Shown: positions 1-39,173 of the stretch, piece by piece | Layout: the number at the start of each line of letters is the position of its first letter | Numbering within the stretch: the first letter of the stretch is position 1 | Sequence record: OM937123.1 | Length of the DNA stretch: 39,173 bases | Reading direction: 5' to 3' (one strand) | Source of the DNA: Escherichia phage CY1 | The notes under the pieces: generated by a model | Databases searched by the model: none | The model's input: the letters and a program-made list of their open reading frames with translations, nothing else | Told to the model about the DNA's origin: nothing | Translations under genes and position numbers: made by a program

Positions 1-127
1 GCGCGGTGGGATGTATAATGACGTCTCATTGGAGGGTATCGCAAACGTACTAATCGGTAAGGAGTAACATAATGGCGACTCGTGGTATTCGCAATAACAA
101 TCCGGGTAACATCCGGGTAAGTAAGGA
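1..127. repeat. 127-bp exact duplicate of window positions 39047-39173 (end of gene 15 plus start of gene 16); probable circularisation overlap
   Basis: The first 127 nt of the window match its last 127 nt by eye. The copy carries the gp15 stop and the gp16 start, so it lies inside coding sequence. Confidence 0.85.
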
Positions 128-3100
128 CCAATGGGAAGGAATGACTGGAGATGATGGCGCATTCGTCACCTTCGATAGTCCAGAGTCTGGCGTCCGAGCT
201 TTAGGTAAAAACCTGCTGTCCTACGGTCGCCAAGGTTATGACTCCATCGAGAAGATTATCAACCGATGGGCACCTCCTAACGAAAACGACACTCAGGCTT
301 ATATTGACTCAGTGGTTGCTGCTACTGGTATTCCAGCTACCCAGAGTCTCGACCTCTCAAACCCGGACACCCTGTCTTCTCTGGCGCAAGCTATCAGCTT
401 CCATGAGACAGGCTCCCGGTATGACCCTGAAGTCTATCAGAAGGGAGTCGAAAGAGCACTTAACGGTATCAGCCCAAAGACTCCACCAGTAAGCGCAAAC
501 GTATTTGACGCACTCACGGAAGGACTCAAGGCTAAACCTAAAGTAGCTCTGGGTGAGAACCTTCCGACCGCTGCTGGTCTAAACATTGAGGGTCAAGCAC
601 CTGAAGCTCCCAACGAATCGTTCGGTGAGATGTTCTATAAGTCTACTGGCGAGACCATGCAGGAGCGAGAAGACCGTTCTACGTGGTTTGGTTTCGGTGC
701 GGCTACAGAAGCTGAAGTGAAGAACTCTATGGTCGGCGTGGCTATCCGCGCTGGTCAGACCGAGGACTCACTTGATGTCATTGGCGATGTGTTCAACCCG
801 ACCCGCTGGAACAACCATAAATGGACCCGTGAGGAGCTTGACCAGATTCGTAACGCTGGGGTTCTGCCTCAGTATTACGGAGTCATTACGGGTGGCTCTC
901 CTCAGAACCTGACCGAGCTTATTAACTTGGCGCTTGAGAACCAGAAGTTGGACCAAGAGAGGGCCAAGTCTGGGACTGGTGCTCATTTAGCTGCTGGTTT
1001 GATTGGCGCTGGTGTGGACCCCCTGACCTACGTTCCTATCGCTGGACAGGTGGGTAAAGGCGGTAAACTGGTCAACAAGATGTTCACAGTGGCTGCCCAA
1101 GTTGGAGCACTATCTGGTGTGTCTGAGGTTGCCCGTACCTCAGTGGCTGGTGGTGATGCTCATGTGGCTGAAGCTATCCTTGGTGGTGCTCTATTCGGTG
1201 CAGGTATGACTGCTATCGCTGATGGCTTAGGTAGAGCCTTAGGTCGCAACACTAATGAGTTCGCTGGTCCAGCTACACGTCTGGAAGCCCGTGAGACCGC
1301 TCGTAACGTTGATGGTCAGGACCTGTCTCGTCTCCCTATTCAGGAAGGTGAGCAGACCTTTAGTCATCAGGGCGTTAAGTTCGCTGACGTGCCGAATGAG
1401 CCTGGAAGTGTTCGACTTGAGGATGGTTCAATCTTGATTGGCGAGAACCCTCTTAACCCTAAGACACGTCAAGTCTTTGACGAAGTGATTGAGCCGGAAC
1501 GTGCCGCTGCTGGTGTGAACCTTGGTGGACTTACCGAGATTGGCCTGAAGCTACTTCGGTCTGAGAACCCTGAGATTCGTGGAGTAGCTGCTGACTTAGT
1601 ACGTTCACCGACTGGTATGCAGTCTGGGGCCTCAGGTAAAATCGGGACCACTGCGTCTGACGCGTTCGAGAGACTTCGTGCTGTAGACCATCGGTTCTAC
1701 AACGACTTCGACGTTGCAGTTACTGAGGCACTCAAGGACCCGTACTTCCAGACAGCATTCTGGCGAGATAACTCAGCTCTGCGTGAGGATGTCCATAAGC
1801 GCGTAGCTTTGGCTATTGAAGATGGTAGTGGGAACCTGAAGTCTGAACTTACACCGGGGGAACTGAAAGTCTATGACCTGCTGAAGAACCTGTTTGATAC
1901 AAAGCGCGAGATGATGGAGAACCCAGCGATGTTTGGTCGTACAGACGCTAAGTCTATCTTTCCGGGTAGTAGATTCAAGGGAACCTACGTTCCTGTAGTC
2001 TACAGTTCTCCGATGAAGCAGCTTTATATCAATGAGCTTGGAAGCCCAGAGGCATTACAGGAGGCAATCAAGAAGTCATTTCTAGCAAGCTATGCGTCAA
2101 GACCTAAAGTCAAGGCTAGGATTGATGAATATCTGAAGGAGAAGCATAAGGACGTTTTCGCCAAAGCTGAAGCTGACGCCAAACTTGCGCCTGAGCGACC
2201 TCCTGTAGAATCAGCCCGTGACCAGATGAAACTGGACGATGCAGCTACACAGGCAATTGATAAGGTAGCGGAACTCAAAGATGTCCTTACCAACGCTGAG
2301 AAGCGAGTTGCAGACCGTGAAAAGAAACTCCAGAACTCCAAGGACAGACTGGCTTCGCATGAAGCTAAGCTGAAGGAGTTGGAAGAAAAACTAGCTGCTA
2401 AGCCTAATAGCAAGACCATTCCCGTTAAGATTGAGAGCCGGAAGCAGATGATTGAGACCCAGAAGTCTCACATTCGTATTAACACCGAGCGTCTCGAATA
2501 CACGAAAGGACAGGCTGCTAAGGTCAGAGACAGAATCACCAAAGCAACAACTGAAGCTGAAGCGGCTGTGACAGCTGCCAAAGGGAAGAAGACTTCTGTA
2601 GATGGTCATGCCACTACTACTACTGCTGGTGAAACTACATCTGGTAACGCATCTCAAGCAGCACCAGAGGTGACTATGGAGATGGTAGAGAAGTATGCTA
2701 ATGATAAGGCTTATGGTATCTCCCATACAGATCAGTTTGAGCGTTCATCCGTAATGGAAGAAAACATCAACGGTCTGGTCGGTCTGGAGAACAATAACTT
2801 CCTTGAGGCTCGCAACCTGTTCGATACCGACGTGGAAATCACCCTGCCAAATGGTAAGCAGTTCAGCGTAAACAGTCTACGTGAGTGGGACATGGACAAG
2901 ATTGTCCCGGCCTACAACCGTCGAGTTAATGGCGATATTGCTATCATGGCTGGTACAGGAAAAACCACTAAGGAAATGAAGGACTTGGTTGAGACCCTGA
3001 TGAACAAGGCTGGTGATGACGGCAAGTTGAAAGGTGAGGTCTCGACCTTACGTGACACCTTGAAGATTCTCACTGGTCGTGCCAGACGTGATGGTGCTGA

Positions 3101-4463
3101 CGATGCTGCCTTCGCTACAGTGATGCGCACAATGACAGACCTATCGTTCTTCGCTAAGAATGCCTACATGGGTGTTCAGAACTTAACGGAGATTGGTGGT
3201 ATGCTAGCTCGTGGTAACGTTCGTGCATTGCTACATGGAGTCCCGATGTTCCGTGACCTAGCCTTCCGTAACAAGAAGGTAGGGGCCTCAGAGATTAAGG
3301 ACCTGCACAATGTTATCTTCGGTAAGGAACTGGACGACTCAATCCGTCCGTCCAAACAGGATGTCATTGACCGTCTGCGAGCGTACAGTGACTTGAGTAA
3401 ACCAACAGCTACAGCTCTAGGGACTGCCAAGTATTACACTGGTGAACTTGCAGTACGCTCTCCATTCACTAAAGTCCTCAACGGCACGACAAACTACCTG
3501 TTAGATGCTGGACGTCAAGGCTTCCTGTCTGATATCGTGGAGCATAGTCTGACTGGCAGTAAGCGTAAGTTCGATGACCGCTGGCTGAAGACCGCTGGTA
3601 TCTCTGACGAGCAGTGGAAGGGCATTAAGTCCCTAATCCGTGAGTCAGTGACTCGTGGTCCAGACGGGAAGTACACCATCAAGGATAAGAAGGCGTTCAG
3701 TCAGGACCCAAGGGCTATGGACCTGTGGCGTATGGGTGACACCATCGCTGACGAAACGATACTCCGTCCTTATAAGCTATCCAACATGGATGCCAAGGCT
3801 TATGGTCCTCTCGCTAAGACTGTCCTTCAGTTTAAGAACTTCGTCATCAAGTCCATCAATGGGCGAACCATGCGAACCTTCTATAACGCCACGAAGAACA
3901 ACCGAGCGATGGACGCTGCTCTGTCCACTGTGATGTCTATGGGTCTAGCTGGTATCTACTACATGGCTCAGGCGCACGTCAAGGCTTACGCTATGCAGGA
4001 TGGTCGAGACCGTGATTACCTCAAGAAAGCTCTGGACCCGACGATGATTGGCTATGCGGCTCTGTCCCGTAGCTCGCATCTGGGCGGCCCACTTGGGGTA
4101 GCTAACATTCTGGGTGGCATCGCTGGGTATGAGGACACTAAGTTACTCCGCTCGTCTATCCTACCTCGTTCGCCTACAGAGAAGCCTGAACGTGCCATCG
4201 CGTATGGTGCAGCCACAAGTGACCCTGTGATGAATGTTGTTGGTAACTTCTTGGAGCAGGTTCCAGCTTTCGGATATGCTGCTAACGTTGGAGCTTCGGC
4301 TTACAACTTGGCTGGCTACCTCAAGGCTGATACTCGTGTCAACGAGCGTGACTACATGACCGGGATGTATAATACGTTCCGTGAACTGGTTCCGAACGAC
4401 CCACTTACCCAGAAGCTGTTGCTTGGAACGTTTGAGGAGCAAGGTATCCACATCAAGGACTAA
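72..4463 (+). CDS. gp16: Internal virion protein D (gp16 homologue, ejectosome/core protein), 1463 aa, with non-T7 N-terminal domain
   Basis: ATG with AAGGAG Shine-Dalgarno. From about aa 200 onward the translation tracks T7 gp16 (STWFGF..., VDPLTYVP, PEMVEKYA.DKAYGISH, NGDIAIM.GTGKTTKE, NDPLTQ.L). The first ~200 aa are unlike the T7 transglycosylase domain. Confidence 0.93.
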   Translation: MATRGIRNNNPGNIRVSKDQWEGMTGDDGAFVTFDSPESGVRALGKNLLSYGRQGYDSIEKIINRWAPPNENDTQAYIDSVVAATGIPATQSLDLSNPDTLSSLAQAISFHETGSRYDPEVYQKGVERALNGISPKTPPVSANVFDALTEGLKAKPKVALGENLPTAAGLNIEGQAPEAPNESFGEMFYKSTGETMQEREDRSTWFGFGAATEAEVKNSMVGVAIRAGQTEDSLDVIGDVFNPTRWNNHKWTREELDQIRNAGVLPQYYGVITGGSPQNLTELINLALENQKLDQERAKSGTGAHLAAGLIGAGVDPLTYVPIAGQVGKGGKLVNKMFTVAAQVGALSGVSEVARTSVAGGDAHVAEAILGGALFGAGMTAIADGLGRALGRNTNEFAGPATRLEARETARNVDGQDLSRLPIQEGEQTFSHQGVKFADVPNEPGSVRLEDGSILIGENPLNPKTRQVFDEVIEPERAAAGVNLGGLTEIGLKLLRSENPEIRGVAADLVRSPTGMQSGASGKIGTTASDAFERLRAVDHRFYNDFDVAVTEALKDPYFQTAFWRDNSALREDVHKRVALAIEDGSGNLKSELTPGELKVYDLLKNLFDTKREMMENPAMFGRTDAKSIFPGSRFKGTYVPVVYSSPMKQLYINELGSPEALQEAIKKSFLASYASRPKVKARIDEYLKEKHKDVFAKAEADAKLAPERPPVESARDQMKLDDAATQAIDKVAELKDVLTNAEKRVADREKKLQNSKDRLASHEAKLKELEEKLAAKPNSKTIPVKIESRKQMIETQKSHIRINTERLEYTKGQAAKVRDRITKATTEAEAAVTAAKGKKTSVDGHATTTTAGETTSGNASQAAPEVTMEMVEKYANDKAYGISHTDQFERSSVMEENINGLVGLENNNFLEARNLFDTDVEITLPNGKQFSVNSLREWDMDKIVPAYNRRVNGDIAIMAGTGKTTKEMKDLVETLMNKAGDDGKLKGEVSTLRDTLKILTGRARRDGADDAAFATVMRTMTDLSFFAKNAYMGVQNLTEIGGMLARGNVRALLHGVPMFRDLAFRNKKVGASEIKDLHNVIFGKELDDSIRPSKQDVIDRLRAYSDLSKPTATALGTAKYYTGELAVRSPFTKVLNGTTNYLLDAGRQGFLSDIVEHSLTGSKRKFDDRWLKTAGISDEQWKGIKSLIRESVTRGPDGKYTIKDKKAFSQDPRAMDLWRMGDTIADETILRPYKLSNMDAKAYGPLAKTVLQFKNFVIKSINGRTMRTFYNATKNNRAMDAALSTVMSMGLAGIYYMAQAHVKAYAMQDGRDRDYLKKALDPTMIGYAALSRSSHLGGPLGVANILGGIAGYEDTKLLRSSILPRSPTEKPERAIAYGAATSDPVMNVVGNFLEQVPAFGYAANVGASAYNLAGYLKADTRVNERDYMTGMYNTFRELVPNDPLTQKLLLGTFEEQGIHIKD

Positions 4464-4481
4464 ACTATCACTATAGGAAAC
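4459..4481 (+). promoter_or_regulatory. Phage RNAP promoter (phi17-like), TAAACTATCACTATAGGAAAC, +1 near 4476
   Basis: Matches the 11-copy in-window consensus aACTATCACTATAGGa; lies between gp16 and gp17, as T7 phi17 does. Confidence 0.8.
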
Positions 4482-4527
4482 GGGAGGCGCTACCATAGGT
4501 CTCCATTTAAATCACAAAGGAGGCATA

Positions 4528-6726
4528 ATGTCCACGATTACACAATTCCCTTCAGGAAACACTCAGTACAGGATTGAGTTCGACTACCTAGCCAGAACGT
4601 TTGTTGTTGTTACGCTGGTGAATAGCTCTAACCCTACCCTGAACCGTGTACTGGAAGTTGGTCGAGATTACCGATTCCTTAATCCAACGATGATTGAGGT
4701 GTTGGTTGACCAATCAGGTTTCGACATCGTTCGTATTCACCGTCAGACTGGAACTGACTTAGTGGTAGACTTCAGGAATGGCTCAGTGTTGACAGCTAGT
4801 GACCTTACCAATGCAGAGCTTCAGGCTATCCATATTGCAGAAGAAGGTCGAGACCAAACGGTTGACTTAGCGAAGGAATATGCAGATGCTGCTGGTAGGT
4901 CTGCTGGCAACGCTAAGGATAGCGAGGACGAAGCACGACGAATCGCTGCTAATATCAAGGAAGCTGGTCTAATTGGCTATATTACACGTCGCTCCTTCGA
5001 GAAAGGCTTCAACGTTACAACATGGAACGAGGCCCTGCTATGGGAAGAGGATGGTCATTATTACCGCTGGGACGGTGAACTTCCTAAAACCGTTTCTTCT
5101 GGATCAACCCCAGAGACTGCTGGTGGTGTTGGCCTTGGAAAGTGGCAACTTGTTGATGTTACTGATGTGTTGCGTAAAGATCTTGCAGGGTCTGAGGGGG
5201 CAAAATTAGTTTACGATGGCGATACGTCTGTTAGCGACAAACTTGCGGATTTAACAAGTCACGCCTTAAGCGGTTATTCAGTCATACAAAATGATGTCTA
5301 CAGGATTGCGTCCACCGCAAATTCCTTAGATTTTAACCTCTCAGTTGTAATTACTGGCGACTCCCTGAGCTTTAATGGTGTTGGCTATCCCGAAACATTT
5401 GCTGTCAATTATGCTGGGTATGCAACGGATCAGCCATTCGGTTTAAGCTCATGGTCTTATCTTCTGCGAGACGCGATCTTCACAGCGACTCCGGCATATA
5501 AAAACATCTTTGATATTCCATGGCTATCTGATGCTTCGGTATCTGGTTCCCCTGTTAGTGATTTGAAGAACCTCGGGCTTAATGGGAAGGCACTAAAATG
5601 GACGTTCGCGGAAGGTCAGTCGTTAAGTCTTTATAATGACTACCCCGGAACACCAGCGATTATTGTTTCAAAGGCTCCTGCTGCCAGTGCTGTAAAATTC
5701 AACATTGGCGGCGTGGAGTTTAACAATACATCAGTTGATGGTCTCTATCAGTCCAGTGAATACATGCTGATTCCGCTTGATAATAACTACTATGAAATAA
5801 CAATTAAAAACGTAAGAAACGCGCAAACAAATGCTCCAGGAGGGAGTCTTACCGTATACGGTATTACGCATGCAGGCAGAACATGGCCGAGGATCACAGG
5901 TAAAGGTGGGTGGACATCAGGGCAGATCCTGTCAGAGTTTGGAACGCTTGTAACTCCGTACTCACCTGATGTCATTTTCTATATCATCGGGGCTAATGAT
6001 ATTGGTCTTGGTGTTCCTGTTGCAGATTTCAAAAGCAATGTCGAAGCCTTCGTTCAGCAAGCGAGAGCACTAAAAAGCGACTCCATAATTGTTTTGATGT
6101 CAACGCCTCCAGAGCAGAGTTTGCCTTACCAGACAATCAAGCCTTACATTGCAGCGATGAAGGACATTGCAATTCAGTATAAATGCTCTCTCATCGATTT
6201 GTATGAAGCTATGCGGACATTAAACCCTAATTACTACAGGTTTGATAATATCCACTGGAAAGCAGCTGGTGATAACTTTGTCTATAACTACATCAAAGAA
6301 AAAATCATTCCAACGCTTAACAACAGCACTTTTGACCCGACAAGGGAGGCGTACACTGGTGCTGGCGGACTGGCTGGAAAACGTGCATCTCAAACATTTA
6401 ATGTTAGCGTTACTGCATCTGCTACAACGCCGACCAAGTCTAACGGAGGATATATTGAACCATATATTACGGCGTATTACTCAACCAGTCACGGAATTGT
6501 AAACCTAAACATTAAGGCTCCAGTAGGGTTTAAGATATCTAGCTTTTCATATCTTCCCGATACAATCGGATGGGGGAAGAGGGTGATACTCTCTGCATAT
6601 AACGATGCGGATTATCAGGAGGCTCTTTTTTCGCTTATAGATAATGCTACTAACAACCCTGTAAGTATTGATGGCACAGATGCGAAAGTAATTGTGACAA
6701 TCACAAGGGATGAAAGTAAAATATAA
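4528..6726 (+). CDS. gp17: Tail fibre protein (gp17 homologue) with T7-like N-terminal anchor and a C-terminal GDSL/SGNH hydrolase-like domain
   Basis: SD AAAGGAGG. The N-terminal ~150 aa resemble the T7 gp17 tail-attachment domain. Downstream, SGNH motifs are visible: GDSL (ITGDSLSF, nt ~5356), GxND (IIGANDIG, nt ~5989) and DxxH (FDNIHW, nt ~6241). Confidence 0.9.
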
Positions 6727-6801
6727 TAATCTAACTACACGCTGACCAACGTATGGTAACAACTTTGGGTCACGGACGACCCGCTTTAAACTGGAGGTTT
6801 T

Positions 6802-6996
6802 ATGATTGAGTTAGACTTCAAGAATGAGGTCCTTAAAGCCTCTCCTATCGTCGGGACCGCTGCGGCTGATGGTGCCAGTCGGTTCTTCTTCGGACTTACA
6901 CTGAACGAATGGTTCTACGTTGCAGCTATCGCGTACACCGTTGTCCAGATTGGTGTGCTAGTCTACAAAACGATTAAAGGAGGTGGTAAAACATGA
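6802..6996 (+). CDS. gp17.5: Holin (gp17.5-like), 64 aa
   Basis: Position immediately after the tail fibre gene; hydrophobic stretch WFYVAAIAYTVVQIGVLVY; SD GGAGG. Confidence 0.75.
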   Translation: MIELDFKNEVLKASPIVGTAAADGASRFFFGLTLNEWFYVAAIAYTVVQIGVLVYKTIKGGGKT

Positions 6997-7256
6997 CGCA
7001 GATGGACTTAGAGAAGTTCCTCTTAATGCTAGATACTGAACGTGCTCGACTCATGCTGCAAGACCTGCGGGATGACTCTAAGCGTTCACCTCAGCTCTAC
7101 AACGCCATTGAGAAGCTGCTGGCTCGTCACAACTTCGTGTTAAGCAAGGTGTCTGTTGACGAGAAGACGCTCGCTGATATGGAGGCCCTGAACGCAGAGT
7201 ACGATAAGGTGCTTTCAGCGACTGAGGATAATGACACAGGGTATGGTGTTCAATAA
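6993..7256 (+). CDS. gp18: Terminase small subunit (gp18-like), 87 aa
   Basis: Synteny (after the holin, before the spanins), size, and SD GGAGGTGG. Confidence 0.75.
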   Translation: MTQMDLEKFLLMLDTERARLMLQDLRDDSKRSPQLYNAIEKLLARHNFVLSKVSVDEKTLADMEALNAEYDKVLSATEDNDTGYGVQ

Positions 7257-7260
7257 GTGT

Positions 7261-7305
7261 TAGACTCAAGGTCATTACTATATGTAGGGGCCTTTATGGT
7301 TAACA
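7261..7305 (+). ncRNA. RNase III-type processing hairpin (R18.5-like)
   Basis: Conserved element tagACTCAAGGTCAt...GGCCTTTATGgtta, which recurs at 15911 and 22804 and resembles the T7 R1.1 site as I remember it. Confidence 0.5.
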
Positions 7306-7357
7306 CTAACTAGTGGAGGCGACTCTACGTGAAATCTGATAAACCGGGAGGGCAACT

Positions 7358-7807
7358 ATGCTCGAATTTTTAAAGAGAGCGGCTCCGTGGTTACTTGCAG
7401 CAGTGATGTTTGCTGGTGGCTACCACACCGCTAACAATAAGTGGGAGGCTAAGGTCAATGCAGAATACACCTCGAATCTTAAGGCATCGGAGGATACAAG
7501 ACTTGCTGTCCAAGCCGAAGTCAACAAAGTGTCCAAACGGTTTCAGGACGAAATGTCCTCGCTGGAAGGCAGCACTGATAGGATTATTGCTGACCTTCAG
7601 TCTGACAATAAGCGGTTGCGCATCAGAGTCAAACCAACGAGTGGAACCACGCAAAGTGACGGTCGATGCGTCATTGATGGTTACGCCGAACTTGACGAAC
7701 GAGATGCTAAACGTCTTATCACCATCGGACTAAAAGGGGACGCTTGGATTAAAGCACTACAGGATACTGTGAGATCCTTACAGCAAGATAAGGAGGTGAC
7801 GCATTGA
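7358..7807 (+). CDS. gp18.5: i-spanin (Rz-like, gp18.5 homologue), 149 aa
   Basis: N-terminal membrane anchor ([12 protein letters not shown]) followed by a coiled-coil-like periplasmic region; SD GGGAGGG; sits between small and large terminase genes as in T7. Confidence 0.8.
7458..7733 (+). CDS. gp18.7: o-spanin (Rz1-like lipoprotein, gp18.7 analogue) embedded in the +1 frame of the i-spanin gene; start codon uncertain
   Basis: The embedded ORF encodes a lipoprotein signal and lipobox ([14 protein letters not shown]|C). The listed ORF opens at 7410; the ATG at 7458 is my chosen start. Confidence 0.55.
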   Translation: MQNTPRILRHRRIQDLLSKPKSTKCPNGFRTKCPRWKAALIGLLLTFSLTISGCASESNQRVEPRKVTVDASLMVTPNLTNEMLNVLSPSD

Positions 7808-9567
7808 GTAAAGACTTAGTGGCGCGTCAGGCGCTAATGACTGCCCGTATGAAGGCAGACTTCGTGTTCTTCCTGTTCGTTCTATGGAAAGCTCTGTCAC
7901 TCCCAGTCCCGACTCGCTGTCAGATTGACATGGCGAAGAAACTATCGGCTGGGGACAACAGGCGTTTCATCCTACAGGCGTTCCGTGGTATCGGGAAGTC
8001 CTTCATTACGTGTGCCTTCGTGGTCTGGAAGCTATGGAATAACCCAGACTTGAAGTTCATGATTGTGTCGGCCTCAAAGGAACGAGCCGATGCGAACTCC
8101 ATCTTCATCAAGCGAATCATCGACCTCATGCCACAGCTTCAGGAACTCAAACCTAAGCAGGGACAGCGAGATGCGGTTATCAGCTTTGACGTTGGGCCAG
8201 CCAAGCCCGACCACTCACCTTCGGTTAAGTCCGTTGGTATCACTGGTCAGCTGACTGGTAGTCGTGCAGACATCCTGATTGCCGATGACGTTGAGGTTCC
8301 TAACAACTCTGCTACTCAGGCTGCGCGAGACCGTCTGTCAGAGCTTGTGAAAGAGTTCGACGCTATCCTGAAGCCGGGAGGTACAATCATCTATCTGGGT
8401 ACTCCTCAGAACGAGATGACCCTGTATCGTGAGCTTGAAGGTCGTGGGTATACCACTACTATCTGGCCAGCTCGTTATCCACGCGACAGGAAGGACTGGC
8501 AGTCTTACGGCGACCGTCTGGCTCCTATGCTTCAGGCAGAACTTGAAGAGGACCCTGAGTCCTTCTACTGGCGTCCGACCGATGAGGTACGATTTGATGA
8601 TACTGACCTGAAGGAACGTGAGCTGTCCTATGGTAAAGCTGGCTTCGCTCTACAGTTCATGCTTAACCCGAACCTTAGTGATGCCGAGAAGTACCCTCTG
8701 AAGCTCCGTGACCTTATCGTAGCAGACTTGGACCCAGCGTCCAGCCCAATGGTCTACCAATGGTTGCCGAACCCTCAGAACAAGCGTGAGGACGTTCCTA
8801 ACGTTGGACTCATGGGTGACTCGTACCACACGTATCAGACTGTAGGTTCTTCCTTCAGTTCGTACACCCAGAAGATTCTGGTCATTGACCCTAGTGGTCG
8901 TGGTAAGGATGAAACTGGTTATGCTGTACTGTATCAGCTAAACGGCTACATCTTCGCTATGGAAGTTGGAGGTATGCGTGGTGGTTATGAGGACTCTACG
9001 CTGGAATCACTGGCTAAGATTGGTCGTAAGTGGAAGGTCAACGAATACGTCATTGAGGGTAACTTCGGGGATGGTATGTACCTTGAGTTATTCAAGCCTG
9101 TAGCGGCCCGTATTCATCCTGCTGCTGTAACTGAAGTGAAGAGTAAGGGTCAGAAAGAACTCCGCATCTGTGACGTTCTGGAGCCTATCATGGGGTCTCA
9201 CCGACTTATCGTCAACGCTGCTGCTATCGTCCAAGACTACCAGTCGGCCTCTGATAAGGATGGTGTTCGTAACCCTATCTACTCTCTCTTCTACCAGATG
9301 ACACGTATCTCTCGTGAACGTGGAGCCTTGGCACACGATGACCGACTTGATGCGCTGGCTATCGGTGTACAGTTCTTCGTTGAGTCTATGGCTAAGGATG
9401 CCAACAAAGGCGAACGTGAAGTCACTGAGGAATGGCTGGAGGAACAGATGGAGAACCCACGGAAAGGCTTCGAGTCCATCCACACTGAGTTCTGGGACAA
9501 TGGGGTCCGGGTAACTCACGATACGGACGACGAGCTTGGACTAGGGGCTTACGTTGCGTTCCACTAG
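7804..9567 (+). CDS. gp19: Terminase large subunit (gp19 homologue), 587 aa, TTG start
   Basis: Strong similarity to T7 gp19 ([84 protein letters not shown]). TTG at 7804 follows AGGAGGT with 6-nt spacing. Confidence 0.95.
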
Positions 9568-9576
9568 CTGAATGAA

Positions 9577-9625
9577 TAACTATAGGTGAAATCTGCATGA
9601 ATACGCAGTTAGTAACCTATAGTTA
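9577..9625. other. Perfect 10-bp inverted repeat (TAACTATAGG / CCTATAGTTA) just after the terminase stop
   Basis: Arms at 9577-9586 and 9616-9625 are exact reverse complements; each arm resembles a half phage promoter. Confidence 0.5.
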
Positions 9626-9661
9626 CTACCAGTCTAACCTACTGTTTTACAAGGAGTTTGG

Positions 9662-9684
9662 ACTTAACTATCACTATAGGAAAG
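9662..9684 (+). promoter_or_regulatory. Phage RNAP promoter (phiOR-like, before gene 19.5), +1 near 9679
   Basis: TTAACTATCACTATAGGAAAG matches the in-window consensus. Confidence 0.8.
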
Positions 9685-9864
9685 ACCCCCGGTTACTTAT
9701 AGTATTACTGTAGTGAATATACATATGCAGACTTTATGCAAGACCTTAGGAGGCAGACTCCGAGTTCTTACCTAAGGCTTGCACCGATGGAAGGAGGGTG
9801 ATATTAATCATAATCCCTCCAATACAGATAGTCACCGACCATAGATACAGGAGGTATGTAGCAT

Positions 9865-10023
9865 ATGGCAAAGACCAAAGCTGTACTTAAAGCTCTGGCG
9901 ACCAATCGAGCTACATACAGGTTTCTTGCTGCTGTTCTACTTGCTGCTGGCGTTACTGCTGGAAGTCAGTGGGTCGGGTGGGTCGAGACTCTCGTATGCT
10001 CTCTGGTGTCTCAGTGTAATTAA
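9865..10023 (+). CDS. gp19.5: gp19.5-like small protein, 52 aa (below the ORF-track cutoff)
   Basis: My translation MAKTKAVLKALATNRATYRFLAAVLLAAGVTAGSQWVGWVETLVCSLVSQCN resembles T7 gp19.5 (..RVTYRFL..). SD AGGAGGT upstream. Confidence 0.65.
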   Translation: MAKTKAVLKALATNRATYRFLAAVLLAAGVTAGSQWVGWVETLVCSLVSQCN

Positions 10024-10186
10024 CGCAATCATGGTAACGATTCATGAGCGGAAGACCTAAGGTCAGTACGTGGATAAATACTCACTCTACTGACCTTAGC
10101 TACTGTAGTCAAGGACTTTAGGTAACACCTTAATAGAAGCTCACTTAGGGTCATCCTACTTATTGGTCTATCCTAGTGTCGCCTGA

Positions 10187-10224
10187 CCTACGGTCCTTGA
10201 CCTACAGTAGCTGCCACCTACAGT
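10187..10224. repeat. Array of three short direct repeats (CCTAC[A/G]GT) near the genome end
   Basis: Copies at 10187, 10201 and 10217. Analogous to the CCTAAAG-type arrays flanking the T7 terminal repetition. Confidence 0.6.
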
Positions 10225-10485
10225 CTTCGATGAGTTTTGGACCAAAAGTTTGAGACCACATCTCATAGTTCAAGAACCTCAAGTCTCCCCATAGGCCCTC
10301 TTTCAGTCCAGACAAAGGCCCTACCATAGACCTTCGGTCTATACCTCTAGTCTATCATAGGGTTGGACCGACTGTCAATACCTAAAGTCAACGATTGGTC
10401 ATGACTATTGGTGGTGGTGGAGACGATAGGTTGGGACTATTGGTCTGTCTCCAGTCTCTATCTGTATAACCATAGGTCCCATCAA

Positions 10486-10583
10486 CCTACAGTCTAACAA
10501 CCTACAGTCACCGACCATCGGTAGAGCCATTACCTACAGTCAAAGACCTACAGTCTAACGACACTAAGCTATCGACCTACAGT
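10486..10583. repeat. Array of five short direct repeats (ACCTACAGT-type) near the genome end
   Basis: Copies at 10486, 10501, 10533, 10547 and 10576, spaced 14-32 bp apart. Confidence 0.65.
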
Positions 10584-10936
10584 TTACAGAGACCTTAGGT
10601 CTAGTCTCAAAGGTTATCACATCCGGTCAGTTTATCAGTCAGAGACCATAGCTGACTAAAGTTATTAGTTAGTGTCTTTCTAACTGGACTTTCTATTATC
10701 CATAGTCAGGACTTAAAGTCAATCATCTGGAGTCATCCTTATATAGTCACTGGACTACTGTATAAATTACCATGATAAATAGTTGTTGACACTTTAGGTC
10801 TAACTATGGCTTAATAGCTTCCGTCAACACGACACGGCAACAACCGGATAGTGAAGACGCCGGGTCAGACCGGATAAGTAGTCAGCCTGTAAGACATACG
10901 AAAACCAGGCATCTGACAGGAAGTTGAAATAAACGC

Positions 10937-10966
10937 TTGACAAGATGTAACGACTTAAAGTAGTAT
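10937..10966 (+). promoter_or_regulatory. Host sigma70-type early promoter (T7 A3-like): TTGACA, 18-bp spacer, TAGTAT
   Basis: TTGACA at 10937-10942 and TAGTAT at 10961-10966. The surrounding sequence resembles the T7 A2/A3 region (TTGACAACATGAAGTAA...). Confidence 0.55.
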
Positions 10967-11037
10967 GTACCACATAGAAACAACGGTGAGTCCCAACACT
11001 GAAACGGGATAGCACGGCGACGACAGCCAATGCGAAT

Positions 11038-11140
11038 GCTCTTTAACAATCTGGATAAACTCTTAATGTGCGCCGATAGCGACTAACTACAGGGTCTTTG
11101 AGTCTACATCTGAAGGCCCTGACTGATAGTCACTAACAAC
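11038..11140 (+). ncRNA. Probable RNase III processing region upstream of gene 0.3 (R0.3-like)
   Basis: CTCTTTAACAATCTGGATAAAC closely matches the T7 R0.3 leader (GCTCTTTAACAATCTGGTAAATAGC) as I remember it. The structure was not folded. Confidence 0.4.
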
Positions 11141-11155
11141 TGAGAGGATATAACT

Positions 11156-11665
11156 ATGGAACGTAACGCTAACGCTTATTACGAACTGGTAGCTGCAACT
11201 GTGAAAGAATTCAACGAGCGCATCCAGTACGACCAACTGACTCAAGATGACGACTACAGCGATGCACTGCATGAAGTCGTAGGCGGTCAGGTTCCGCACT
11301 ATTACCACGAGATTTTCACTGTAATGGCTGCTGATGGTATAGGCCACGAGTTTGAGGACTCTGGGCTGATGCCTGAGACCAAGGACGTAACGTGTATACT
11401 GCAAGCTCGCATCTATGAGGCGCTGTATAACGATGTGCTTAACAGCTCGGATGTTGTCTGGTTTGAGGCTGAAGAGAGCGACGAAGAGGATGAATATTGG
11501 GTAGTTGACGCTAAAACAGGCGCAATAATTAAGCAAGCTGTGTCACTTGATGTCGCTACTGCATGTGCCAAAGATCACTATGCGATAGGTCGCCACCTGA
11601 AGGTCGAGGACATCAACGATAAAGTAGTGTTCGACCCTGCGGCTGAAGAGGGGGGCTGCGAATAA
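11156..11665 (+). CDS. ocr: Ocr-like DNA-mimic anti-restriction protein (gene 0.3 homologue) with a ~55-aa C-terminal extension, 169 aa
   Basis: [43 protein letters not shown] matches T7 Ocr ([43 protein letters not shown]); acidic tract follows. T7 Ocr is about 117 aa. Confidence 0.85.
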   Translation: [169 protein letters not shown]

Positions 11666-11820
11666 TGGTAACTTACGGTCTATGCCAGCACCACGTCACC
11701 TACGCCCGGCTTATGGTCAAGACCGGGCAGTTAACCCACGATGCGGCTATGCGTCACCTGAAAGTGGTCTACGAAGTACGAAAACATATGCACGACAGTT
11801 TGCACGCTGAGGACAAGTAA
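11665..11820 (+). CDS. Hypothetical early protein, 51 aa (gene 0.4 position)
   Basis: ATG overlaps the ocr stop (TAATG); + strand early region. Below the ORF-track cutoff; my own translation. Confidence 0.35.
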   Translation: MVTYGLCQHHVTYARLMVKTGQLTHDAAMRHLKVVYEVRKHMHDSLHAEDK

Positions 11821-11822
11821 AC

Positions 11823-11948
11823 ATGTACCAGATAACTTATAGCAGTGAACAGGCGTTCTATGATGGGTGCTACGAGATGATGAAGCGAGGGGCTTGCTAC
11901 GTGGCGAATCACCATGCGTTAACCATAACGCTGACAGGTGGATACTGA
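11823..11948 (+). CDS. Hypothetical early protein, 41 aa
   Basis: ATG 3 nt after the previous stop; + strand; my own translation. Confidence 0.25.
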   Translation: MYQITYSSEQAFYDGCYEMMKRGACYVANHHALTITLTGGY

Positions 11949-12019
11949 GTGAGAGACGAGAGGTCATCTAACTGATAGGTGGCCTCAAAGATTATCACTT
12001 AAATTGATAGGAGTTAACT

Positions 12020-12109
12020 ATGGACATAGGTTACTGGGTGTGCTTATCTCCGGTCATCTTTCTGATAGCTTGGGGACTTCTGGACGCAATCAAGCGAGGG
12101 TCATTCTAA
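12020..12109 (+). CDS. Hypothetical small hydrophobic early protein, 29 aa
   Basis: SD AGGAG with 6-nt spacer; translation MDIGYWVCLSPVIFLIAWGLLDAIKRGSF; stop overlaps the next start (TAATG). Confidence 0.35.
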   Translation: MDIGYWVCLSPVIFLIAWGLLDAIKRGSF

Positions 12110-12306
12110 TGAGCTGGATACTTCTGGCTATTTTAGGCTATGGACTTATCGCCTACGTGCTGGTGAGAGACATCAACAAAGCGCGTAAAGTCTACAAATT
12201 CAACTATGCACGTCTGGGTCGCTGGACTGTGCGTCAACCTAACGGACGATTCATGCGCAACCTCGCGAACGTCTGGGATATAGCAACCTTAGGGAGTAAA
12301 CTGTAA
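12109..12306 (+). CDS. Hypothetical early membrane protein, 65 aa
   Basis: N-terminal hydrophobic segment SWILLAILGYGLIAYVLV; same frame as listed ORF 12004-12306, whose TTG start lacks an SD. Confidence 0.45.
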   Translation: MSWILLAILGYGLIAYVLVRDINKARKVYKFNYARLGRWTVRQPNGRFMRNLANVWDIATLGSKL

Positions 12307-12566
12307 TGAAAACCGTATACACTCACAAATCATCAAGCCGTAGCCGCATGGAGCAAGTACAGCGCGATATGTTCCTACAGAGACGCATGAGAGCAGAAGG
12401 GCATAAGTCTGAGCTGATGTGTCTGGCGTATGGTGGACGACCAATCACCGACGACGGTAAACTTCTGGTCTCAGGCTGGAAGGCGATAGACCAACGGTCA
12501 ACCATCAAGCACACGACTCATGGTGACTTCAGTAATCTTCACGCTAACCCACTGATATGCAAGTAA
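12306..12566 (+). CDS. Hypothetical early protein, 86 aa
   Basis: ATG overlaps the upstream stop; + strand; no recognised homology. Confidence 0.5.
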   Translation: MKTVYTHKSSSRSRMEQVQRDMFLQRRMRAEGHKSELMCLAYGGRPITDDGKLLVSGWKAIDQRSTIKHTTHGDFSNLHANPLICK

Positions 12567-12571
12567 TTCTG

Positions 12572-12594
12572 ACTTAACTATCACTATAGGACTC
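12572..12594 (+). promoter_or_regulatory. Phage RNAP promoter directly upstream of the RNAP gene, +1 near 12589
   Basis: TTAACTATCACTATAGGACTC is a perfect consensus core, 75 bp before the gene 1 start. Confidence 0.75.
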
Positions 12595-12663
12595 AAGGTC
12601 TAAGACTCCAAGTGAAAGACCGAAGAGACTTTAAGTGAAAGACTAATAACAAGGACTTTAAGT

Positions 12664-15345
12664 ATGAGCGTCATCTCTATTGACAAACACGACTTCTCTG
12701 ATGTGTCGAACGCCATTGAGCCGTTTAACCTGCTGGCTGACCACTATGGGCAAGACCTTGCAGTCAAACAGCTTCAGCTTGAGCACGAGGCATACACTGA
12801 AGGCGAGCGACGTTTCATCAAGAACCTTGAGCGCCAGACTGAGCGCGGGGAACTGGCAGACAATCAGGTCGCCAAGCCTTTGATGCAGACTCTGGTCCCT
12901 AAGATTGCACAAGCCGTTAGGGAGTGGCATGAAGGGCCGGACGGGAAGCTGTCAACCTCTCGTCCTAGCGTAGCGTTCACCATGTTGAGCACTGAAGAGA
13001 AGGCCATCAAGGACCGCTCTCTGCGCATCTCCTGCGAGTCTGCTGCGGTTATCATACTGAAGGTCATTCTCTCCAAGCTGGTCAAGCCTGAAGGGATACC
13101 GATTACACCGATGGCCTCCGCGATAGGTCGCACACTTGAAGATGAAATCCGCTTCGGTAGAATCCGAGACAAGGAGCAGGAGCACTTCAAGAAGGCGATA
13201 GCTGAGAACCTGAACAAGCGAGCTGGTGCATCCTATAAGAAGGCCTACATGCAAGCGGTTGAGACCTCCATGCTGGAGCAAGGACAACTGGAAGATGCGT
13301 GGGGTACTTGGAGTCCGACCGAGGCGGTACACGTTGGCATCAAGATGCTTGAGATTGTCATACAGTCTACACAACTGGTCGAGCTTAAGCGTTATGGTGC
13401 TGGCAATGCAGCGGCTGATGTTGAGATGGTCCACCTGTCAGACTTCTGGGTCAAGAAGATGGCACAACGTGGATTCAGCCTTGCGGGTATCGCGCCAGTC
13501 TATCAGCCTTGCGTCGTTCCACCTAAGCCGTGGACGGGTGTCGTAGGCGGTGGGTACTGGGCCAAAGGTCGCAGACCCTTACCATTGATTCGCTTAGGGT
13601 CTAAGTCTGCGGTGGCACGTTACGAAGACGTATACATGCCTGAAGTCTATGACGCTGTCAACATCATCCAGAATACACCTTGGAAAGTGAACAAGAAGGT
13701 TCTGGACGTGGTGAACATGGTCGAGAAGTTGAACAACACGCCTATTGATGACATCCCTCAGATGGAGCCACTGAAGCCTGAGGACTATGCTGGTGAGACC
13801 GAGGAAGAGCTTAAAGCGTGGAAGAAAGCTGCGGCAGGTATCTATCGCCGAGAGAAGGCCAGGCAGTCGCGCAGGTTGTCACTGAGCTTTATCGTCAACC
13901 AAGCGAACAAGTTCTCTCAGTTCAAGGCCATCTGGTTCCCGTACAACATGGACTGGCGTGGTCGCGTCTACGCTGTGCCGATGTTCAACCCTCAGGGTAA
14001 CGACATGCAAAAGGGTCTCCTGACTCTGGCAGTCGGTAAGCCTATTGGTGCTGACGGTTTCAAATGGCTGAAGGTCCACGGTGCAAACTGTGCGGGTATT
14101 GATAAAGTAACCTTCGAGGAGCGCATCAAGTGGGTGGAAGATAACCACGACAACATCATGGCTGCTGCTAAGGCACCAATGGATAGCATTGAGTGGTGGG
14201 GTAAGTTAGACTCTCCGTTCTGCTTCCTAGCGTTCTGCTTCGAGTATGCTGGCGTAATGCATCACGGATTGTCTTACTCCTGCTCGCTGCCGATAGCTTT
14301 CGATGGGTCCTGCTCTGGGATTCAGCACTTCAGCGCGATGCTTCGTGACCACATCGGTGGACACGCAGTAAACCTGACGCCATCCGGTAAGGTCCAAGAC
14401 ATCTACCGCATTGTGTCTGACCGCATTGAGGAGGAACTCAAAGTCCTGCTGGTTAACGGTACGGACAACGAGATGGTGACTCACGAGGACAAGAAGACTG
14501 GTGAGATTACCGAACGTCTCAAGCTGGGGACACGAGAGCTGGCCCGTCAGTGGCTGACTTACGGTATGTCACGCAAGGTCACTAAGCGTTCAGTCATGAC
14601 TCTGGCCTACGGGTCGAAAGAGTATGGCTTCGCAGACCAAGTGTACGAAGATATAGTGATGCCAGCGATTGACTCAGGGTCTGGCGCTATGTTCACTGAA
14701 CCCAGCCAAGCATCTCGCTTCATGGCTAAGATGATTTGGGAAGCTGTTAGTGTGACCGTAGTTGCTGCGGTTGACGCGATGAAGTGGCTTCAAGGTGCTG
14801 CCAAGCTGCTGGCTGCTGAAGTAAAGGACAAGAAGACTGGTGAAATCCTGAAGCCTTGCCTTCCTGTACACTGGGTCACACCTGATGGTTTCCCTGTCTG
14901 GCAGGAATACCGCAAGAAGGATACCACTCGTCTGAACCTGATGTTCTTAGGGTCATTCAACCTTCAGCCTACCGTCAACAGAGGTTCGAAGAAAGAGCTG
15001 GACAAGCATAAGCAGGAGTCAGGCATTAGCCCGAACTTCGTCCACTCACAAGATGGTAGCCACCTCCGCAAGACTGTAGTCCACACGCACCGCAAGTATG
15101 GTGTGATGTCCTTCGCAGTGATTCACGATAGCTTCGGGACCATCCCGGCTGACGCTGAGTATCTGTTCCGTGGAGTCCGTGAGACAATGGTTGAGACCTA
15201 CCGCGACAACGATGTGCTGCTTGACTTCTACGAGCAGTTCGAATACCAGCTTCACGAGAGCCAGCGCGACAAGTTGCCTGAGCTTCCGAAGAAAGGTAAA
15301 CTGAATATCGAAGACATCTTGTCTTCAGACTTTGCATTCGCTTAA
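12664..15345 (+). CDS. gp1: Single-subunit DNA-directed RNA polymerase (T7 gene 1 homologue), 893 aa
   Basis: Extensive identity to T7 RNAP: FGRIRD, PCVVPPKPWTG, WFPYNMDWRGRVYAV, FCFLAFCFEYAG, DGSCSGIQHFSAMLRD, HDSFGT and the C-terminal FAFA. Confidence 0.97.
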   Translation: MSVISIDKHDFSDVSNAIEPFNLLADHYGQDLAVKQLQLEHEAYTEGERRFIKNLERQTERGELADNQVAKPLMQTLVPKIAQAVREWHEGPDGKLSTSRPSVAFTMLSTEEKAIKDRSLRISCESAAVIILKVILSKLVKPEGIPITPMASAIGRTLEDEIRFGRIRDKEQEHFKKAIAENLNKRAGASYKKAYMQAVETSMLEQGQLEDAWGTWSPTEAVHVGIKMLEIVIQSTQLVELKRYGAGNAAADVEMVHLSDFWVKKMAQRGFSLAGIAPVYQPCVVPPKPWTGVVGGGYWAKGRRPLPLIRLGSKSAVARYEDVYMPEVYDAVNIIQNTPWKVNKKVLDVVNMVEKLNNTPIDDIPQMEPLKPEDYAGETEEELKAWKKAAAGIYRREKARQSRRLSLSFIVNQANKFSQFKAIWFPYNMDWRGRVYAVPMFNPQGNDMQKGLLTLAVGKPIGADGFKWLKVHGANCAGIDKVTFEERIKWVEDNHDNIMAAAKAPMDSIEWWGKLDSPFCFLAFCFEYAGVMHHGLSYSCSLPIAFDGSCSGIQHFSAMLRDHIGGHAVNLTPSGKVQDIYRIVSDRIEEELKVLLVNGTDNEMVTHEDKKTGEITERLKLGTRELARQWLTYGMSRKVTKRSVMTLAYGSKEYGFADQVYEDIVMPAIDSGSGAMFTEPSQASRFMAKMIWEAVSVTVVAAVDAMKWLQGAAKLLAAEVKDKKTGEILKPCLPVHWVTPDGFPVWQEYRKKDTTRLNLMFLGSFNLQPTVNRGSKKELDKHKQESGISPNFVHSQDGSHLRKTVVHTHRKYGVMSFAVIHDSFGTIPADAEYLFRGVRETMVETYRDNDVLLDFYEQFEYQLHESQRDKLPELPKKGKLNIEDILSSDFAFA

Positions 15346-15360
15346 CAGCAGGAGAAGTAT

Positions 15361-15591
15361 ATGTCAATGAAACTTGTAGCACACAACAAGGCATTCAACG
15401 ATGGGTCAGGACGTTGCCATGTAGAGCTTACTTATAAGGATTTAGTCATTCTCCGAGACAGATTACAAGCAGGTGTGACTGGGTGGATTCAACCTAACGA
15501 GTACAGCCTTATAGCTTCGATTGATGAAGTGCTTAAAGCGTGGATGGAAGACGAGCGCACTCAATATCCGTCATTCCCTAGTATTAGATAA
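15361..15591 (+). CDS. Hypothetical protein, 76 aa
   Basis: SD GGAGAAG; + strand; no recognised homology. Confidence 0.5.
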   Translation: MSMKLVAHNKAFNDGSGRCHVELTYKDLVILRDRLQAGVTGWIQPNEYSLIASIDEVLKAWMEDERTQYPSFPSIR

Positions 15592-15601
15592 GGAGAGAGT
15601 T

Positions 15602-15817
15602 ATGAATTTTGCACACAAGCAGGCTGGAGTTAAGGGTGGGACTCAAATCGTGACCGTAACAGAACACAACGGCAAGGGTCTGGTGAAGACCACGGTCATT
15701 CCTACCGAAATGTCAAAACAGCTTAACGTCCCATTCAAGACCCTCGTCCATCTTGTGGAATCAAGTCACGAGAAATACCTGAAAGACGCAGTGTCCAAGC
15801 TGGAGCAGACCAAATGA
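15602..15817 (+). CDS. Hypothetical protein, 71 aa
   Basis: SD AAGGAGAG before ATG 15602; the track's 15521 ORF shares this frame but overlaps the upstream gene. Confidence 0.5.
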   Translation: MNFAHKQAGVKGGTQIVTVTEHNGKGLVKTTVIPTEMSKQLNVPFKTLVHLVESSHEKYLKDAVSKLEQTK

Positions 15818-15891
15818 CATGCCTACAGTTACTGGCCCTGTGGATGGGAGCACTAGCAGTATTCACTTTAATCCAACGCAGAAGAGGTTAA

Positions 15892-15914
15892 CCTAAACTA
15901 TCACTATAGGATTA
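15892..15914 (+). promoter_or_regulatory. Phage RNAP promoter (phi1.1-like), +1 near 15909
   Basis: CCTAAACTATCACTATAGGATTAG matches the consensus. Confidence 0.8.
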
Positions 15915-15958
15915 GACTCAAGGTCATGACTCAAAGTCGTGGCCTTCATGATTAACCC
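15911..15958 (+). ncRNA. RNase III-type processing hairpin (R1.1-like)
   Basis: ttagACTCAAGGTCAtgactcaaagtcGTGGCCTTcATGATTaac matches the recurring element and resembles T7 R1.1. Confidence 0.55.
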
Positions 15959-15990
15959 TAACATAACGTAAACTACTGGAGATTTAACAA

Positions 15991-16171
15991 CATGTATCAG
16001 AACACTATCAACTTCGAGCGCATCCGTGAACGTCAGAAGACTGAAGGTTACATTCCGAAAGGCCGTAAGCTGAACAAGACCAAGCGAGGTGGTGGTGTCA
16101 AGGGTGCTTTCCGTAACGCTGAAGGTAAAGACTCCATGGTCAACCAAGAGAAATACTTCGTAGGAGCATAA
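15991..16171 (+). pseudogene. gp1.1: Gene 1.1 homologue interrupted by an apparent single-base frameshift
   Basis: ATG 15991 gives MYQNTINFER then HP-stop. The next frame continues ...IRERQKTEGYIPKGRKLNKTKRGGGVKG...VGA to 16171 and contains the T7 gp1.1 motif GRKLNKTKR, but has no start codon. An extra C in GAGCGCCATCC near 16018-16021 would explain this. Confidence 0.5.
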
Positions 16172-16175
16172 CGCT

Positions 16176-16433
16176 ATGGGCCGACTTTATAGTGGCAACC
16201 TAAACGCTTTCAAAGCAGCGTGTAACAGGCTCTATCAGTTAGACTTCTGCGTGATACAGCAGGATTGGTACGATGCGCATCTTCGGAAAGAGTGCATGAG
16301 ACTTCAAGTAGAGGACCGAGCTGGTAACATCTTCGCGCTTAAGACCTTCGCACACCGCGATGAAGACGTACTGTACAACACTGCAACAGGCTTCCTTAAC
16401 TGTCTCGCTAACCAACTCGACACATGGAGATAA
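16176..16433 (+). CDS. gp1.2: gp1.2 homologue (T7 host dGTPase inhibitor family), 85 aa
   Basis: MGRLYSGNLNAFKAACNRLYQLD... matches T7 gp1.2 (MGRLYSGNLAAFKAATNKLFQLD...). Confidence 0.85.
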   Translation: MGRLYSGNLNAFKAACNRLYQLDFCVIQQDWYDAHLRKECMRLQVEDRAGNIFALKTFAHRDEDVLYNTATGFLNCLANQLDTWR

Positions 16434-16437
16434 CACA

Positions 16438-17514
16438 ATGACAACTATTAAAACCAACCCGCACCGCGCTGTAGATTACTCTGAGTCTGGCATTAAGAAG
16501 GCACTGGAAGCAGCCGGGTCTCTGGAAGCTGAAGTGAAGTACGATGGTGTGCGACTAAACCTACCTGTATTCCCTACTGGTGAGACTCAATGGTTAAGCC
16601 GTGAGTCTAAAGAGCTTCCAGCGCTTCAGCATCTGAAGTCAGAACGTGGGAGTCCTACAGAATTAACAAACTGTGGAGACTGGCGCTGGTTCCTGAAGCA
16701 AGTAGGGCATGAAGTCTCTGGCCTGATGATTGATGGCGAGGTCATGGTTCCTGCAACCGACTTCAACACTTCCTCAGGTCTAATCCGTACCATGTGGTCA
16801 GACACTAAGAACTACGCTTGGAATGGCAACCCAGATGCTGACATCGACACCAAGAAGAAGCATAAGGTTCCTTTCCATCTGGCAACCGACCACATCCGCG
16901 TGGTTGTCTACGGTATCGTTGACCTTAACGTCATCAACGACCCGAAAGCTGAAGGTCCTATCCATAGCGTCACACGCCTGAAGGCCGAAGCTATCGTCCC
17001 TCTCCTCCAGAAATACTTCCCGGAAATCGACTGGGTTCTGTCTGAGTCACACACGGTCTATGACCTTGAGTCGCTCAACTCCCTGTACGAACAGAAGCGT
17101 CTGGAAGGACATGAGGGTCTGGTAGTAAAGGACCCGCTGGGTAAATACAAGCGCGGCAAGAAGTCAGGCATGTGGAAAATGAAGCCAGAGGAGACCATCG
17201 ATGGAACTGTATGCGGTCTCGTGTGGGGGACTCCGGGTAAGGCCAACGAAGGTAAGGTCATTGGCTTCGAGGTGCTGCTTGAGGATGGCATGGTGGTTAA
17301 CGCATGCGGTCTTACTGAGGAGCAGAAGGATGAGTTCACCGCTTCCGTTCTAAACTGGCGTAAGGGGTTATGCTCAAGCACTATTTATGGAAACCCGTTT
17401 GCGGGTAATCAGGTGGAAGTCCTATTCATGGAGCGCTTCCCGGATGGCTCACTACGTCACCCTAGCTTCAAGTGCTGGCGCGGGACTGAGGACAATCCAA
17501 CCGTTAAGAGCTAA
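16438..17514 (+). CDS. gp1.3: ATP-dependent DNA ligase (gene 1.3 homologue), 358 aa
   Basis: MTTIKTNPHRAV..., catalytic KYDGVR, EGHEGLVVKDP, KSGMWKMKPE and DGSLRHPSF match T7 ligase. Start taken at ATG 16438 (SD GGAGA) rather than the listed 16360. Confidence 0.92.
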   Translation: MTTIKTNPHRAVDYSESGIKKALEAAGSLEAEVKYDGVRLNLPVFPTGETQWLSRESKELPALQHLKSERGSPTELTNCGDWRWFLKQVGHEVSGLMIDGEVMVPATDFNTSSGLIRTMWSDTKNYAWNGNPDADIDTKKKHKVPFHLATDHIRVVVYGIVDLNVINDPKAEGPIHSVTRLKAEAIVPLLQKYFPEIDWVLSESHTVYDLESLNSLYEQKRLEGHEGLVVKDPLGKYKRGKKSGMWKMKPEETIDGTVCGLVWGTPGKANEGKVIGFEVLLEDGMVVNACGLTEEQKDEFTASVLNWRKGLCSSTIYGNPFAGNQVEVLFMERFPDGSLRHPSFKCWRGTEDNPTVKS

Positions 17515-17525
17515 CTAAACGTCAA

Positions 17526-17557
17526 CCCAGTGGTCTTCGGACTGCTGGGTTTCTTTG
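17526..17557 (+). terminator. Rho-independent terminator after the ligase gene (T7 TE-like)
   Basis: Stem CCCAGTGGTC / GACTGCTGGG with TTCG loop followed by TTTCTTTG; same position as the T7 early terminator. Confidence 0.6.
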
Positions 17558-17597
17558 CTTTGTGCTAGTAAGCTATCGTCTGGGCCACCAGCCTGAC

Positions 17598-17620
17598 CCT
17601 AAGCTATCACTATAGGACAA
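17598..17620 (+). promoter_or_regulatory. Phage RNAP promoter (phi1.5/1.6-like), +1 near 17615
   Basis: CCTAAGCTATCACTATAGGACAA; one mismatch to the consensus (G for A at about -12). Confidence 0.7.
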
Positions 17621-17648
17621 CCATAACTTCGACCTAAGGAGGCCGACC

Positions 17649-17909
17649 ATGTTTAAGAACTTAATGTTCAATCGTTATACCAGTACCTTCCACATGTCCA
17701 ACAACCCGTTCGCTTGCATTAAGCGCAACGAGAAGCTGGGCTACTTCGGGAAGGCCGTTAAGCTGTCACCTACAGTCTACGCTCTGATTACTCCTGGAAA
17801 AGCTGAAGAGGCTCGCCAGAAGCGTGAGACCAACGTACCAGTGGTCTACACCAAGTGGCCTCGTGTTCGCCTGTTCATTGAGTTCGTGAAGGAGGTGGTA
17901 AATGGTTAA
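17649..17909 (+). CDS. gp1.6: gp1.6-like protein, 86 aa
   Basis: SD AAGGAGG; synteny between ligase and gp1.7. Family assignment is by position and size only. Confidence 0.6.
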   Translation: MFKNLMFNRYTSTFHMSNNPFACIKRNEKLGYFGKAVKLSPTVYALITPGKAEEARQKRETNVPVVYTKWPRVRLFIEFVKEVVNG

Positions 17910-18342
17910 GGCAGGAGATACCGTCAGATACGCAGGGCCTATAGATGCCCACTTAGGCCTACATGATGGTAAGGTGCTCGAAGTGTATCCTAAGTCCAGT
18001 ATCGTTAAGGTGCAATGGCCCGGACTAAGCAGTCCAGTTAAGCATTACGCAGAAGCACTAGTTATCACGAACCAAGTGAATGACAAACCTGAAGTCAAAG
18101 ATGATGGCGTCCGTAAGCCATCACACTATCAGGTCTTTGACGGTGTGGAATCCATTGAGATTATCGCCCGGTCCATGACTGTCAGCGAGTTCCGTGGTTT
18201 CTGCATGGGTAACGTCCTGAAGTATCGACTCCGAGCTGGTAAGAAGTCAGAGCTGGCGACTATGGAGAAGGACCTGAACAAATCAGCCTTCTATCAGGAG
18301 TTGTTCGACCTGCATAAAGGTAAGTGCTATGCTGCCGAGTGA
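17902..18342 (+). CDS. gp1.7: gp1.7-like nucleotide kinase (DUF3310 family), 146 aa
   Basis: C-terminal KPSHYQVFDGVESIEIIARSMTVSEFRGFCMGNVLKYRLRAGKKSELA..FYQELF..HKGKCYA matches T7 gp1.7 closely. Shorter than T7 gp1.7 (196 aa). Confidence 0.85.
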   Translation: MVKAGDTVRYAGPIDAHLGLHDGKVLEVYPKSSIVKVQWPGLSSPVKHYAEALVITNQVNDKPEVKDDGVRKPSHYQVFDGVESIEIIARSMTVSEFRGFCMGNVLKYRLRAGKKSELATMEKDLNKSAFYQELFDLHKGKCYAAE

Positions 18343-18420
18343 GTGGTGCGAGATGATGTTCGAGAAGACGGGTAACACCGATTACCTCGAAATGTACAAC
18401 CTCTGGAAAGGGAGAGGACT

Positions 18421-18588
18421 ATGACTATTTACCGTGGAATCTTCGGGTCCCTGTACGCAGTGAACCAGCACGGAGTCGTCTGCGTTAAGCCTAACGGAAG
18501 CGAGTGGCATGCATCACACTACAGTCTCGAAGGTTTCCAAGACGCTATTAATAAAGGTTACTTGACGGAGGTTGTAGATGACAACTGA
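18421..18588 (+). CDS. Hypothetical protein, 55 aa (gene 1.8 position)
   Basis: SD GGGAGAGG; my translation [55 protein letters not shown]; below the ORF-track cutoff. Confidence 0.45.
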
Positions 18589-18742
18589 GTCAACTGAGAA
18601 GAAATACATCGTGGAGCTTGAGGGTCGCGTTCAGTCCTTCGAGGTTCCGGTGTACGCAAAGTCTCTTGAAGAGGCTACCCTGAAGTCCCAAGAGTATGAG
18701 GACGCTGGGTTTGTGGTCGGACGGATTCGTCCTGAGACCTAA
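18578..18742 (+). CDS. gp2: Host RNA polymerase inhibitor Gp2 homologue, 54 aa (below the ORF-track cutoff)
   Basis: My translation [54 protein letters not shown] matches T7 Gp2 (SFEVPIYAETLDEA...GFEVTRVRP). SD GGAGG. Confidence 0.8.
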
Positions 18743-18759
18743 CTATCACTGTAGGACAG
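18737..18759 (+). promoter_or_regulatory. Phage RNAP promoter (phi2.5-like) with A-to-G change at -3, +1 near 18754
   Basis: CCTAACTATCACTGTAGGACAGA. Confidence 0.6.
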
Positions 18760-18798
18760 ACGTCCAGTTCGTAACTTTAAATTAGGAGATTTACACCA

Positions 18799-19497
18799 AT
18801 GGCTAAAGAGCAACTGAAGACTTTCACCACTCCGGTAGCTGGCATCGTTGAGCCTTACGCATGGCTGAACAAAGCAGACACCAAGTTCAACGAGCGTGGT
18901 GAACACAAAGTAAACCTGACATTCGACCTTAGCAACCCGAAGGTCCGCAAGATGATTGATGTCTTACAGAAGATTCACGACGATGCGTATGCGAAAGCAC
19001 TCGCAGACCACGAGAAGAACCCACCTCAGGTTCAGCGTGGCAAGAAGCCTATTGAACCACGAGAAGGCGACATGCCGTGGATTGAGAATGGTGATGGTAC
19101 TGTTACCCTGAAGTTTAAATGCTTCGCGTCTTACCTGAAGGATGGTAAGTCAGAGCCTATCGTATTACGGTTCTACGACACCGATGCTAAGTTAATCCGT
19201 GACGTCCCGAATATTGGCGCTGGCTCAAAGCTGAAGGTCAAGTTTAAAGTCCTACCATTCAAGTGGAACGCTGCGACTGGTGCAAGCATTAAGCTCCAGC
19301 TTGAGTCCTGCCTTCTGGTAGAACTGAAGGAGTGGAAAGGTGACGGCGCTGGTGGGGATGGTGGCTGGGGCGATGATGAAGACCTCGGCACTGGCTACAA
19401 AGCGTCAACCGATGGTGACTTCGGGTCTGATGACTTCGGTGACGATGGTTCCGAAGGTGGTGACGACTCCGGCTCTGGTGGCGATTACGATTTCTAA
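18799..19497 (+). CDS. gp2.5: Single-stranded DNA-binding protein (gp2.5 homologue), 232 aa, acidic C-terminal tail ending in F
   Basis: N-terminal MAKEQLKTFTTPVAGIVEPYAWLNKADTKF pattern and Gly/Asp-rich tail ...GGDYDF are typical of T7 gp2.5; SD TTAGGAG. Confidence 0.9.
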   Translation: MAKEQLKTFTTPVAGIVEPYAWLNKADTKFNERGEHKVNLTFDLSNPKVRKMIDVLQKIHDDAYAKALADHEKNPPQVQRGKKPIEPREGDMPWIENGDGTVTLKFKCFASYLKDGKSEPIVLRFYDTDAKLIRDVPNIGAGSKLKVKFKVLPFKWNAATGASIKLQLESCLLVELKEWKGDGAGGDGGWGDDEDLGTGYKASTDGDFGSDDFGDDGSEGGDDSGSGGDYDF

Positions 19498-19949
19498 TGG
19501 CCCAATGGTCTGCAAAACGGGGGCACTCTGTGGGTGCCTACCGCTCTGGACTTGAGGCCAAGAACCAGCAGTGGCTGGAACAGAACGGCGTCAAAGCGGA
19601 GTACGAAAGCCATTATATCAACTATGTGATTCCGGCTTCCGACCACAAGTACACACCAGACTTTATCCTTCCTAACGGTATCATCGTGGAGACCAAAGGT
19701 ATCTTCGATAGTGATGACCGTAAGAAGCACCTTCTGGTACGAGAACAGCACCCAGAGTTAGACATTCGGTTCGTGTTCTCAAGTTCCCGCTCCAAGTTAT
19801 ACAAAGGGTCTCCGACCACGTATGGAGCATGGTGCGAAAAGAACGGCTATAAGTATGCCGATAAGTTCATCCCGGTTGAGTGGCTTCGAGAGGCGACTGT
19901 ACGTCTGCCCTCAGGTATACTCATCCCCAAGAAGAAAGGAGTTAAGTGA
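19497..19949 (+). CDS. gp3: Endonuclease I (Holliday-junction resolvase, gene 3 homologue), 150 aa
   Basis: YVIPASDHKYTPDFILPNGIIVETKG, DDRKKHLLVREQHPELDIRFVFSSSRSKLYKGSPTTYG match T7 endonuclease I. Confidence 0.93.
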   Translation: MAQWSAKRGHSVGAYRSGLEAKNQQWLEQNGVKAEYESHYINYVIPASDHKYTPDFILPNGIIVETKGIFDSDDRKKHLLVREQHPELDIRFVFSSSRSKLYKGSPTTYGAWCEKNGYKYADKFIPVEWLREATVRLPSGILIPKKKGVK

Positions 19950-20173
19950 TGACTCAAGAAGTTAAGGTCGTTCGTAAGCGTCTGACCATTGATAAAATCC
20001 CGGTAGGCTATGCGTTTATCGTCCACGGTAAGCCGGGTGAAGTGTACGTGAAGATTAGCAACTCTCACGTCTTCAACCACAAGTTGCTCCAGATGCACAC
20101 CACGGATGCTAACCGCTTCCAAAGTCATCTTAACCTCGTAGCTGTAGAGCTGGTGGTGTACGATGGTGAGTAA
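19946..20173 (+). CDS. Hypothetical protein, 75 aa
   Basis: Start overlaps the gene 3 stop; + strand; no recognised homology. Confidence 0.5.
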   Translation: MMTQEVKVVRKRLTIDKIPVGYAFIVHGKPGEVYVKISNSHVFNHKLLQMHTTDANRFQSHLNLVAVELVVYDGE

Positions 20174-20621
20174 GGTTCAGTTCAACCCACGGTCCCGTAC
20201 TGAAGCTATCTTCGTTCACTGTTCGGCTACCAAGCCAGATATGGACATAGGTGTAGAGACCATACGTATGTGGCACAAGCAGCAAGGCTGGCTGGACGTA
20301 GGCTACCACTTTATCATCAAGCGCGATGGAACTGTGGAAGAGGGTCGCCCGGTCAATGTAGTAGGGTCACACGTTAAGGACTGGAACTCCAAGTCTGTAG
20401 GCGTCTGCCTTGTAGGTGGAATCGACGCCAAGGGTCAGTTTGAAGCTAACTTCACTCCAGCCCAGATGAACGCCCTGCGAAACAAGCTGGCTGACCTGAA
20501 GGCCCTGTATCCTCAGGCAGAAATCAAAGCACATCATGACGTAGCACCGAAGGCGTGTCCCAGTTTCGACTTGCAACGCTGGTTGACTACCAACGAACTG
20601 GTCACTTCCGACCGAGGCTAA
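20163..20621 (+). CDS. gp3.5: N-acetylmuramoyl-L-alanine amidase (T7 lysozyme, gp3.5 homologue), 152 aa
   Basis: AIFVHCSATKP, WLDVGYHFIIKRDGTVEEGR, VGVCLVGGID, HHDVAPKACPSFDL and NELVTSDRG are near-identical to T7 lysozyme. Confidence 0.95.
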   Translation: MVSKVQFNPRSRTEAIFVHCSATKPDMDIGVETIRMWHKQQGWLDVGYHFIIKRDGTVEEGRPVNVVGSHVKDWNSKSVGVCLVGGIDAKGQFEANFTPAQMNALRNKLADLKALYPQAEIKAHHDVAPKACPSFDLQRWLTTNELVTSDRG

Positions 20622-20644
20622 TAAACTCTAAGGAGAACAACCAA

Positions 20645-20860
20645 ATGATTAAACTTATCGAATTTCTTGGTCGTCTGGCGGTGCGTGGTTATCGTCGTGC
20701 TGCGGTACTGGAACGAAAGGTAGAAAAGAAGACTGCTGATGGTGCGGCTGATGCTGCTGCTCTGGCTGACAAGCTGACCATCGCGTCACTGGAAGCTGGC
20801 ATGAAGGCACGTCAAGCTGAAACCAAAGCTGACCAGTTGGCTCAGTTCTTCAAAGCCTAA
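20645..20860 (+). CDS. Hypothetical coiled-coil protein, 71 aa (gene 3.8 position)
   Basis: SD AAGGAGAA before ATG 20645; same frame as listed ORF 20555-20860. Confidence 0.5.
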   Translation: MIKLIEFLGRLAVRGYRRAAVLERKVEKKTADGAADAAALADKLTIASLEAGMKARQAETKADQLAQFFKA

Positions 20861-20878
20861 ACTATCACCTTAGGGATG
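20856..20878 (+). promoter_or_regulatory. Degenerate phage-promoter-like sequence upstream of gene 4 (two mismatches in the core)
   Basis: CCTAAACTATCACCTTAGGGATGG; the -4/-5 positions differ from the consensus, so activity is uncertain. Confidence 0.35.
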
Positions 20879-20925
20879 GGACAATGAGTCCTGTCCCTTT
20901 GTTCGCATTTGTGATTAAGGAGTGA

Positions 20926-22629
<1,704 letters not shown>

Positions 22630-22640
22630 GGAGGAGTACA

Positions 22641-22805
22641 TTGCTAAGAAAACTTAAAGCTCGATACCATCGGTTCATGTACAAATGGTGGAGCGATGAA
22701 GCAACCTGCCTGTCAAACATTCTAGGAGACCAGAGGTTCGACTCTAAGGCATGGAAGAAGGCTAACCGTAAGTTCATGTACCACTTCTTGCGTACAGACT
22801 TCTAG
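22641..22805 (+). CDS. Hypothetical small basic protein, 54 aa, TTG start (gene 4.x position)
   Basis: AGGAGG at 22629-22634 precedes TTG 22641; same frame as listed ORF 22608-22805. Confidence 0.4.
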   Translation: MLRKLKARYHRFMYKWWSDEATCLSNILGDQRFDSKAWKKANRKFMYHFLRTDF

Positions 22806-22853
22806 GTCTAGACTCAAGGTCATTCACATCGAGTGGCCTTTATGATTAGACTA
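22804..22853 (+). ncRNA. RNase III-type processing hairpin (R4.7-like)
   Basis: tagACTCAAGGTCAttcacatcgaGTGGCCTTTATGATTagac, the third copy of the conserved element. Confidence 0.55.
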
Positions 22854-22868
22854 AACGGAGGATTAACC

Positions 22869-25040
22869 ATGTTTGACCTTAAGAGTATCTGGGGTTCTGA
22901 CATCGAGACAAACGGTCTCCTTGATACAGTCTCCCAGTTTCACTGTGGGGTCCTGATTAACGCCGAGTCGAATGAGACCCTTAAGTATGGGGTAGCTCCG
23001 ATGGTCGGTATCGTCGGTGGCTTCAAAGAGTATGTTCATAAAGTGGAAGAGATTGCCGCATCGCCTGATGGTATGCTGGTATTCCACAACGGTATCAACT
23101 ATGACGTCCCTGCTATTGACAAGCTGAAACGTCTATACTTTGGGAAACGCTTTAACTTCCCGAAACACAAGATGATTGATACTTTGGTGCTGGGCCGCTT
23201 GATGTATCCAAACATTAAGTTCTCAGACATGGGCGCGGTGAAAGCTGGTCGTCTGCCACCTAAGATGATGGGACGTCAGTCTCTTGAGGCTTGGGGTTAT
23301 CGTCTCGGTGAGATGAAAGGTGAGTACAAACACGATTACGTTGCCAAGTGCAAGGCTGAAGGTATTGAATATAAGGCTGGGGACGAATGGTTGTTCCCGT
23401 CTCAGGAGATGCTGGACTATAACGTTCAAGACGTTGTGGTCACACTGGCGTTGTTCAAGAAGTTCCTGACTGACAAGTATTACTTCCAGTCTGAACAGTT
23501 CGCTTTCGACCAGATTTATGCGTTGCGTCTGGAACATGATGCTGCGTGGACCTGTGCGAAGATGGAACGTAACGGCTATCCGATGAACACCGAGATGGTC
23601 GAAGGCTTATATCGTGAACTCACCGTCAAACGTGCAGAGCTGCTGGACAAGCTGCGTTCGACTTTCGGTAGCTGGTATGCACCAAAGGGAGGCAAGGAGT
23701 TCTTCAGGCACCCACGGACAGGTAAGGACCTTCCGAAGTATCCGCGAGTCGTGTATCCTAAAATAGGTGGCATCTTTAAGAAGCCGAAGAACAAAGCTCA
23801 ACGCTTAGGTCTTGAACCTTGTGAGCGAGATACGCGAGACACGATGGAGGGAGCACCGTTCACACCTATAACTTACGTTGAGTTTAATCCGGGAAGCGGA
23901 GACCACTTAGCGAAAGTCTTGATGGAGCGTGGCTGGGAGCCTGTGGACTTCACTGACACCGGGAAACCTGTAGTCGATGACGAGACGTTAGAGCACGTTA
24001 AGTTACCAGACGCAGAGGCTCAGGCTTGCGTAGAGCTGGTCCGTGAGTATCTGGTAGTCCAGAAGCGCATCGGTCAGGCGGCTGAAGGTAAGAACGCATG
24101 GTTGAAACTTGTGGGTCCAGACGGACGTATGCACGGTTCAATCAACCCATGCGGGGCAGTAACCGGACGTGCGACCCATAGTTCACCAAACATGGCTCAG
24201 GTCCCGGCTAACGGTGCTCCATATGGTGAGACTTGCCGTGGTGCTTTCGGTGCAGCTTGGAACAAGACGGATGGTAAGCCAGACCCTTGGATTCAAGTTG
24301 GTGTGGATGCCTCAGGTCTTGAGCTTCGTTGTCTGGGGAACCGAGCATCTCCGTTTGATGGTGGTGCCTATGCGAAGACTGTGGTCGAAGGTGACATCCA
24401 CTGGGCCAACGCAGTAAACGCTGGGTTAGCACCTAACGTCCCACGCGATAAGTCGAACCACGACCATGATGCTTTCCGTAACAACGCTAAGACGTTCATC
24501 TATGCGTTCCTGTATGGTGCAGGGGCCGCTAAGATTGGACTGATAGTAGGCGGTGGTAAGAAGGAAGGTTCAGCTCTCATGAAGAAATTCATTGAGGGTA
24601 CACCAGCCATCAAAGACCTCAGGGAAGCTGTCAGTAATACGTTAATATCAGACTCTAAGTGGGTGGACGGTGAGAATATCGTTAAGTGGAAACGCCGTTG
24701 GTTGCGTGGACTTGATGGTCGCCGTATCCACATCCGGTCTCCGCACTCAGCACTGAACGCCTTACTTCAAGGCGATGGTGCGGTAGTCTGTAAGCACTGG
24801 ATTGTCGAGACTGAACGTATGCTCGAAGAGGCAGGGTATGTTCACGGCTGGGAAGGTGACTTTGCGTACATGGCTTGGGTGCATGATGAATTGCAGATTG
24901 CGTGTCGTACTCAGGAGATTGCCGAAGAAGTCGTCAAGATTGCTCAACTTGCTATGCGTAAGGTGGGTGAGTTCTATAACTTTAAATGTGTCCTTGATAC
25001 CGAAGGTAAGATTGGACCAACGTGGAAGGAGTGTCACTAA
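22869..25040 (+). CDS. gp5: DNA polymerase (gene 5 homologue, family A), 723 aa
   Basis: DIETNGLLD, FHNGINYDVPA, GEMKGEYK, KYPRVVYPKIGGIFKKPKNKAQR, DASGLELRCL and YMAWVHDE match T7 DNAP. Start set at ATG 22869 (SD GGAGG) instead of the listed 22833. Confidence 0.96.
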   Translation: MFDLKSIWGSDIETNGLLDTVSQFHCGVLINAESNETLKYGVAPMVGIVGGFKEYVHKVEEIAASPDGMLVFHNGINYDVPAIDKLKRLYFGKRFNFPKHKMIDTLVLGRLMYPNIKFSDMGAVKAGRLPPKMMGRQSLEAWGYRLGEMKGEYKHDYVAKCKAEGIEYKAGDEWLFPSQEMLDYNVQDVVVTLALFKKFLTDKYYFQSEQFAFDQIYALRLEHDAAWTCAKMERNGYPMNTEMVEGLYRELTVKRAELLDKLRSTFGSWYAPKGGKEFFRHPRTGKDLPKYPRVVYPKIGGIFKKPKNKAQRLGLEPCERDTRDTMEGAPFTPITYVEFNPGSGDHLAKVLMERGWEPVDFTDTGKPVVDDETLEHVKLPDAEAQACVELVREYLVVQKRIGQAAEGKNAWLKLVGPDGRMHGSINPCGAVTGRATHSSPNMAQVPANGAPYGETCRGAFGAAWNKTDGKPDPWIQVGVDASGLELRCLGNRASPFDGGAYAKTVVEGDIHWANAVNAGLAPNVPRDKSNHDHDAFRNNAKTFIYAFLYGAGAAKIGLIVGGGKKEGSALMKKFIEGTPAIKDLREAVSNTLISDSKWVDGENIVKWKRRWLRGLDGRRIHIRSPHSALNALLQGDGAVVCKHWIVETERMLEEAGYVHGWEGDFAYMAWVHDELQIACRTQEIAEEVVKIAQLAMRKVGEFYNFKCVLDTEGKIGPTWKECH

Positions 25041-25198
25041 TGGCTAAAACTTATAGCGAGCAGGAGGTCAAAGACCTGATGCGGTCAGCTTGGTGGTGTG
25101 GACACGAGGAGTCTCGTTACAGTCCAAACCTCAGTGGACAGTGCAGCCGCGACGTTCGTGAAATTCTGAAAGAACATAACGAAGAAGGAGAAAGCTAA
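25040..25198 (+). CDS. Hypothetical protein, 52 aa (gene 5.3 position)
   Basis: ATG overlaps the DNAP stop (TAATG) and its stop overlaps the next start; below the ORF-track cutoff. Confidence 0.4.
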   Translation: MAKTYSEQEVKDLMRSAWWCGHEESRYSPNLSGQCSRDVREILKEHNEEGES

Positions 25199-25482
25199 TG
25201 GCTATTACTAAACGTATTCGTGTAAGTTTCGACCTGAAGATGGTTGTCAACTCAAAGGAAGAAGAGACCATGTGTCGCCAACTGGTTGAGATGACTAAAG
25301 CCTACGCTGAGGGTGAGAAGCTGGATGGACTTCAGTTGGCTCTGGTCAAAGCAGCAATAGAGTCAGGCCATGAGTATGCCCTTGAAATTGTCGCCAAGAA
25401 GAGCATCAAGGAAGAGCTGGTAGACGTCTTTGGTGATGGTCAGTTCGGTGTGTCCAACCTGCGATTCGAGGTCAAGCAATGA
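25198..25482 (+). CDS. gp5.5: gp5.5-like protein, 94 aa
   Basis: Position, size and N-terminal similarity to T7 gp5.5 (MA.TK...VSFD). Confidence 0.65.
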   Translation: MAITKRIRVSFDLKMVVNSKEEETMCRQLVEMTKAYAEGEKLDGLQLALVKAAIESGHEYALEIVAKKSIKEELVDVFGDGQFGVSNLRFEVKQ

Positions 25483-25688
25483 GTGAATACTTACGGGTCC
25501 TAGCGGCCCTTAAGTCCTGCCCGAAGACCTTCCAGTCCAACTATGTGCGCAACAACGCTGCACTTGTGGCTGAGGCTGCGAGTCGTGGACATCTAAGCTG
25601 CCTGTCTATGGATGGGCGTAACAATGGTGCGTGGGAGATTACCGCTGCTGGCACCAAGTTCCTGAACCAACACGGAGGCTGTCTATGA
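25479..25688 (+). CDS. gp5.7: gp5.7 homologue, 69 aa
   Basis: LKSCPKTFQSNYVRNNAALVAEAASRGHLSC...GAWEITAAGTKFL is near-identical to T7 gp5.7. Confidence 0.85.
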   Translation: MSEYLRVLAALKSCPKTFQSNYVRNNAALVAEAASRGHLSCLSMDGRNNGAWEITAAGTKFLNQHGGCL

Positions 25689-25960
25689 GTCAACAACCTT
25701 TGGATTTTCTAGGCCAACCTATCGAAGTGGGCGACAAGTTCGTCTACGCTGAAGCTGGTGGTCGAGGCGGTACAATGGCGCTCCACTCTGGGGTTGTCAC
25801 ACGGATGACTGAGAAGCAGGTGCTGGTGGAGAAGACCCGCTGGGGCCAGACTTGGCGTCCGTTTAACTGCATCGTCATTGTCGAGAAGTGCGGACCAGAC
25901 GAGGAGCCTCTTCTAGGCGCAACATTAGCGATGGCTAAAGGAGGTCTGCGGGATGAGTGA
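25685..25960 (+). CDS. Hypothetical protein, 91 aa
   Basis: SD GGAGG before ATG 25685; same frame as listed ORF 25631-25960. Confidence 0.5.
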   Translation: MSQQPLDFLGQPIEVGDKFVYAEAGGRGGTMALHSGVVTRMTEKQVLVEKTRWGQTWRPFNCIVIVEKCGPDEEPLLGATLAMAKGGLRDE

Positions 25961-26819
25961 CAAGAAGATTGCTCTGGTACTTGATGGCGACTATCTGGTC
26001 TTCTCCTCTATGGCTGCTGCTGAAGATGAGACTGACTGGGGTGACGACATCTGGACCCTTATCTGCGACCACGAGAAGGCTCGTCGTATCCTTGAGAACA
26101 CAATCGCTGAAATCGTCAAGAAGCGCAAGGCGTGGAAAGACGCTAAGATTGTGATGTGCTTCACCGATGACGCCAACTGGCGCAAGGACGTCCTGCCCAC
26201 CTATAAGGCCAACCGTAAAGGTTCTCGCAAGCCTGTAGGTTACAAGAAGTTCGTAGCCGAAGTGATGGCTGACCCACGGTTCAACAGCTTCCTGCGTCCT
26301 ACGCTTGAGGGCGATGACTGTATGGGTATCATCGGGACCCGACCTCAGATTGTCGGCTGTGACCATGCTGTTCTGGTGTCCTGTGACAAGGACTTCAAGA
26401 CCATCCCGAATTGTGAGTTCTTCTGGTTAACCACTGGTGAAATCCTGAGTCATACGACCGCCGAGGCAGACTACTGGCACATGGAGCAGACCATCAAGGG
26501 TGACACTACAGATGGCTACGGTGGCATTCCTGGGATGGGTGAGGACACCACTCGTGAGTTCCTTGACGAGCCGTACTACTTCGTGCAGGAGAGCCGTGAG
26601 CTTAAGACTGGTAAGAACAAAGGCCAGATTAAGACTGAGTGGAAGAAGTATCCGAAGCGTGAAGACATGACGCTGTGGGACTGCATGGTGACTCTGGCGG
26701 AGAAAGCCGGGATGACTGAAGAAGAACTTCTGGTCCAAGCTCAGGTCGCTCGTATTTGTCGAGCCTCCGACTACGACCCTAAGTCCAAGGAGGTCATCCT
26801 GTGGACACCATCCATGTAA
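25953..26819 (+). CDS. gp6: 5'-3' exonuclease (gene 6 homologue), 288 aa
   Basis: DGDYLVF, CFTDD.NWRK, YKANRK, PVGY, LEGDD.MGII, SCDKDFKTIPNC, TIKGD.TDGY and WDC...AEKAGMTEE match T7 gp6. Confidence 0.93.
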   Translation: MSDKKIALVLDGDYLVFSSMAAAEDETDWGDDIWTLICDHEKARRILENTIAEIVKKRKAWKDAKIVMCFTDDANWRKDVLPTYKANRKGSRKPVGYKKFVAEVMADPRFNSFLRPTLEGDDCMGIIGTRPQIVGCDHAVLVSCDKDFKTIPNCEFFWLTTGEILSHTTAEADYWHMEQTIKGDTTDGYGGIPGMGEDTTREFLDEPYYFVQESRELKTGKNKGQIKTEWKKYPKREDMTLWDCMVTLAEKAGMTEEELLVQAQVARICRASDYDPKSKEVILWTPSM

Positions 26820-26945
26820 TCTACTGGGCCGGACTTCTGGCCCTTTACTGCATGTACAAGTGGTTCGGGTCGAACAACCGTCCTAAACACTGAGTCTAAC
26901 CGATAGTCATATCCTATCAATCCACTAGTCATCCATAGGTGAAAC

Positions 26946-26968
26946 ACTAAACTATCACTATAGGGACT
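26946..26968 (+). promoter_or_regulatory. Phage RNAP promoter (phi6.5-like), +1 near 26963
   Basis: CACTAAACTATCACTATAGGGACTT. Confidence 0.8.
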
Positions 26969-27029
26969 TTAGGACCTAAGATATGACTATAAGATAGACT
27001 TTAGTCTTAACTTAAAGAGGAGATTCAAG

Positions 27030-27302
27030 ATGGCAATTAATGCTATTGAAAACGTTGTTAAGCAGTTACAGGAAGAAAGACTTGATGTCCCGAACATCTC
27101 CCAGTCTGCTATCCAGTTCCTGCACGTATTGTTCAACGCAAGCTACGCTGAGAAGATGGGAGCTATCAGTCTCCTCAAGCAGCAAGGCTACAGCGATGCG
27201 TTCATTGCCGGGTTCATCAAGGGTCTCCAGTATTGTTCTGACACTCTCGACTCTGCTATTGCTATGCGTCGCGAGCTGAAAGATACCGTTCAGTTCGATT
27301 AA
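27030..27302 (+). CDS. gp6.5: gp6.5-like protein, 90 aa
   Basis: Synteny and SD AAAGAGGAG; no motif-level match recalled. Confidence 0.6.
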   Translation: MAINAIENVVKQLQEERLDVPNISQSAIQFLHVLFNASYAEKMGAISLLKQQGYSDAFIAGFIKGLQYCSDTLDSAIAMRRELKDTVQFD

Positions 27303-27316
27303 CTGTAGGAGGGACT

Positions 27317-27541
27317 ATGTGTTTCAGTCCAAAGATTAGCACTCCGAAGCCTTCGGTCCAAGCACCTGAACCAGCACCTCTGAGTGAGGAAGTTGCGTCA
27401 GTTGACATCGGGGCTGAATCGGATGTGGACACCAACGAGACCAAAGGTATTAAAGACCTGAAGGTCAAGAAGGAGTCTGCACCTAAAGATAAATCGTCAG
27501 TTAGCCGCGCTATGCGAGCCTCTGGCGTCAACATGGGGTAA
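27317..27541 (+). CDS. gp6.7: gp6.7 homologue (small virion protein), 74 aa
   Basis: MCFSPKI.TPK....APEPAPL..EV.SV matches the T7 gp6.7 N-terminus. Confidence 0.8.
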   Translation: MCFSPKISTPKPSVQAPEPAPLSEEVASVDIGAESDVDTNETKGIKDLKVKKESAPKDKSSVSRAMRASGVNMG

Positions 27542-27545
27542 GACA

Positions 27546-27968
27546 ATGCTACCATATCTCAACTCACGCGAAGGTCGCCACATGTGCGCTTGTCGCCTCT
27601 GGGAAGACGGGCAGTCTAACTTCAAGTCATTCGAGGACTTCAAGGCTCATACTTACCGTATGGCTGACGAGTTCGACGGTGAAGAATACACAATCTACGA
27701 TGTCTCAGGTCAACCAGTAGCGTATCTCTACATGCTGGCTACCGCATCTTGGCACCGACCGACTCCCGGTCTTGACCTTTCAATCGTCGCTATTCGTCGT
27801 GACTCGCAGTCCTCCCGCAAGGTTCTTGAGACTGTCAGGCACATCATAGACGAAGAGTGCAAGCGTTGGGGTATTGGCTGGTATTCTCGTGTCAAGCATG
27901 TTTCCGGGTCGGTAGACATCGTAACAACCAAGTGCGTTAGCACGAACAAGGAGATTAACCGTGGGTAA
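27546..27968 (+). CDS. Hypothetical protein at the gene 7 position, 140 aa
   Basis: Synteny between 6.7 and 7.3; no motif recognised. Confidence 0.55.
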   Translation: MLPYLNSREGRHMCACRLWEDGQSNFKSFEDFKAHTYRMADEFDGEEYTIYDVSGQPVAYLYMLATASWHRPTPGLDLSIVAIRRDSQSSRKVLETVRHIIDEECKRWGIGWYSRVKHVSGSVDIVTTKCVSTNKEINRG

Positions 27969-28212
27969 ATCAATCAGTAAGGCTTTCAAGAAAGTGGTAA
28001 AAGGTGCTTTAGGGACCGTCGGTCTTGGCTCTAATGACGCGCCTAAGGTTGTTGAGGCTCCGACCCCAGCAGCAGTACCAGTGGAAGTACCGAACGACAA
28101 AGTGGAGGATGTGGATACTGAAGCAACAGCATCTGACGAGAAGAAAGTGAAGCGTTCCGGTAAGCGGAGCCTTCAGGTCTCTCGCACCTCTGGTGGCGGT
28201 ATTTCTATTTAA
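27961..28212 (+). CDS. gp7.3: gp7.3 homologue (tail assembly/host-range protein), 83 aa, GTG start
   Basis: MGK...KK..K... at the N-terminus and C-terminal GKRSLQVSRTSGGGISI match T7 gp7.3 (...KKSLSVARSSGGGINI). Confidence 0.8.
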   Translation: MGKSISKAFKKVVKGALGTVGLGSNDAPKVVEAPTPAAVPVEVPNDKVEDVDTEATASDEKKVKRSGKRSLQVSRTSGGGISI

Positions 28213-28223
28213 GGAGGTGACGA

Positions 28224-29792
28224 ATGGCTGAACGTGAAGGGTTCGCTGCTGAAGGAGCCAAAGCGGTCTATGACCGACTGAAGAACGGTAGACAGCCATA
28301 TGAGACACGCGCTCAGAACTGTGCTGCTGTCACTATCCCGTCACTGTTTCCTAAGGAGTCCGACAACTCGTCCACTGAATACACAACTCCGTGGCAAGCT
28401 GTGGGTGCTCGCTGCTTGAACAACTTGGCTGCAAAGCTGATGTTGGCATTATTCCCTCAGTCACCGTGGATGCGACTGACAGTCTCCGAATATGAGGCCA
28501 AGACCTTGAGTCAGGACTCAGAGGCTGCTGCTCGTGTTGACGAAGGGCTTGCTATGGTAGAGCGTGTGTTGATGGCCTACATGGAGACTAACAGTTTCCG
28601 TGTCCCATTGTTCGAAGCTCTGAAGCAGCTTATCGTCTCCGGTAACTGTCTGCTCTACATTCCAGAGCCTGAACAAGGTACTTACAGTCCTATGCGAATG
28701 TACCGCTTAGTGTCCTACGTTGTTCAACGTGATGCTTTCGGTAACATCTTACAGATTGTGACTCTCGACAAGGTAGCGTTTAGTGCTCTACCTGAAGACG
28801 TGAAGTCTCAACTCAACGCAGACGACTATGAGCCTGACACCGAGCTGGAAGTGTATACGCACATCTACCGTCAGGACGACGAGTATCTTCGCTACGAGGA
28901 AGTGGAAGGAATTGAGGTAGCAGGGACAGAGGGTTCTTACCCACTGACTGCATGTCCGTACATCCCGGTACGAATGGTTCGACTGGATGGTGAAGACTAT
29001 GGTCGTTCTTACTGCGAGGAGTATCTGGGAGACCTGAACTCGCTGGAGACGATTACAGAAGCTATCACCAAAATGGCTAAGGTAGCCTCCAAGGTGGTTG
29101 GCCTCGTTAACCCGAACGGTATCACGCAACCTCGTCGTCTGAACAAGGCGGCTACAGGTGAGTTCGTGGCGGGTCGCGTCGAGGACATCAACTTCCTGCA
29201 ACTGACGAAAGGTCAGGACTTTACGATTGCCAAGTCGGTGGCTGACGCTATCGAGCAACGTTTAGGCTGGGCCTTCCTTCTTAATAGTGCTGTTCAGCGT
29301 AATGCCGAGCGAGTCACTGCTGAAGAGATTCGTTATGTTGCTGGCGAACTGGAGGCGACCTTAGGTGGCGTGTACTCAGTACAATCCCAAGAGCTTCAGT
29401 TACCTATCGTCCGTGTGCTGATGAACCAGCTTCAGTCTGCTGGCATGATTCCTGACCTTCCGAAAGAAGCGGTTGAGCCTACGGTCTCCACAGGTCTGGA
29501 AGCGTTAGGACGTGGTCAGGACTTGGAGAAGCTAACTCAGGCAGTCAACATGATGACCGGTCTTCAGCAGCTCTCTCAGGACCCAGACATTAACTTGCCG
29601 ACCCTGAAGCTGCGACTGCTGAATGCCTTAGGCATTGATACTGCTGGTCTGCTTCTGACTCAGGACGAGAAGATGCAACGTATTGCTGAACAATCCGCTC
29701 AAGGAGCTGTGGTCAACGGTGCGTCTGCTGCTGGTGCAAACATGGGTGCTGCTGTAGGTCAGGGAGCTGGTGAGGACATGGCTCAAGCCTAA
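28224..29792 (+). CDS. gp8: Portal (head-tail connector) protein (gene 8 homologue), 522 aa
   Basis: PYETRAQNCA, IPSLFPK.SDN.ST.Y.TPWQAVGAR.LNNLA.KLMLALFP, MRLT.SEYEAK, YRLVSYVVQRDAFGN, RYEEVEG.EV.G and RVTAEEIRYVA match T7 gp8. Confidence 0.96.
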   Translation: MAEREGFAAEGAKAVYDRLKNGRQPYETRAQNCAAVTIPSLFPKESDNSSTEYTTPWQAVGARCLNNLAAKLMLALFPQSPWMRLTVSEYEAKTLSQDSEAAARVDEGLAMVERVLMAYMETNSFRVPLFEALKQLIVSGNCLLYIPEPEQGTYSPMRMYRLVSYVVQRDAFGNILQIVTLDKVAFSALPEDVKSQLNADDYEPDTELEVYTHIYRQDDEYLRYEEVEGIEVAGTEGSYPLTACPYIPVRMVRLDGEDYGRSYCEEYLGDLNSLETITEAITKMAKVASKVVGLVNPNGITQPRRLNKAATGEFVAGRVEDINFLQLTKGQDFTIAKSVADAIEQRLGWAFLLNSAVQRNAERVTAEEIRYVAGELEATLGGVYSVQSQELQLPIVRVLMNQLQSAGMIPDLPKEAVEPTVSTGLEALGRGQDLEKLTQAVNMMTGLQQLSQDPDINLPTLKLRLLNALGIDTAGLLLTQDEKMQRIAEQSAQGAVVNGASAAGANMGAAVGQGAGEDMAQA

Positions 29793-29810
29793 ACTATCAC
29801 TATAGGAACA
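29788..29810 (+). promoter_or_regulatory. Phage RNAP promoter (phi9-like), +1 near 29805
   Basis: CCTAAACTATCACTATAGGAACAA. Confidence 0.8.
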
Positions 29811-29899
29811 ACACAACTTGAGTGAGTGAACGCATGGCCAGCCGTAACTGACTGGCAGGTTGTTGTGTTTCCTATTAACTACCAAAGGAGAATGACTCA

Positions 29900-30784
29900 A
29901 TGTCTCAATCAGTTTATGCCGAGTTCGGCGTTAGCTCTAATGCAATCACTGGTTCCGTTGAGGACCTGAACGAACACCAGAAGTCTATGCTTGAACAGGA
30001 CGTAGCTGTTCGTGATGGCGACGACGCTATTACCTTCAAGCAACTGGAAGCCGAAAACGAAGTGGCGACCGAAGAAGACGAGAACGTCGAAGAGACTGAA
30101 GGTGAAGAAGACCACGAGTCCGATGACGAAGAGTATGAGACCGATGGTGAGCAGCCTGAGTTCATCGAACTGGGTGATGCACCAAAAGAGCTGACCGAAA
30201 GTGTCACCGCTCTGGATGAAAACGAAGCTGCATTCGACGACATGGTGTCTTCTGCTGTAGAAGCTGGCAAGGTCACTGCTGATGAAATTACCGCTATCAA
30301 GGCTGAATACGCCAAGGACGGTAAGCTGTCTGACGCATCCTACGCTAAGTTGCAGGAAGCAGGTTACACCAAGCGTTTCGTAGATTCGTTTGTACGTGGT
30401 CAGGAAGCTCTGGCTGAACAGTATGCTGCTGGTGTGGTTCGCTACGCTGGCGGTGCTGAACAGTTTAATCGCATCCTGTCACACCTTGAGTCCAACGACC
30501 CGTCAACTCGTGAAGCACTGGAAGCTGCTATCGTTCGTAAGGACATTGCGACTACCAAAGCTCTGCTGAATCTGGCTGGCAAGACTCTTGGTAAAGCTGT
30601 GGGTGTTAAACCTCAGCGTACCATCACCACTCAGGCTAAACCTGTTGTCGCACCTAAGGCTCCTCAGACCGAAGCATTCAGCTCTAAGGCTGACATGATT
30701 AAGGCTATGAGTGACCCGCGATACCTACGTGACGCTAAGTACACGATGGAAGTTCGCGCTAAGGTAGCTGCCTCAAGTCTGTAG
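29900..30784 (+). CDS. gp9: Capsid assembly (scaffolding) protein (gene 9 homologue), 294 aa
   Basis: Highly acidic N-terminal half, position between portal and major capsid genes, SD AAAGGAG. Confidence 0.88.
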   Translation: MSQSVYAEFGVSSNAITGSVEDLNEHQKSMLEQDVAVRDGDDAITFKQLEAENEVATEEDENVEETEGEEDHESDDEEYETDGEQPEFIELGDAPKELTESVTALDENEAAFDDMVSSAVEAGKVTADEITAIKAEYAKDGKLSDASYAKLQEAGYTKRFVDSFVRGQEALAEQYAAGVVRYAGGAEQFNRILSHLESNDPSTREALEAAIVRKDIATTKALLNLAGKTLGKAVGVKPQRTITTQAKPVVAPKAPQTEAFSSKADMIKAMSDPRYLRDAKYTMEVRAKVAASSL

Positions 30785-30785
30785 G

Positions 30786-30808
30786 ACTAAACTATCACTA
30801 TAGGGAGA
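30786..30808 (+). promoter_or_regulatory. Phage RNAP promoter (phi10-like, TATAGGGAGA), +1 near 30803
   Basis: GACTAAACTATCACTATAGGGAGACC is the copy closest to the strong T7 class III initiation region. Confidence 0.85.
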
Positions 30809-30910
30809 CCAAGAGAAAGACTCAAGGCTTCCCTATTACTTCAGTCCATACGGATTGGGCATACAGTAAGTAATAAACTTTATCTTTCAATTGAATAGGA
30901 GAATTATCAT

Positions 30911-31954
30911 ATGGCAAACGTTCCGGGTCAGAAAATTGGTACAGACCAAGGTAAAGGCAAGTCCAGTTCAGACGCTCTAGCGTTGTTCCTGAAGGTATTT
31001 GCTGGTGAAGTCCTGACCGCATTCACTCGCCGCTCTGTAACTGCTGACAAGCATATTGTCCGTACCATTCAGAACGGTAAGTCTGCTCAGTTCCCGGTCA
31101 TGGGTCGCACCTCTGGTGTGTATCTGGCTCCGGGTGAGCGACTGTCCGATAAGCGTAAGGGTATTAAACATACCGAGAAAGTGATTACCATTGATGGTCT
31201 GCTGACTGCCGATGTGATGATTTTCGACATTGAAGACGCGATGAACCACTATGACGTGGCTGGCGAGTATTCCAACCAGTTGGGTGAAGCCCTGGCTATC
31301 GCTGCTGATGGTGCGGTGCTGGCTGAAATGGCGATCCTGTGTAACCTCCCAGCTGCATCCAACGAGAACATCGCTGGTCTGGGTACTGCGTCCGTACTGG
31401 AAGTTGGTAAGAAAGCTGACCTCGACACCCCGGCTAAACTGGGCGAAGCAATCATCGGTCAACTGACCATTGCTCGTGCGAAGCTGACCTCCAACTACGT
31501 TCCTGCTGGCGACCGTTACTTCTACACAACGCCGGACAACTACTCTGCAATCCTCGCGGCTCTGATGCCTAACGCTGCTAACTATGCTGCACTGATTGAT
31601 CCAGAGACTGGTAACATCCGTAACGTGATGGGCTTCGTTGTTGTTGAAGTTCCGCATCTGGTACAGGGTGGCGCTGGTGAGACTCGTGGTGCCGATGGTA
31701 TCTCTATCGCTTCTGGTCAGAAACACGCATTCCCGGCGACTGTTTCTGGAGACGTTAAAGTTGCTATGGACAACGTTGTTGGCCTGTTCTCTCACCGTTC
31801 TGCTGTGGGCACTGTGAAGCTGCGTGACTTGGCGCTGGAACGTGACCGTGACGTCGATGCTCAGGGTGACCTGATTGTTGGTAAGTACGCTATGGGTCAC
31901 GGTGGTCTGCGTCCTGAAGCGGCTGGCGCACTGGTTTTCAGCCCAGCGATGTAA
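30911..31954 (+). CDS. gp10A: Major capsid protein 10A, 347 aa
   Basis: GKSAQFPV.GRT, YLAPGE.L.DKRK.IKHTEKVITIDGLLTADV, EDAMNHYDV, YSAILAALMPNAANYAALIDPE, NVMGF.VVEVPHL, HRSAVGTVKLRDLALER and AMGHGGLRPEAAGA match T7 gp10A. Confidence 0.97.
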   Translation: MANVPGQKIGTDQGKGKSSSDALALFLKVFAGEVLTAFTRRSVTADKHIVRTIQNGKSAQFPVMGRTSGVYLAPGERLSDKRKGIKHTEKVITIDGLLTADVMIFDIEDAMNHYDVAGEYSNQLGEALAIAADGAVLAEMAILCNLPAASNENIAGLGTASVLEVGKKADLDTPAKLGEAIIGQLTIARAKLTSNYVPAGDRYFYTTPDNYSAILAALMPNAANYAALIDPETGNIRNVMGFVVVEVPHLVQGGAGETRGADGISIASGQKHAFPATVSGDVKVAMDNVVGLFSHRSAVGTVKLRDLALERDRDVDAQGDLIVGKYAMGHGGLRPEAAGALVFSPAM

Positions 31955-32085
31955 GCACATTTAGCCAACCTAACGTCGCTAAAGTAGCGGCTGCACCTGA
32001 AGAGGAGACTCTAACTCCTCAACAGAAAGCTGCGCGTACTCGTGCTGCGAACAGGGCCGCTAAACTGGCTGAGTCCAACAACTAA
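31933..32085 (+). CDS. gp10B: Putative -1 frameshift extension yielding minor capsid protein 10B (about 50 extra residues)
   Basis: Candidate slip site G GTT TTC at 31933-31939, four codons before the 10A stop. The -1 frame then stays open for about 50 codons to TAA at 32083-32085. Confidence 0.6.
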   Translation, partial: GFQPSDVSTFSQPNVAKVAAAPEEETLTPQQKAARTRAANRAAKLAESNN

Positions 32086-32091
32086 TTGAAA

Positions 32092-32128
32092 CCCCTTGGG
32101 TGCCTTCGGGTGCTTGAGGGGTTTTTTT
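32092..32128 (+). terminator. Rho-independent terminator (T7 Tphi-like) after the capsid gene
   Basis: CCCCTTGGGTGCCTTCGGGTGCTTGAGGGG stem followed by TTTTTTTGCT; compare T7 Tphi AACCCCTTGGGG...GAGGGGTTTTTTG. Confidence 0.8.
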
Positions 32129-32149
32129 GCTTAAAGTGAGAGGAGACTT

Positions 32150-32716
32150 ATGGCTCAATACATTCCACTGAATGCTAACGATGACTTAGATGCCATCAAC
32201 GATATGTTAGCTGCTATCGGTGAACCAGCAGTCCTACAGCTTGACGATGGGAACGCTGACGTCTCGAACGCTCAACGTATCCTGCATCGTGTCAATCGTC
32301 AGGTCCAAGCTAAAGGCTGGAACTTTAACATCAACGAATCTGCTGTACTGACACCTGATGTCCAAGACAACAGGATTAGATTCCTGCCGTCATACCTTCG
32401 TGTAATGACTGCCGGGGCCACCAGCTACTACAGCAACATGGGTGGATACCTGTACGACCTATCCACTCAGTCAACCACTTTCACCGACCCTATCACGGTA
32501 GAGCTTGTGGAGATGAAGCCATTCTCCGAGATGCCTGTGGTCTTCAGGGACTACATCGTCACTAAAGCTAGCCGTGAGTTCAACGCTAAGTTCTTCGGTA
32601 GCCAAGAGTCAGAGCTATACCTTCGTGAGCAGGAAGCAGAACTCTATCAGCAGGTTATGGAGTACGAGATGGACACTGGTCGCTACAACATGATGTCTGA
32701 CATCGGGAGGGACTAA
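32150..32716 (+). CDS. gp11: Tail tubular protein A (gene 11 homologue), 188 aa
   Basis: AIGEP.V..L....ADV.NA.RIL..VNRQ.Q..GW.FN, MGGY.YD.....T, YIVTKASR.FN..FFG and MEYEMD.G.YNM match T7 gp11. Confidence 0.93.
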   Translation: MAQYIPLNANDDLDAINDMLAAIGEPAVLQLDDGNADVSNAQRILHRVNRQVQAKGWNFNINESAVLTPDVQDNRIRFLPSYLRVMTAGATSYYSNMGGYLYDLSTQSTTFTDPITVELVEMKPFSEMPVVFRDYIVTKASREFNAKFFGSQESELYLREQEAELYQQVMEYEMDTGRYNMMSDIGRD

Positions 32717-32943
32717 TGGCTAGTCACAGCCTGAAGATTCACCGCCAGCACTTTGGTCCGGTACAGCTAGGTCTAAAGACAGCAGAGCTGAGACTTAACG
32801 ACCGGGACTTTAAGGTTGGCGATTGGCTTATCCTGAATGAGTGGGACAACGGGTATACTGGACAACAGGTAGCGCGTAAGGTTGTCCACATTGCTGACGT
32901 TGGTGACATCGCTGAAGGATACGTCCTAATGAGTATGATTTAA
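32716..32943 (+). CDS. Small ASCH/DUF3850-like protein, 75 aa, inserted between tail tubular genes A and B
   Basis: Pattern H.LKI....F..V..G.KT.E.R.NDRDF.VGD.L.L.EW....YTG as I recall it for DUF3850 (ASCH fold). Start overlaps the gp11 stop (TAATG); no counterpart at this site in T7. Confidence 0.6.
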   Translation: MASHSLKIHRQHFGPVQLGLKTAELRLNDRDFKVGDWLILNEWDNGYTGQQVARKVVHIADVGDIAEGYVLMSMI

Positions 32944-32952
32944 GGAGGGCCT

Positions 32953-35310
32953 ATGCCACTAATTACTCAATCAATCAAGAACCTTAAAGGTGGCATTAGC
33001 CAACAGCCTGATATACTGAGGTTCTCAGACCAAGGCGAGGCACAGGTTAACTGCTGGTCATCCGAGAGTGATGGCCTCCAGAAGCGCCCACCTACAGTCT
33101 TCAAGCGACGTCTTAACATCGACGTTGGGAGCAACCCTAAGGTCCACCTGATTAACCGTGACGAGCATGAGCAGTATTACATCGTGTTCAACGGGTCCAA
33201 CATTCAGGTAGTTGACTTGAGTGGCAATCAATACTCAGTGTCAGGTGCGGTAGACTACGTTAACTCCTCCAACCCACGAGATGACATCCGTGTCGTTACC
33301 GTGGCAGACTATACGTTCGTCGTTAACCGTAAGGTTGTCGTCAAAGGTGGAAGCGAGAAGTCACACTATGGTTATAACCGCAAAGCACGAGCTTTAATTA
33401 ACCTGCGTGGGGGACAGTATGGTCGCACCCTTAAGGTAGGGATCAATGGAGGCGTTAAGGTTTCGCATAAGTTGCCAGCAGGTAATGATGCCGAGAATGA
33501 CCCTCCTAAGGTTGATGCTCAGGCTATCGGTGCAGCTCTGAGAGACCTTCTTGTTGCTGCTTACCCTACCTTCACGTTCGACCTTGGGTCTGGCTTCCTG
33601 TTAATCACTGCCCCTTCAGGGACTGACATTAACTCAGTGGAGACGGAGGATGGCTACGCTAACCAGTTAATCAGCCCAGTCCTCGACACGGTGCAAACAA
33701 TCTCTAAGTTGCCTCTTGCGGCTCCAAATGGGTACATCATTAAGATTCAAGGTGAGACCAACAGTAGCGCCGATGAATATTACGTGATGTATGACTCCAA
33801 CACTAAGACGTGGAAGGAGACAGTGGAGCCGGGAGTTGTCACTGGGTTCGATAACACCACAATGCCACACGCTCTGGTACGACAATCTGATGGCTCCTTT
33901 GAGTTCAAGACTCTGGACTGGTCTAAGCGTGGTGCTGGTAATGATGACACAAACCCTATGCCTAGCTTCGTGGATGCTACGATTAACGATGTGTTCTTCT
34001 ACAGGAACAGGCTAGGGTTCTTGTCAGGAGAGAACGTAATCATGAGCCGTTCAGCCAGCTACTTTGCGTTCTTCCCTAAGAGTGTGGCGACACTGAGTGA
34101 CGATGACCCTATTGACGTAGCTGTAAGTCACCCTCGAATCTCAATCCTTAAGTATGCCGTTCCGTTTAGCGAGCAGCTACTACTTTGGTCGGATGAGGTT
34201 CAGTTCGTGATGACAAGCTCTGGGGTCCTTACCTCGAAGTCTATCCAGCTTGATGTAGGCTCAGAGTTTGCCCTAGGTGACAATGCCAGACCGTTCGCTG
34301 TAGGACGCTCAGTCTTCTTCTCAGCGCCTCGTGGGTCCTTCACCAGCATTAAGCGATACTTCGCTGTGGCAGATGTGTCTGACGTGAAGGATGCCGATGA
34401 TACCACTGGACACGTACTGTCCTATATCCCTAACGGGGTGTTTGACATTCAAGGTACAGGTACTGAGAACTACATCTGCGTCAACTCTACAGGTGCATAC
34501 AACCGAATCTACATCTACAAGTTCTTGTTTAAGGACGGCATACAGCTTCAAGCCTCTTGGTCACACTGGGAGTTCCCTAAAGATGATAAGATTCTGGCGT
34601 CTGCTTCTATTGGCTCTACCATGTTCATCGTTCGTCAGCACCAAGGCGGAGTGGACCTTGAGCACCTTAAGTTCATCAAGGAGGCAACTGACTTCCCGTC
34701 AGAGCCATATAGACTACACATTGACTCCAAGGTGTCTATGGTAATACCAATTGGCTCATACGACGCTGACACCTATAAGACTACGGTTGACATTGGTTCT
34801 GCTTATGGTGGAAACGCTCCGTCTCCCGGTCGGTACTATCTGATTGACAGTCAGGGTGCTTATGTTGACCTTGGGAACTTGAACAGTATCTCTACTGTGG
34901 CTATACTAAATGGCGATTGGTCAGGACGCACAGTGTTCATCGGACGGTCTTATCTGATGTCCTACAAGTTTTCACGGTTCCTGATCAAGATTGAAGACGA
35001 GAGTGGCACTCAGTCTGAAGACACTGGACGCCTACAACTTCGTCGGGCTTGGGTCAACTACAAGGACACTGGTGCTCTGAGACTCATTGTCAGAAACGGT
35101 GAGCGGGAGTTCGTGAACACCTTTAATGGGTACACCCTTGGTCAGCAAACCATCGGTACTACAAACATTGGTGACGGGCAGTATCGCTTCGCTATGAATG
35201 GTAACGCATTAACCACGAGTCTAACCTTAGAGTCCGACTATCCTACCCCAGTGTCCATCATTGGGTGTGGCTGGGAGGCGTCATACGCTAAGAAAGCTCG
35301 TTCAGTCTAA
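32953..35310 (+). CDS. gp12: Tail tubular protein B (gene 12 homologue), 785 aa
   Basis: Size and synteny; N-terminal MPLITQSIKNLKGGISQQPDILRFSDQGE is typical of T7-like gp12; SD TAAGGAGGG. Confidence 0.93.
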   Translation: MPLITQSIKNLKGGISQQPDILRFSDQGEAQVNCWSSESDGLQKRPPTVFKRRLNIDVGSNPKVHLINRDEHEQYYIVFNGSNIQVVDLSGNQYSVSGAVDYVNSSNPRDDIRVVTVADYTFVVNRKVVVKGGSEKSHYGYNRKARALINLRGGQYGRTLKVGINGGVKVSHKLPAGNDAENDPPKVDAQAIGAALRDLLVAAYPTFTFDLGSGFLLITAPSGTDINSVETEDGYANQLISPVLDTVQTISKLPLAAPNGYIIKIQGETNSSADEYYVMYDSNTKTWKETVEPGVVTGFDNTTMPHALVRQSDGSFEFKTLDWSKRGAGNDDTNPMPSFVDATINDVFFYRNRLGFLSGENVIMSRSASYFAFFPKSVATLSDDDPIDVAVSHPRISILKYAVPFSEQLLLWSDEVQFVMTSSGVLTSKSIQLDVGSEFALGDNARPFAVGRSVFFSAPRGSFTSIKRYFAVADVSDVKDADDTTGHVLSYIPNGVFDIQGTGTENYICVNSTGAYNRIYIYKFLFKDGIQLQASWSHWEFPKDDKILASASIGSTMFIVRQHQGGVDLEHLKFIKEATDFPSEPYRLHIDSKVSMVIPIGSYDADTYKTTVDIGSAYGGNAPSPGRYYLIDSQGAYVDLGNLNSISTVAILNGDWSGRTVFIGRSYLMSYKFSRFLIKIEDESGTQSEDTGRLQLRRAWVNYKDTGALRLIVRNGEREFVNTFNGYTLGQQTIGTTNIGDGQYRFAMNGNALTTSLTLESDYPTPVSIIGCGWEASYAKKARSV

Positions 35311-35334
35311 CTTATTGAAGGGCCTATAGATTTA

Positions 35335-35357
35335 CCTTAACTATCACTATAGGGACT
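35335..35357 (+). promoter_or_regulatory. Phage RNAP promoter (phi13-like), +1 near 35352, embedded in a 10-bp perfect inverted repeat
   Basis: CCTTAACTATCACTATAGGGACT, flanked by GGGCCTATAG (35320-35329) and CTATAGGCCC (35356-35365). Confidence 0.8.
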
Positions 35358-35386
35358 ATAGGCCCTTAAGGTTATAAGGAGACTTT

Positions 35387-35845
35387 ATGTATATTCGCAA
35401 GGCTACGGAACCAGATGTCCACTACTTTCTGTGGCATCTTTCAGCAGATGATGTTAATGAGTGCAAAGCAAACTATGGGTCAACCGTTGGCCTCTCTGAA
35501 AGACTGCTTAAGCACCTATCTCAGTCATCTGTGGTTTTAACGAACGGTGTAGGCGAAGTGTTTGCCTATGGTGGAAACCAAGGTGATAACGTATGGTTCT
35601 TGACTTCCGGTCTGGTCTATAAGCTGAGACCTAAAGAGAAGCGAGAGTTCATAAAGCGTATCTCTGAGTACAGGGACTTAATGTTAGACCAATACGGGAC
35701 CATCTGGAACTACGTGTGGTCAGGCAATAAGTCTCACATTAAATTCTTGAAGTTGCTTGGCGCTAAATTCCATGATGATTGGACTATCAGCCCAGTAACT
35801 GGTGAGCGTTTTCAATTATTCACTATCTCTAAGGAGGAAACGTGA
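35387..35845 (+). CDS. gp13: Internal virion protein A (gene 13 homologue), 152 aa
   Basis: Synteny before gp14; C-terminal half (YKLRPKEKREF, WNYVWSGNKSHIKFLKLLGAKFHDDW, GERFQLFTI) resembles T7 gp13 as I recall it. Confidence 0.8.
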   Translation: MYIRKATEPDVHYFLWHLSADDVNECKANYGSTVGLSERLLKHLSQSSVVLTNGVGEVFAYGGNQGDNVWFLTSGLVYKLRPKEKREFIKRISEYRDLMLDQYGTIWNYVWSGNKSHIKFLKLLGAKFHDDWTISPVTGERFQLFTISKEET

Positions 35846-36228
35846 CTAAGATTTGTACCGTCTGTAAAATTGAAAAGCCACTCGAAGCGTTCTCTCCGAG
35901 GAAAGATTCTAAGTGTGGTGTACGCTCTGCCTGTAAGTTGTGTCATAATGGCCGGAGCCATAAGAACAAGGGATACGAGAAGTATCACATTACGCAGATA
36001 GAATATGATTACATCCTAAAAGAGCAGGGTGGAGTCTGTGCAATCTGCAAGACAACAGGAACTAGCCGTGGACTATGCGTCGACCATTGTCACGACTCTG
36101 GTACGGTTCGTGGTATCCTGTGTCACACCTGCAACCTAAAGCTGACCCGTAGAAACTATCCATCTAAATGTGAAGACTTCGAAGGTAAGGCTGCTGAGTA
36201 TCTGGCTATAGGCCGGAAGGGGGATTAG
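35842..36228 (+). CDS. HNH endonuclease (Endo VII-like, probable homing endonuclease), 128 aa, GTG start
   Basis: HNH signature CVDHCHDSGTVRGILCHTCN plus CxxC zinc-ligand pairs (CTVC, CAIC, CHTC); SD AAGGAGG; start overlaps the gp13 stop. T7 has no gene between 13 and 14. Confidence 0.85.
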   Translation: MTKICTVCKIEKPLEAFSPRKDSKCGVRSACKLCHNGRSHKNKGYEKYHITQIEYDYILKEQGGVCAICKTTGTSRGLCVDHCHDSGTVRGILCHTCNLKLTRRNYPSKCEDFEGKAAEYLAIGRKGD

Positions 36229-36264
36229 GAAATTTGCGAACCAGTATCTATCGGTTTAGGAATA

Positions 36265-36819
36265 ATGTCTGTAGCTGGTGCCACTATGTCCGCATCCCAA
36301 CAGGCCAAGGCTGAAGGAGCAGCAATTGACGCTCAGAACCGACAGGCTCAGGAAATGGTTAAGCAGATGAACTACTCTGACGCCAACCTGAAGATGCAAG
36401 AGCGCGACCTGAAGGAGCAGCAGATGGCTGAACTGACAGAGACCACGCTCAACGGTATCCGCAATCAGGGTATGGTCCGAGCTGCGGTGGCTGAGTCCGG
36501 TCTGGAAGGTAACTCTATGGATAGGATTGAACGTCAGGTCGCAGGAGATACAGTCAAGGAGCGAGCAGGGATTACCGAAAGTTACAACCGCGACTATGCG
36601 GCTATCTTCGGGAACCGTATCGCCAACATTGAGAACACAAAGTCTGCTATCCGTGGTCAAGGTAAGATCATCAAGACCAGCCCACTAGCTCATGCACTTA
36701 ATGTTGCTAACGCCGGGATTCAAGGTTACGCCGCTGGTAAGTCAATGTCTGGGACTTCAGGCTCTGGTGGTGCTGCACCAATTAGTGCTGCTAAAGGCAC
36801 ACCTACAGGTCATAGCTAA
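36265..36819 (+). CDS. gp14: Internal virion protein B (gene 14 homologue), 184 aa
   Basis: GMVRAAVAESGLEGNSMDRIERQ and YNRDYAAIFG resemble T7 gp14 (GSIRAAIGESMLEGSSMDRIKR, YRRDYQAIFA); synteny. Confidence 0.88.
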   Translation: MSVAGATMSASQQAKAEGAAIDAQNRQAQEMVKQMNYSDANLKMQERDLKEQQMAELTETTLNGIRNQGMVRAAVAESGLEGNSMDRIERQVAGDTVKERAGITESYNRDYAAIFGNRIANIENTKSAIRGQGKIIKTSPLAHALNVANAGIQGYAAGKSMSGTSGSGGAAPISAAKGTPTGHS

Positions 36820-36830
36820 GAGGAGGACTA

Positions 36831-39113
36831 ATGGCTAGTAATATTCAATCAGCTCTGGCTAATCGGACTATGGGTCGTGGCAGAGCGCCGGGTAAAACTA
36901 TCGCCGTCAACTATCAAGCAGCCAACGTTCAGGCTCCGACTGGGGACTCCGGGCTGGCTCGTGCATTGACTAACTTCGTTGAGTCTGGGACAGGATTGTA
37001 CAAGCAGTTCAAGGACGAGGAGAAGACACGGGCCGACGAGCGGTCTAACGAGATTATCCGTAAGCTGACACCTCAGCAAAGACGTGAGGCTATCCAGAAC
37101 GGCACATTGCTGTATCAGGATGACCCTTACGCTATGGAAGCACTTAGAGTCAAGACTGGTCGTAATGCTGCCTTTGCTGTAGACGACGAGATTACCGTTA
37201 AGATTCAGAACGGTGAGTTCCGTACACGTCAAGACATGGAAGAGTATCGCCACCAGCGACTTCAGGATGCAGCCAAGTCCTATGCTGAAGAGGCGGGTAT
37301 TAACCCTACCGACGAGTTCTTCCAGCGTGGATTCAACGATAACATCACGGACCGAAACATCGCTATCTACGGGTCCTTCAATAAGTATTTCAGCAAGCAG
37401 TCTGAAGAGACAGCAATGTTGAACACTCGTATTGAGCTGAACTCGTTCCTTAACGATGGGGACCTGATGCGTTCGCCTGAGTCTGGAAAGACCTTCATGG
37501 CCTACCTTCGGGATGGACTGACGACTGCTGCTATACCTTCGGACCAGAGAGCACGAGAGGTCATCACCCAGACGGTCCGTGACGCAATCCAGAAGTCAGG
37601 AGGCTCAAACTTCCTACAGCAAGTCCGTGGCGAGCGTATCACCCTTAATGGTGTTGACGCTACCATCGAAGAGATTGTAGGACCTGACGTCTTCAATGCT
37701 GCTATGGTTGAGGCCCAAGGTACTGAGTATAAACTGGTGGCTAAGTATCAGGAAGACTTGGCGTTAGGCGTTCAGTCTGCGATTCTTCAGGATGACCCAA
37801 CCATTGGTCTGGCCCAGATTCAGAAACTCAAGGAGCAGAACAACCTGCTTCAACCGGGTGAAGAACTCACGCCTCAGCGTCAGATGCTTATTAATGCCGA
37901 AGCCAGCTTGCTTGAAGCGGTCAAGCGTAAGTCTGCTGAACAGGCGAAGGAGAACACTAAGTTAATCCAGACCCAGAACAAGCAACTGGTCATTGACCAA
38001 GTGTATCAGCGACGTCTGGCTGGGGACAATGTGTCCACCAACTATGAGGACCTTCCGGTCTCTGAAGCTACAGGAGAGTTCAAGCGTTCAGACATGAACA
38101 ACTATGCGTCTGCCAAGCTACAGCAGATTGACCAGATGGACATCCCTGAGGCTGCTAAGGACGCTCAGAAGGTGGCATTGTTGAGGGCTGACACTAACAA
38201 TGGTCCTTTCCGTAATGCCTTCCAGACGCTTACTCAGGACGCTGCTGGTGAGTGGCAAGCTGCGGTCATCCGTGGGCAGTACGACCCAGACAAGATGCAA
38301 CGCTTCGAATCTCTTCGTCGTTCCTACACTCAGGACCCTTCAAGTTTTGCTGCTCTGTATCCTGACCAAGCTCAGTTGTTCTCTACGTTCGACCAGATGG
38401 ACAAGATGGGTCTGGACCCTCAGACGATGATTGAAGCTGATAAGCAAGCTGCAAGTCAAAGCCGTGAGATGCGCATGGAGTCAGACAAGGCGTGGCAGGA
38501 GTTGAAGAACGACTCCAAGAACACCCAGTTGTCTCGTCTCCCAACGTCTCTGGATGCAAGTGCTCGTAAGGTCTGGGACTCATGGTACTATCGTACAGGT
38601 AACGCTGACGCTGCAACTCAGCAGACTCAACGCTGGCTGAATGAAAATACCGTAACGTTCCAGTCTGAAGGTTCTGACGGTAAGTCCATTGGCATGGTGT
38701 CAAAGCACCAGCTTATGGTAGGGGATAACCCAGAGTCGTGGCAGGTTGGTCGAGACATTATCGACACCGCTCGTAAGCAGCTCATTAAGGCCAACCCTTG
38801 GGTAGTGAACTCTCAGTTGTCCGTTGTTGAACAGAACGGCTCTATCTTCCTCCAAGACGCTACAGGGACTATTCGTATTCGCTACGATAAAGAACTTGTA
38901 GGTAAACTCTACCGCGAACAACAGCAGAAGGCACAAGATGCCGCATACGCTAAGGCAGAACGTGAAGCTAACAAGCGAGCGCGTATCGTCGGGACTAAAG
39001 CTGCTGGTGACAAACGTCGAGCTGACCGAGAGGCCAACATCGAGAAGCGCGGTGGGATGTATAATGACGTCTCATTGGAGGGTATCGCAAACGTACTAAT
39101 CGGTAAGGAGTAA
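36831..39113 (+). CDS. gp15: Internal virion protein C (gene 15 homologue), 760 aa
   Basis: Size (T7 gp15 is about 747 aa), synteny directly before gp16, SD AGAGGAGG; its last 22 codons are duplicated at window positions 1-67. Confidence 0.9.
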   Translation: MASNIQSALANRTMGRGRAPGKTIAVNYQAANVQAPTGDSGLARALTNFVESGTGLYKQFKDEEKTRADERSNEIIRKLTPQQRREAIQNGTLLYQDDPYAMEALRVKTGRNAAFAVDDEITVKIQNGEFRTRQDMEEYRHQRLQDAAKSYAEEAGINPTDEFFQRGFNDNITDRNIAIYGSFNKYFSKQSEETAMLNTRIELNSFLNDGDLMRSPESGKTFMAYLRDGLTTAAIPSDQRAREVITQTVRDAIQKSGGSNFLQQVRGERITLNGVDATIEEIVGPDVFNAAMVEAQGTEYKLVAKYQEDLALGVQSAILQDDPTIGLAQIQKLKEQNNLLQPGEELTPQRQMLINAEASLLEAVKRKSAEQAKENTKLIQTQNKQLVIDQVYQRRLAGDNVSTNYEDLPVSEATGEFKRSDMNNYASAKLQQIDQMDIPEAAKDAQKVALLRADTNNGPFRNAFQTLTQDAAGEWQAAVIRGQYDPDKMQRFESLRRSYTQDPSSFAALYPDQAQLFSTFDQMDKMGLDPQTMIEADKQAASQSREMRMESDKAWQELKNDSKNTQLSRLPTSLDASARKVWDSWYYRTGNADAATQQTQRWLNENTVTFQSEGSDGKSIGMVSKHQLMVGDNPESWQVGRDIIDTARKQLIKANPWVVNSQLSVVEQNGSIFLQDATGTIRIRYDKELVGKLYREQQQKAQDAAYAKAEREANKRARIVGTKAAGDKRRADREANIEKRGGMYNDVSLEGIANVLIGKE

Positions 39114-39173
39114 CATAATGGCGACTCGTGGTATTCGCAATAACAATCCGGGTAACATCCGGGTAAGTAAGGA
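39047..39173. repeat. 127-bp exact duplicate of window positions 1-127; carries the gp15 stop and the first 18 codons of a second, truncated copy of gp16 (39118-39173)
   Basis: Sequence identity to 1-127 read directly; ATGGCGACTCGTGGTATTCGC... is the gp16 start. Confidence 0.85.

Follow-up and report, generated by a model that had tools for sequence, protein, structure and literature searches.

A predicted Enc34-type endolysin catalytic domain in place of the T7 lytic transglycosylase domain at the N-terminus of gp16 in Escherichia phage CY1

What occupies the peptidoglycan-attacking end of gp16 in Escherichia phage CY1, and what would it do during infection? In gp16 of bacteriophage T7, the published description distinguishes transglycosylase "wings" (amino acids [aa] 1 to 156) from a "molecular tape" (aa 157 to 228), which cements gp15 into a periplasmic tunnel (PMC8954989). 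We analyzed the window, meaning the whole 39,173-nucleotide stretch of sequence record OM937123.1, which contains a complete T7-like genome and starts just 5' of gene 16. The 1,463-aa product of the open reading frame (ORF) at 72..4463 (+) begins MATRGIRNNNPGNIR and matched phrog_342 ("internal virion protein with endolysin domain") with E=0. Gene 16 is preceded by gp14/gp15 at 36265-39113 and followed by gp17 at 4528-6726, and the upstream gp14 matched Pfam T7_gp14. Both the homology of its tape and body and the gp14-gp15-gp16-gp17 synteny identify the protein as a T7-type gp16, and the closest relatives are Kayfunavirus (K1F-like) phages. The features of the locus are as follows.

59..64, + strand: strong Shine-Dalgarno sequence AAGGAG, 7 nt 5' of the gene 16 ATG and within the 3' end of gene 15 (sequence reading)
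72..4463, + strand: gene 16 homologue encoding gp16, an internal virion/ejection protein of 1,463 aa (ORF; T7 gp16 and phrog_342 matches; synteny)
72..458, + strand: predicted Enc34-type (PHA02564) peptidoglycan hydrolase domain, aa 1 to 129, in place of the T7 SLT domain (sequence and predicted fold)
459..689, + strand: linker, window aa 130 to 206, that corresponds by homology to T7 aa 157 to 228, the gp16 "molecular tape" (BLASTP)
690..4463, + strand: conserved gp16 body, which is the inner-membrane and cytoplasmic part in T7 (homology)

Several other observations concern the surroundings of the gene. The window carries an exact direct duplication of 127 nt (1-127 = 39047-39173), which most likely represents the overlap of a circularized assembly, leaving a unique genome of 39,046 bp; because of this duplication, the gene 16 start is present twice (72 and 39118). 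The motif CT(A/T)A(A/G)CTATCACTATAGG(A/G) recurs at 4460-4490, 17599-17629, 26947-26977, 29789-29819, 30787-30817, and 35336-35366, and also at 9634-9681 and 12544-12591. It looks like a phage RNA polymerase promoter consensus, and one copy lies between the end of gene 16 and gene 17, the position of the phi17 promoter in T7. The downstream gp17 combines a T7 tail-fiber N-terminal adaptor, Tail_spike_N, and a GDSL/SGNH esterase (Pfam Lipase_GDSL_2, 2.3e-17), which suggests a deacetylating receptor-modifying spike and not an endosialidase as in K1F.

We used BLASTP to align the window gp16 with T7 gp16 (NC_001604); window aa 130 to 692 aligned with T7 residues 157 to 717 at 51% identity, and window aa ~865 to 1463 aligned with T7 residues ~720 to 1315, so that identity over aa 130 to 1463 was 46-51%. 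Window aa 1 to 129 produced zero alignment with T7 aa 1 to 156 in this comparison. The homology breaks off sharply, between aa 129 and 130 in the window protein and between aa 156 and 157 in T7, and this junction coincides with the published border between wings and tape (PMC8954989). A preliminary description of this DNA had proposed that the first ~200 aa differ from the T7 SLT domain, that the remainder is gp16, and that a domain was swapped at the wall-penetrating head. The difference, the swap, and the gp16 identity from aa 130 onward all hold up; the extent does not, as the differing region spans ~129 aa (72-458), and the stretch at 459-680 (aa 130 to 203), which had been counted as part of the foreign domain, is homologous to T7 gp16 157 to 225. 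By alignment, one module has been cleanly exchanged for another at the end of gp16 that attacks peptidoglycan, and the tape has been kept rather than swapped. The comparison with T7 gp16 (internal virion protein D; PDB 7EYB, 7K5C, 6YT5) is thus one of homology from tape to C-terminus, with the muralytic module likewise at the extreme N-terminus; whereas T7 aa 1 to 156 constitute an SLT/GH23 domain with catalytic Glu37, window aa 1 to 129 constitute what appears to be an Enc34-type domain unrelated to it by sequence.

Profile scans agreed with the BLASTP result. For gp16 aa 1 to 203, no Pfam family scored better than E=0.13, with SLT not among the matches, and no NCBIfam family was found at E≤1; as a positive control, T7 gp16 aa 1 to 200 matched Pfam SLT (PF01464) at 5e-31. 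A T7-type N-terminal SLT domain with the catalytic Glu37 was therefore not found in the window gp16 by either BLASTP or Pfam. The authors of the K1F genome paper reportedly already remarked on the missing transglycosylase motif.

The identity of the domain emerged from comparison with solved structures. Using phmmer against PDB sequences, we identified 7q47_A ("Endolysin") at E=2.7e-14 over aa 3 to 123, along with the near-identical 9vvp_L ("Gp29") from an entry titled "Core proteins of the bacteriophage E1004." The former is the catalytic domain of ORF39, the endolysin of Hafnia phage Enc34, and belongs to NCBI CDD family PHA02564 (PMC8943055). We identified 992 homologues of the N-terminal domain at E≤1e-3, and a PDB search with a profile built from the window domain and 61 of these (62 sequences in total) matched two entries only, 9vvp_L and, at 1.4e-40, 7q47_A. 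AlphaFold modeled the domain with a mean pLDDT of 88.3 and a pTM of 0.81; Foldseek aligned this predicted model to 7q47 (E=2.4e-9, TM 0.77), and the model has the all-helical fold of the family, which resembles a permuted lysozyme alpha-lobe. Sequence and predicted model both place gp16 aa 1 to 129 in family PHA02564, that of the Enc34-type endolysin catalytic domains. The preliminary description had called the activity of the domain unknown, a view that its match to a solved and enzymatically characterized family does not bear out.

The same searches weigh on the alternative of an SLT/GH23 lytic transglycosylase that has diverged strongly. Aligned by hhalign with T7 aa 1 to 156, the 62-sequence profile gave a probability of 0.13%, and neither a profile match nor a fold match to SLT/GH23 was obtained for the N-terminal domain. 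Because the hhalign probability is this low and the profile and Foldseek both match 7q47, the route to a divergent SLT domain is closed; the T7 SLT control was positive, and the reading was rejected after the Pfam, Foldseek, hhalign, and family-profile checks had all been run. Two points speak for it nonetheless. Many GenBank records of Kayfunavirus gp16 are named "peptidoglycan lytic exotransglycosylase" or "peptidoglycan transglycosylase," although this label was probably transferred from T7 through the homologous body. In addition, the Enc34 authors propose a very distant shared ancestry with GH73 and GH23 through the permuted lysozyme alpha-lobe and a common Glu/Tyr/aromatic signature (PMC8943055). 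Taken together, we regard a diverged transglycosylase as very unlikely.

In Enc34, Glu131 is the proposed catalytic glutamate, and Trp79 and Tyr95 are important for catalysis (PMC8943055). The phmmer alignment places corresponding residues in the window gp16 at the following codons.

267..269, + strand: Trp66 codon, aligned to Enc34 Trp79, the substrate-positioning aromatic residue (phmmer alignment; roles from PMC8943055)
300..302, + strand: Tyr77 codon, aligned to Enc34 Tyr95 (phmmer alignment)
405..407, + strand: Glu112 codon, aligned to Enc34 Glu131 (alignment, FHETGS versus RHENGS)

The Trp79/Tyr95/Glu131 signature of the Enc34 family is thus present as W66/Y77/E112. All 62 aligned sequences carry Y77 and E112 (62/62), and position 66 is occupied by W in 55/62 homologues and by Y in the other 7/62; Glu112 is also kept in K1F, SFPH2, STP-SP6, and Esher2. 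An N-terminal motif, R7-N8-x-N10-x-x-N13-x-R15, is likewise invariant in this alignment, and position 11 of the signature motif is proline, but Ile in some Kayfunavirus gp16s. Pairwise Nei-Gojobori comparison of five Kayfunavirus gp16s yielded a dN/dS of 0.06-0.15 for aa 1 to 129, similar to that of the tape, and the N-terminal domain is under purifying selection.

Purifying selection by itself fits binding as well as catalysis, and the domain could be a "wing" of the periplasmic tunnel that has a structural or peptidoglycan-binding role without catalysis and is kept for assembly or anchoring. The gp16 of Vibrio phage JSF24 (Chatterjeevirus; 3339-6722) is 1,127 aa long with only ~54 aa before the conserved body. 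Chatterjeevirus gp16 is without an N-terminal peptidoglycan hydrolase domain of either type; such a domain can therefore be dispensable, and enzymatic activity in gp16 is not universally required. Against this, the proposed catalytic Glu and the Tyr are invariant both in gp16 copies and in free-standing endolysin-like homologues, and related domains are demonstrably muralytic, which makes a purely structural role distinctly unlikely.

The enzymatic evidence comes from two such relatives. The Enc34 catalytic domain (ORF39ΔC) lyses outer-membrane-permeabilized cells of E. coli, P. aeruginosa, and Hafnia (PMC8943055), and M4LysΔTMD, from Salmonella phage BSPM4, degrades purified peptidoglycan (PMC7143992). 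Analysis of the muropeptides released by M4LysΔTMD indicated an N-acetylglucosaminidase and possibly an endopeptidase as well, although the legend of one of its figures reads "N-acetylmuramidase" (PMC7143992). The Enc34 authors consider the family most likely to be beta-N-acetylglucosaminidases (PMC8943055). Our literature search found no enzymatic measurement for any gp16-borne copy of the domain. By homology to Enc34 ORF39 and M4Lys, we infer that the window gp16 domain is muralytic, and the bond it would cleave is probably that of an N-acetylglucosaminidase and not that of a lytic transglycosylase.

The likeness to these two proteins is confined to the domain. Both Enc34 endolysin and M4Lys are lysis-cassette proteins that measure ~230-260 aa and carry a transmembrane domain at the C-terminus, whereas the window domain heads a 1,463-aa ejection protein that has no such transmembrane tail, and identity between the window domain and these proteins is only ~33-37%. 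Gp16 does not have the whole-protein architecture of an Enc34-type endolysin; the domain is a member of the catalytic-domain family and not of that architecture, because the gp16 tape and body come next, within the structural gene block.

We used TBLASTN to search with gp16 aa 1 to 203, and this analysis identified 753 phage records, 225 of which, including K1F, had ≥80% query coverage; 133 phage records were 95-99% identical over these 203 aa. K1F gene 16.0 (NC_007456, YP_338126) encodes essentially the same protein, as does the gene for Gp29 (PDB 9VVP) of E. coli phage E1004, with few differences over aa 1 to 203. In the genus Kayfunavirus, an N-terminal Enc34-type domain is standard for gp16. 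These 225 records and the deposited structure show that the region is one of the known gp16 N-termini with a wide distribution, a possibility that the preliminary description had named as counting against its own proposal. Searches returned 1283 records for the gp16 body and, at ≥80% coverage, 1004 for the SLT domain of T7; roughly 1 gp16 in 6 would thus have an Enc34-type head and most others SLT, a ratio of separate counts and not a cross-tabulation. A literature search for a paper on PDB 9VVP or phage E1004 found none, the entry being cited in a 2026 preprint only.

Outside gp16, the domain occurs among phages in endolysins of Chi-like siphoviruses, structural proteins encoded by Pseudomonas phages such as MP38 and the JBD phages, a Uetakevirus virion protein, tape-measure-annotated profiles, corticovirus proteins, and a 1,292-aa "internal virion protein D" of a Providencia phage, and it is found in many free-standing "structural proteins" of 130-220 aa in bacterial genomes. 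The Enc34-type domain is a widely travelled muralytic cassette. Phrog_873 and the weaker TBLASTN matches had been guessed to be gp16s of SP6-like or Vibrio T7-like phages; this was not so for the two matches inspected, which were an 837-aa Uetakevirus virion protein and a 127-aa corticovirus protein.

Within Kayfunavirus, the catalytic domain of Escherichia phage MirsaeidiM_Esher2 has a dS of 0.29 to SFPH2 and 1.44 to the window, and its tape is window-like (dS 0.22). This mosaic points to recombination at the boundary between domain and tape within the genus.

A separate feature of the window gp16 is an insertion of ~170 aa at ~2145-2660 (aa ~692 to 863), which is predicted to form a coiled coil and is Thr/Ser-rich. 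It is absent from T7 gp16 and from E1004 Gp29, K1F gp16, and most Kayfunavirus gp16s, which are 1,295 aa long. Using TBLASTN, we found the insertion in 19 phage records only, always within gp16, and these phages infect Escherichia, Klebsiella, Shigella, Enterobacter, Yersinia, and Kosakonia. The insert of the Teseptimavirus JacobBurckhardt is close to 90% identical to that of the window, whereas the flanking gp16 is about half identical; the JacobBurckhardt gp16 N-terminus is not alignable with that of the window, and the alignment begins at JacobBurckhardt residue 157. The insertion looks like a lineage-sporadic cassette that moves horizontally within gp16.

Because the best-characterized members of the family, Enc34 ORF39 and M4Lys, are lysis-cassette endolysins, the gp16 domain might be imagined as a second endolysin that acts mainly late in infection rather than at ejection. 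It is, however, covalently part of a virion-packaged core protein, and the near-identical E1004 Gp29 is placed by the 9VVP model within the core stack of the capsid; the domain also has neither a signal sequence nor an Enc34-type C-terminal transmembrane domain. As the genome encodes its own usual T7-type Amidase_2 lysozyme homologue (gp3.5; 20163-20621), the gp16 domain would therefore be an enzyme of entry and not of lysis, and a late lytic role is highly improbable.

Our preferred reading is that an Enc34-type glycoside hydrolase head has replaced the SLT domain and acts in ejection, and we assign it a probability of roughly 0.8. Its established part comprises family membership (sequence and predicted fold), active-site conservation, purifying selection, the boundary, and the genus-wide distribution; we infer muralytic activity (from Enc34 ORF39 and M4Lys) and bond specificity, and T7 gp16 serves as the model for when and how the domain would act in ejection. 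Points against this reading are the conflicting indications on bond specificity in the family, the Ile at position 11 in some Kayfunavirus gp16s, and the Chatterjeevirus gp16 that does without such a domain. In the proposed sequence of events, gp16 would be packaged in the capsid core and leave via the tail at infection. Once periplasmic, the N-terminal domain would cut the peptidoglycan glycan strand locally; Glu112 would be the acid catalyst, the substrate would be held in position by Trp66 and Tyr77, and this local cut would most likely let the gp15-gp16 tunnel assemble. Next, the tape (aa 130 to 206) would fasten gp15 in the tunnel across the periplasm, and insertion into the inner membrane would fall to the gp16 body. 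In T7, transglycosylase mutants of gp16 are delayed in genome entry at low temperature (20 °C), on stationary-phase cells, and where the wall is highly cross-linked.

A further proposal is that the swap alters the chemistry of wall penetration, exchanging a lytic transglycosylase for a hydrolytic N-acetylglucosaminidase, perhaps with an M4Lys-like endopeptidase side activity, and that this might give K1F-like phages an entry advantage in hosts or growth states with peptidoglycan that resists SLT enzymes (e.g., O-acetylated or highly cross-linked). We consider this unlikely. If it were true, the ejectosome head would be a determinant of host range or condition range that recombines as a cassette, and the Esher2 mosaic hints at such recombination.

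Comparable modularity is found elsewhere. The C-terminal lysozyme domain of phiKMV-like gp42 is likewise a swappable peptidoglycan-degrading module on an ejection protein, although it has a T4-lysozyme-like fold and its carrier is a gp15-like tunnel protein. Among Autographivirales ejectosomes, the peptidoglycan hydrolase is placed modularly, and lysozyme or transglycosylase domains were identifiable in 127/205 genomes (bioRxiv 10.64898/2026.05.18.726046).

The Enc34-type head of gp16 is real but ordinary, and it opens no long-standing question; the domain family was already known, as was its placement in gp16 across a long-sequenced genus with a deposited cryo-EM model. It adds another example to the known theme that the peptidoglycan-degrading modules of podovirus ejection proteins are interchangeable cassettes. 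The practical value lies in annotation, in that Kayfunavirus gp16 heads are Enc34/PHA02564 domains that Pfam and NCBIfam miss, and Enc34-type domains could explain some of the Autographivirales genomes beyond the 127/205 with identifiable domains.

Follow-up and report, generated by a model that had tools for sequence, protein, structure and literature searches.

What is the inverted repeat that lies between the large terminase gene and the phiOR promoter of Escherichia phage CY1, and does it act as DNA or as RNA? The window, that is, the whole stretch of 39,173 nt that was analyzed, is a circularly permuted whole genome of a Kayfunavirus (K1F/EcoDS1-like, T7-group). Its region 9300–10100 shows 80–98% identity to 224 phage records, nearly all of them Kayfunavirus (K1F, EcoDS1, CR44b, and others), and because the terminal repeat is found as a single collapsed copy inside the window, at about 10261–10459, the contig is a circular permutation of the linear genome. 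Gene coordinates, obtained by mapping the curated EcoDS1 record onto the window, place the gene 19 (large terminase) ORF at 7804–9567 (EcoDS1 gp19, 36641–38404), with its TAG stop at 9565–9567 of the + strand as the 5′ boundary of the element. The phiOR promoter, a neighbor that lies outside the hairpin, maps from the EcoDS1 annotation to 9663–9685 of the same strand (+1 at 9679; 34.6 bits), and gene 19.5 maps to 9865–10023. Gene 19 and phiOR are 95 nt apart, and the inverted repeat falls in this gap. Its 5′ arm starts 9 nt past the gene 19 stop, so that the element belongs to the 3′ UTR of gene 19, the last large late gene, and its 3′ arm lies 37 nt from the upstream edge of phiOR and 54 nt from the phiOR +1; the original prediction had put the arms directly after the gp19 stop and about 50 bp before phiOR, and this position holds.

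The arms had been described as exact reverse complements separated by 29 nt, which is correct for TAACTATAGG (9577–9586) and CCTATAGTTA (9616–9625). Pairing runs one base further inward, giving perfect 11-bp arms, TAACTATAGGT (9577–9587) and ACCTATAGTTA (9615–9625), around a 27-nt spacer. Taken alone, the inverted repeat is not significant: dinucleotide-shuffled windows yield on average 0.49 perfect 11-bp inverted repeats with arms ≤60 nt apart, 28% of these windows have one or more, and the real window has three such loci. The sense RNA of the element folds with −22.2 kcal/mol and z = −4.8, a stability reached by 0 of 200 shuffles, and the DNA fold has z = −3.4; in the window genome the antisense RNA folds equally well (z = −4.9).

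The predicted structure comprises, on the + strand, an 11-bp main helix, a GAA/AGUA internal loop, a 4–6-bp apical stem, and an 8-nt loop. The 5′ arm of the main helix (RNA UAACUAUAGGU, 9577–9587) is the perfect complement of the 3′ arm (RNA ACCUAUAGUUA, 9615–9625), with A-U accounting for 7 of the 11 pairs, and the two arms covary in relatives. Above this helix, the GAA strand of the internal loop (9588–9590) faces the AGUA strand (9611–9614). The 5′ half of the apical stem, CUGC (9593–9596), pairs with the 3′ half, GCAG (9605–9608), both in the minimum free energy fold and in the RNAalifold consensus, and relatives retain this stem, with a U-A pair replaced by U·G in six sequences. The loop that caps it, AUGAAUAC (9597–9604), is present in the folds and is largely conserved in sequence among the hairpin types designated A–D below.

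Several extensions of this model were considered and set aside. A second hairpin at 9630–9664 (AGUCUAA/UUUGGACU) appears in some folds and was dropped, as it is devoid of covariation and lost in SFPH2-type relatives. A lower stem that would include the stop codon (9565–9570 with 9630–9636) is 82% paired with one compensatory pair and was left out, and a long-range interaction in which the phiOR leader would pair with the 5′ arm and loop was rejected, its segments being neither collinear nor conserved. An ORF that begins in the apical loop (9597–9713, 38 aa, annotated as hypothetical in K1F) was judged to be non-coding, since its ATG is ATT in L012, L095, and L097 and the frame ends after four codons in SFPH2-type relatives. 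The apical stem loosely resembles a type I-F CRISPR repeat, a lead that was dropped as unsupported. When the window was searched with a model of the element, the element itself was the only hit; the next match, at 35308–35378, is a promoter-flanking repeat with E = 0.5.

The homologous region was gathered from 37 loci (21 distinct sequences) and four more GenBank genomes, the relatives being drawn from IMG/VR, metagenomes, and GenBank. Among the relatives collected, five hairpin types occupy the same position. Type A, with arms TAACTATAGGT/ACCTATAGTTA, is that of the window, K1F, EcoDS1, and Peacock; type B, with arms TAACTATGGGT/ACCCATAGTTA, is found in IMM-002-like phages; and type C, with arms TACCTACGCA/TGCG(T)TAGGTA and one bulged base, in SFPH2, SH4, and MBBL139. 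Type D (GW1 and Enterobacter phages) pairs GTACCG with CGGTAC and forms further pairs, and type E (LET1 and L021) has arms GGTTAGTCAGAGATAC/GTATCTCGACTAACC. Three GenBank records carry unexpected host names, OR786095 (Staphylococcus phage MBBL139), PV615262 (Acinetobacter phage vB_Aba_01KA), and PQ520054 (Enterococcus phage IME_EF3); all are Kayfunavirus and near-identical to coliphages in this region, and their Gram-positive or Acinetobacter hosts are probably mis-assignments or contaminants.

Covariation was evaluated in an alignment of 17 distinct Kayfunavirus sequences, limited to types A–C. The 11-bp helix is 97.9% paired in this alignment, two-sided compensatory changes occur at 6 of its 11 pairs, and the observed covariation score is reached by 0 of 500 shuffles. 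When the partner strand was slid by 1–3 columns as a control, pairing was 16–41%. RNAalifold, run with no structure supplied, returns the same main helix and apical stem, and one helix pair passes through A-U, G·U, and G-C among the relatives. The compensatory changes stem from few lineages, mainly those of SFPH2/MBBL139 type and IMM-002 type, so that the covariation support is good and not overwhelming. Conservation with covariation indicates that the repeat is under selection, and a chance repeat is thereby ruled out. Conservation in related genomes, which the original prediction had proposed as a check, is thus observed: the hairpin is kept, with covarying pairs, in most of Kayfunavirus.

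The pattern of substitutions also reports on the strand. Nearly all one-sided changes produce G·U wobbles in the sense RNA (U·G from C-G or U-A, and G·U from A-U), and the non-Watson–Crick cells of both helices comprise 22 G·U on the + strand vs 3 A·C. The + strand fold is better than the − strand fold in 13 of the 17 variants, with a mean gain of 2.7 kcal/mol. This wobble asymmetry points to a single-stranded sense molecule, the late transcript, and makes a cruciform or a symmetric protein-binding site less plausible. The stem-loop in the gene 19 3′ UTR is therefore a conserved, sense-strand element specific to Kayfunavirus, and it is likely to be a functional RNA structure.

The spacer is not a passive loop; its interior is constrained in sequence. 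Between the window and SFPH2-type relatives, 24 of the 27 apical nucleotides are identical (89%), compared with 6/11 in the 5′ arm, 5/12 in the 3′ arm, and 3/14 in the 3′ flank. The GAA and AGUA strands, flanked by U9587-A9615 and A9591-U9610, are each invariant in 17/17 sequences (alignment A2). The core of the sarcin-ricin/bulged-G motif is an AGUA opposite a GAA, forming sheared A·G, U·A, bulged-G, and A·A interactions, and a U·A flanking pair is among its listed variants (PMC8450098). The internal loop resembles this motif, also known as eukaryal loop E: AGUA stands opposite GAA between Watson–Crick pairs, and the same non-canonical pairs could form. Most known examples of the motif come from rRNA and other large structured RNAs; the match here is at the level of sequence alone. 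If the motif does form, with its S-turn fold and G-U-A base triple, the main helix, internal loop, and apical stem would stack into a continuous helix of ~20 bp capped by the 8-nt loop. Two of the five hairpin types, D (GW1) and E (LET1), do not contain GAA/AGUA.

The distribution of the element has clear limits. A search with the element model returned no homologues in T7, T3, or more distant Autographiviridae, and only weak matches to type D. The 99-nt gap between gene 19 and phiOR in T7 has no significant structure (z = −0.29), and only small hairpins follow gene 19 in T7 and T3 (z = −1.9 in T3). Within Kayfunavirus, a 543-nt HNH endonuclease gene replaces the whole interval from the gene 19 stop to phiOR in phiYIO1-1 and PE3-1 (both at 732–1274 of their loci, L116 and L117, respectively), and Ro45lw (728–1270 of L118), leaving no hairpin. 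A different HNH gene, of 417 nt, replaces the 5′ half of the hairpin in CR44b (530–946 of L114), and a CR44b-like arrangement is implied by the hit table for vB_STmST19_KE14. The insertions correspond to window positions 9568–9655. Since these phages are without all or part of the hairpin, the element is not essential. In CR44b the 3′ half is changed and forms a new 9-bp hairpin, GGTAGTTAC/GTGACTACC, which suggests that some structure is favored at the site. At least five Kayfunavirus genomes carry one of two different HNH genes (417 or 543 nt) in the gap, placed exactly between the gene 19 stop and phiOR. Mobile endonuclease genes have landed here repeatedly, which marks the gap as an insertion hot-spot and a natural, tolerated insertion point.

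In terms of function, the most likely role of the hairpin, which we put at about an even chance, is that of a 3′-end protecting or processing element of the late mRNA. The inverted repeat would be the DNA image of a structured stem-loop in sense-strand late RNA, carried by every late transcript that reads through gene 19 and not by those started at phiOR. Its action would be post-transcriptional: the stem-loop may block 3′-to-5′ exonucleases, may be the recognition site of a nuclease or an RNA-binding protein, or both. The outcome would be a defined, stable 3′ end for the gene 19 message, which would thereby be set apart from read-through RNA over phiOR, gene 19.5, and the terminal repeat. The late RNAs of T7-group phages are polycistronic and processed at hairpins, and the stability of an mRNA can be controlled by cleavage inside such a hairpin (PMC6938266 and references therein). 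A 3′-end role fits this reliance of the group on hairpin processing of polycistronic RNA. The original prediction had named a processing hairpin for late transcripts among its options, and this is the one best supported by the data; the late-RNA hairpin stands, on the strength of covariation and sense-strand G·U pairs, and the promoter half-sites and polymerase binding coupled to it do not.

Structure after the terminase gene is common in the wider family. The 100 nt that follow the terminase stop have z < −2 in 54% of 72 Autographiviridae loci vs 10% of 144 coding controls, with mean z values of −2.3 and −0.3, respectively (Mann–Whitney p = 6e-13, indicative only because the loci are not independent). 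These post-terminase structures include both textbook terminators and plain hairpins. The literature searched offered no usable mapping of transcript ends for Kayfunavirus or for T7 gene 19.

The hairpin shares with generic protective stem-loops in the 3′ UTRs of bacterial and phage mRNAs (PNPase/RNase II barriers) its location a few nucleotides past a stop codon, a stable helix, pairing that outlasts sequence, and its dispensability in some relatives. Generic barriers, however, need neither an invariant internal loop nor a conserved apical region, and the hairpin has both; a plain exonuclease barrier does not explain these sequence-constrained parts. Two further observations weigh against a 3′-end role. 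The element is not universal, as the HNH-carrying phages are without it and T7 has no significant structure at the site, and on read-through RNA a downstream hairpin, at 10057–10099, would meet exonucleases first.

The hairpin is kept through compensatory evolution across most of Kayfunavirus, yet none of the curated records of EcoDS1, K1F, CR44b, and Peacock annotates it, and it is absent from Rfam (region 9400–10500 has no match to any Rfam family, CRISPR-repeat families included, at E ≤ 10). Kayfunavirus is a genus widely isolated for therapy. If the terminase message owes its 3′ end or its stability to the hairpin, the hairpin would be part of the late gene-expression program, to be preserved or deliberately altered when such phages are engineered.

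A specific version of this 3′-end explanation is cleavage by host RNase III at a non-canonical site, in which the predicted ~20-bp stacked helix would be cut and gene 19 RNA split from downstream RNA. The hairpin has much in common with the RNase III hairpins of T7 and T3 (R0.3 … R18.5), which are likewise sense-strand intergenic hairpins in polycistronic phage transcripts, which leave after cleavage a 3′ structure that stabilizes the upstream message, and some of which (R6.5 and R13) hold promoter sequence in or between their arms. T7-group phages use such hairpins between late genes, in T3 the annotated R6.5 and R13 stems form over a long range, spanning promoters and enclosing large apical regions, and the helix length read from the predicted structure would be compatible with cleavage. 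A covariance model was built from 16 canonical sites: the seven of the T3 annotation, seven from T7, and two from the window. With a cut-off of E ≤ 5e-4, it identifies five window sites, 7255–7309, 11077–11136, 11947–12001, 15907–15961, and 22803–22855 (26–62 bits), and even at E ≤ 10 it does not find 9577–9625 in the window, which rules out a canonical site. The conserved sequence and structure of canonical T7-group sites (lower stem, ACUCAAGGUC...GUGGCCUU upper stem, and UAUGAUU 3′ side), and with them the ACUCAAGGUC...GUGGCCUUUAUGAUU of the T7/T3 family, are missing from the hairpin. The T3 annotation lists no RNase III site after gene 19. Non-canonical cleavage is unlikely. The five window candidates are unannotated in EcoDS1, a record that lists no RNase III sites.

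We judge it unlikely that the hairpin is a dedicated protein-recognition RNA, in which a phage or host protein would bind the GAA/AGUA loop and apical region and regulate terminase expression or link late transcription to packaging. The division of constraint favors this possibility, with GAA and AGUA invariant while the flanking helix covaries and with the apical 27 nt 89% identical across clades when arms and flanks are 21–55% identical; so does the match to the sarcin-ricin core, which is a recurrent protein-binding module (PMC8450098). On the other hand, the motif is assigned at the level of sequence, the GW1-type and LET1-type hairpins do without GAA/AGUA, and the HNH-carrying phages do without the element. 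A more detailed form, in which a sarcin-ricin-like S-turn on the covarying helix would be read by a phage protein (e.g., a terminase subunit) or a host protein, providing feedback on terminase synthesis or a tie between the late transcript and the packaging machinery at the concatemer junction nearby, is distinctly improbable. If true, such a protein-binding hairpin would be a regulatory RNA of a kind undescribed in T7-group phages.

The original prediction also listed a terminator. If the phage RNA polymerase terminated or paused at the hairpin, late-gene read-through into phiOR and the terminal repeat would be lowered. The hairpin does lie where the last late operon ends; post-terminase hairpins of some other Autographiviridae (e.g., L016 and L073) are textbook stems plus U-runs, and the LET1-type stem ends 3 nt before UGUUUU. 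The hairpin resembles the class I terminator Tphi in being a stem-loop in late RNA right after a highly expressed gene. Tphi of this group, as annotated in EcoDS1, is however a 17-bp GC-rich stem followed directly by U6, whereas the hairpin has an AU-rich stem, a large structured spacer, and, in place of an immediate U-run, the tail CUACCAGUCUAACC (after the 11-bp stem, with its 7/11 A-U pairs, the tail reads CUACCAGUCU). A scan of 9000–11500 returned no terminator-like site. A class II pause or termination site, with a conserved ATCTGTT-type heptamer and a U-run, is likewise not found at the hairpin. The only class II-like strings nearby are ATCTGCA and TACTGTTTT; both differ from the site annotated in EcoDS1, CTATCTGT, and both vary among relatives. 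We consider a terminator or pause site very improbable.

The remaining suggestion of the original prediction was that the arms are promoter half-sites forming a polymerase pause or binding element. Ten strong phage promoters, sharing the consensus (A/C)CT(A/T)AACTATCACTATAGG, are present in the window. Of the 12 copies of the string ACTATAGG (1.15 expected), nine belong to strong promoters, two form the hairpin arms, and one is located downstream of the promoter with +1 at 35352. The likeness of each arm to the initiation half of the promoter is real, at 9/10 to positions −8..+2 (TCACTATAGG) with A for C at −7 as the mismatch. Upstream of it, nothing promoter-like is present (upstream-half scores of −7.8 and −17.2 bits). 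Scored with a matrix built from the ten promoters of the window (−17..+6), the arms reach 1.4 bits (rank 59) and −6.9 bits (rank 809) vs 28.5–35.3 bits for the real promoters. Because these full-matrix scores are far below those of real sites despite the initiation-half likeness, the arms are not promoters, and a functional or cryptic promoter is ruled out. Furthermore, ACTATAGG is missing from the arms of SFPH2/SH4/MBBL139-type, GW1-type, and LET1-type relatives, which keep a hairpin of different sequence, and no class II pause motif is conserved at the site. The likeness of the arms to a promoter thus appears, from these comparisons, to be a clade-specific coincidence that is not needed for function. 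It carries a caution for sequence reading: an element constrained as structural RNA can, in one lineage, come to look strikingly like a promoter core by accident.

A DNA-level element, whether a pair of promoter-derived half-sites for polymerase binding or a folded DNA structure (cruciform or single-strand hairpin) serving a phiOR-linked replication origin or concatemer processing, is extremely improbable: closeness to phiOR in an AT-rich region with several degenerate promoter-core copies, the 9/10 match of both arms, and the presence of GCACTATAGACC at a similar place in T7 speak for it, and against it stand the matrix scores of the arms (1.4 and −6.9 bits vs 28–35 bits for real promoters), the loss of the likeness both from three other clades and from the T3 counterpart of the T7 site, a one-strand wobble asymmetry that is unexpected for a cruciform or a symmetric protein site, the bulge in one arm in some clades, the viability of phages that are without the element, and the fact that the position of a packaging-type hairpin is taken by another repeat, 183 bp left of the terminal repeat (~190 bp in T7).

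This other repeat, at 10057–10099, is the one that fits the link to the concatemer junction that the original prediction had drawn for the hairpin. It is a perfect 12-bp inverted repeat, CTAAGGTCAGTA/TACTGACCTTAG, that follows gene 19.5, with its center 183 bp left of the terminal repeat. In T7, an inverted repeat at 39568–39608 also follows gene 19.5, ~190 bp left of the terminal repeat, and we take it to be the proposed “hairpin end” repeat of concatemer processing. A T7 “hairpin end” inverted repeat was reportedly described in concatemer processing by Chung, Nardone and Hinkle in 1990. The hairpin at 9577–9625 shares with it the nature of an inverted repeat and a location in the right-end region near phiOR; it lies, however, upstream of phiOR and ~640 bp left of the terminal repeat (10261–10459), outside the interval between gene 19.5 and the terminal repeat, and the window counterpart of the T7 repeat by position is 10057–10099. 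The outer stem of 10057–10099 is invariant in sequence in all relatives examined, and its apical part occurs in three unrelated forms. An invariant outer stem is the opposite of what is seen in the hairpin at 9577–9625 and suggests a different function, one that is read from the sequence. The RNase III model does not find 10057–10099, despite its AAGGUC...GACCUU look. At the right edge of the window terminal repeat, the concatemer-junction motif CTATCTGT is present at 10457–10464; the terminal repeat itself carries a 21-bp insertion relative to EcoDS1.

Further sequence features were observed around the element. At the end of gene 19, TAGCTGAATGAATAA (9565–9579) provides stops in all three frames (TAG, TGA, TGA, and TAA), and its AATGAAT core is conserved across hairpin types. 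The 11-mer CTG(A/C)ATGAATA has exactly two copies in the window, one just 5′ of the helix (9568–9578) and one in the apical stem-loop (9593–9603); T7 (L105) has one copy, at 39263–39273, 34 nt downstream of the phiOR start. Downstream of phiOR, degenerate copies of the promoter core are found at 9690–9720 in both orientations, with genome-wide matrix ranks of 13 and 15, and an imperfect inverted repeat of the promoter core is formed near phiOR by 9671–9682 and 9705–9716 (83%). T7 has the similar strings ACTATATAG and ACTTATAGAG after its phiOR.

Elsewhere in the window, two weaker promoter-like sites score between the strong promoters and the background, one at 20857–20879 (+1 at 20873; CCTAAACTATCACCTTAGGGATG; 24.3 bits) and one at about 26976–26998 (+1 at 26992; CCTAAGATATGACTATAAGATAG; 16.4 bits). 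The promoter with +1 at 35352, which is probably phi13, is followed by a second ACTATAGG at 35355. It is bracketed by a perfect 12-bp inverted repeat, AAGGGCCTATAG/CTATAGGCCCTT (35318–35329/35356–35367), and this promoter-bracketing repeat (35318–35367) resembles R6.5 and R13 of T3, which are annotated RNase III stems that span promoters.

Follow-up and report, generated by a model that had tools for sequence, protein, structure and literature searches.

Ocr is the textbook DNA-mimic anti-restriction protein, and it has now also been recognized as the trigger of back-up suicide systems. The T7 protein, 117 aa in length, carries a long distal helix D, and the C-terminus of each monomer is located at its distal end in the rod-shaped dimer (1S7Z). 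Regarding the suicide systems, PARIS AriA binds the Ocr monomer via F54 and L82, residues of the dimer interface, in a narrow positively charged pocket (PMC10802264), and EcoR22I and Ronin are further Ocr-triggered suicide systems in E. coli (bioRxiv 10.1101/2023.04.06.535777). Longer forms of Ocr already abound in public databases, where Ocr is their routine label, and as a protein the long form is no novelty. Across the literature that could be searched, beyond whose reach the K1F genome paper lay, no report was found that describes or tests the extra domain of any long-form Ocr. Here, the domain carried by the Ocr of Escherichia phage CY1 was analyzed.

The window is the whole CY1 record (OM937123.1), 39,173 bases in length, and represents a complete, circularly permuted T7-like podophage genome whose nearest relatives by DNA are Kayfunavirus (K1F-like) phages. 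All large ORFs of the genome lie on the + strand. The open reading frame at 11156-11665 is as the sequence-only reading had described it, beginning with ATG on the + strand and encoding 169 aa, the extension quoted there corresponding to residues 123-169. The elements of the locus are as follows.

10937..10966, + strand: sigma-70-like promoter candidate, TTGACA-18-TAGTAT, about 190 bp 5' of gene 0.3 (consensus scan, 10/12 matches; a consensus match only)
11142..11148, + strand: Shine-Dalgarno-like GAGAGGA, 7 nt 5' of the gene 0.3 ATG (sequence reading)
11156..11665, + strand: gene 0.3 homologue, long-form Ocr, ATG start, 169 aa plus stop (ORF list; PHROG 2568 'ocr-like anti-restriction', E 6.4e-52)
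11665..11820, + strand: gp0.4 homologue, 51 aa, translationally coupled to gene 0.3 (BLASTP against T7 gp0.4, 37% identity over 41 residues, E 5e-6)

The gene order runs from the promoter candidate through gene 0.3, as the first early gene, and the gp0.4 homologue to the RNA polymerase, a T7-type ORF located downstream at 12664-15345. The promoter candidate is placed like the early A promoters of T7, where A1-A3 precede gene 0.3 by a comparable distance. The stop codon of gene 0.3 (11663-11665) overlaps the start of the gp0.4 homologue in the sequence TAATG (11663-11667), and T7 shares this arrangement, its genes 0.3 and 0.4 having base 1278 in common. Homologues of the downstream gene at the same position contain PF26807 (Phage_T7_GP04). 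It should also be mentioned that the protein deposited for CY1 (P0001, the product of this gene) is named 'protein kinase', a name that is wrong, as Pfam and PHROG both say Ocr. The same wrong label is found on Ocr homologues of ZH4, LM33_P1, IME205, IME335 and PST_H2 and on some T7 records, so the misannotation has propagated among records.

The first part of the protein is the DNA-mimic core.

11156..11467, + strand: Ocr DNA-mimic core, residues 1-104, with the class-B motif DVVWFE at its end (Pfam, phmmer, tblastn)

Residues 10-97 (11183-11446) match PF08684 (ocr) with an E value of 2.9e-29 and 102 bits against a cut-off of 25. A phmmer search matches the T7 Ocr structures 1S7Z and 2Y7C at E 1.7e-23, and tblastn gives 57.9% identity with T7 Ocr over residues 19-94, the residue numbering of the core being the same as that of T7 Ocr. 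When the full-length model was compared with the PDB by Foldseek, the best match was likewise an Ocr chain (8zek_B, 52% identity over 87 columns), the E value of only 0.049 resulting from the low confidence of the core model. Strong acidity, a pI of about 4 as phosphate mimicry needs, is displayed by both the core (net charge -16, pI 4.19) and the whole protein (net -27, pI 4.20), compared with net -28 and pI 4.05 for T7 Ocr. Across an alignment of 31 long-form sequences, F54, I81 and L82 are invariant, and F54 and L82, the contacts of PARIS AriA, are both intact in CY1 Ocr. Judged by its sequence, the gene 0.3 product is unambiguously a bona fide Ocr homologue, and by analogy long-form Ocr is predicted to inhibit type I R-M and BREX by occupying the DNA-binding groove. 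The earlier view of an Ocr homologue joined to a C-terminal module is supported; the last 56 residues or so are unmatched in T7 Ocr.

The point at which likeness to T7 stops can be seen in the tail. In a census of 55 IMG/VR loci plus phage records, two classes of Ocr tail follow the conserved ILQARIYE. The class A tail, found in T7 and SP6-like phages, is a long helix (a 23-residue stretch), and the class B tail, found in Kayfunavirus, Przondovirus, Vectrevirus, Berlinvirus and others, consists of a 16-residue stretch plus an acidic tail. The extension is confined to class-B cores in this census. The sequence-only reading had aligned the first 115 residues or so with T7 Ocr, acidic tract included. 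The Ocr core in that alignment is real, but homology is reliable only to residue 94-97 or thereabouts, and residues 98-113, comprising SDVVWFE and the acidic tract, constitute the class B tail in place of the distal half of T7 helix D. The acidic tract is an analogue of that of T7 and does not align with it. The segments beyond the core are listed below.

11468..11494, + strand: acidic linker AEESDEEDE, residues 105-113 (alignment; low pLDDT in the full-length model)
11495..11638, + strand: C-terminal module, residues 114-161 (YWVVD...VVFDP), 48 residues (AlphaFold2; dN/dS 0.48)
11639..11665, + strand: acidic tail AAEEGGCE, residues 162-169, plus stop; the DNA is a purine-rich, Shine-Dalgarno-like run for gp0.4 (sequence; ribosome-binding role inferred)

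Among homologues the linker ranges from 0 to about 25 residues, and it is the most variable segment of the protein, with the highest mean column entropy (0.97). Its variability in both length and sequence points to a flexible tether.

The module that follows the linker was modeled by AlphaFold2 as a beta-beta-alpha-beta-beta unit, with strands at 114-118 and 124-129, a helix at 131-143 and strands at 148-151 and 157-159. Its pLDDT is about 90 within the full-length model; structure prediction, which had been suggested as a check, gives for the module by itself a fold with a pLDDT of 89.8 and a pTM of 0.73, and the model thus describes the module as an autonomously folding domain. The full-length model of the core is poor (mean pLDDT 71, pTM 0.43, from a shallow alignment), so that it does not fix where the module stands with respect to the mimic surface. 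Column entropy over 119 long forms identifies a nearly invariant block, G145-x-H147-x-x-V-E-D-I-N-D-x-V-V-F-D-P161, along with conserved Y114-W-V-V-D118, T121, G122 and the hydrophobic core. The variable positions (123-124, 126-127, 130, 132-133, 135, 140-141, 143-144, 146 and 148-149) lie on strands 2 and 3 and on one side of the helix. It can be observed that the beta3-beta4 hairpin is conserved and that exposed positions change fast. Two subtypes of the module differ mainly at the variable positions, on the exposed helix and the beta3 face, an 18-residue stretch here corresponding to YEAIACAKELYEEGFHMQ in K1F; the CY1 subtype is the commonest. The charge of the module also differs, with net -1 and pI 6.0 in CY1 and net -9 in K1F and IME15. 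When seven K1F-type genes were compared by the Nei-Gojobori method, pooled pN/pS was 0.48 for the module (pairwise range 0.06-0.80) and 0.19 for the core, values which place the module under purifying selection, at a rate of evolution two to three times that of the core.

Regarding the residues after the module, the EEDCE tail of relatives and its downstream DNA are retained in short forms that possess no module. In these relatives the DNA of the tail provides a GAGGA Shine-Dalgarno-like motif about 9 nt before the gp0.4 ATG, and the conservation of the tail probably reflects, to a large extent, a ribosome-binding constraint imposed by gp0.4. Two readings of conserved residues as metal sites were considered and dropped. 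An EF-hand-like D-x-N-x-N-x-V-x-D reading of the beta3-beta4 hairpin was abandoned, as the IME15 and Kc166A modules depart from this pattern. A Cys/His site formed by C137, H147 and C168 was also abandoned, as the Cys positions vary by module type and the tail Cys is retained in short forms that carry no module; the overlap with the ribosome-binding region of gp0.4 accounts better for the conservation of this Cys.

The extension had been presented as if it were unusual, an impression that the homologues correct. The module is present in 119 of the 120 best homologue clusters, each of 162-179 aa, and K1F gp0.3 has the same architecture. With the last 56 residues as query, 70 phage records were retrieved, K1F included, and the match lies in frame within the Ocr gene in every one. 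The earlier suggestion that extension-length homologues might be the norm of the family proved right for one lineage and wrong for the whole. Among K1F-like Kayfunavirus with a core at least 80% identical, roughly 70-80 of about 107 records are long, but only 80 of 570 Ocr-bearing phage records cover at least 80% of the query, about 86% being devoid of the module. T7, SP6/K1E-like phages and Klebsiella phages have no extension.

The single exception among the 120 best clusters is P0095, of 167 aa and 7 contigs (the longest 38,886 bp), in which a truncated module is fused to the downstream gene. Here the core and the module as far as ...AIGRHLK are joined in frame to the C-terminus of a gp0.4 homologue (AVYEGHKRIHDSLHAEDK). 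The fusion is equivalent to window positions 11156-11600 plus 11765-11820 (about), so that the module loses its final two strands and gp0.4 the greater part of its length, and the deletion apparently used an RHLK(V/A) microhomology found in both genes.

Divergent modules occupy the same site in Kosakonia phage Kc166A (183 aa), Stenotrophomonas phage IME15 (173 aa) and Aeromonas phage PZL-Ah152 (172 aa). They can be aligned with the K1F-type module along their whole length, and hhalign, run on the Kc166A/IME15 and K1F-type profiles, supports homology with a probability of 84.5% and an E value of 6.9e-6 over 52 columns. The features kept across the divergent modules are a W, a G, the Ala and Tyr of the helix, G-x-x-x-x-VED and the final Pro. 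Between CY1 and IME15, identity is 0.76 in the core and 0.31 in the module. This distribution indicates a module that is wider and older than Kayfunavirus. The early region of IME15 (L014) shows a further peculiarity: a gene labeled '0.3', annotated as a SAM-dependent methyltransferase, lies at 1-114 in the usual position of gene 0.3, and the long-form Ocr lies downstream at 462-983, just before the kinase gene. This early region may thus hold two anti-restriction genes.

The DNA that surrounds the module contains a direct repeat.

11464..11476, + strand: direct repeat, 13 nt, upstream copy TGAGGCTGAAGAG (repeat search)
11638..11650, + strand: direct repeat, downstream copy TGCGGCTGAAGAG, 12/13 identical (repeat search)

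The two copies bracket the linker and module with a spacing of 174 nt, equal to 58 codons and in frame. Natural short forms are clean in-frame deletions of the linker and module, with junctions located inside GA(A/G)GAGGA repeats. Slippage between the CY1 copies would yield a protein ending in a 12-residue stretch that approximates the natural 110-aa form. Regarding the natural tails, that of LS3 ends in ...VVWFEDEEDCER, and those of L020 to L025 end in one or the other of two 11-residue stretches. In a neighbor-joining tree of the first 312 nt, constructed with no bootstrap, the Kayfunavirus clade does not separate long from short forms: a short form is the partner of K1F, and L071/L025 and L017/L003 are further pairs of this kind. 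This pattern fits repeated loss of the module, and recombination could give the same pattern without many deletions. Since short class-B forms persist widely, the module is evidently not needed for basic Ocr function.

Rearranged forms of the gene were also encountered. The Ocr of Salmonella phage STP-SP7 (L008 578-961, 127 aa) has a T7-type class-A helix D (...DQIVDEYLETLED) followed by the last strand of the module and its tail (TSDSVVFDHAAAEDCE). Its junction, ...LEDTSDSVVFDHAAAEDCE, contains a partial remnant of the module, which can only be the product of deletion or recombination, between tail classes. A protein of 57 aa, P0124, is present in three metagenome samples (L011 3001-3174, L012 3001-3174 and L013 2550-2723). 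It is Kc166A-like with nearly the whole Ocr core deleted, consisting of the first 11 residues, MERNTNAYYDL, and the second half of the module, and it looks as if these phages had lost Ocr naturally, an outcome to be expected where Ocr-sensing defences exert selection. In L054 (906-1328, an IMG/VR contig), a T7-type Ocr ORF of 140 aa continues after ...NEYLEE into an unrelated, non-acidic C-terminus (a 32-residue stretch), which points to a further deletion by which gene 0.3 was joined to a gene downstream of it.

The module was then sought outside Ocr. A profile HMM run against 1.84 billion representative proteins gave 3 matches, all of them repeat artefacts arising from summed sub-threshold repeats, and long-form Ocr was likewise missing from its output, presumably because short forms stand for the Ocr clusters in that library. 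A pattern scan of one genome per species in 185,579 bacterial and archaeal species found no module. The corresponding scan of metagenome contigs located 3 loci, two of which are complete long-form Ocr genes and one of which is disrupted in frame. In this last locus (L073 509-677, contig CYGL01000127.1, 39,475 bp), a single frame yields module sequence only from ...FHMQVEDINDNVVFDPAAAEEDCE on. What precedes this point lies in another frame, which points to a frameshift (genuine or introduced by sequencing error) inside a long-form Ocr gene. Word-indexed searches with the Kc166A and IME15 modules retrieved nothing but P0124, the Ocr remnant with the internal deletion, and P0125, a gene call truncated at its N-terminus. 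In Pfam and PHROGs, searched with all three module types, the best Pfam match was PepSY (E 0.14 over 13 residues, not significant), and PHROGs returned none. Among PDB profiles, botulinum toxin (E 0.07) and TFIIH p8 (E 0.5) were the best matches, none being significant. Fold searches gave weak generic matches only, with no significant fold relative of known function. Many uncharacterized phage proteins of 45-90 aa were found by Foldseek to have a similar fold, with TM up to 0.74 and a best E value of 7e-3. As near known folds, those of the T4 Dmd antitoxin and of the ClpS and L7-L12 C-terminal domains were compared with the predicted module. Across these searches the module was never seen apart from Ocr or fused elsewhere, a result that is weaker than it sounds, because the domain is small and diverging fast and free-standing relatives may escape sequence searches.

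From the distribution and evolution of the module, the explanation that we tentatively place first, while rating it short of probable, is that of a domain at the tip of Ocr which acts in cis and modifies which host defence complexes engage the protein. The occurrence of the module only in cis with Ocr, behind a flexible linker at the C-terminus, favors such a role. The module would be tethered at the outer ends of the rod that imitates DNA and would work together with the Ocr dimer, making protein contacts or sterically blocking them and so altering the host complexes able to engage Ocr. One option is that it may give extra grip on restriction or BREX methyltransferase complexes. Another is that it may hinder the capture of Ocr by the Ocr-sensing abortive-infection systems PARIS AriA, EcoR22I and Ronin, which is plausible, as F54 and L82, through which AriA binds Ocr, are intact here and as E. 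coli has several systems that sense Ocr and exert selection on it. The benefit would depend on the host, with the result that the module is both maintained and often lost.

The nearest competitor is an independent second effector fused to Ocr. It would be a small inhibitor acting against host defences or in host takeover, comparable to a Dmd-like antitoxin mimic or an Acr-like binder; its gene would have stood alone in the early region of a phage before capture, and its target would be unrelated to that of Ocr. We regard this as somewhat unlikely. A module that is never found apart from Ocr, that is dispensable and whose exposed surface evolves fast argues for a role in cis over an effector of this kind.

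Within the favored cis-acting tip domain, a more specific form amounts to counter-counter-defence, in which the module is a shield or adaptor that lets Ocr block restriction and BREX and yet escape or inhibit the Ocr sensors (PARIS AriA, Ronin and suicide of the EcoR22I type). In this precise form the proposal is unlikely. If it were true, the fast change of the surface and the repeated loss of the module would represent a third level of the arms race, leading from defence to anti-defence, then to the sensor, and from there to an anti-sensor domain.

A structural or stabilizing addition with no target of its own appears distinctly unlikely. Such an addition would cap the class-B tip, where the T7 distal helix is missing, or support oligomerization, or protect the tail from proteolysis. 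Many class-B Ocr proteins, in Przondovirus, Vectrevirus and Berlinvirus, possess no module, indicating that the core can do without it; moreover, the variable length and low confidence of the linker argue against fixed packing on the core, and fast-evolving exposed positions on the helix and strand around a conserved core are more like an interaction surface. It is very unlikely that the module extends the DNA mimicry, lengthening the negative rod so that more base pairs are mimicked and additional DNA-binding surfaces are blocked. The acidity of the K1F-type and IME15-type modules (net -9) speaks for this, as does the most conserved surface stretch being an acidic hairpin, VEDIND or VEDDTS. 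However, the CY1 subtype is nearly neutral, indicating that charge is not the conserved property, and a globular domain on a flexible linker cannot keep a fixed phosphate-like spacing. Finally, a sequencing or assembly error that abolished the genuine stop codon of Ocr and so gave a spurious read-through, against which the earlier reading had warned, has a negligible chance and can be set aside, given the identical in-frame architecture in the best clusters and the 70 phage records, the purifying selection and the confident fold.

These Ocr genes constitute a natural experiment, in which matched long and short alleles stand on nearly identical cores and the domain is maintained, fast-evolving and easily deleted. 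If the tip domain alters target range or sensor evasion, phages would be able to tune an anti-defence protein with the mimic surface left untouched, which would be relevant to therapeutic Kayfunavirus phages (K1F, LM33_P1 and CLB_P1). If it has no measurable effect, it would merely be a lineage-typical domain addition.

In comparison with known systems, CY1 Ocr departs from the T7-type single-domain architecture (some 117 aa, with a long helix D and an acidic tail). Helix D is cut to ALYNDV..DVVWFE and is followed by the acidic linker and the 48-residue globular domain. The short class-B Ocr proteins of LS3, PE3-1, K1E (gp3), kpssk3 and RN5i1 (108-119 aa) have a core up to 90% identical, share DVVWFE and the DNA downstream, in many cases share the EEDCE tail too, and differ by the absence of linker and module. 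The proteins of IME15, PZL-Ah152 and Kc166A share 74-77% identity with CY1 in the core and 31-40% in the module, and their tails are without EEDCE. K1F gp0.3 (YP_338090.1) is identical in architecture and length (169 aa), with 88% identity in the core and 67% in the module. The long-form Kayfunavirus Ocr proteins of SH3, LM33_P1, CLB_P1 and Ro45lw group with K1F gp0.3, and the CY1 protein belongs in this group.

Follow-up and report, generated by a model that had tools for sequence, protein, structure and literature searches.

Gene content of the early region

The sequence analysed here, referred to as the window, is the whole 39,173-base stretch of record OM937123.1 and constitutes a complete, circularly permuted genome, that of Escherichia phage CY1, a K1F-like relative of T7 in the genus Kayfunavirus. 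A scan with the T7 proteome found homologues of gp1.2, ligase, gp2, gp2.5, gp5 and gp5.7 together with the structural genes, all in the T7 order. The region of interest lies between ocr (gene 0.3; 11156-11665) and gene 1, which encodes the single-subunit RNA polymerase (12664-15345); both of these genes, like the other features of the early block and the gp2 and gp5.7 homologues, are on the plus strand. The ocr stop and the polymerase start are separated by 998 nt, and five small genes, encoding proteins of 51, 41, 29, 65 and 86 amino acids, are found inside this interval. The order is ocr, the 51-aa gene, the 41-aa gene, a hairpin, the 29-aa gene, the 65-aa gene, the gene for gp0.38 (86 aa), a phage promoter and gene 1. 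The initial annotation had described an interval of about 1 kb containing the same five open reading frames (ORFs), and was accurate both on its length and on their positions.

This arrangement is common among related phages. The stretch 11000-12700 is matched by 247 phage records, most of which come from Escherichia and Salmonella phages placed in Kayfunavirus, with phage TH20 as the top match (89.8% over 98%). For 12020-12566 together with its flanks (11940-12670) there are 202 matching records, the top one at 92.2%. More than 200 GenBank phages have the same layout, and the same gene set is annotated in K1F, EPr2 and Peacock. The layout is already known, having been annotated in K1F since deposition, and it is normal for this well-sampled genus; in itself it matters little.

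A comparison of 20 loci showed the region to be mosaic. The genes for the 65-aa protein and for gp0.38 are the nearly constant part, and gp0.38 occupies the same position, directly 5' of gene 1, in all 20. The slot for the membrane peptide is filled by the 29-aa type, by the 55-aa type represented by K1F gp0.36, or by both. Optional cassettes occur as well, among them genes for a 66-aa protein, a 115-aa HTH protein and a 140-aa endonuclease VII. An Rfam search of 10300-13000 gave no match, and neither did Pfam, NCBIfam, PADLOC and PDB sequence searches with the five small proteins.

The small open reading frames are genes

Each of the five ORFs has a Shine-Dalgarno sequence (SD) 7-10 nt upstream, and adjacent genes overlap by TAATG at three junctions (ocr/51, 29/65 and 65/86). 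Pooled dN/dS values are 0.22 for the 51-aa ORF, 0.09 for the 41-aa, 0.14 for the 29-aa, 0.26 for the 65-aa and 0.25 for the 86-aa ORF, using between 11 and 19 ungapped orthologues per ORF taken from 16 IMG/VR loci and GenBank relatives; the value for the 41-aa ORF rests on 11 of these.

Random ORFs of 29 codons are common, and the ORF list for this genome holds many, so that the small ORFs, and above all the 29-aa one, could be taken for chance frames within a leader region. The 29-aa ORF is, however, under constraint that is specific to its frame: pN/pS is 0.29 in its own frame versus 1.23 and 1.27 in the other two, and in 12 orthologues there are 0 stops in its own frame compared with 40 and 10 in the others. 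Its SD, AGGAG, is also conserved. Together with the dN/dS values of 0.09-0.26 across the five ORFs, this frame-specific constraint refutes the chance reading for practical purposes, and we consider it extremely improbable.

Annotations in related phages agree. The same ORFs are annotated in EPr2 and Peacock, with EPr2 calling the 29-aa and 65-aa products transmembrane proteins, and the K1F record annotates genes 0.35, 0.37 and 0.38. On these sequence grounds we conclude that all five ORFs are real genes. Their products all belong to catalogued, uncharacterised families, with the exception of the 29-aa peptide, which relatives annotate and which has no PHROG. The description of the small ORFs as uncharacterised early genes in the initial annotation therefore stands.

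Two of the five products have one strongly hydrophobic segment each, as had been noted from the sequence: the maximum Kyte-Doolittle (KD) value in a 17-residue window is 2.04 for the 29-aa peptide and 2.36 for the 65-aa protein, compared with 0.25-0.59 for the other three. Profile searches, which the initial annotation had recommended for every small ORF, assigned PHROG families to the 51-, 41-, 65- and 86-aa products and none to the 29-aa one.

ocr and the genes upstream of the hairpin

The ocr protein is 169 residues long and carries a C-terminal extension that is absent from T7 Ocr. It matches Pfam ocr (E = 2.9e-29) and phrog_2568 (E = 6.4e-52), and is 58-60% identical to T7 gp0.3 over 72-76 aa.

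The 51-aa protein (11665-11820), the counterpart of K1F gp0.35, matches phrog_5058 (E = 3.5e-26), the family that contains K11 gp0.4, and this family and the T7 gp0.4 family (phrog_7202) find each other in reciprocal cross-hits. Profile-profile comparison with T7/CR8 gp0.4 using hhalign gave a probability of 95.8% (E = 7.8e-9, 41 columns). At 51 aa the protein is as long as T7 gp0.4, and its start codon and the stop of ocr overlap at 11665 (TAATG), as in T7 at 1278 (ATGA). The sequence comparisons thus place the 51-aa protein in the gp0.4 family. T7 gp0.4 is an FtsZ inhibitor, and infection by K1F mislocalises FtsZ (PMC9372555). By analogy, the mislocalisation in K1F is compatible with an active gp0.4 homologue, and the 51-aa protein, which is 37% identical to T7 gp0.4, may block FtsZ in the same way.

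The 41-aa gene (11823-11948) is an optional early gene: of the 20 loci in the comparison, all K1F-like or CR8-like, 13 have it. Its product matches phrog_33188 (E = 1.7e-6), and no informative match was found for it in Pfam, NCBIfam or PADLOC.

The proteins downstream of the hairpin

The first gene downstream of the hairpin (12020-12109) encodes a 29-aa peptide which, from its hydrophobicity, its SD and the constraint on its frame, is predicted to be a single-pass membrane peptide. Searches of PHROG, Pfam, NCBIfam and PADLOC gave no match for it, and it was not matched to T7 gp0.5 (phrog_16572) by blastp, tblastn or PHROG. As in T7 gp0.5, the ORF is small and hydrophobic, lies just 3' of an R0.5-type hairpin, and overlaps the next gene by TAATG. 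We therefore regard its place in the T7 gene 0.5 slot as a positional analogy only. T7 gp0.5 is itself a putative membrane protein that is uncharacterised (PMC12798971).

The 65-aa protein (12109-12306) corresponds to K1F gp0.37 and is predicted to be membrane-anchored. It matches phrog_2385 with E = 1.8e-30, and the same profile finds T3 gp0.6 (9.1e-30) and K11 gp0.6A (1.5e-29); this sequence similarity identifies it as a member of the T3 gp0.6/K11 gp0.6A family. Homologues are carried by 363 phage records. The family numbers 301 proteins, all of about 65 aa, all on phage contigs of about 40 kb and all lacking a Pfam domain. The invariant residues are D21, K24, G37-R38, T40-V41-R42 and N45-G46-R47-F48, of which the last two groups make up a TVR-x-x-NGRF motif. 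The hydrophobic peak lies at residues 3-19. The AlphaFold2 model (pLDDT 81.5) has a helix at residues 2-28, followed by three short strands and a second helix at 55-64, so that the protein is predicted to have a transmembrane (TM) helix at its N-terminus and, after it, an alpha/beta tail that is basic (net charge +9).

We also considered homology of the 65-aa protein to T7 gp0.6A (PF26851), which is an MreB inhibitor, and found no support for it. The hhalign probability is 0.6% with T7 gp0.6A as a single sequence and 0.4% when both sides are profiles, the alignable part is limited to a stretch of 7-9 residues (TV-x-x-P-N/D-G), and the two proteins fall into different PHROGs (2385 for the 65-aa protein and 8393 for T7 gp0.6A). 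The label gp0.6 on the 65-aa family is therefore positional only, and inhibition of MreB, the function of T7 gp0.6, is not to be transferred to it. Homologues in EcoDS1 carry the names gp0.35 and gp0.6 (PMC4925675).

The 86-aa protein gp0.38 (12306-12566) is basic and soluble. It matches phrog_7066 (E = 7.8e-43) and is carried by 223 phage records. The 131 matches that make up its family are all on K1F-like contigs, and among 1.84 billion proteins only 13 cluster representatives match; on this distribution the family is confined to the K1F-like lineage. The C-terminal 40 residues are nearly invariant, and the N-terminus is variable, giving forms of 83, 86, 108, 130 and 139 aa. The AlphaFold2 model is poor (pLDDT 52.6), and hence no fold was assigned. 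A literature search found no paper naming gp0.38.

The hairpin and the empty kinase site

The 41-aa and 29-aa genes are separated by a gap of 71 nt, and a long imperfect hairpin is found at 11945-12002, with a minimum free energy of -23.2 kcal/mol (z = -4.0 to -4.7). It is built from a lower stem, an internal loop and an upper stem, as are T7 1430-1477 and the annotated T3 R0.5. The framework GUGAUAGAC...AGGUC...GGCCU...GAUUAUCAC is common to T7 1430-1477, and the hairpin resembles the annotated T3 R0.5. In 16 loci it is conserved on the 5' side of whichever membrane-peptide gene comes first. From its structure and sequence we identify this hairpin as a homologue of the T7/T3 RNase III site R0.5, lying between the counterparts of genes 0.4 and 0.5. 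By its likeness to the T7 and T3 sites, it would be cut by host RNase III.

The initial annotation reported that this region has no gene 0.7-type protein kinase, and our searches bear this out. When T7, T3, K11 and CR8 gp0.7 were used as tblastn queries against the whole window, there was no match at E <= 0.01 (best E = 1.4), whereas the same queries do detect the kinases of CR8, L021 and L022 (E 1e-29 to 1e-82). A check for a kinase in all frames found none, and no ORF of the interval is longer than 100 aa. For the Kayfunavirus CR44b, a lack of gene 0.7 had been described in 2014 (PMC4038870).

In other relatives the kinase is present. A kinase-only gp0.7 of 242-244 aa, which lacks the C-terminal third of T7 gp0.7, is found in CR8, L021, L022, SFPH2, phage B1 and EFA-1; in phage B1 the kinase has 243 aa and is at the equivalent site (PMC12785254). 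This short kinase is always 5' of the 65-aa (gp0.6-type) and gp0.38 genes, and the membrane-peptide gene precedes these two except in L022. About 44 phage records have the short kinase (at least 80% identity), versus 223 with gp0.38.

In EFA-1, a copy of the hairpin is found on either side of a kinase-only gp0.7 of 244 aa, in the order 41-aa gene, hairpin, kinase, hairpin, 29-aa ORF, 65-aa gene, 86-aa gene and RNA polymerase (the 29-aa ORF was read off the sequence, as it carries no annotation there). Positions 11820-12002 of the window align with EFA-1 sequence to the left of the kinase, and positions 11945-12700 with sequence to its right, the latter with 88% identity. The two alignments overlap exactly at the single hairpin of the window, which aligns to both EFA-1 copies. 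R0.5-like hairpin sequences adjoin the kinase in CR8, L021 and L022 too. These alignments show the gp0.7 kinase to be an optional cassette in this lineage, and the window, with one copy of the hairpin, to represent the exact empty site. The pattern in EFA-1 and the window has the signature of a cassette bordered by direct repeats that is gained or lost through recombination between them, although the repeats alone do not tell loss of the kinase from gain. A kinase cassette flanked by repeats of an RNase III site would provide a concrete route by which T7-like phages gain and lose early genes.

The presence of the kinase in some relatives also bears on the suggestion, made in the initial annotation, that the early region holds small ORFs instead of a kinase. 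This wording does not hold. T7, T3 and K11 have the small genes 0.4, 0.5 and 0.6 alongside 0.7; the 51-aa and 65-aa proteins are themselves homologues of gp0.4 and of T3/K11 gp0.6, respectively; and in EFA-1 a 29-aa peptide gene can be read after the kinase. A stronger version of the idea would be a non-orthologous replacement, in which the block of membrane peptide and gp0.38 took over the job of gp0.7 in host transcription shut-off or in control of host RNases, with gp0.38 acting as a stand-alone C-terminal shut-off domain. Such a replacement would fit with the location of gp0.38 at the site of T7 gene 0.7, with its strong conservation and near-universal presence in the lineage, and with the missing C-terminal third of the relatives' kinases. 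However, the 65-aa protein and gp0.38 coexist with the kinase in CR8, L021, L022, EFA-1 and B1, accompanied by a membrane-peptide gene in four of the five kinase phages read, and therefore are not its replacement. In addition, hhalign gives gp0.38 versus gp0.7 a probability of 0.3%, and the weak alignment obtained is N-terminal, outside the shut-off region. We therefore rate replacement as very improbable, and reject the identification of gp0.38 as a detached shut-off domain of gp0.7. We likewise reject the idea that gp0.38 is what remains of the N-terminal part of the kinase, for which the sole weak alignment, to T7 gp0.7 residues 38-87, is not significant (P = 0.21).

Transcription of the block and host shut-off

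A candidate sigma-70-type early promoter is present 5' of ocr at 10937-10966, recognised only by its consensus match (TTGACA-18-TAGTAT, 10/12 positions), and its position corresponds to that of the T7 A promoters. The block would be transcribed by the host RNA polymerase from promoters 5' of ocr during DNA entry. A promoter for the phage RNA polymerase, identified as a repeated motif, lies just 5' of gene 1 (12570-12592). Its core, TCACTATAGG, and its -17 to -1 flank match 8 other copies on the plus strand, and the motif gives 12 matches versus 2.3 expected. The motif and the remaining spacer 5' of gene 1 are nearly invariant in 19 relatives. Although the spacer is so well conserved, the fold z-score of 12560-12668 is only -1.3, and so we do not claim an R1 site there.

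The RNA polymerase has 62.6% identity to T7 gp1 over 898 aa. T7 gp2 and gp5.7 inhibit the host RNA polymerase, and tblastn found a homologue of each: gp2 at 18596-18733 (E = 1e-9, 47% identity) and gp5.7 at 25479-25685 (E = 2.5e-36, 77% identity). By analogy with T7, these two homologues should be enough to explain host shut-off without gp0.7, and we propose that shut-off of host transcription rests on them.

Proposed role of the early block

The comparisons described above establish which genes are present, which families they belong to and that they are under purifying selection, and they establish the hairpin and the empty site as well; we are highly confident of the anatomy of the block as described. 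They show that 12020-12566 is the counterpart of T7 genes 0.5-0.6-0.7, with the 0.5 slot taken by a small hydrophobic peptide, the 0.6 slot by a small basic protein and the 0.7 slot by gp0.38. We consider it probable that the interval is the standard class I (early) block, in its kinase-less form, of a K1F-like phage.

The 29-, 65- and 86-aa genes may undergo coupled translation, because the stop of one gene and the start of the next overlap (TAATG) at each of the two junctions. Of the three products, the 29-aa and 65-aa proteins would insert into the inner membrane in an N-out/C-in orientation, given that a basic tail follows the helix in each (this uses the positive-inside rule only), and gp0.38 would be cytoplasmic. 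A role in host takeover or anti-defence, as proposed in the initial annotation for small early proteins at this location, is a reasonable prior. We suggest that the three proteins are non-essential host-takeover or competition factors. Early factors of this kind, two of which would act at the inner membrane, are the most likely role of the block, and we would put it at about an even chance.

A more specific proposal is that one or more of the three proteins inhibits a host immune system or hides the phage from it; a membrane-associated abortive-infection system would be a natural target for two membrane proteins. The three genes are in the first DNA to enter the cell and adjoin ocr, and their slot is highly mosaic: peptides of 29 aa and 55 aa alternate there, some loci carry optional cassettes, and the N-terminus of gp0.38 is modular. 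Mosaicism has been argued in general to be typical of arms-race accessory regions (10.1101/2023.04.06.535777). The searches of PADLOC, Pfam and NCBIfam gave no match, though, and the five sequences were not found in the supplements of the accessory-gene screen reported in the same study. The 65-aa gene is, moreover, conserved and almost core over several Studiervirinae genera, unlike a fast-turnover anti-defence gene. On balance, anti-defence seems to us rather unlikely.

Small, early proteins that are predicted to cross the membrane once might also act in superinfection exclusion or in lysis timing, by blocking the entry of competing phage DNA or by modulating the triggering of the holin. T7 gp0.4, from the same operon, delays lysis (PMC9372555). 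On the other hand, a canonical holin homologue is located elsewhere in the window (6802-6963), and neither of the two membrane proteins resembles a known Sie, Imm or antiholin family, so we view this role as improbable. It is similarly doubtful that the three genes 3' of R0.5 form one inner-membrane host-takeover or anti-defence module with a target that is new for T7-like phages, in which gp0.38 would represent a novel kind of early effector found only in K1F-like phages.

Whichever role applies, the 29-aa peptide, gp0.38 and the T3-type gp0.6 family, which is widespread, are conserved early proteins that are cheap to test. Kayfunaviruses serve as therapeutic candidates, and given this use the function of their early genes has some practical value.

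Comparison with known phages

K1F (AM084414; genes 0.3, 0.35, 0.36, 0.37, 0.38 and 1) has the same gene order as the window and likewise has no gene 0.7. Identity is 78% between K1F gp0.35 and the 51-aa ORF, 88% between gp0.37 and the 65-aa ORF, and 86% between gp0.38 and the 86-aa ORF. The two phages also have in common the R0.5-like hairpin and, 5' of gene 1, the spacer that bears the promoter. They differ at two points: K1F has the 55-aa two-helix membrane peptide gp0.36 (phrog_7319) at the site of the 29-aa gene, and it lacks the 41-aa gene that is present in the window.

Among kinase-bearing relatives in Kayfunavirus and Caroctavirus (EFA-1, SFPH2, B1 and CR8), the block of membrane peptide, gp0.6-type protein and gp0.38 is as in the window, and the promoter spacer of the window is also found in EFA-1, L021 and L022. 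The kinase-bearing phages differ in having an insertion with the 41-aa gene on one side and the hairpin on the other; it carries the kinase-only gp0.7 of 242-244 aa and sometimes also the 115-aa HTH gene.

The gp0.6-type proteins of T3 (gp0.6), K11 (gp0.6A) and EcoDS1 (gp0.6) have the same length as the 65-aa ORF, the same N-terminal TM helix and the same invariant motif, and their genes occupy the same place 3' of R0.5. Identity of the 65-aa ORF to the T3 and K11 proteins is 38-48%. In T3 and K11 the gp0.6-type gene is 5' of a full-length gp0.7, whereas in the window it is 5' of gp0.38.

T7 (genes 0.3, 0.4, 0.5, 0.6A/B, 0.7 and 1) resembles the window in its overall plan: ocr is joined to the gp0.4 homologue by a stop/start overlap, and is followed by the R0.5 hairpin, a small hydrophobic peptide and a small basic protein, with gene 1 downstream. 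The similarity of the small proteins 3' of the hairpin is one of position, in that the 29-aa peptide has no sequence similarity to T7 gp0.5 and the 65-aa protein has no detectable kinship to T7 gp0.6A. T7 has gp0.7 and the window has none; and the window has a phage promoter 5' of gene 1, where the T7 annotation gives E. coli promoter C only.

Hairpin repeats and optional early genes

The kinase gene of the early region is an optional cassette, bounded by direct repeats that are RNase III-type hairpins. Hairpin copies lie beside the kinase at about 400-457 and 1205-1262 in EFA-1 (L025) and at 1010-1090 and 2165-2240 in a second relative, L022 (coordinates for relatives are internal to the compared early-region loci). 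A single copy is left in the window, at 11945-12002, and it is the exact empty site of the kinase cassette. Such RNase III-type processing sites may have a second role, as points at which recombination shuffles early genes.

Four relatives carry a kinase-only gp0.7 of 242-244 aa: CR8 (L007, 1875-2603), L021 (920-1654), L022 (1439-2173) and EFA-1 (478-1212). These proteins lack the C-terminal third found in gp0.7 of T7, T3 and K11, which is 334-369 aa long.

Two further genes are optional in relatives. A 140-aa gene with an endonuclease VII domain (Pfam E = 2.8e-26) is located between the 65-aa gene and the gp0.38 gene, at 2010-2432 in L019 and 2079-2501 in L021; and a 115-aa HTH gene (Brinker/transposase-like) is located downstream of the 41-aa gene, at 1661-2008 in L013, 1731-2078 in L017 and 1089-1436 in L022.

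Variation in early proteins and the left genome end

The N-terminus of gp0.38 is modular, as seen in the long forms P0044, P0046 and P0103 and in L011 (2366-2758). The forms of 130-139 aa contain an extra conserved segment, 'FTDKNGVEWKYVGTDSRGRNYWEKTG', for which no family match was found. In one relative (L016, 2292-2435), an in-frame deletion joins the 29-aa peptide to the final 19 residues of the 65-aa protein; the resulting 47-aa reading frame may represent a naturally occurring hybrid, or else a gene in decay. An 'AMAYGAS' stretch, noted by eye, is common to T3 gp0.65 (L006, 1614-1781) and K11 gp0.4, and on this sequence likeness T3 gp0.65 may be a displaced gp0.4 relative.

Ocr in the window (11156-11665) is 169 aa long, including a C-terminal extension of approximately 55 residues, which is absent from the 117-aa Ocr of T7 and from several close relatives, where ocr stops at around 110-112 aa. 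Near the presumed left genome end, at 10500-10620, there are short tandem repeats of the 'acctacagtc' type, consistent with the reading that the window is a whole genome in permuted form; a similar repeat, (acctacagtcaac)3, is annotated in CR8.

The promoter and spacer before gene 1

Directly 5' of the RNAP gene lies a full phage-RNAP promoter (core 12570-12592, sequence gacttaactaTCACTATAGGact), within a spacer (12567-12663). Of 20 relatives, 19 have this spacer almost unchanged, even though the genes on either side are only ~80% identical. Because the phage promoter is present and the spacer is nearly invariant, the sequence suggests that gene 1 is under positive autoregulation, with a constrained 5' leader. 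In T7, by contrast, the sole promoter annotated just before gene 1 is E. coli promoter C.

Follow-up and report, generated by a model that had tools for sequence, protein, structure and literature searches.

The window, that is, the whole 39,173-nt stretch of DNA analysed (OM937123.1), corresponds to a circularly permuted genome of the genus Kayfunavirus (K1F-like, T7 family) with a T7-like gene order. Gene 1, coding for a single-subunit RNA polymerase (RNAP) of 893 residues, is located at 12664..15345 on the plus strand (PHROG RNA polymerase, E=0) and is preceded by a gp0.38-like early ORF of 86 aa (12306..12566, plus strand, phrog_7066), named gene 0.38 or 0.42 in EcoDS1 and CR44b. The 97-nt gap from the stop codon of this ORF to the ATG of gene 1 holds a putative phage-RNAP promoter, ACTTAACTATCACTATAGGACTC (12572..12594, plus strand, positions -17 to +6), whose position -17 comes 5 nt after the stop codon, and the 72-nt 5' leader of gene 1 (12592..12663, plus strand). 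In the early region, PHROG matches also identify Ocr (11156-11665) and two small early ORFs. On the downstream side, the DNA ligase gene (16360-17514, PHROG match) is followed by an intrinsic terminator with a 12-bp stem and a T run (17524..17551, plus strand); in T7 and T3 the terminator TE occupies the same position, and the element of the window is likely the end of the early transcription unit of the host RNAP. Also, a gp2-like inhibitor of host RNA polymerase (18578..18742, plus strand, phrog_1307, E = 5e-24) and a gp3.5-like amidase homologous to T7 lysozyme (20163..20621, plus strand, phrog_822, E = 1e-80) are present. From the role of T7 lysozyme, we take the latter to be a candidate negative regulator of the phage RNAP.

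The left end of K1F aligns near window position 10261, and CTCTATCTGTATAACC at 10456-10471 matches the concatemer junction annotated in EcoDS1 at the end of its 178-bp terminal repeat. In this part of the window (10261-10475), the terminal repeat is apparently single-copy, suggesting that two copies were collapsed in the assembly. Just inside the left end, the segment 10186-10595 contains an array of at least six copies of ACCTACAGTC, and a similar (acctacagtcaac)3 repeat is annotated in CR8. The reverse complement of the array unit, GACTGTAGGT, resembles positions -6 to +4 of the CACTGTAGGA promoter variant, pointing leftward. The best sigma-70-like candidate for an early promoter (TTGACA-18-TAGTAT, 10937..10966, plus strand, consensus scan only) corresponds in position to the annotated cluster of host promoters of EcoDS1 when the left end is mapped at about 10261. 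The 1.5 kb around the gene 1 site, used as a query, retrieves 216 phage records from GenBank; Escherichia and Salmonella phages, along with Kayfunavirus-named records, make up most of them, and the best are about 93% identical. Among the records similar to this region are MT350292 (Enterococcus phage EFA-1), OR786095 (Staphylococcus phage MBBL139) and PV615262 (Acinetobacter phage vB_Aba_01KA), with identities of 84-98% that vary with the query; such hosts are not expected for a Kayfunavirus, and the labels may reflect contamination or mislabelling.

The sequence-only reading had placed a perfect copy of the phage promoter core 75 bp before the RNAP start codon. The exact 18-mer TTAACTATCACTATAGGA is indeed found at 12574-12591 on the plus strand, and the predicted start, G12589, lies 75 nt before the RNAP ATG at 12664. 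The word perfect is accurate for the 13-nt core CTATCACTATAGG (-11 to +2), which is matched exactly, but not for the full 18-mer, which deviates from the majority form at -14. The majority form in the window is the published K1F consensus (quoted in the annotation of MZ726794), (A/C)CTAAACTATCACTATAGGRAAA, reading TAAAC..., and hence the site at 12574 has T for A at -14; the exact 18-mer occurs only twice in the window, at 9664 and 12574. Moreover, the initially transcribed sequence is GGACTC at this site versus GGRAAA or GGGAGA, positions +4 to +6 being non-consensus. The T at -14 and these last positions may affect the strength of the promoter. The GGA start and the non-consensus +4 to +6 would resemble T7 class II rather than class III promoters, and the capsid promoter alone reads GGGAGA in the window.

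With up to three mismatches to the 18-mer allowed, ten matches are found in the window, all on the plus strand, and 0.00 are expected (100 shuffles). A 23-nt weight matrix derived from the other nine sites gives 33.3 bits to the site at 12572-12594, and leave-one-out scores across the promoter set span 22.5-36.7 bits; elsewhere in the window, the highest values with the same matrix are 23 (a weak site at 20858), 14 and 3 bits. The ten copies, placed ahead of ORFs or in the spaces between them, follow the promoter map of T7: they precede the genes for the tail fibre, ssDNA-binding protein, scaffold and capsid, come after the terminase gene, gene 1 and TE, and occupy further T7-like spots. The site shares with the phage-RNAP promoters of the T7 group (Studiervirinae) a match to the multi-copy consensus of its genome, a CACTATAGG-type core and G at +1, the orientation and intergenic position, a cognate RNAP with a loop fitting -12 to -8, and conservation accompanied by co-change. 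Going upstream from 12574 on the circular map, the sole phage promoter is a phiOR-like copy after the terminase gene (9664..9681, plus strand, 18-mer match). No phiOL-like copy is found between the left end of the genome and gene 1, where the matrix maximum is 3.1 bits across 9700-12570, and the site itself is not in the left-end position of a phiOL, being about 2.3 kb inside the left end (~10261) and downstream of early genes.

The next member of the promoter set after gene 1 is a phi1.1-like promoter at 15894-15911 (element 15894..15953, plus strand). Directly after it, at 15915-15953, a canonical RNase III-type hairpin of the T7 group is observed, GACTCAAGGTCATGAC TCAAA GTCGTGGCCTTCATGATT; a comparison with T3 R0.3, R0.5, R1.1 and R1.3 shows it to be closely like the annotated R0.5 and R1.1. 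Outside the promoter set, the weak promoter-like sequence TAAACTATCACCTTAGGG at 20858-20875 (23 bits, two core mismatches) lies about 55 nt before a 566-aa ORF at 20929, which by its size and its position in the T7 gene order is probably the primase/helicase gene, and the site may be a weak class II promoter. A weaker match of 14 bits has its predicted +1 at 26992.

The leader carries a Shine-Dalgarno sequence, AAGGA, at 12651-12655, 8 nt before the ATG of gene 1, a small predicted hairpin, CUC/GGUCU...AGACC/GAG (12592-12627), and a segment, CTTTAAGTGA (12629-12638), partly complementary to promoter positions -8 to +2. It begins with ACTCAAGGTC, the 5' half of canonical RNase III sites of the T7 group; the corresponding 3' half (GTGGCCTT.ATGATT; motif AAGGTC...GGCCTT) is absent from the leader, and the predicted hairpin is weak. 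The folding energy of the leader is no better than that of shuffled sequences (z = 0.43 and -0.06), and an Rfam scan of 9500-19000 with E up to 1 gives zero matches. The scan finds no terminator-like site between the promoter and gene 1 (12572-12664), and the class II T7-RNAP pause signal ATCTGTT does not occur in the leader. Because the promoter faces gene 1 and neither a terminator-like hairpin nor ATCTGTT lies between them, any initiation at the site must yield gene 1 mRNA. ATCTGTT, the core of the T7-RNAP class II pause and termination signal, is found at 15161-15167 on the plus strand, inside the RNAP gene at its 3' end; with three copies in the window versus 5.6 expected, this occurrence is probably due to chance. 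The ribosome-binding context AGGACTTTAAGTATG is identical for gene 1 of the window (12650-12666) and gene 1.1 of T7 (~5992-6010). Also, four occurrences of GACTYYAAGT-related motifs are found in the leader, and ACTTTAA is similar to 'epsilon', a translational enhancer in the leader of T7 gene 10.

The RNAP of the window shares 98.8% identity with its counterpart in K1F, which is the type member of the genus, and has the specificity loop of K1F over the segment equivalent to the graft of Temme et al. The K1F loop grafted into T7 RNAP gave an enzyme active on a T7 promoter carrying the -12 to -7 consensus of the K1F subfamily (PMC3458549), and polymerase/promoter pairs of the K1F type serve as orthogonal expression parts (PMC3458549, PMC12218169). 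Among the relatives, the loop reads RLNLMFLGSFNLQ in the CTAT group versus RLDLMFLGTFRLQ in the CCCT group. The loop of the CCCT group is T3-like, with RLDL...FRLQ and not RLNL...FNLQ, having Asp at T7 position 748 and Arg at 756. With the loop aligned to T7 739-770 (window about 14890-15000), Asn at both positions accompanies CTATCACT promoters, and the Asp/Arg pair accompanies CCCTCACT promoters. The phages with Asp/Arg (SFP21B and L052) are close relatives, their RNAPs being 86-88% identical, and the change at 748 and 756 means that promoter specificity has switched naturally and recently inside a single genus.

A comparison with related phages, one of the checks that the sequence-only reading had called for, reveals a matching site 63-82 nt before gene 1 in all 33 relatives inspected whose RNAP N-terminus is at least 65% identical. 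These comprise 26 IMG/VR sequences and EcoDS1, CR44b, Dev2, IME278, SFP21B, Kc166A and ASO2B from GenBank. In K1F (NC_007456, 2476-2493), the identical 18-mer lies 73 nt before gene 1, counted from the 3' end of the motif. A 161-nt query spanning the region is covered by at least 80% in 220 of the 221 matching GenBank records, mostly with 95-99% identity, and the matches of the 1.5-kb query, which is mostly coding, are mostly at 90-95%. Over 30 distinct sequences, the nucleotide diversity is 0.082 for promoter positions -17 to +3 and 0.065 for the core (-12 to +2), compared with 0.051 at RNAP codon positions 1+2, 0.165 in the leader from +4 to the ATG, 0.27 at RNAP third codon positions and 0.32 at third codon positions of the upstream ORF. 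In its diversity, the promoter is close to non-synonymous codon positions. In the sequence available before the RNAP genes of SP6 and of four distant relatives (L055-L058), the promoter-core pattern is not matched.

Moreover, the site changes together with the promoters of each genome. In SFP21B, L050, L052 and L054, the other promoters read CCCTCACT (TTAAACCCTCACTATAGG), and the same version is found before gene 1. In CR8, the other promoters read GGTACACT (AAGGAAGGTACACTATAGG), and in Kc166A the early promoters read CACTGTAGG; again, the copy before gene 1 has the version of its own genome. For the SFP21B group, CR8 and Kc166A, the gene 1 site scores within the promoter range of its own genome. 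The site co-varies with the promoter consensus of each phage and, for the CTATCACT and CCCTCACT types, also with the specificity loop of the RNAP. Selection as a promoter is supported by the presence of the site in relatives, its low diversity, the activity of the grafted K1F loop and, most strongly, this co-variation. A site that tracks the polymerase in this manner would not be one kept solely for another purpose. Two lineages argue against this reading. In the Dev2 lineage (Dev2, 2386-2452; IME278; L044-L049), the gene 1 promoter reads CACTAAAGG, with an A at -2 that is absent from the other listed promoters of those genomes and a score of 24.9 bits, near the bottom of the genome range. In ASO2B, the site has T at -3 and was not marked as a promoter by the annotators of that genome.

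The novelty implied by the sequence-only reading does not hold, since EcoDS1, CR44b and CR8 already carry an annotation of this promoter. In EcoDS1 (NC_011042), 'promoter phi' (2244-2266) lies directly before gene 1, and its 23-mer is identical to that of the window. A 'predicted promoter' is annotated at the corresponding site of CR44b (HG818823, 1814-1836), and CR8 (HG818824), with its own promoter version, has an annotated promoter at 3356-3378. In K1F (NC_007456), the site is unannotated, its 18-mer being identical to that of the window. In all four phages, as in the window, the site lies in the gap that separates gene 1 from the gp0.38-like ORF, and the leader is the same. EcoDS1, CR44b and K1F belong to the same genus as the window, Kayfunavirus, and CR8 is a Caroctavirus. 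The site of the window is the orthologous element in another isolate, with nothing materially different from the annotated relatives. It is an already annotated, genus-wide feature and not a discovery, and the idea of feedback is already proposed for phage LUZ100. In the literature searched, no discussion of the regulatory meaning of this promoter was found, and no transcript 5'-end, start-site or transcriptome data for a Kayfunavirus. The papers on Citrobacter phage SH, KBNP1315, Kvp1 and Hafnia phage Ca are silent on the site, and the 2026 paper on phage Sparklingdew gives, uncommented, a promoter repeat in the gene ahead of the RNAP gene, at its 3' end.

The contrast drawn by the sequence-only reading with T7, where gene 1 was said to be transcribed only by the host RNAP, is overstated, because T7 has a phage promoter, phiOL, upstream of the early region. 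In T7, T3, K11 and BA14, phiOL is upstream of gene 1 on the same strand, so that in principle gene 1 could be transcribed by its own product, and it is the first phage promoter to enter the cell; it follows the terminal repeat and precedes the host promoters, at 350-500 nt from the left end. The real difference from T7 is distance: phiOL lies 2.6-2.8 kb before gene 1 in these four phages, whereas the site of the window lies 75 nt before it and 2.3 kb from the left end. Also, T7, T3, K11 and BA14 have no phage promoter directly before gene 1, whereas in EcoDS1, K1F, CR8 and the window the proximal promoter is present and phiOL is missing, none being annotated in EcoDS1. In T7 and T3, the same intergenic slot, adjoining gene 1, contains a minor E. 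coli promoter, C, and an RNase III site, R1; that of the window holds a phage promoter and not a sigma-70 promoter of the T7/T3 style, and the R1-like 3' half is absent. A textbook simplification is thereby corrected: in T7-family phages, gene 1 is generally preceded by a phage promoter at some distance, and this distance varies with the genus.

Two known systems have the same arrangement as the window. Dubendorff and Studier reportedly built, in 1991, a synthetic T7 autogene in which T7 gene 1 is placed behind a T7 promoter. This circuit is that of the window, a single-subunit RNAP gene behind its own promoter and started by an outside polymerase; however, the T7 autogene is an engineered plasmid, whereas the window has a natural, conserved layout near likely inhibitors (the gp2-like and gp3.5-like proteins). 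Later uses of the T7 autogene are described (PMC6395690). In the Pseudomonas T7-like phage LUZ100, the phage-specific promoter phi1 lies directly upstream of the RNAP gene as in the window. Its start was mapped by ONT-cappable-seq, and the authors propose bootstrapping by the host RNAP followed by a positive feedback loop (PMC10134795). The start of phi1 is then experimentally mapped, whereas that of the window is predicted from the sequence.

The window has the layout of an autogene, a cognate promoter upstream of the RNAP gene on the same strand with no terminator-like site between them. The wiring for positive feedback is present, given the common strand, the 75-nt leader with its Shine-Dalgarno sequence, the lack of a terminator-like site in the scan and the conserved, co-varying site, and self-transcription of gene 1 would follow from this layout. 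The promoter is almost certainly functional. We consider it probable that the site is a functional promoter for the phage's own RNAP, orthologous to the annotated sites of EcoDS1, CR44b and CR8, and that it would close a positive loop on gene 1. According to this model, the host RNA polymerase would start at the early sigma-70 promoters near the left end (best candidate 10937-10966) and, reading across Ocr and the small early genes, continue into gene 1, giving the first polymerase molecules. These would recognize the 23-bp site at 12572-12594, initiate at G12589 and transcribe the 75-nt leader, gene 1 and then the downstream middle genes, closing the loop. Synthesis of RNAP mRNA would continue after the gp2-like protein shuts off the host RNA polymerase and, by analogy with T7, the loop would later be damped by the lysozyme-like gp3.5. 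In K1F-like phages, the proximal promoter would then replace phiOL as the first phage promoter entering the cell. The sequence match, position, conservation and co-variation of the site are observed, and from them we infer initiation at 12589, as well as the strength and timing of the promoter and the physiological weight of the feedback. Conservation indicates use as a promoter but does not establish self-amplification of the RNAP as the selected benefit. Moreover, T7 itself thrives with no proximal promoter, and moving gene 1 behind T7 promoters reportedly gave T7 variants of no higher fitness; both points count against the model.

A real promoter could also be kept for the roles of a phiOL, self-transcription of gene 1 being a by-product. 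As the site would be the first phage promoter to reach the cytoplasm, such roles would include the takeover of genome entry by the fast phage RNAP once it is made; the priming of replication and the processing of concatemers late in infection are further candidates. The replication origins of T7 consist of phage promoters followed by AT-rich DNA, and the annotated T3 origin comes after phi1.05, both consistent with a role in priming. Also, phiOL (T7, T3, K11 and BA14) and the proximal promoter (EcoDS1, K1F, CR8 and the window) look like alternatives to each other, and entry of the T7 genome is coupled to transcription (PMC3737178). Nonetheless, the promoter of the window is 2.3 kb inside the genome and after the early genes, unlike the left-end phiOL. 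This explanation is the main rival but rather unlikely; phiOL-type roles and feedback are not mutually exclusive, and the sequence does not separate them. A promoter-like sequence that arose by chance or decayed and lacks activity would agree with the deviations at -14 and +4 to +6 and with the site having been left unmarked in ASO2B. However, zero matches are expected by chance, and the site scores 33 bits versus at most 23 outside the promoter set. Its diversity is also as low as that of non-synonymous codon positions, and it changes in step with RNAP specificity across lineages, which makes an inactive sequence extremely improbable.

A different proposal is that the sequence is conserved mainly as RNA, positions -10 to +2 being the 5' arm of an R1-like RNase III hairpin in the host read-through transcript and the match to a promoter being secondary. 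T7 and T3 have R1 exactly at this position, and in four sequence types the minimum-free-energy folds of the read-through RNA show (T)ATCACT paired with AGTGA(A/T)A, which lies about 50 nt further downstream. Moreover, in the Dev2 lineage a perfect 11-bp complementarity, TATCACTAAAG/CTTTAGTGATA, is found 45 nt downstream, reached by 0 of 1000 shuffles and including the T-to-A change at -2. Against this, the complementarity in the window and K1F type is of 5 bp and is reached by 479 of 1000 shuffles, the duplex energy being reached by 100 of 1000; folding energies are no better than those of shuffles, no Rfam family is matched, and CR8 and L052 are without such pairing. Also, a constraint on the RNA only would not make positions -12 to -8 track the RNAP specificity of each phage. 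We regard this proposal as very unlikely. For the window type, the promoter was rejected as an R1-like 5' arm, the pairing being at chance level in the window and K1F, the SFP21B type, L052 and CR8. Pairing between promoter and leader is borderline in Kc166A (43 of 1000 shuffles) and significant only in the Dev2 type (0 of 1000). In this comparison, the hairpin arms were compared directly between sequence types, as the MAFFT alignment set the 3' arm out of register.

The helix of the Dev2 lineage may serve as a processing hairpin confined to read-through RNA made by the host polymerase. Promoter positions -10 to +1 would be the 5' arm of the 11-bp helix in the host-made transcript only, and then gene 1 mRNAs of host and phage origin would differ in how they are processed, in their stability or in their translation. 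A broader scenario would be that Kayfunavirus and Caroctavirus gave up an ancestral left-end phiOL and gained a promoter joined to the leader of gene 1, that is, a natural autogene, and that at least the Dev2 type acquired with it a two-stage switch of RNAP expression absent in T7; we consider this doubtful. A swap from phiOL to a proximal promoter with differing leaders would be of moderate interest if shown.

The wiring of the polymerase to its own promoter is under purifying selection and follows the changes of specificity, and it bears on models of infection timing and on phage engineering, since the proposed loop would be broken by removal or relocation of the early region. Kayfunavirus phages are common candidates for therapy.

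Follow-up and report, generated by a model that had tools for sequence, protein, structure and literature searches.

A minimal ASCH-type DUF3850 gene at the gene 11/gene 12 junction of a Kayfunavirus genome

Between the tail genes 11 and 12 of a circularly permuted Kayfunavirus genome (K1F/EcoDS1 group, Studiervirinae), here called the window (the whole stretch of 39,173 nt that was analysed), lies a small gene whose product belongs, with very little doubt, to the DUF3850 family of the ASCH superfamily. The best overall explanation of its function is a minimal barrel that would hold a single modified nucleobase and erase its modification. We put the probability of this reading at about 0.4, a figure set by the proposed mechanism as its weakest link.

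Neither the gene nor its family is new. Annotation of the gene at this position goes back to the deposit of EcoDS1, in which the ortholog (ACF15818) is listed as "unknown product." The CR44b ortholog is gene 11.05, and other orthologs carry the labels "RNA-binding protein," "DUF3850 domain-containing protein," or "activating signal cointegrator." The GenBank genomes in which it is annotated number well above one hundred, and part of these records use the DUF3850 or ASCH label. Orthologs in Kayfunavirus are alike in position (genes 11/12) and in length (75 amino acids), with identities of up to 98.7%; there is no material difference between them, and the window copy is another allele. The initial annotation had described the role of the gene as unknown. 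This still stands, as a literature search on DUF3850 did not find a functional test of any member.

The ORF that had been proposed at 32716-32943 was confirmed on the + strand with exactly these coordinates, and the TAATG overlap from which translational coupling with gp11 had been suggested is present in the sequence (Table 1). In the orthologue comparison, the overlap was retained in EcoDS1, CtuP_B1, Eclo_IJM, and the loci L008 and L009. The GGAGG element that precedes the ORF serves gp12 in K1F, where the junction reads GGGAGGGACTAATGCC. An equivalent of the second GGAGG, located between the ORF and gp12, precedes gp12 in every gene-carrying relative compared. Genes 11 and 12 of T7, described in the initial annotation as adjacent, are only 23 bp apart with no ORF between them; the gene is thus accessory, as had been claimed, being extra relative to T7 and also to K1F, the type species of the genus. 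A 56-amino-acid antisense ORF (32739..32909) in the ORF list lies opposite the DUF3850 gene. A scan of the whole window against Rfam yielded zero matches at gathering thresholds and so does not indicate a known RNA element on either strand of the ORF. The ORF and the genome have the same GC content (0.498 each); composition is therefore uninformative on recent transfer.

Table 1. Positions of the DUF3850 gene, its junction signals, and neighboring features in the window
Feature	Position	Strand	Basis or remark
phi10-equivalent promoter, nearest upstream	30790..30806	+	exact match to AACTATCACTATAGGGA
T-phi-like terminator hairpin 5' of gene 11	32088..32125	+	17-bp stem followed by T run; boundary of the transcription unit
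Gene 11, tail tubular protein A/gatekeeper, 188 aa	32150..32716	+	Pfam Tube, 1.3e-46
Shine-Dalgarno GGAGG for the ORF	32706..32710	+	within the final gp11 codons, 5 nt 5' of ATG
TAATG stop/start overlap, gp11/ORF	32714..32718	+	gp11 TAA 32714-32716, ORF ATG 32716-32718
DUF3850/minimal-ASCH gene	32716..32943, stop codon included	+	75 aa
237-bp segment absent from K1F and ZG49	32716..32952	.	one clean gap in the ZG49 alignment
Codons G19-L-K21-T-A-E24-L-R26-L-N28-D29-R30	32770..32805	+	ASCH GxKxxExR plus NDR
GGAGG for gp12 in insert-bearing genomes	32944..32948	+	sequence
Gene 12, nozzle/tail tubular protein B, 785 aa	32953..35310	+	Pfam Phage_nozzle, E=0
phi13-equivalent promoter, next downstream	35339..35355	+	EcoDS1 phi13 annotation

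The window opens just upstream of gp16 (72-4463) and closes with gp15 (36831-39113). Given this circular permutation, the physical ends and the terminal repeat should be internal, at approximately 9.6 to 11.1 kb. The region examined is 98.2% identical to Escherichia phage TM1 and 96% identical to EcoDS1. The phage promoter AACTATCACTATAGG(G/A)A was found at 11 sites versus 0.11 expected, all of them on the + strand. The promoter scan of the window detected no phage promoter between 30806 and 35339, and neither a phage promoter nor a terminator was found between the T-phi-like terminator, at whose equivalent place EcoDS1 has an annotated terminator, and phi13. A scan for sigma-70 promoters near the gene gave background levels. 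Since no promoter or terminator intervenes, the gene is cotranscribed with genes 11 and 12, and by these sequence signals it lies on a read-through transcript with both. This agrees with the initial annotation, in which transcription with the structural genes had been proposed; by analogy with T7, expression would be late. The segment from the gene 10A stop to the terminator (31954-32088) corresponds to the EcoDS1 "region of similarity to gp10B," which suggests that a minor capsid protein may be made by frameshifting, as it is in T7. At 35842-36228 (+), gene 13.5, with a GTG start that overlaps the gp13 stop, encodes a 128-amino-acid Endonuclease VII-like protein (PF02945, 6.3e-17). It is present in EcoDS1, gene 14 follows gene 13 directly in K1F, and it is probably a free-standing homing endonuclease.

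The DUF3850/ASCH identity suggested in the initial annotation, with an HMM search as the check, was borne out by profile, PDB sequence match, and fold. Both profiles scored above their cutoffs: DUF3850 (PF12961) with an E value of 2.8e-19 and 69.5 bits versus 22.9, covering profile positions 2 to 76 of 77, and ASCH (PF04266) with an E value of 1.4e-5 and 26.2 bits versus 21.2, covering positions 2 to 61 of 103 only. PHROG 986 matched at 2.7e-35, and a search of NCBIfam with the ORF protein gave no match. PADLOC returned only PDC-M07B (E=0.0073, 14 bits, 34 residues), a match so weak and partial that it provides no tie to known defence systems.

The ORF protein also carries the DUF3850 signature against which it was tested, K-T-x-E-[LIF]-R-x-N-D-R followed by G-D, of which the NDR after the octapeptide is a DUF3850-specific extension. 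Residues K21, E24, R26, N28, D29, and R30 were invariant in two alignments (A1 and A3). Among 40 diverse members, G35 was also invariant, D36 nearly so, and Y69, located in the last strand, was nearly invariant as well. Altogether, the invariant or nearly invariant set comprises H4, K7, G19, K21, E24, R26, N28, D29, R30, G35, D36, E42, G49, and Y69, and H58 was nearly invariant in two of three alignments. The AlphaFold2 model (pLDDT 84, pTM 0.68) is a barrel of five to six strands in which a single helix follows strand 1, and it has the fold of 3IUW, a crystal structure solved for DUF3850. Structure comparison gave figures of 8.8 for PH0355, 7.8 for YqfB, 7.4 for PF0470, 7.0 for ZmASCH, and about 5 to 6.6 for YTH domains; a sequence-profile search of the PDB returned only 3IUW, plus a marginal 1XNE. 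On the basis of the model, the protein is predicted to be an 8.5-kDa minimal ASCH/PUA-like beta-barrel. Its pI is 6.4; stand-alone DUF3850 proteins have a median pI of 6.0, and 80% lie below 7.

Comparison of six orthologues by the Nei-Gojobori method yielded dN/dS values of 0.13 to 0.24, with dS near or beyond saturation, whereas those of gp11 in the same genomes were 0.03 to 0.06. These figures place the DUF3850 gene under purifying selection and show it to evolve faster than gp11. Twelve columns were invariant among 21 homologues of 47 to 97% identity, and members with at least 65% identity to the ORF aligned without indels. The dN/dS values together with the 12 invariant columns exclude a chance ORF, and from these comparisons we infer a real, translated gene.

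The distribution among related phages, which the initial annotation had named as a point to check, proved to be common but not universal in Kayfunavirus records. When 60 evenly spaced records were sampled from the 211 matching the K1F junction, the gene was present in about 45 (approximately three quarters), the site was empty in the K1F manner in 9 and in the SH3-like manner, with a span of ~309 bp, in 5, and the gene was replaced in 1 (LI10P1). It is not required wherever gp11 and gp12 occur, being absent from T7, K1F, ZG49, IMM-002, SH3, and SH4. In K1F, the gene 11 stop and the gene 12 start form the same TAATG, and the window proteins are identical to those of K1F at 185 of 188 positions for gp11 (98%) and 762 of 785 for gp12 (97%). 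An imperfect repeat, GGAGGGaCTaATG / GGAGGGcCT-ATG, flanks the 237-bp segment. Empty sites appear to be of two kinds. The K1F type reads GACTAATGCC, and the other is seen in IMM-002; the SH3-like records, NC_031123 (SH3), NC_031018 (SH4), MN067430, PQ227829, and NC_048025, resemble IMM-002 in span.

IMM-002 (L005 735-800) has an empty site that retains the ORF-to-gp12 spacer, TAATAGAGGAGGTGCTATG, with its GGAGG. The retained spacer indicates a secondary deletion of the gene and hence repeated, independent loss. Orthologues of 65 to 69% identity keep the gene 11/12 position, which speaks for long residence with recurrent losses. In LI10P1 (OZ035803.1, L102 300-430), only codons 1 to 5 (MASHN) are left, joined to the C-terminal remnant of an Endo VII/HNH protein, HETGEVRGLLCRHCNKSLGG, and in Hafnia phages the gene is accompanied by a 146-amino-acid HNH endonuclease before gp12 (yong1, L021 1155-1595). 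Gene turnover is thus concentrated at the gp11/gp12 junction, a hot spot that tolerates insertions. In a Przondovirus record, PP734007, a homing endonuclease is likewise given where gp12 begins. The only virion proteomics that we found for Kayfunavirus covered SH3 and SH4 (PMC4925675), and because both phages are devoid of the gene, this data set is uninformative. K1F does without the gene and yet has nearly the same gp11 and gp12 as the window, so these tail proteins work in either state; the gene is therefore very probably not a tail component, and its product non-structural and dispensable.

A profile search of 1.84 billion representatives collected 16,106 clusters with a threshold of E<=1e-3 and 5,344 with one of 1e-10; the 16,106, which are 50%-identity clusters, derive mostly from phages and prophages. 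By tblastn, the gene was found in 556 phage records, including lambdoid, P2-like, T1-like, Listeria, Enterococcus, Gordonia, Clostridium, and cyanobacterial phages. The nearest homologues outside the T7-like phages (57 to 65% identity) occupy lambdoid replication/nin regions of temperate phages, downstream of DnaB and adjoining NinB, NinG, NinX, or RusA. In a P2-like phage, the family gene directly follows replication gene A, and in T1-like and 44-kb coliphages it is found among small early genes. The pattern E[LIF]RxNDR[DNG][YF] retrieved 546 viral loci. Immediate same-strand neighbors were scanned at 70 non-redundant IMG/VR loci, and their Pfam matches were counted as a pool. The P2 GPA replication protein was the neighbor at 7 of the 70 loci, a Dam-type D12 methyltransferase at 6 (at least 4 with near-identical coordinates and possibly from one lineage), a DksA/TraR zinc finger at 4 to 5, NinB and DUF551 at 3 each, SSB at 2, and DnaB, RdgC, exonucleases, and PAPS reductase at 1 each. 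Outside Kayfunavirus, the modules that contain the gene are therefore those of DNA replication and recombination; they are neither structural nor translation-related. Judging by these contexts, its source was most likely a temperate enterobacterial phage, from whose replication/nin module it would have been captured into a permissive T7-like junction.

Some members of the family are arranged differently. In Yersinia phage P37 (P2-like; L012 3986-4441), DUF3850 forms the N-terminal part of a protein of ~150 amino acids encoded after gene A. At some IMG/VR loci (L056, L063, L071, and L082), the family gene lies between an upstream ORF of ~272 amino acids and a downstream ORF of GPA size; Dam and GPA are assigned here from Pfam counts pooled over the loci and not locus by locus. 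The arrangement fits the association of ASCH with N6A-methyltransferases described by Iyer et al. The 97 longer family members (alignment A2) mostly carry unannotated extensions; the annotated fusions, to DUF551 (11), dATP/dGTP pyrophosphohydrolase (1), and LexA/HTH (1), are so few that they are too thin for assigning a function. In many enterobacterial prophage members of this alignment, there is a proline-rich linker, and the C terminus is extended by a stretch that contains a CRAAML-like motif.

Among known relatives, the closest in fold is the structural-genomics DUF3850 structure 3IUW, an "activating signal cointegrator" of E. faecalis V583. It is a Gram-positive bacterial protein of 83 amino acids, in contrast to the 75-amino-acid phage protein, and the sources consulted report neither a function nor a ligand for it. 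E. coli YqfB (PDB 1TE7/9KYF) is an N4-acetylcytidine amidohydrolase and an ASCH protein of the "GKTR" type. In an hhalign comparison, G19, K21, T22, and R26 fell on identical residues of YqfB, and E24 fell opposite its catalytic Thr24; the alignment covered only phage residues 10 to 47, at 71% probability, and stopped at YqfB residue 49. The general acid of YqfB, Glu74 in a C-terminal helical segment, has no counterpart in the phage protein, in which the region of YqfB residues ~60 to 90 is absent. Owing to the change of Thr24 to Glu and the lack of the Glu74 segment, the phage protein is not a YqfB-type amidohydrolase.

The glutamate-type ASCH proteins TthASCH, EOLA1, and TRIP4 are like the phage protein in octapeptide type and in having Lys, Glu, and Arg. 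Unlike it, they are 120 to 160 amino acids long with additional C-terminal elements. In TthASCH, a second hydrophobic/aromatic contact, Tyr81, comes from the C-terminal part. All 19 of the ASCH proteins tested in one 2026 bioRxiv study, including these three, are reported to have removed ac4C from tRNA, and the octapeptide Lys and Glu were essential in the glutamate type (10.64898/2026.02.27.708502). The 19 proteins include no DUF3850 or phage member. By the account given in that study, the authors of the YqfB-ac4C structure reported glutamate-type ASCH proteins to be inactive on ac4C (10.64898/2026.02.27.708502); catalysis by GKER types is therefore contested. The same domain as in the phage protein, likewise phage-enriched, occurs in ParB-CTPase-DUF3850 fusions of prophages (PNAS 2025, doi 10.1073/pnas.2527592122). 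In those proteins, its fusion partner is a CTP-binding ParB fold and the gene is a neighbor of parA, whereas the phage gene stands alone in the tail operon of a lytic phage. With the YTH, EVE, and SRA readers of the PUA-like superfamily, a sequence relationship was undetectable, and their conserved aromatic cage is absent from the phage protein.

We propose that the barrel would hold a single nucleobase in a polar pocket made up of the invariant K21-E24-R26 of the octapeptide and N28-D29-R30, with the nearly invariant D36, E42, and Y69 and, in many members, H58 as further conserved residues. That the conserved residues would form one pocket follows from the ASCH topology by analogy. The Lys/Glu dyad might then hydrolyse an exocyclic N-acyl group similar to that of ac4C, as in the "GKER" ASCH enzymes. 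The substrate would be a nucleoside or a base within a nucleic acid, and the protein would act as an "eraser" of base modifications. A small enzyme that holds a nucleobase is favoured because of the Lys/Glu/Arg set, the charged nature of the conserved residues, and the acidic pI, which resembles that of the small-molecule enzyme YqfB and differs from that of a non-specific nucleic-acid binder. For a DUF3850 protein, hydrolysis as such remains tentative, resting on analogy with ASCH enzymes, and we consider it somewhat less probable than its absence. Removal of ac4C would have no obvious benefit for a lytic T7-like phage, and the replication, recombination, and Dam neighbors, together with the ParB fusions, are no less in keeping with a role in binding DNA. 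The gene would be located at the 11/12 junction because this junction tolerates insertions.

Such a binding role could be that of a reader without catalysis that recognises a modified base in DNA, for example N6-methyladenine or a modified cytosine. It would hold the flipped-out base and either mask sites from modification-dependent nucleases or mark the DNA for a partner. Associations with replication genes, Dam, and ParB, the ASCH associations recorded in the literature, and the reader functions present in the wider PUA-like superfamily all speak for it. YTH, EVE, and SRA domains are usually fused to effector domains; the phage protein, at 75 amino acids, has no effector domain and no evident output. 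Like most of the family, it has an acidic to neutral pI, its alignment contains no conserved aromatic cage, and the conserved K, E, R, N, D, R, D, and E are mainly charged and look more like a catalytic network. As at least four of the six Dam neighbors are near-identical in coordinates, the independence of that association is limited, and on balance we regard a reader, the main rival, as rather unlikely, although nearly as likely as the hydrolase. The PHROG-derived label would instead make the product an RNA-binding protein that acts on host tRNA or rRNA or on phage late mRNA and modulates translation or RNA stability. Against this, the label is a transferred prediction, the pI is acidic, the neighborhoods are DNA modules and not translation or RNA genes, and several stand-alone ASCH catalytic domains need an additional HTH domain for tRNA binding. 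RNA binding is the weakest of the nucleic-acid readings and, in our judgment, quite improbable; the transferred label warrants caution.

The position of the gene invites two other explanations. If the product were a tail-assembly factor or minor virion protein, coupling could keep it in a fixed ratio to gp11. However, K1F, ZG49, SH3, SH4, and IMM-002 form their tails from genomes devoid of the gene, and every other phage lineage has it in early or replication regions. The similarities to hub proteins are generic barrel matches that score well below the ASCH matches, and the coupling is inherited from the site, since gp12 of K1F uses the same TAATG. A role in the tail is scarcely tenable, and natural deletion variants effectively exclude a tail chaperone or virion protein. 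The gene might also be a selfish or hitch-hiking passenger that brings no benefit to the phage, located at an insertion hot spot linked to homing endonucleases. The HNH gene at the junction in Hafnia phages, the Endo VII remnant in LI10P1, and the several losses of the gene would be expected of such a passenger. The dN/dS values of 0.13 to 0.24 and the lack of frameshifts and indels in orthologues down to 65% identity are not, and the large number of clusters, mostly from phages and prophages, argues for a selectable function. The protein itself has no nuclease domain. Pfam finds no HNH, Endo VII, GIY-YIG, or LAGLIDADG domain in the ORF, on which ground a homing cassette was rejected, and nuclease genes adjoin or replace the gene in other phages only. 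We hold a pure passenger to be very improbable.

The gene itself is ordinary, and the interest of the finding rests on the function of DUF3850, a very large phage-borne family with ~16,000 clusters at 50% identity. ASCH proteins accompany (PIN)-GNAT-EVE operons. On a broader but distinctly unlikely view, DUF3850 would be a large counter-defence family of phages and mobile elements that acts on modified nucleobases, either by erasing an acyl or exocyclic-N mark set by GNAT-type toxins or defence modules of the host or, alternatively, by shielding methylated phage DNA from modification-dependent nucleases. For annotation, the DNA-module contexts and the acidic proteins caution against the label "RNA-binding protein." Kayfunaviruses occur naturally in pairs that have near-identical tail genes and differ in whether they carry the gene, and such pairs would allow a direct test of the counter-defence reading. 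A clean presence/absence difference of exactly 237 bp, within a lytic genome of 39 kb, makes them a handy test bed for whether minimal ASCH domains act as erasers or readers of base modifications or in some other way.
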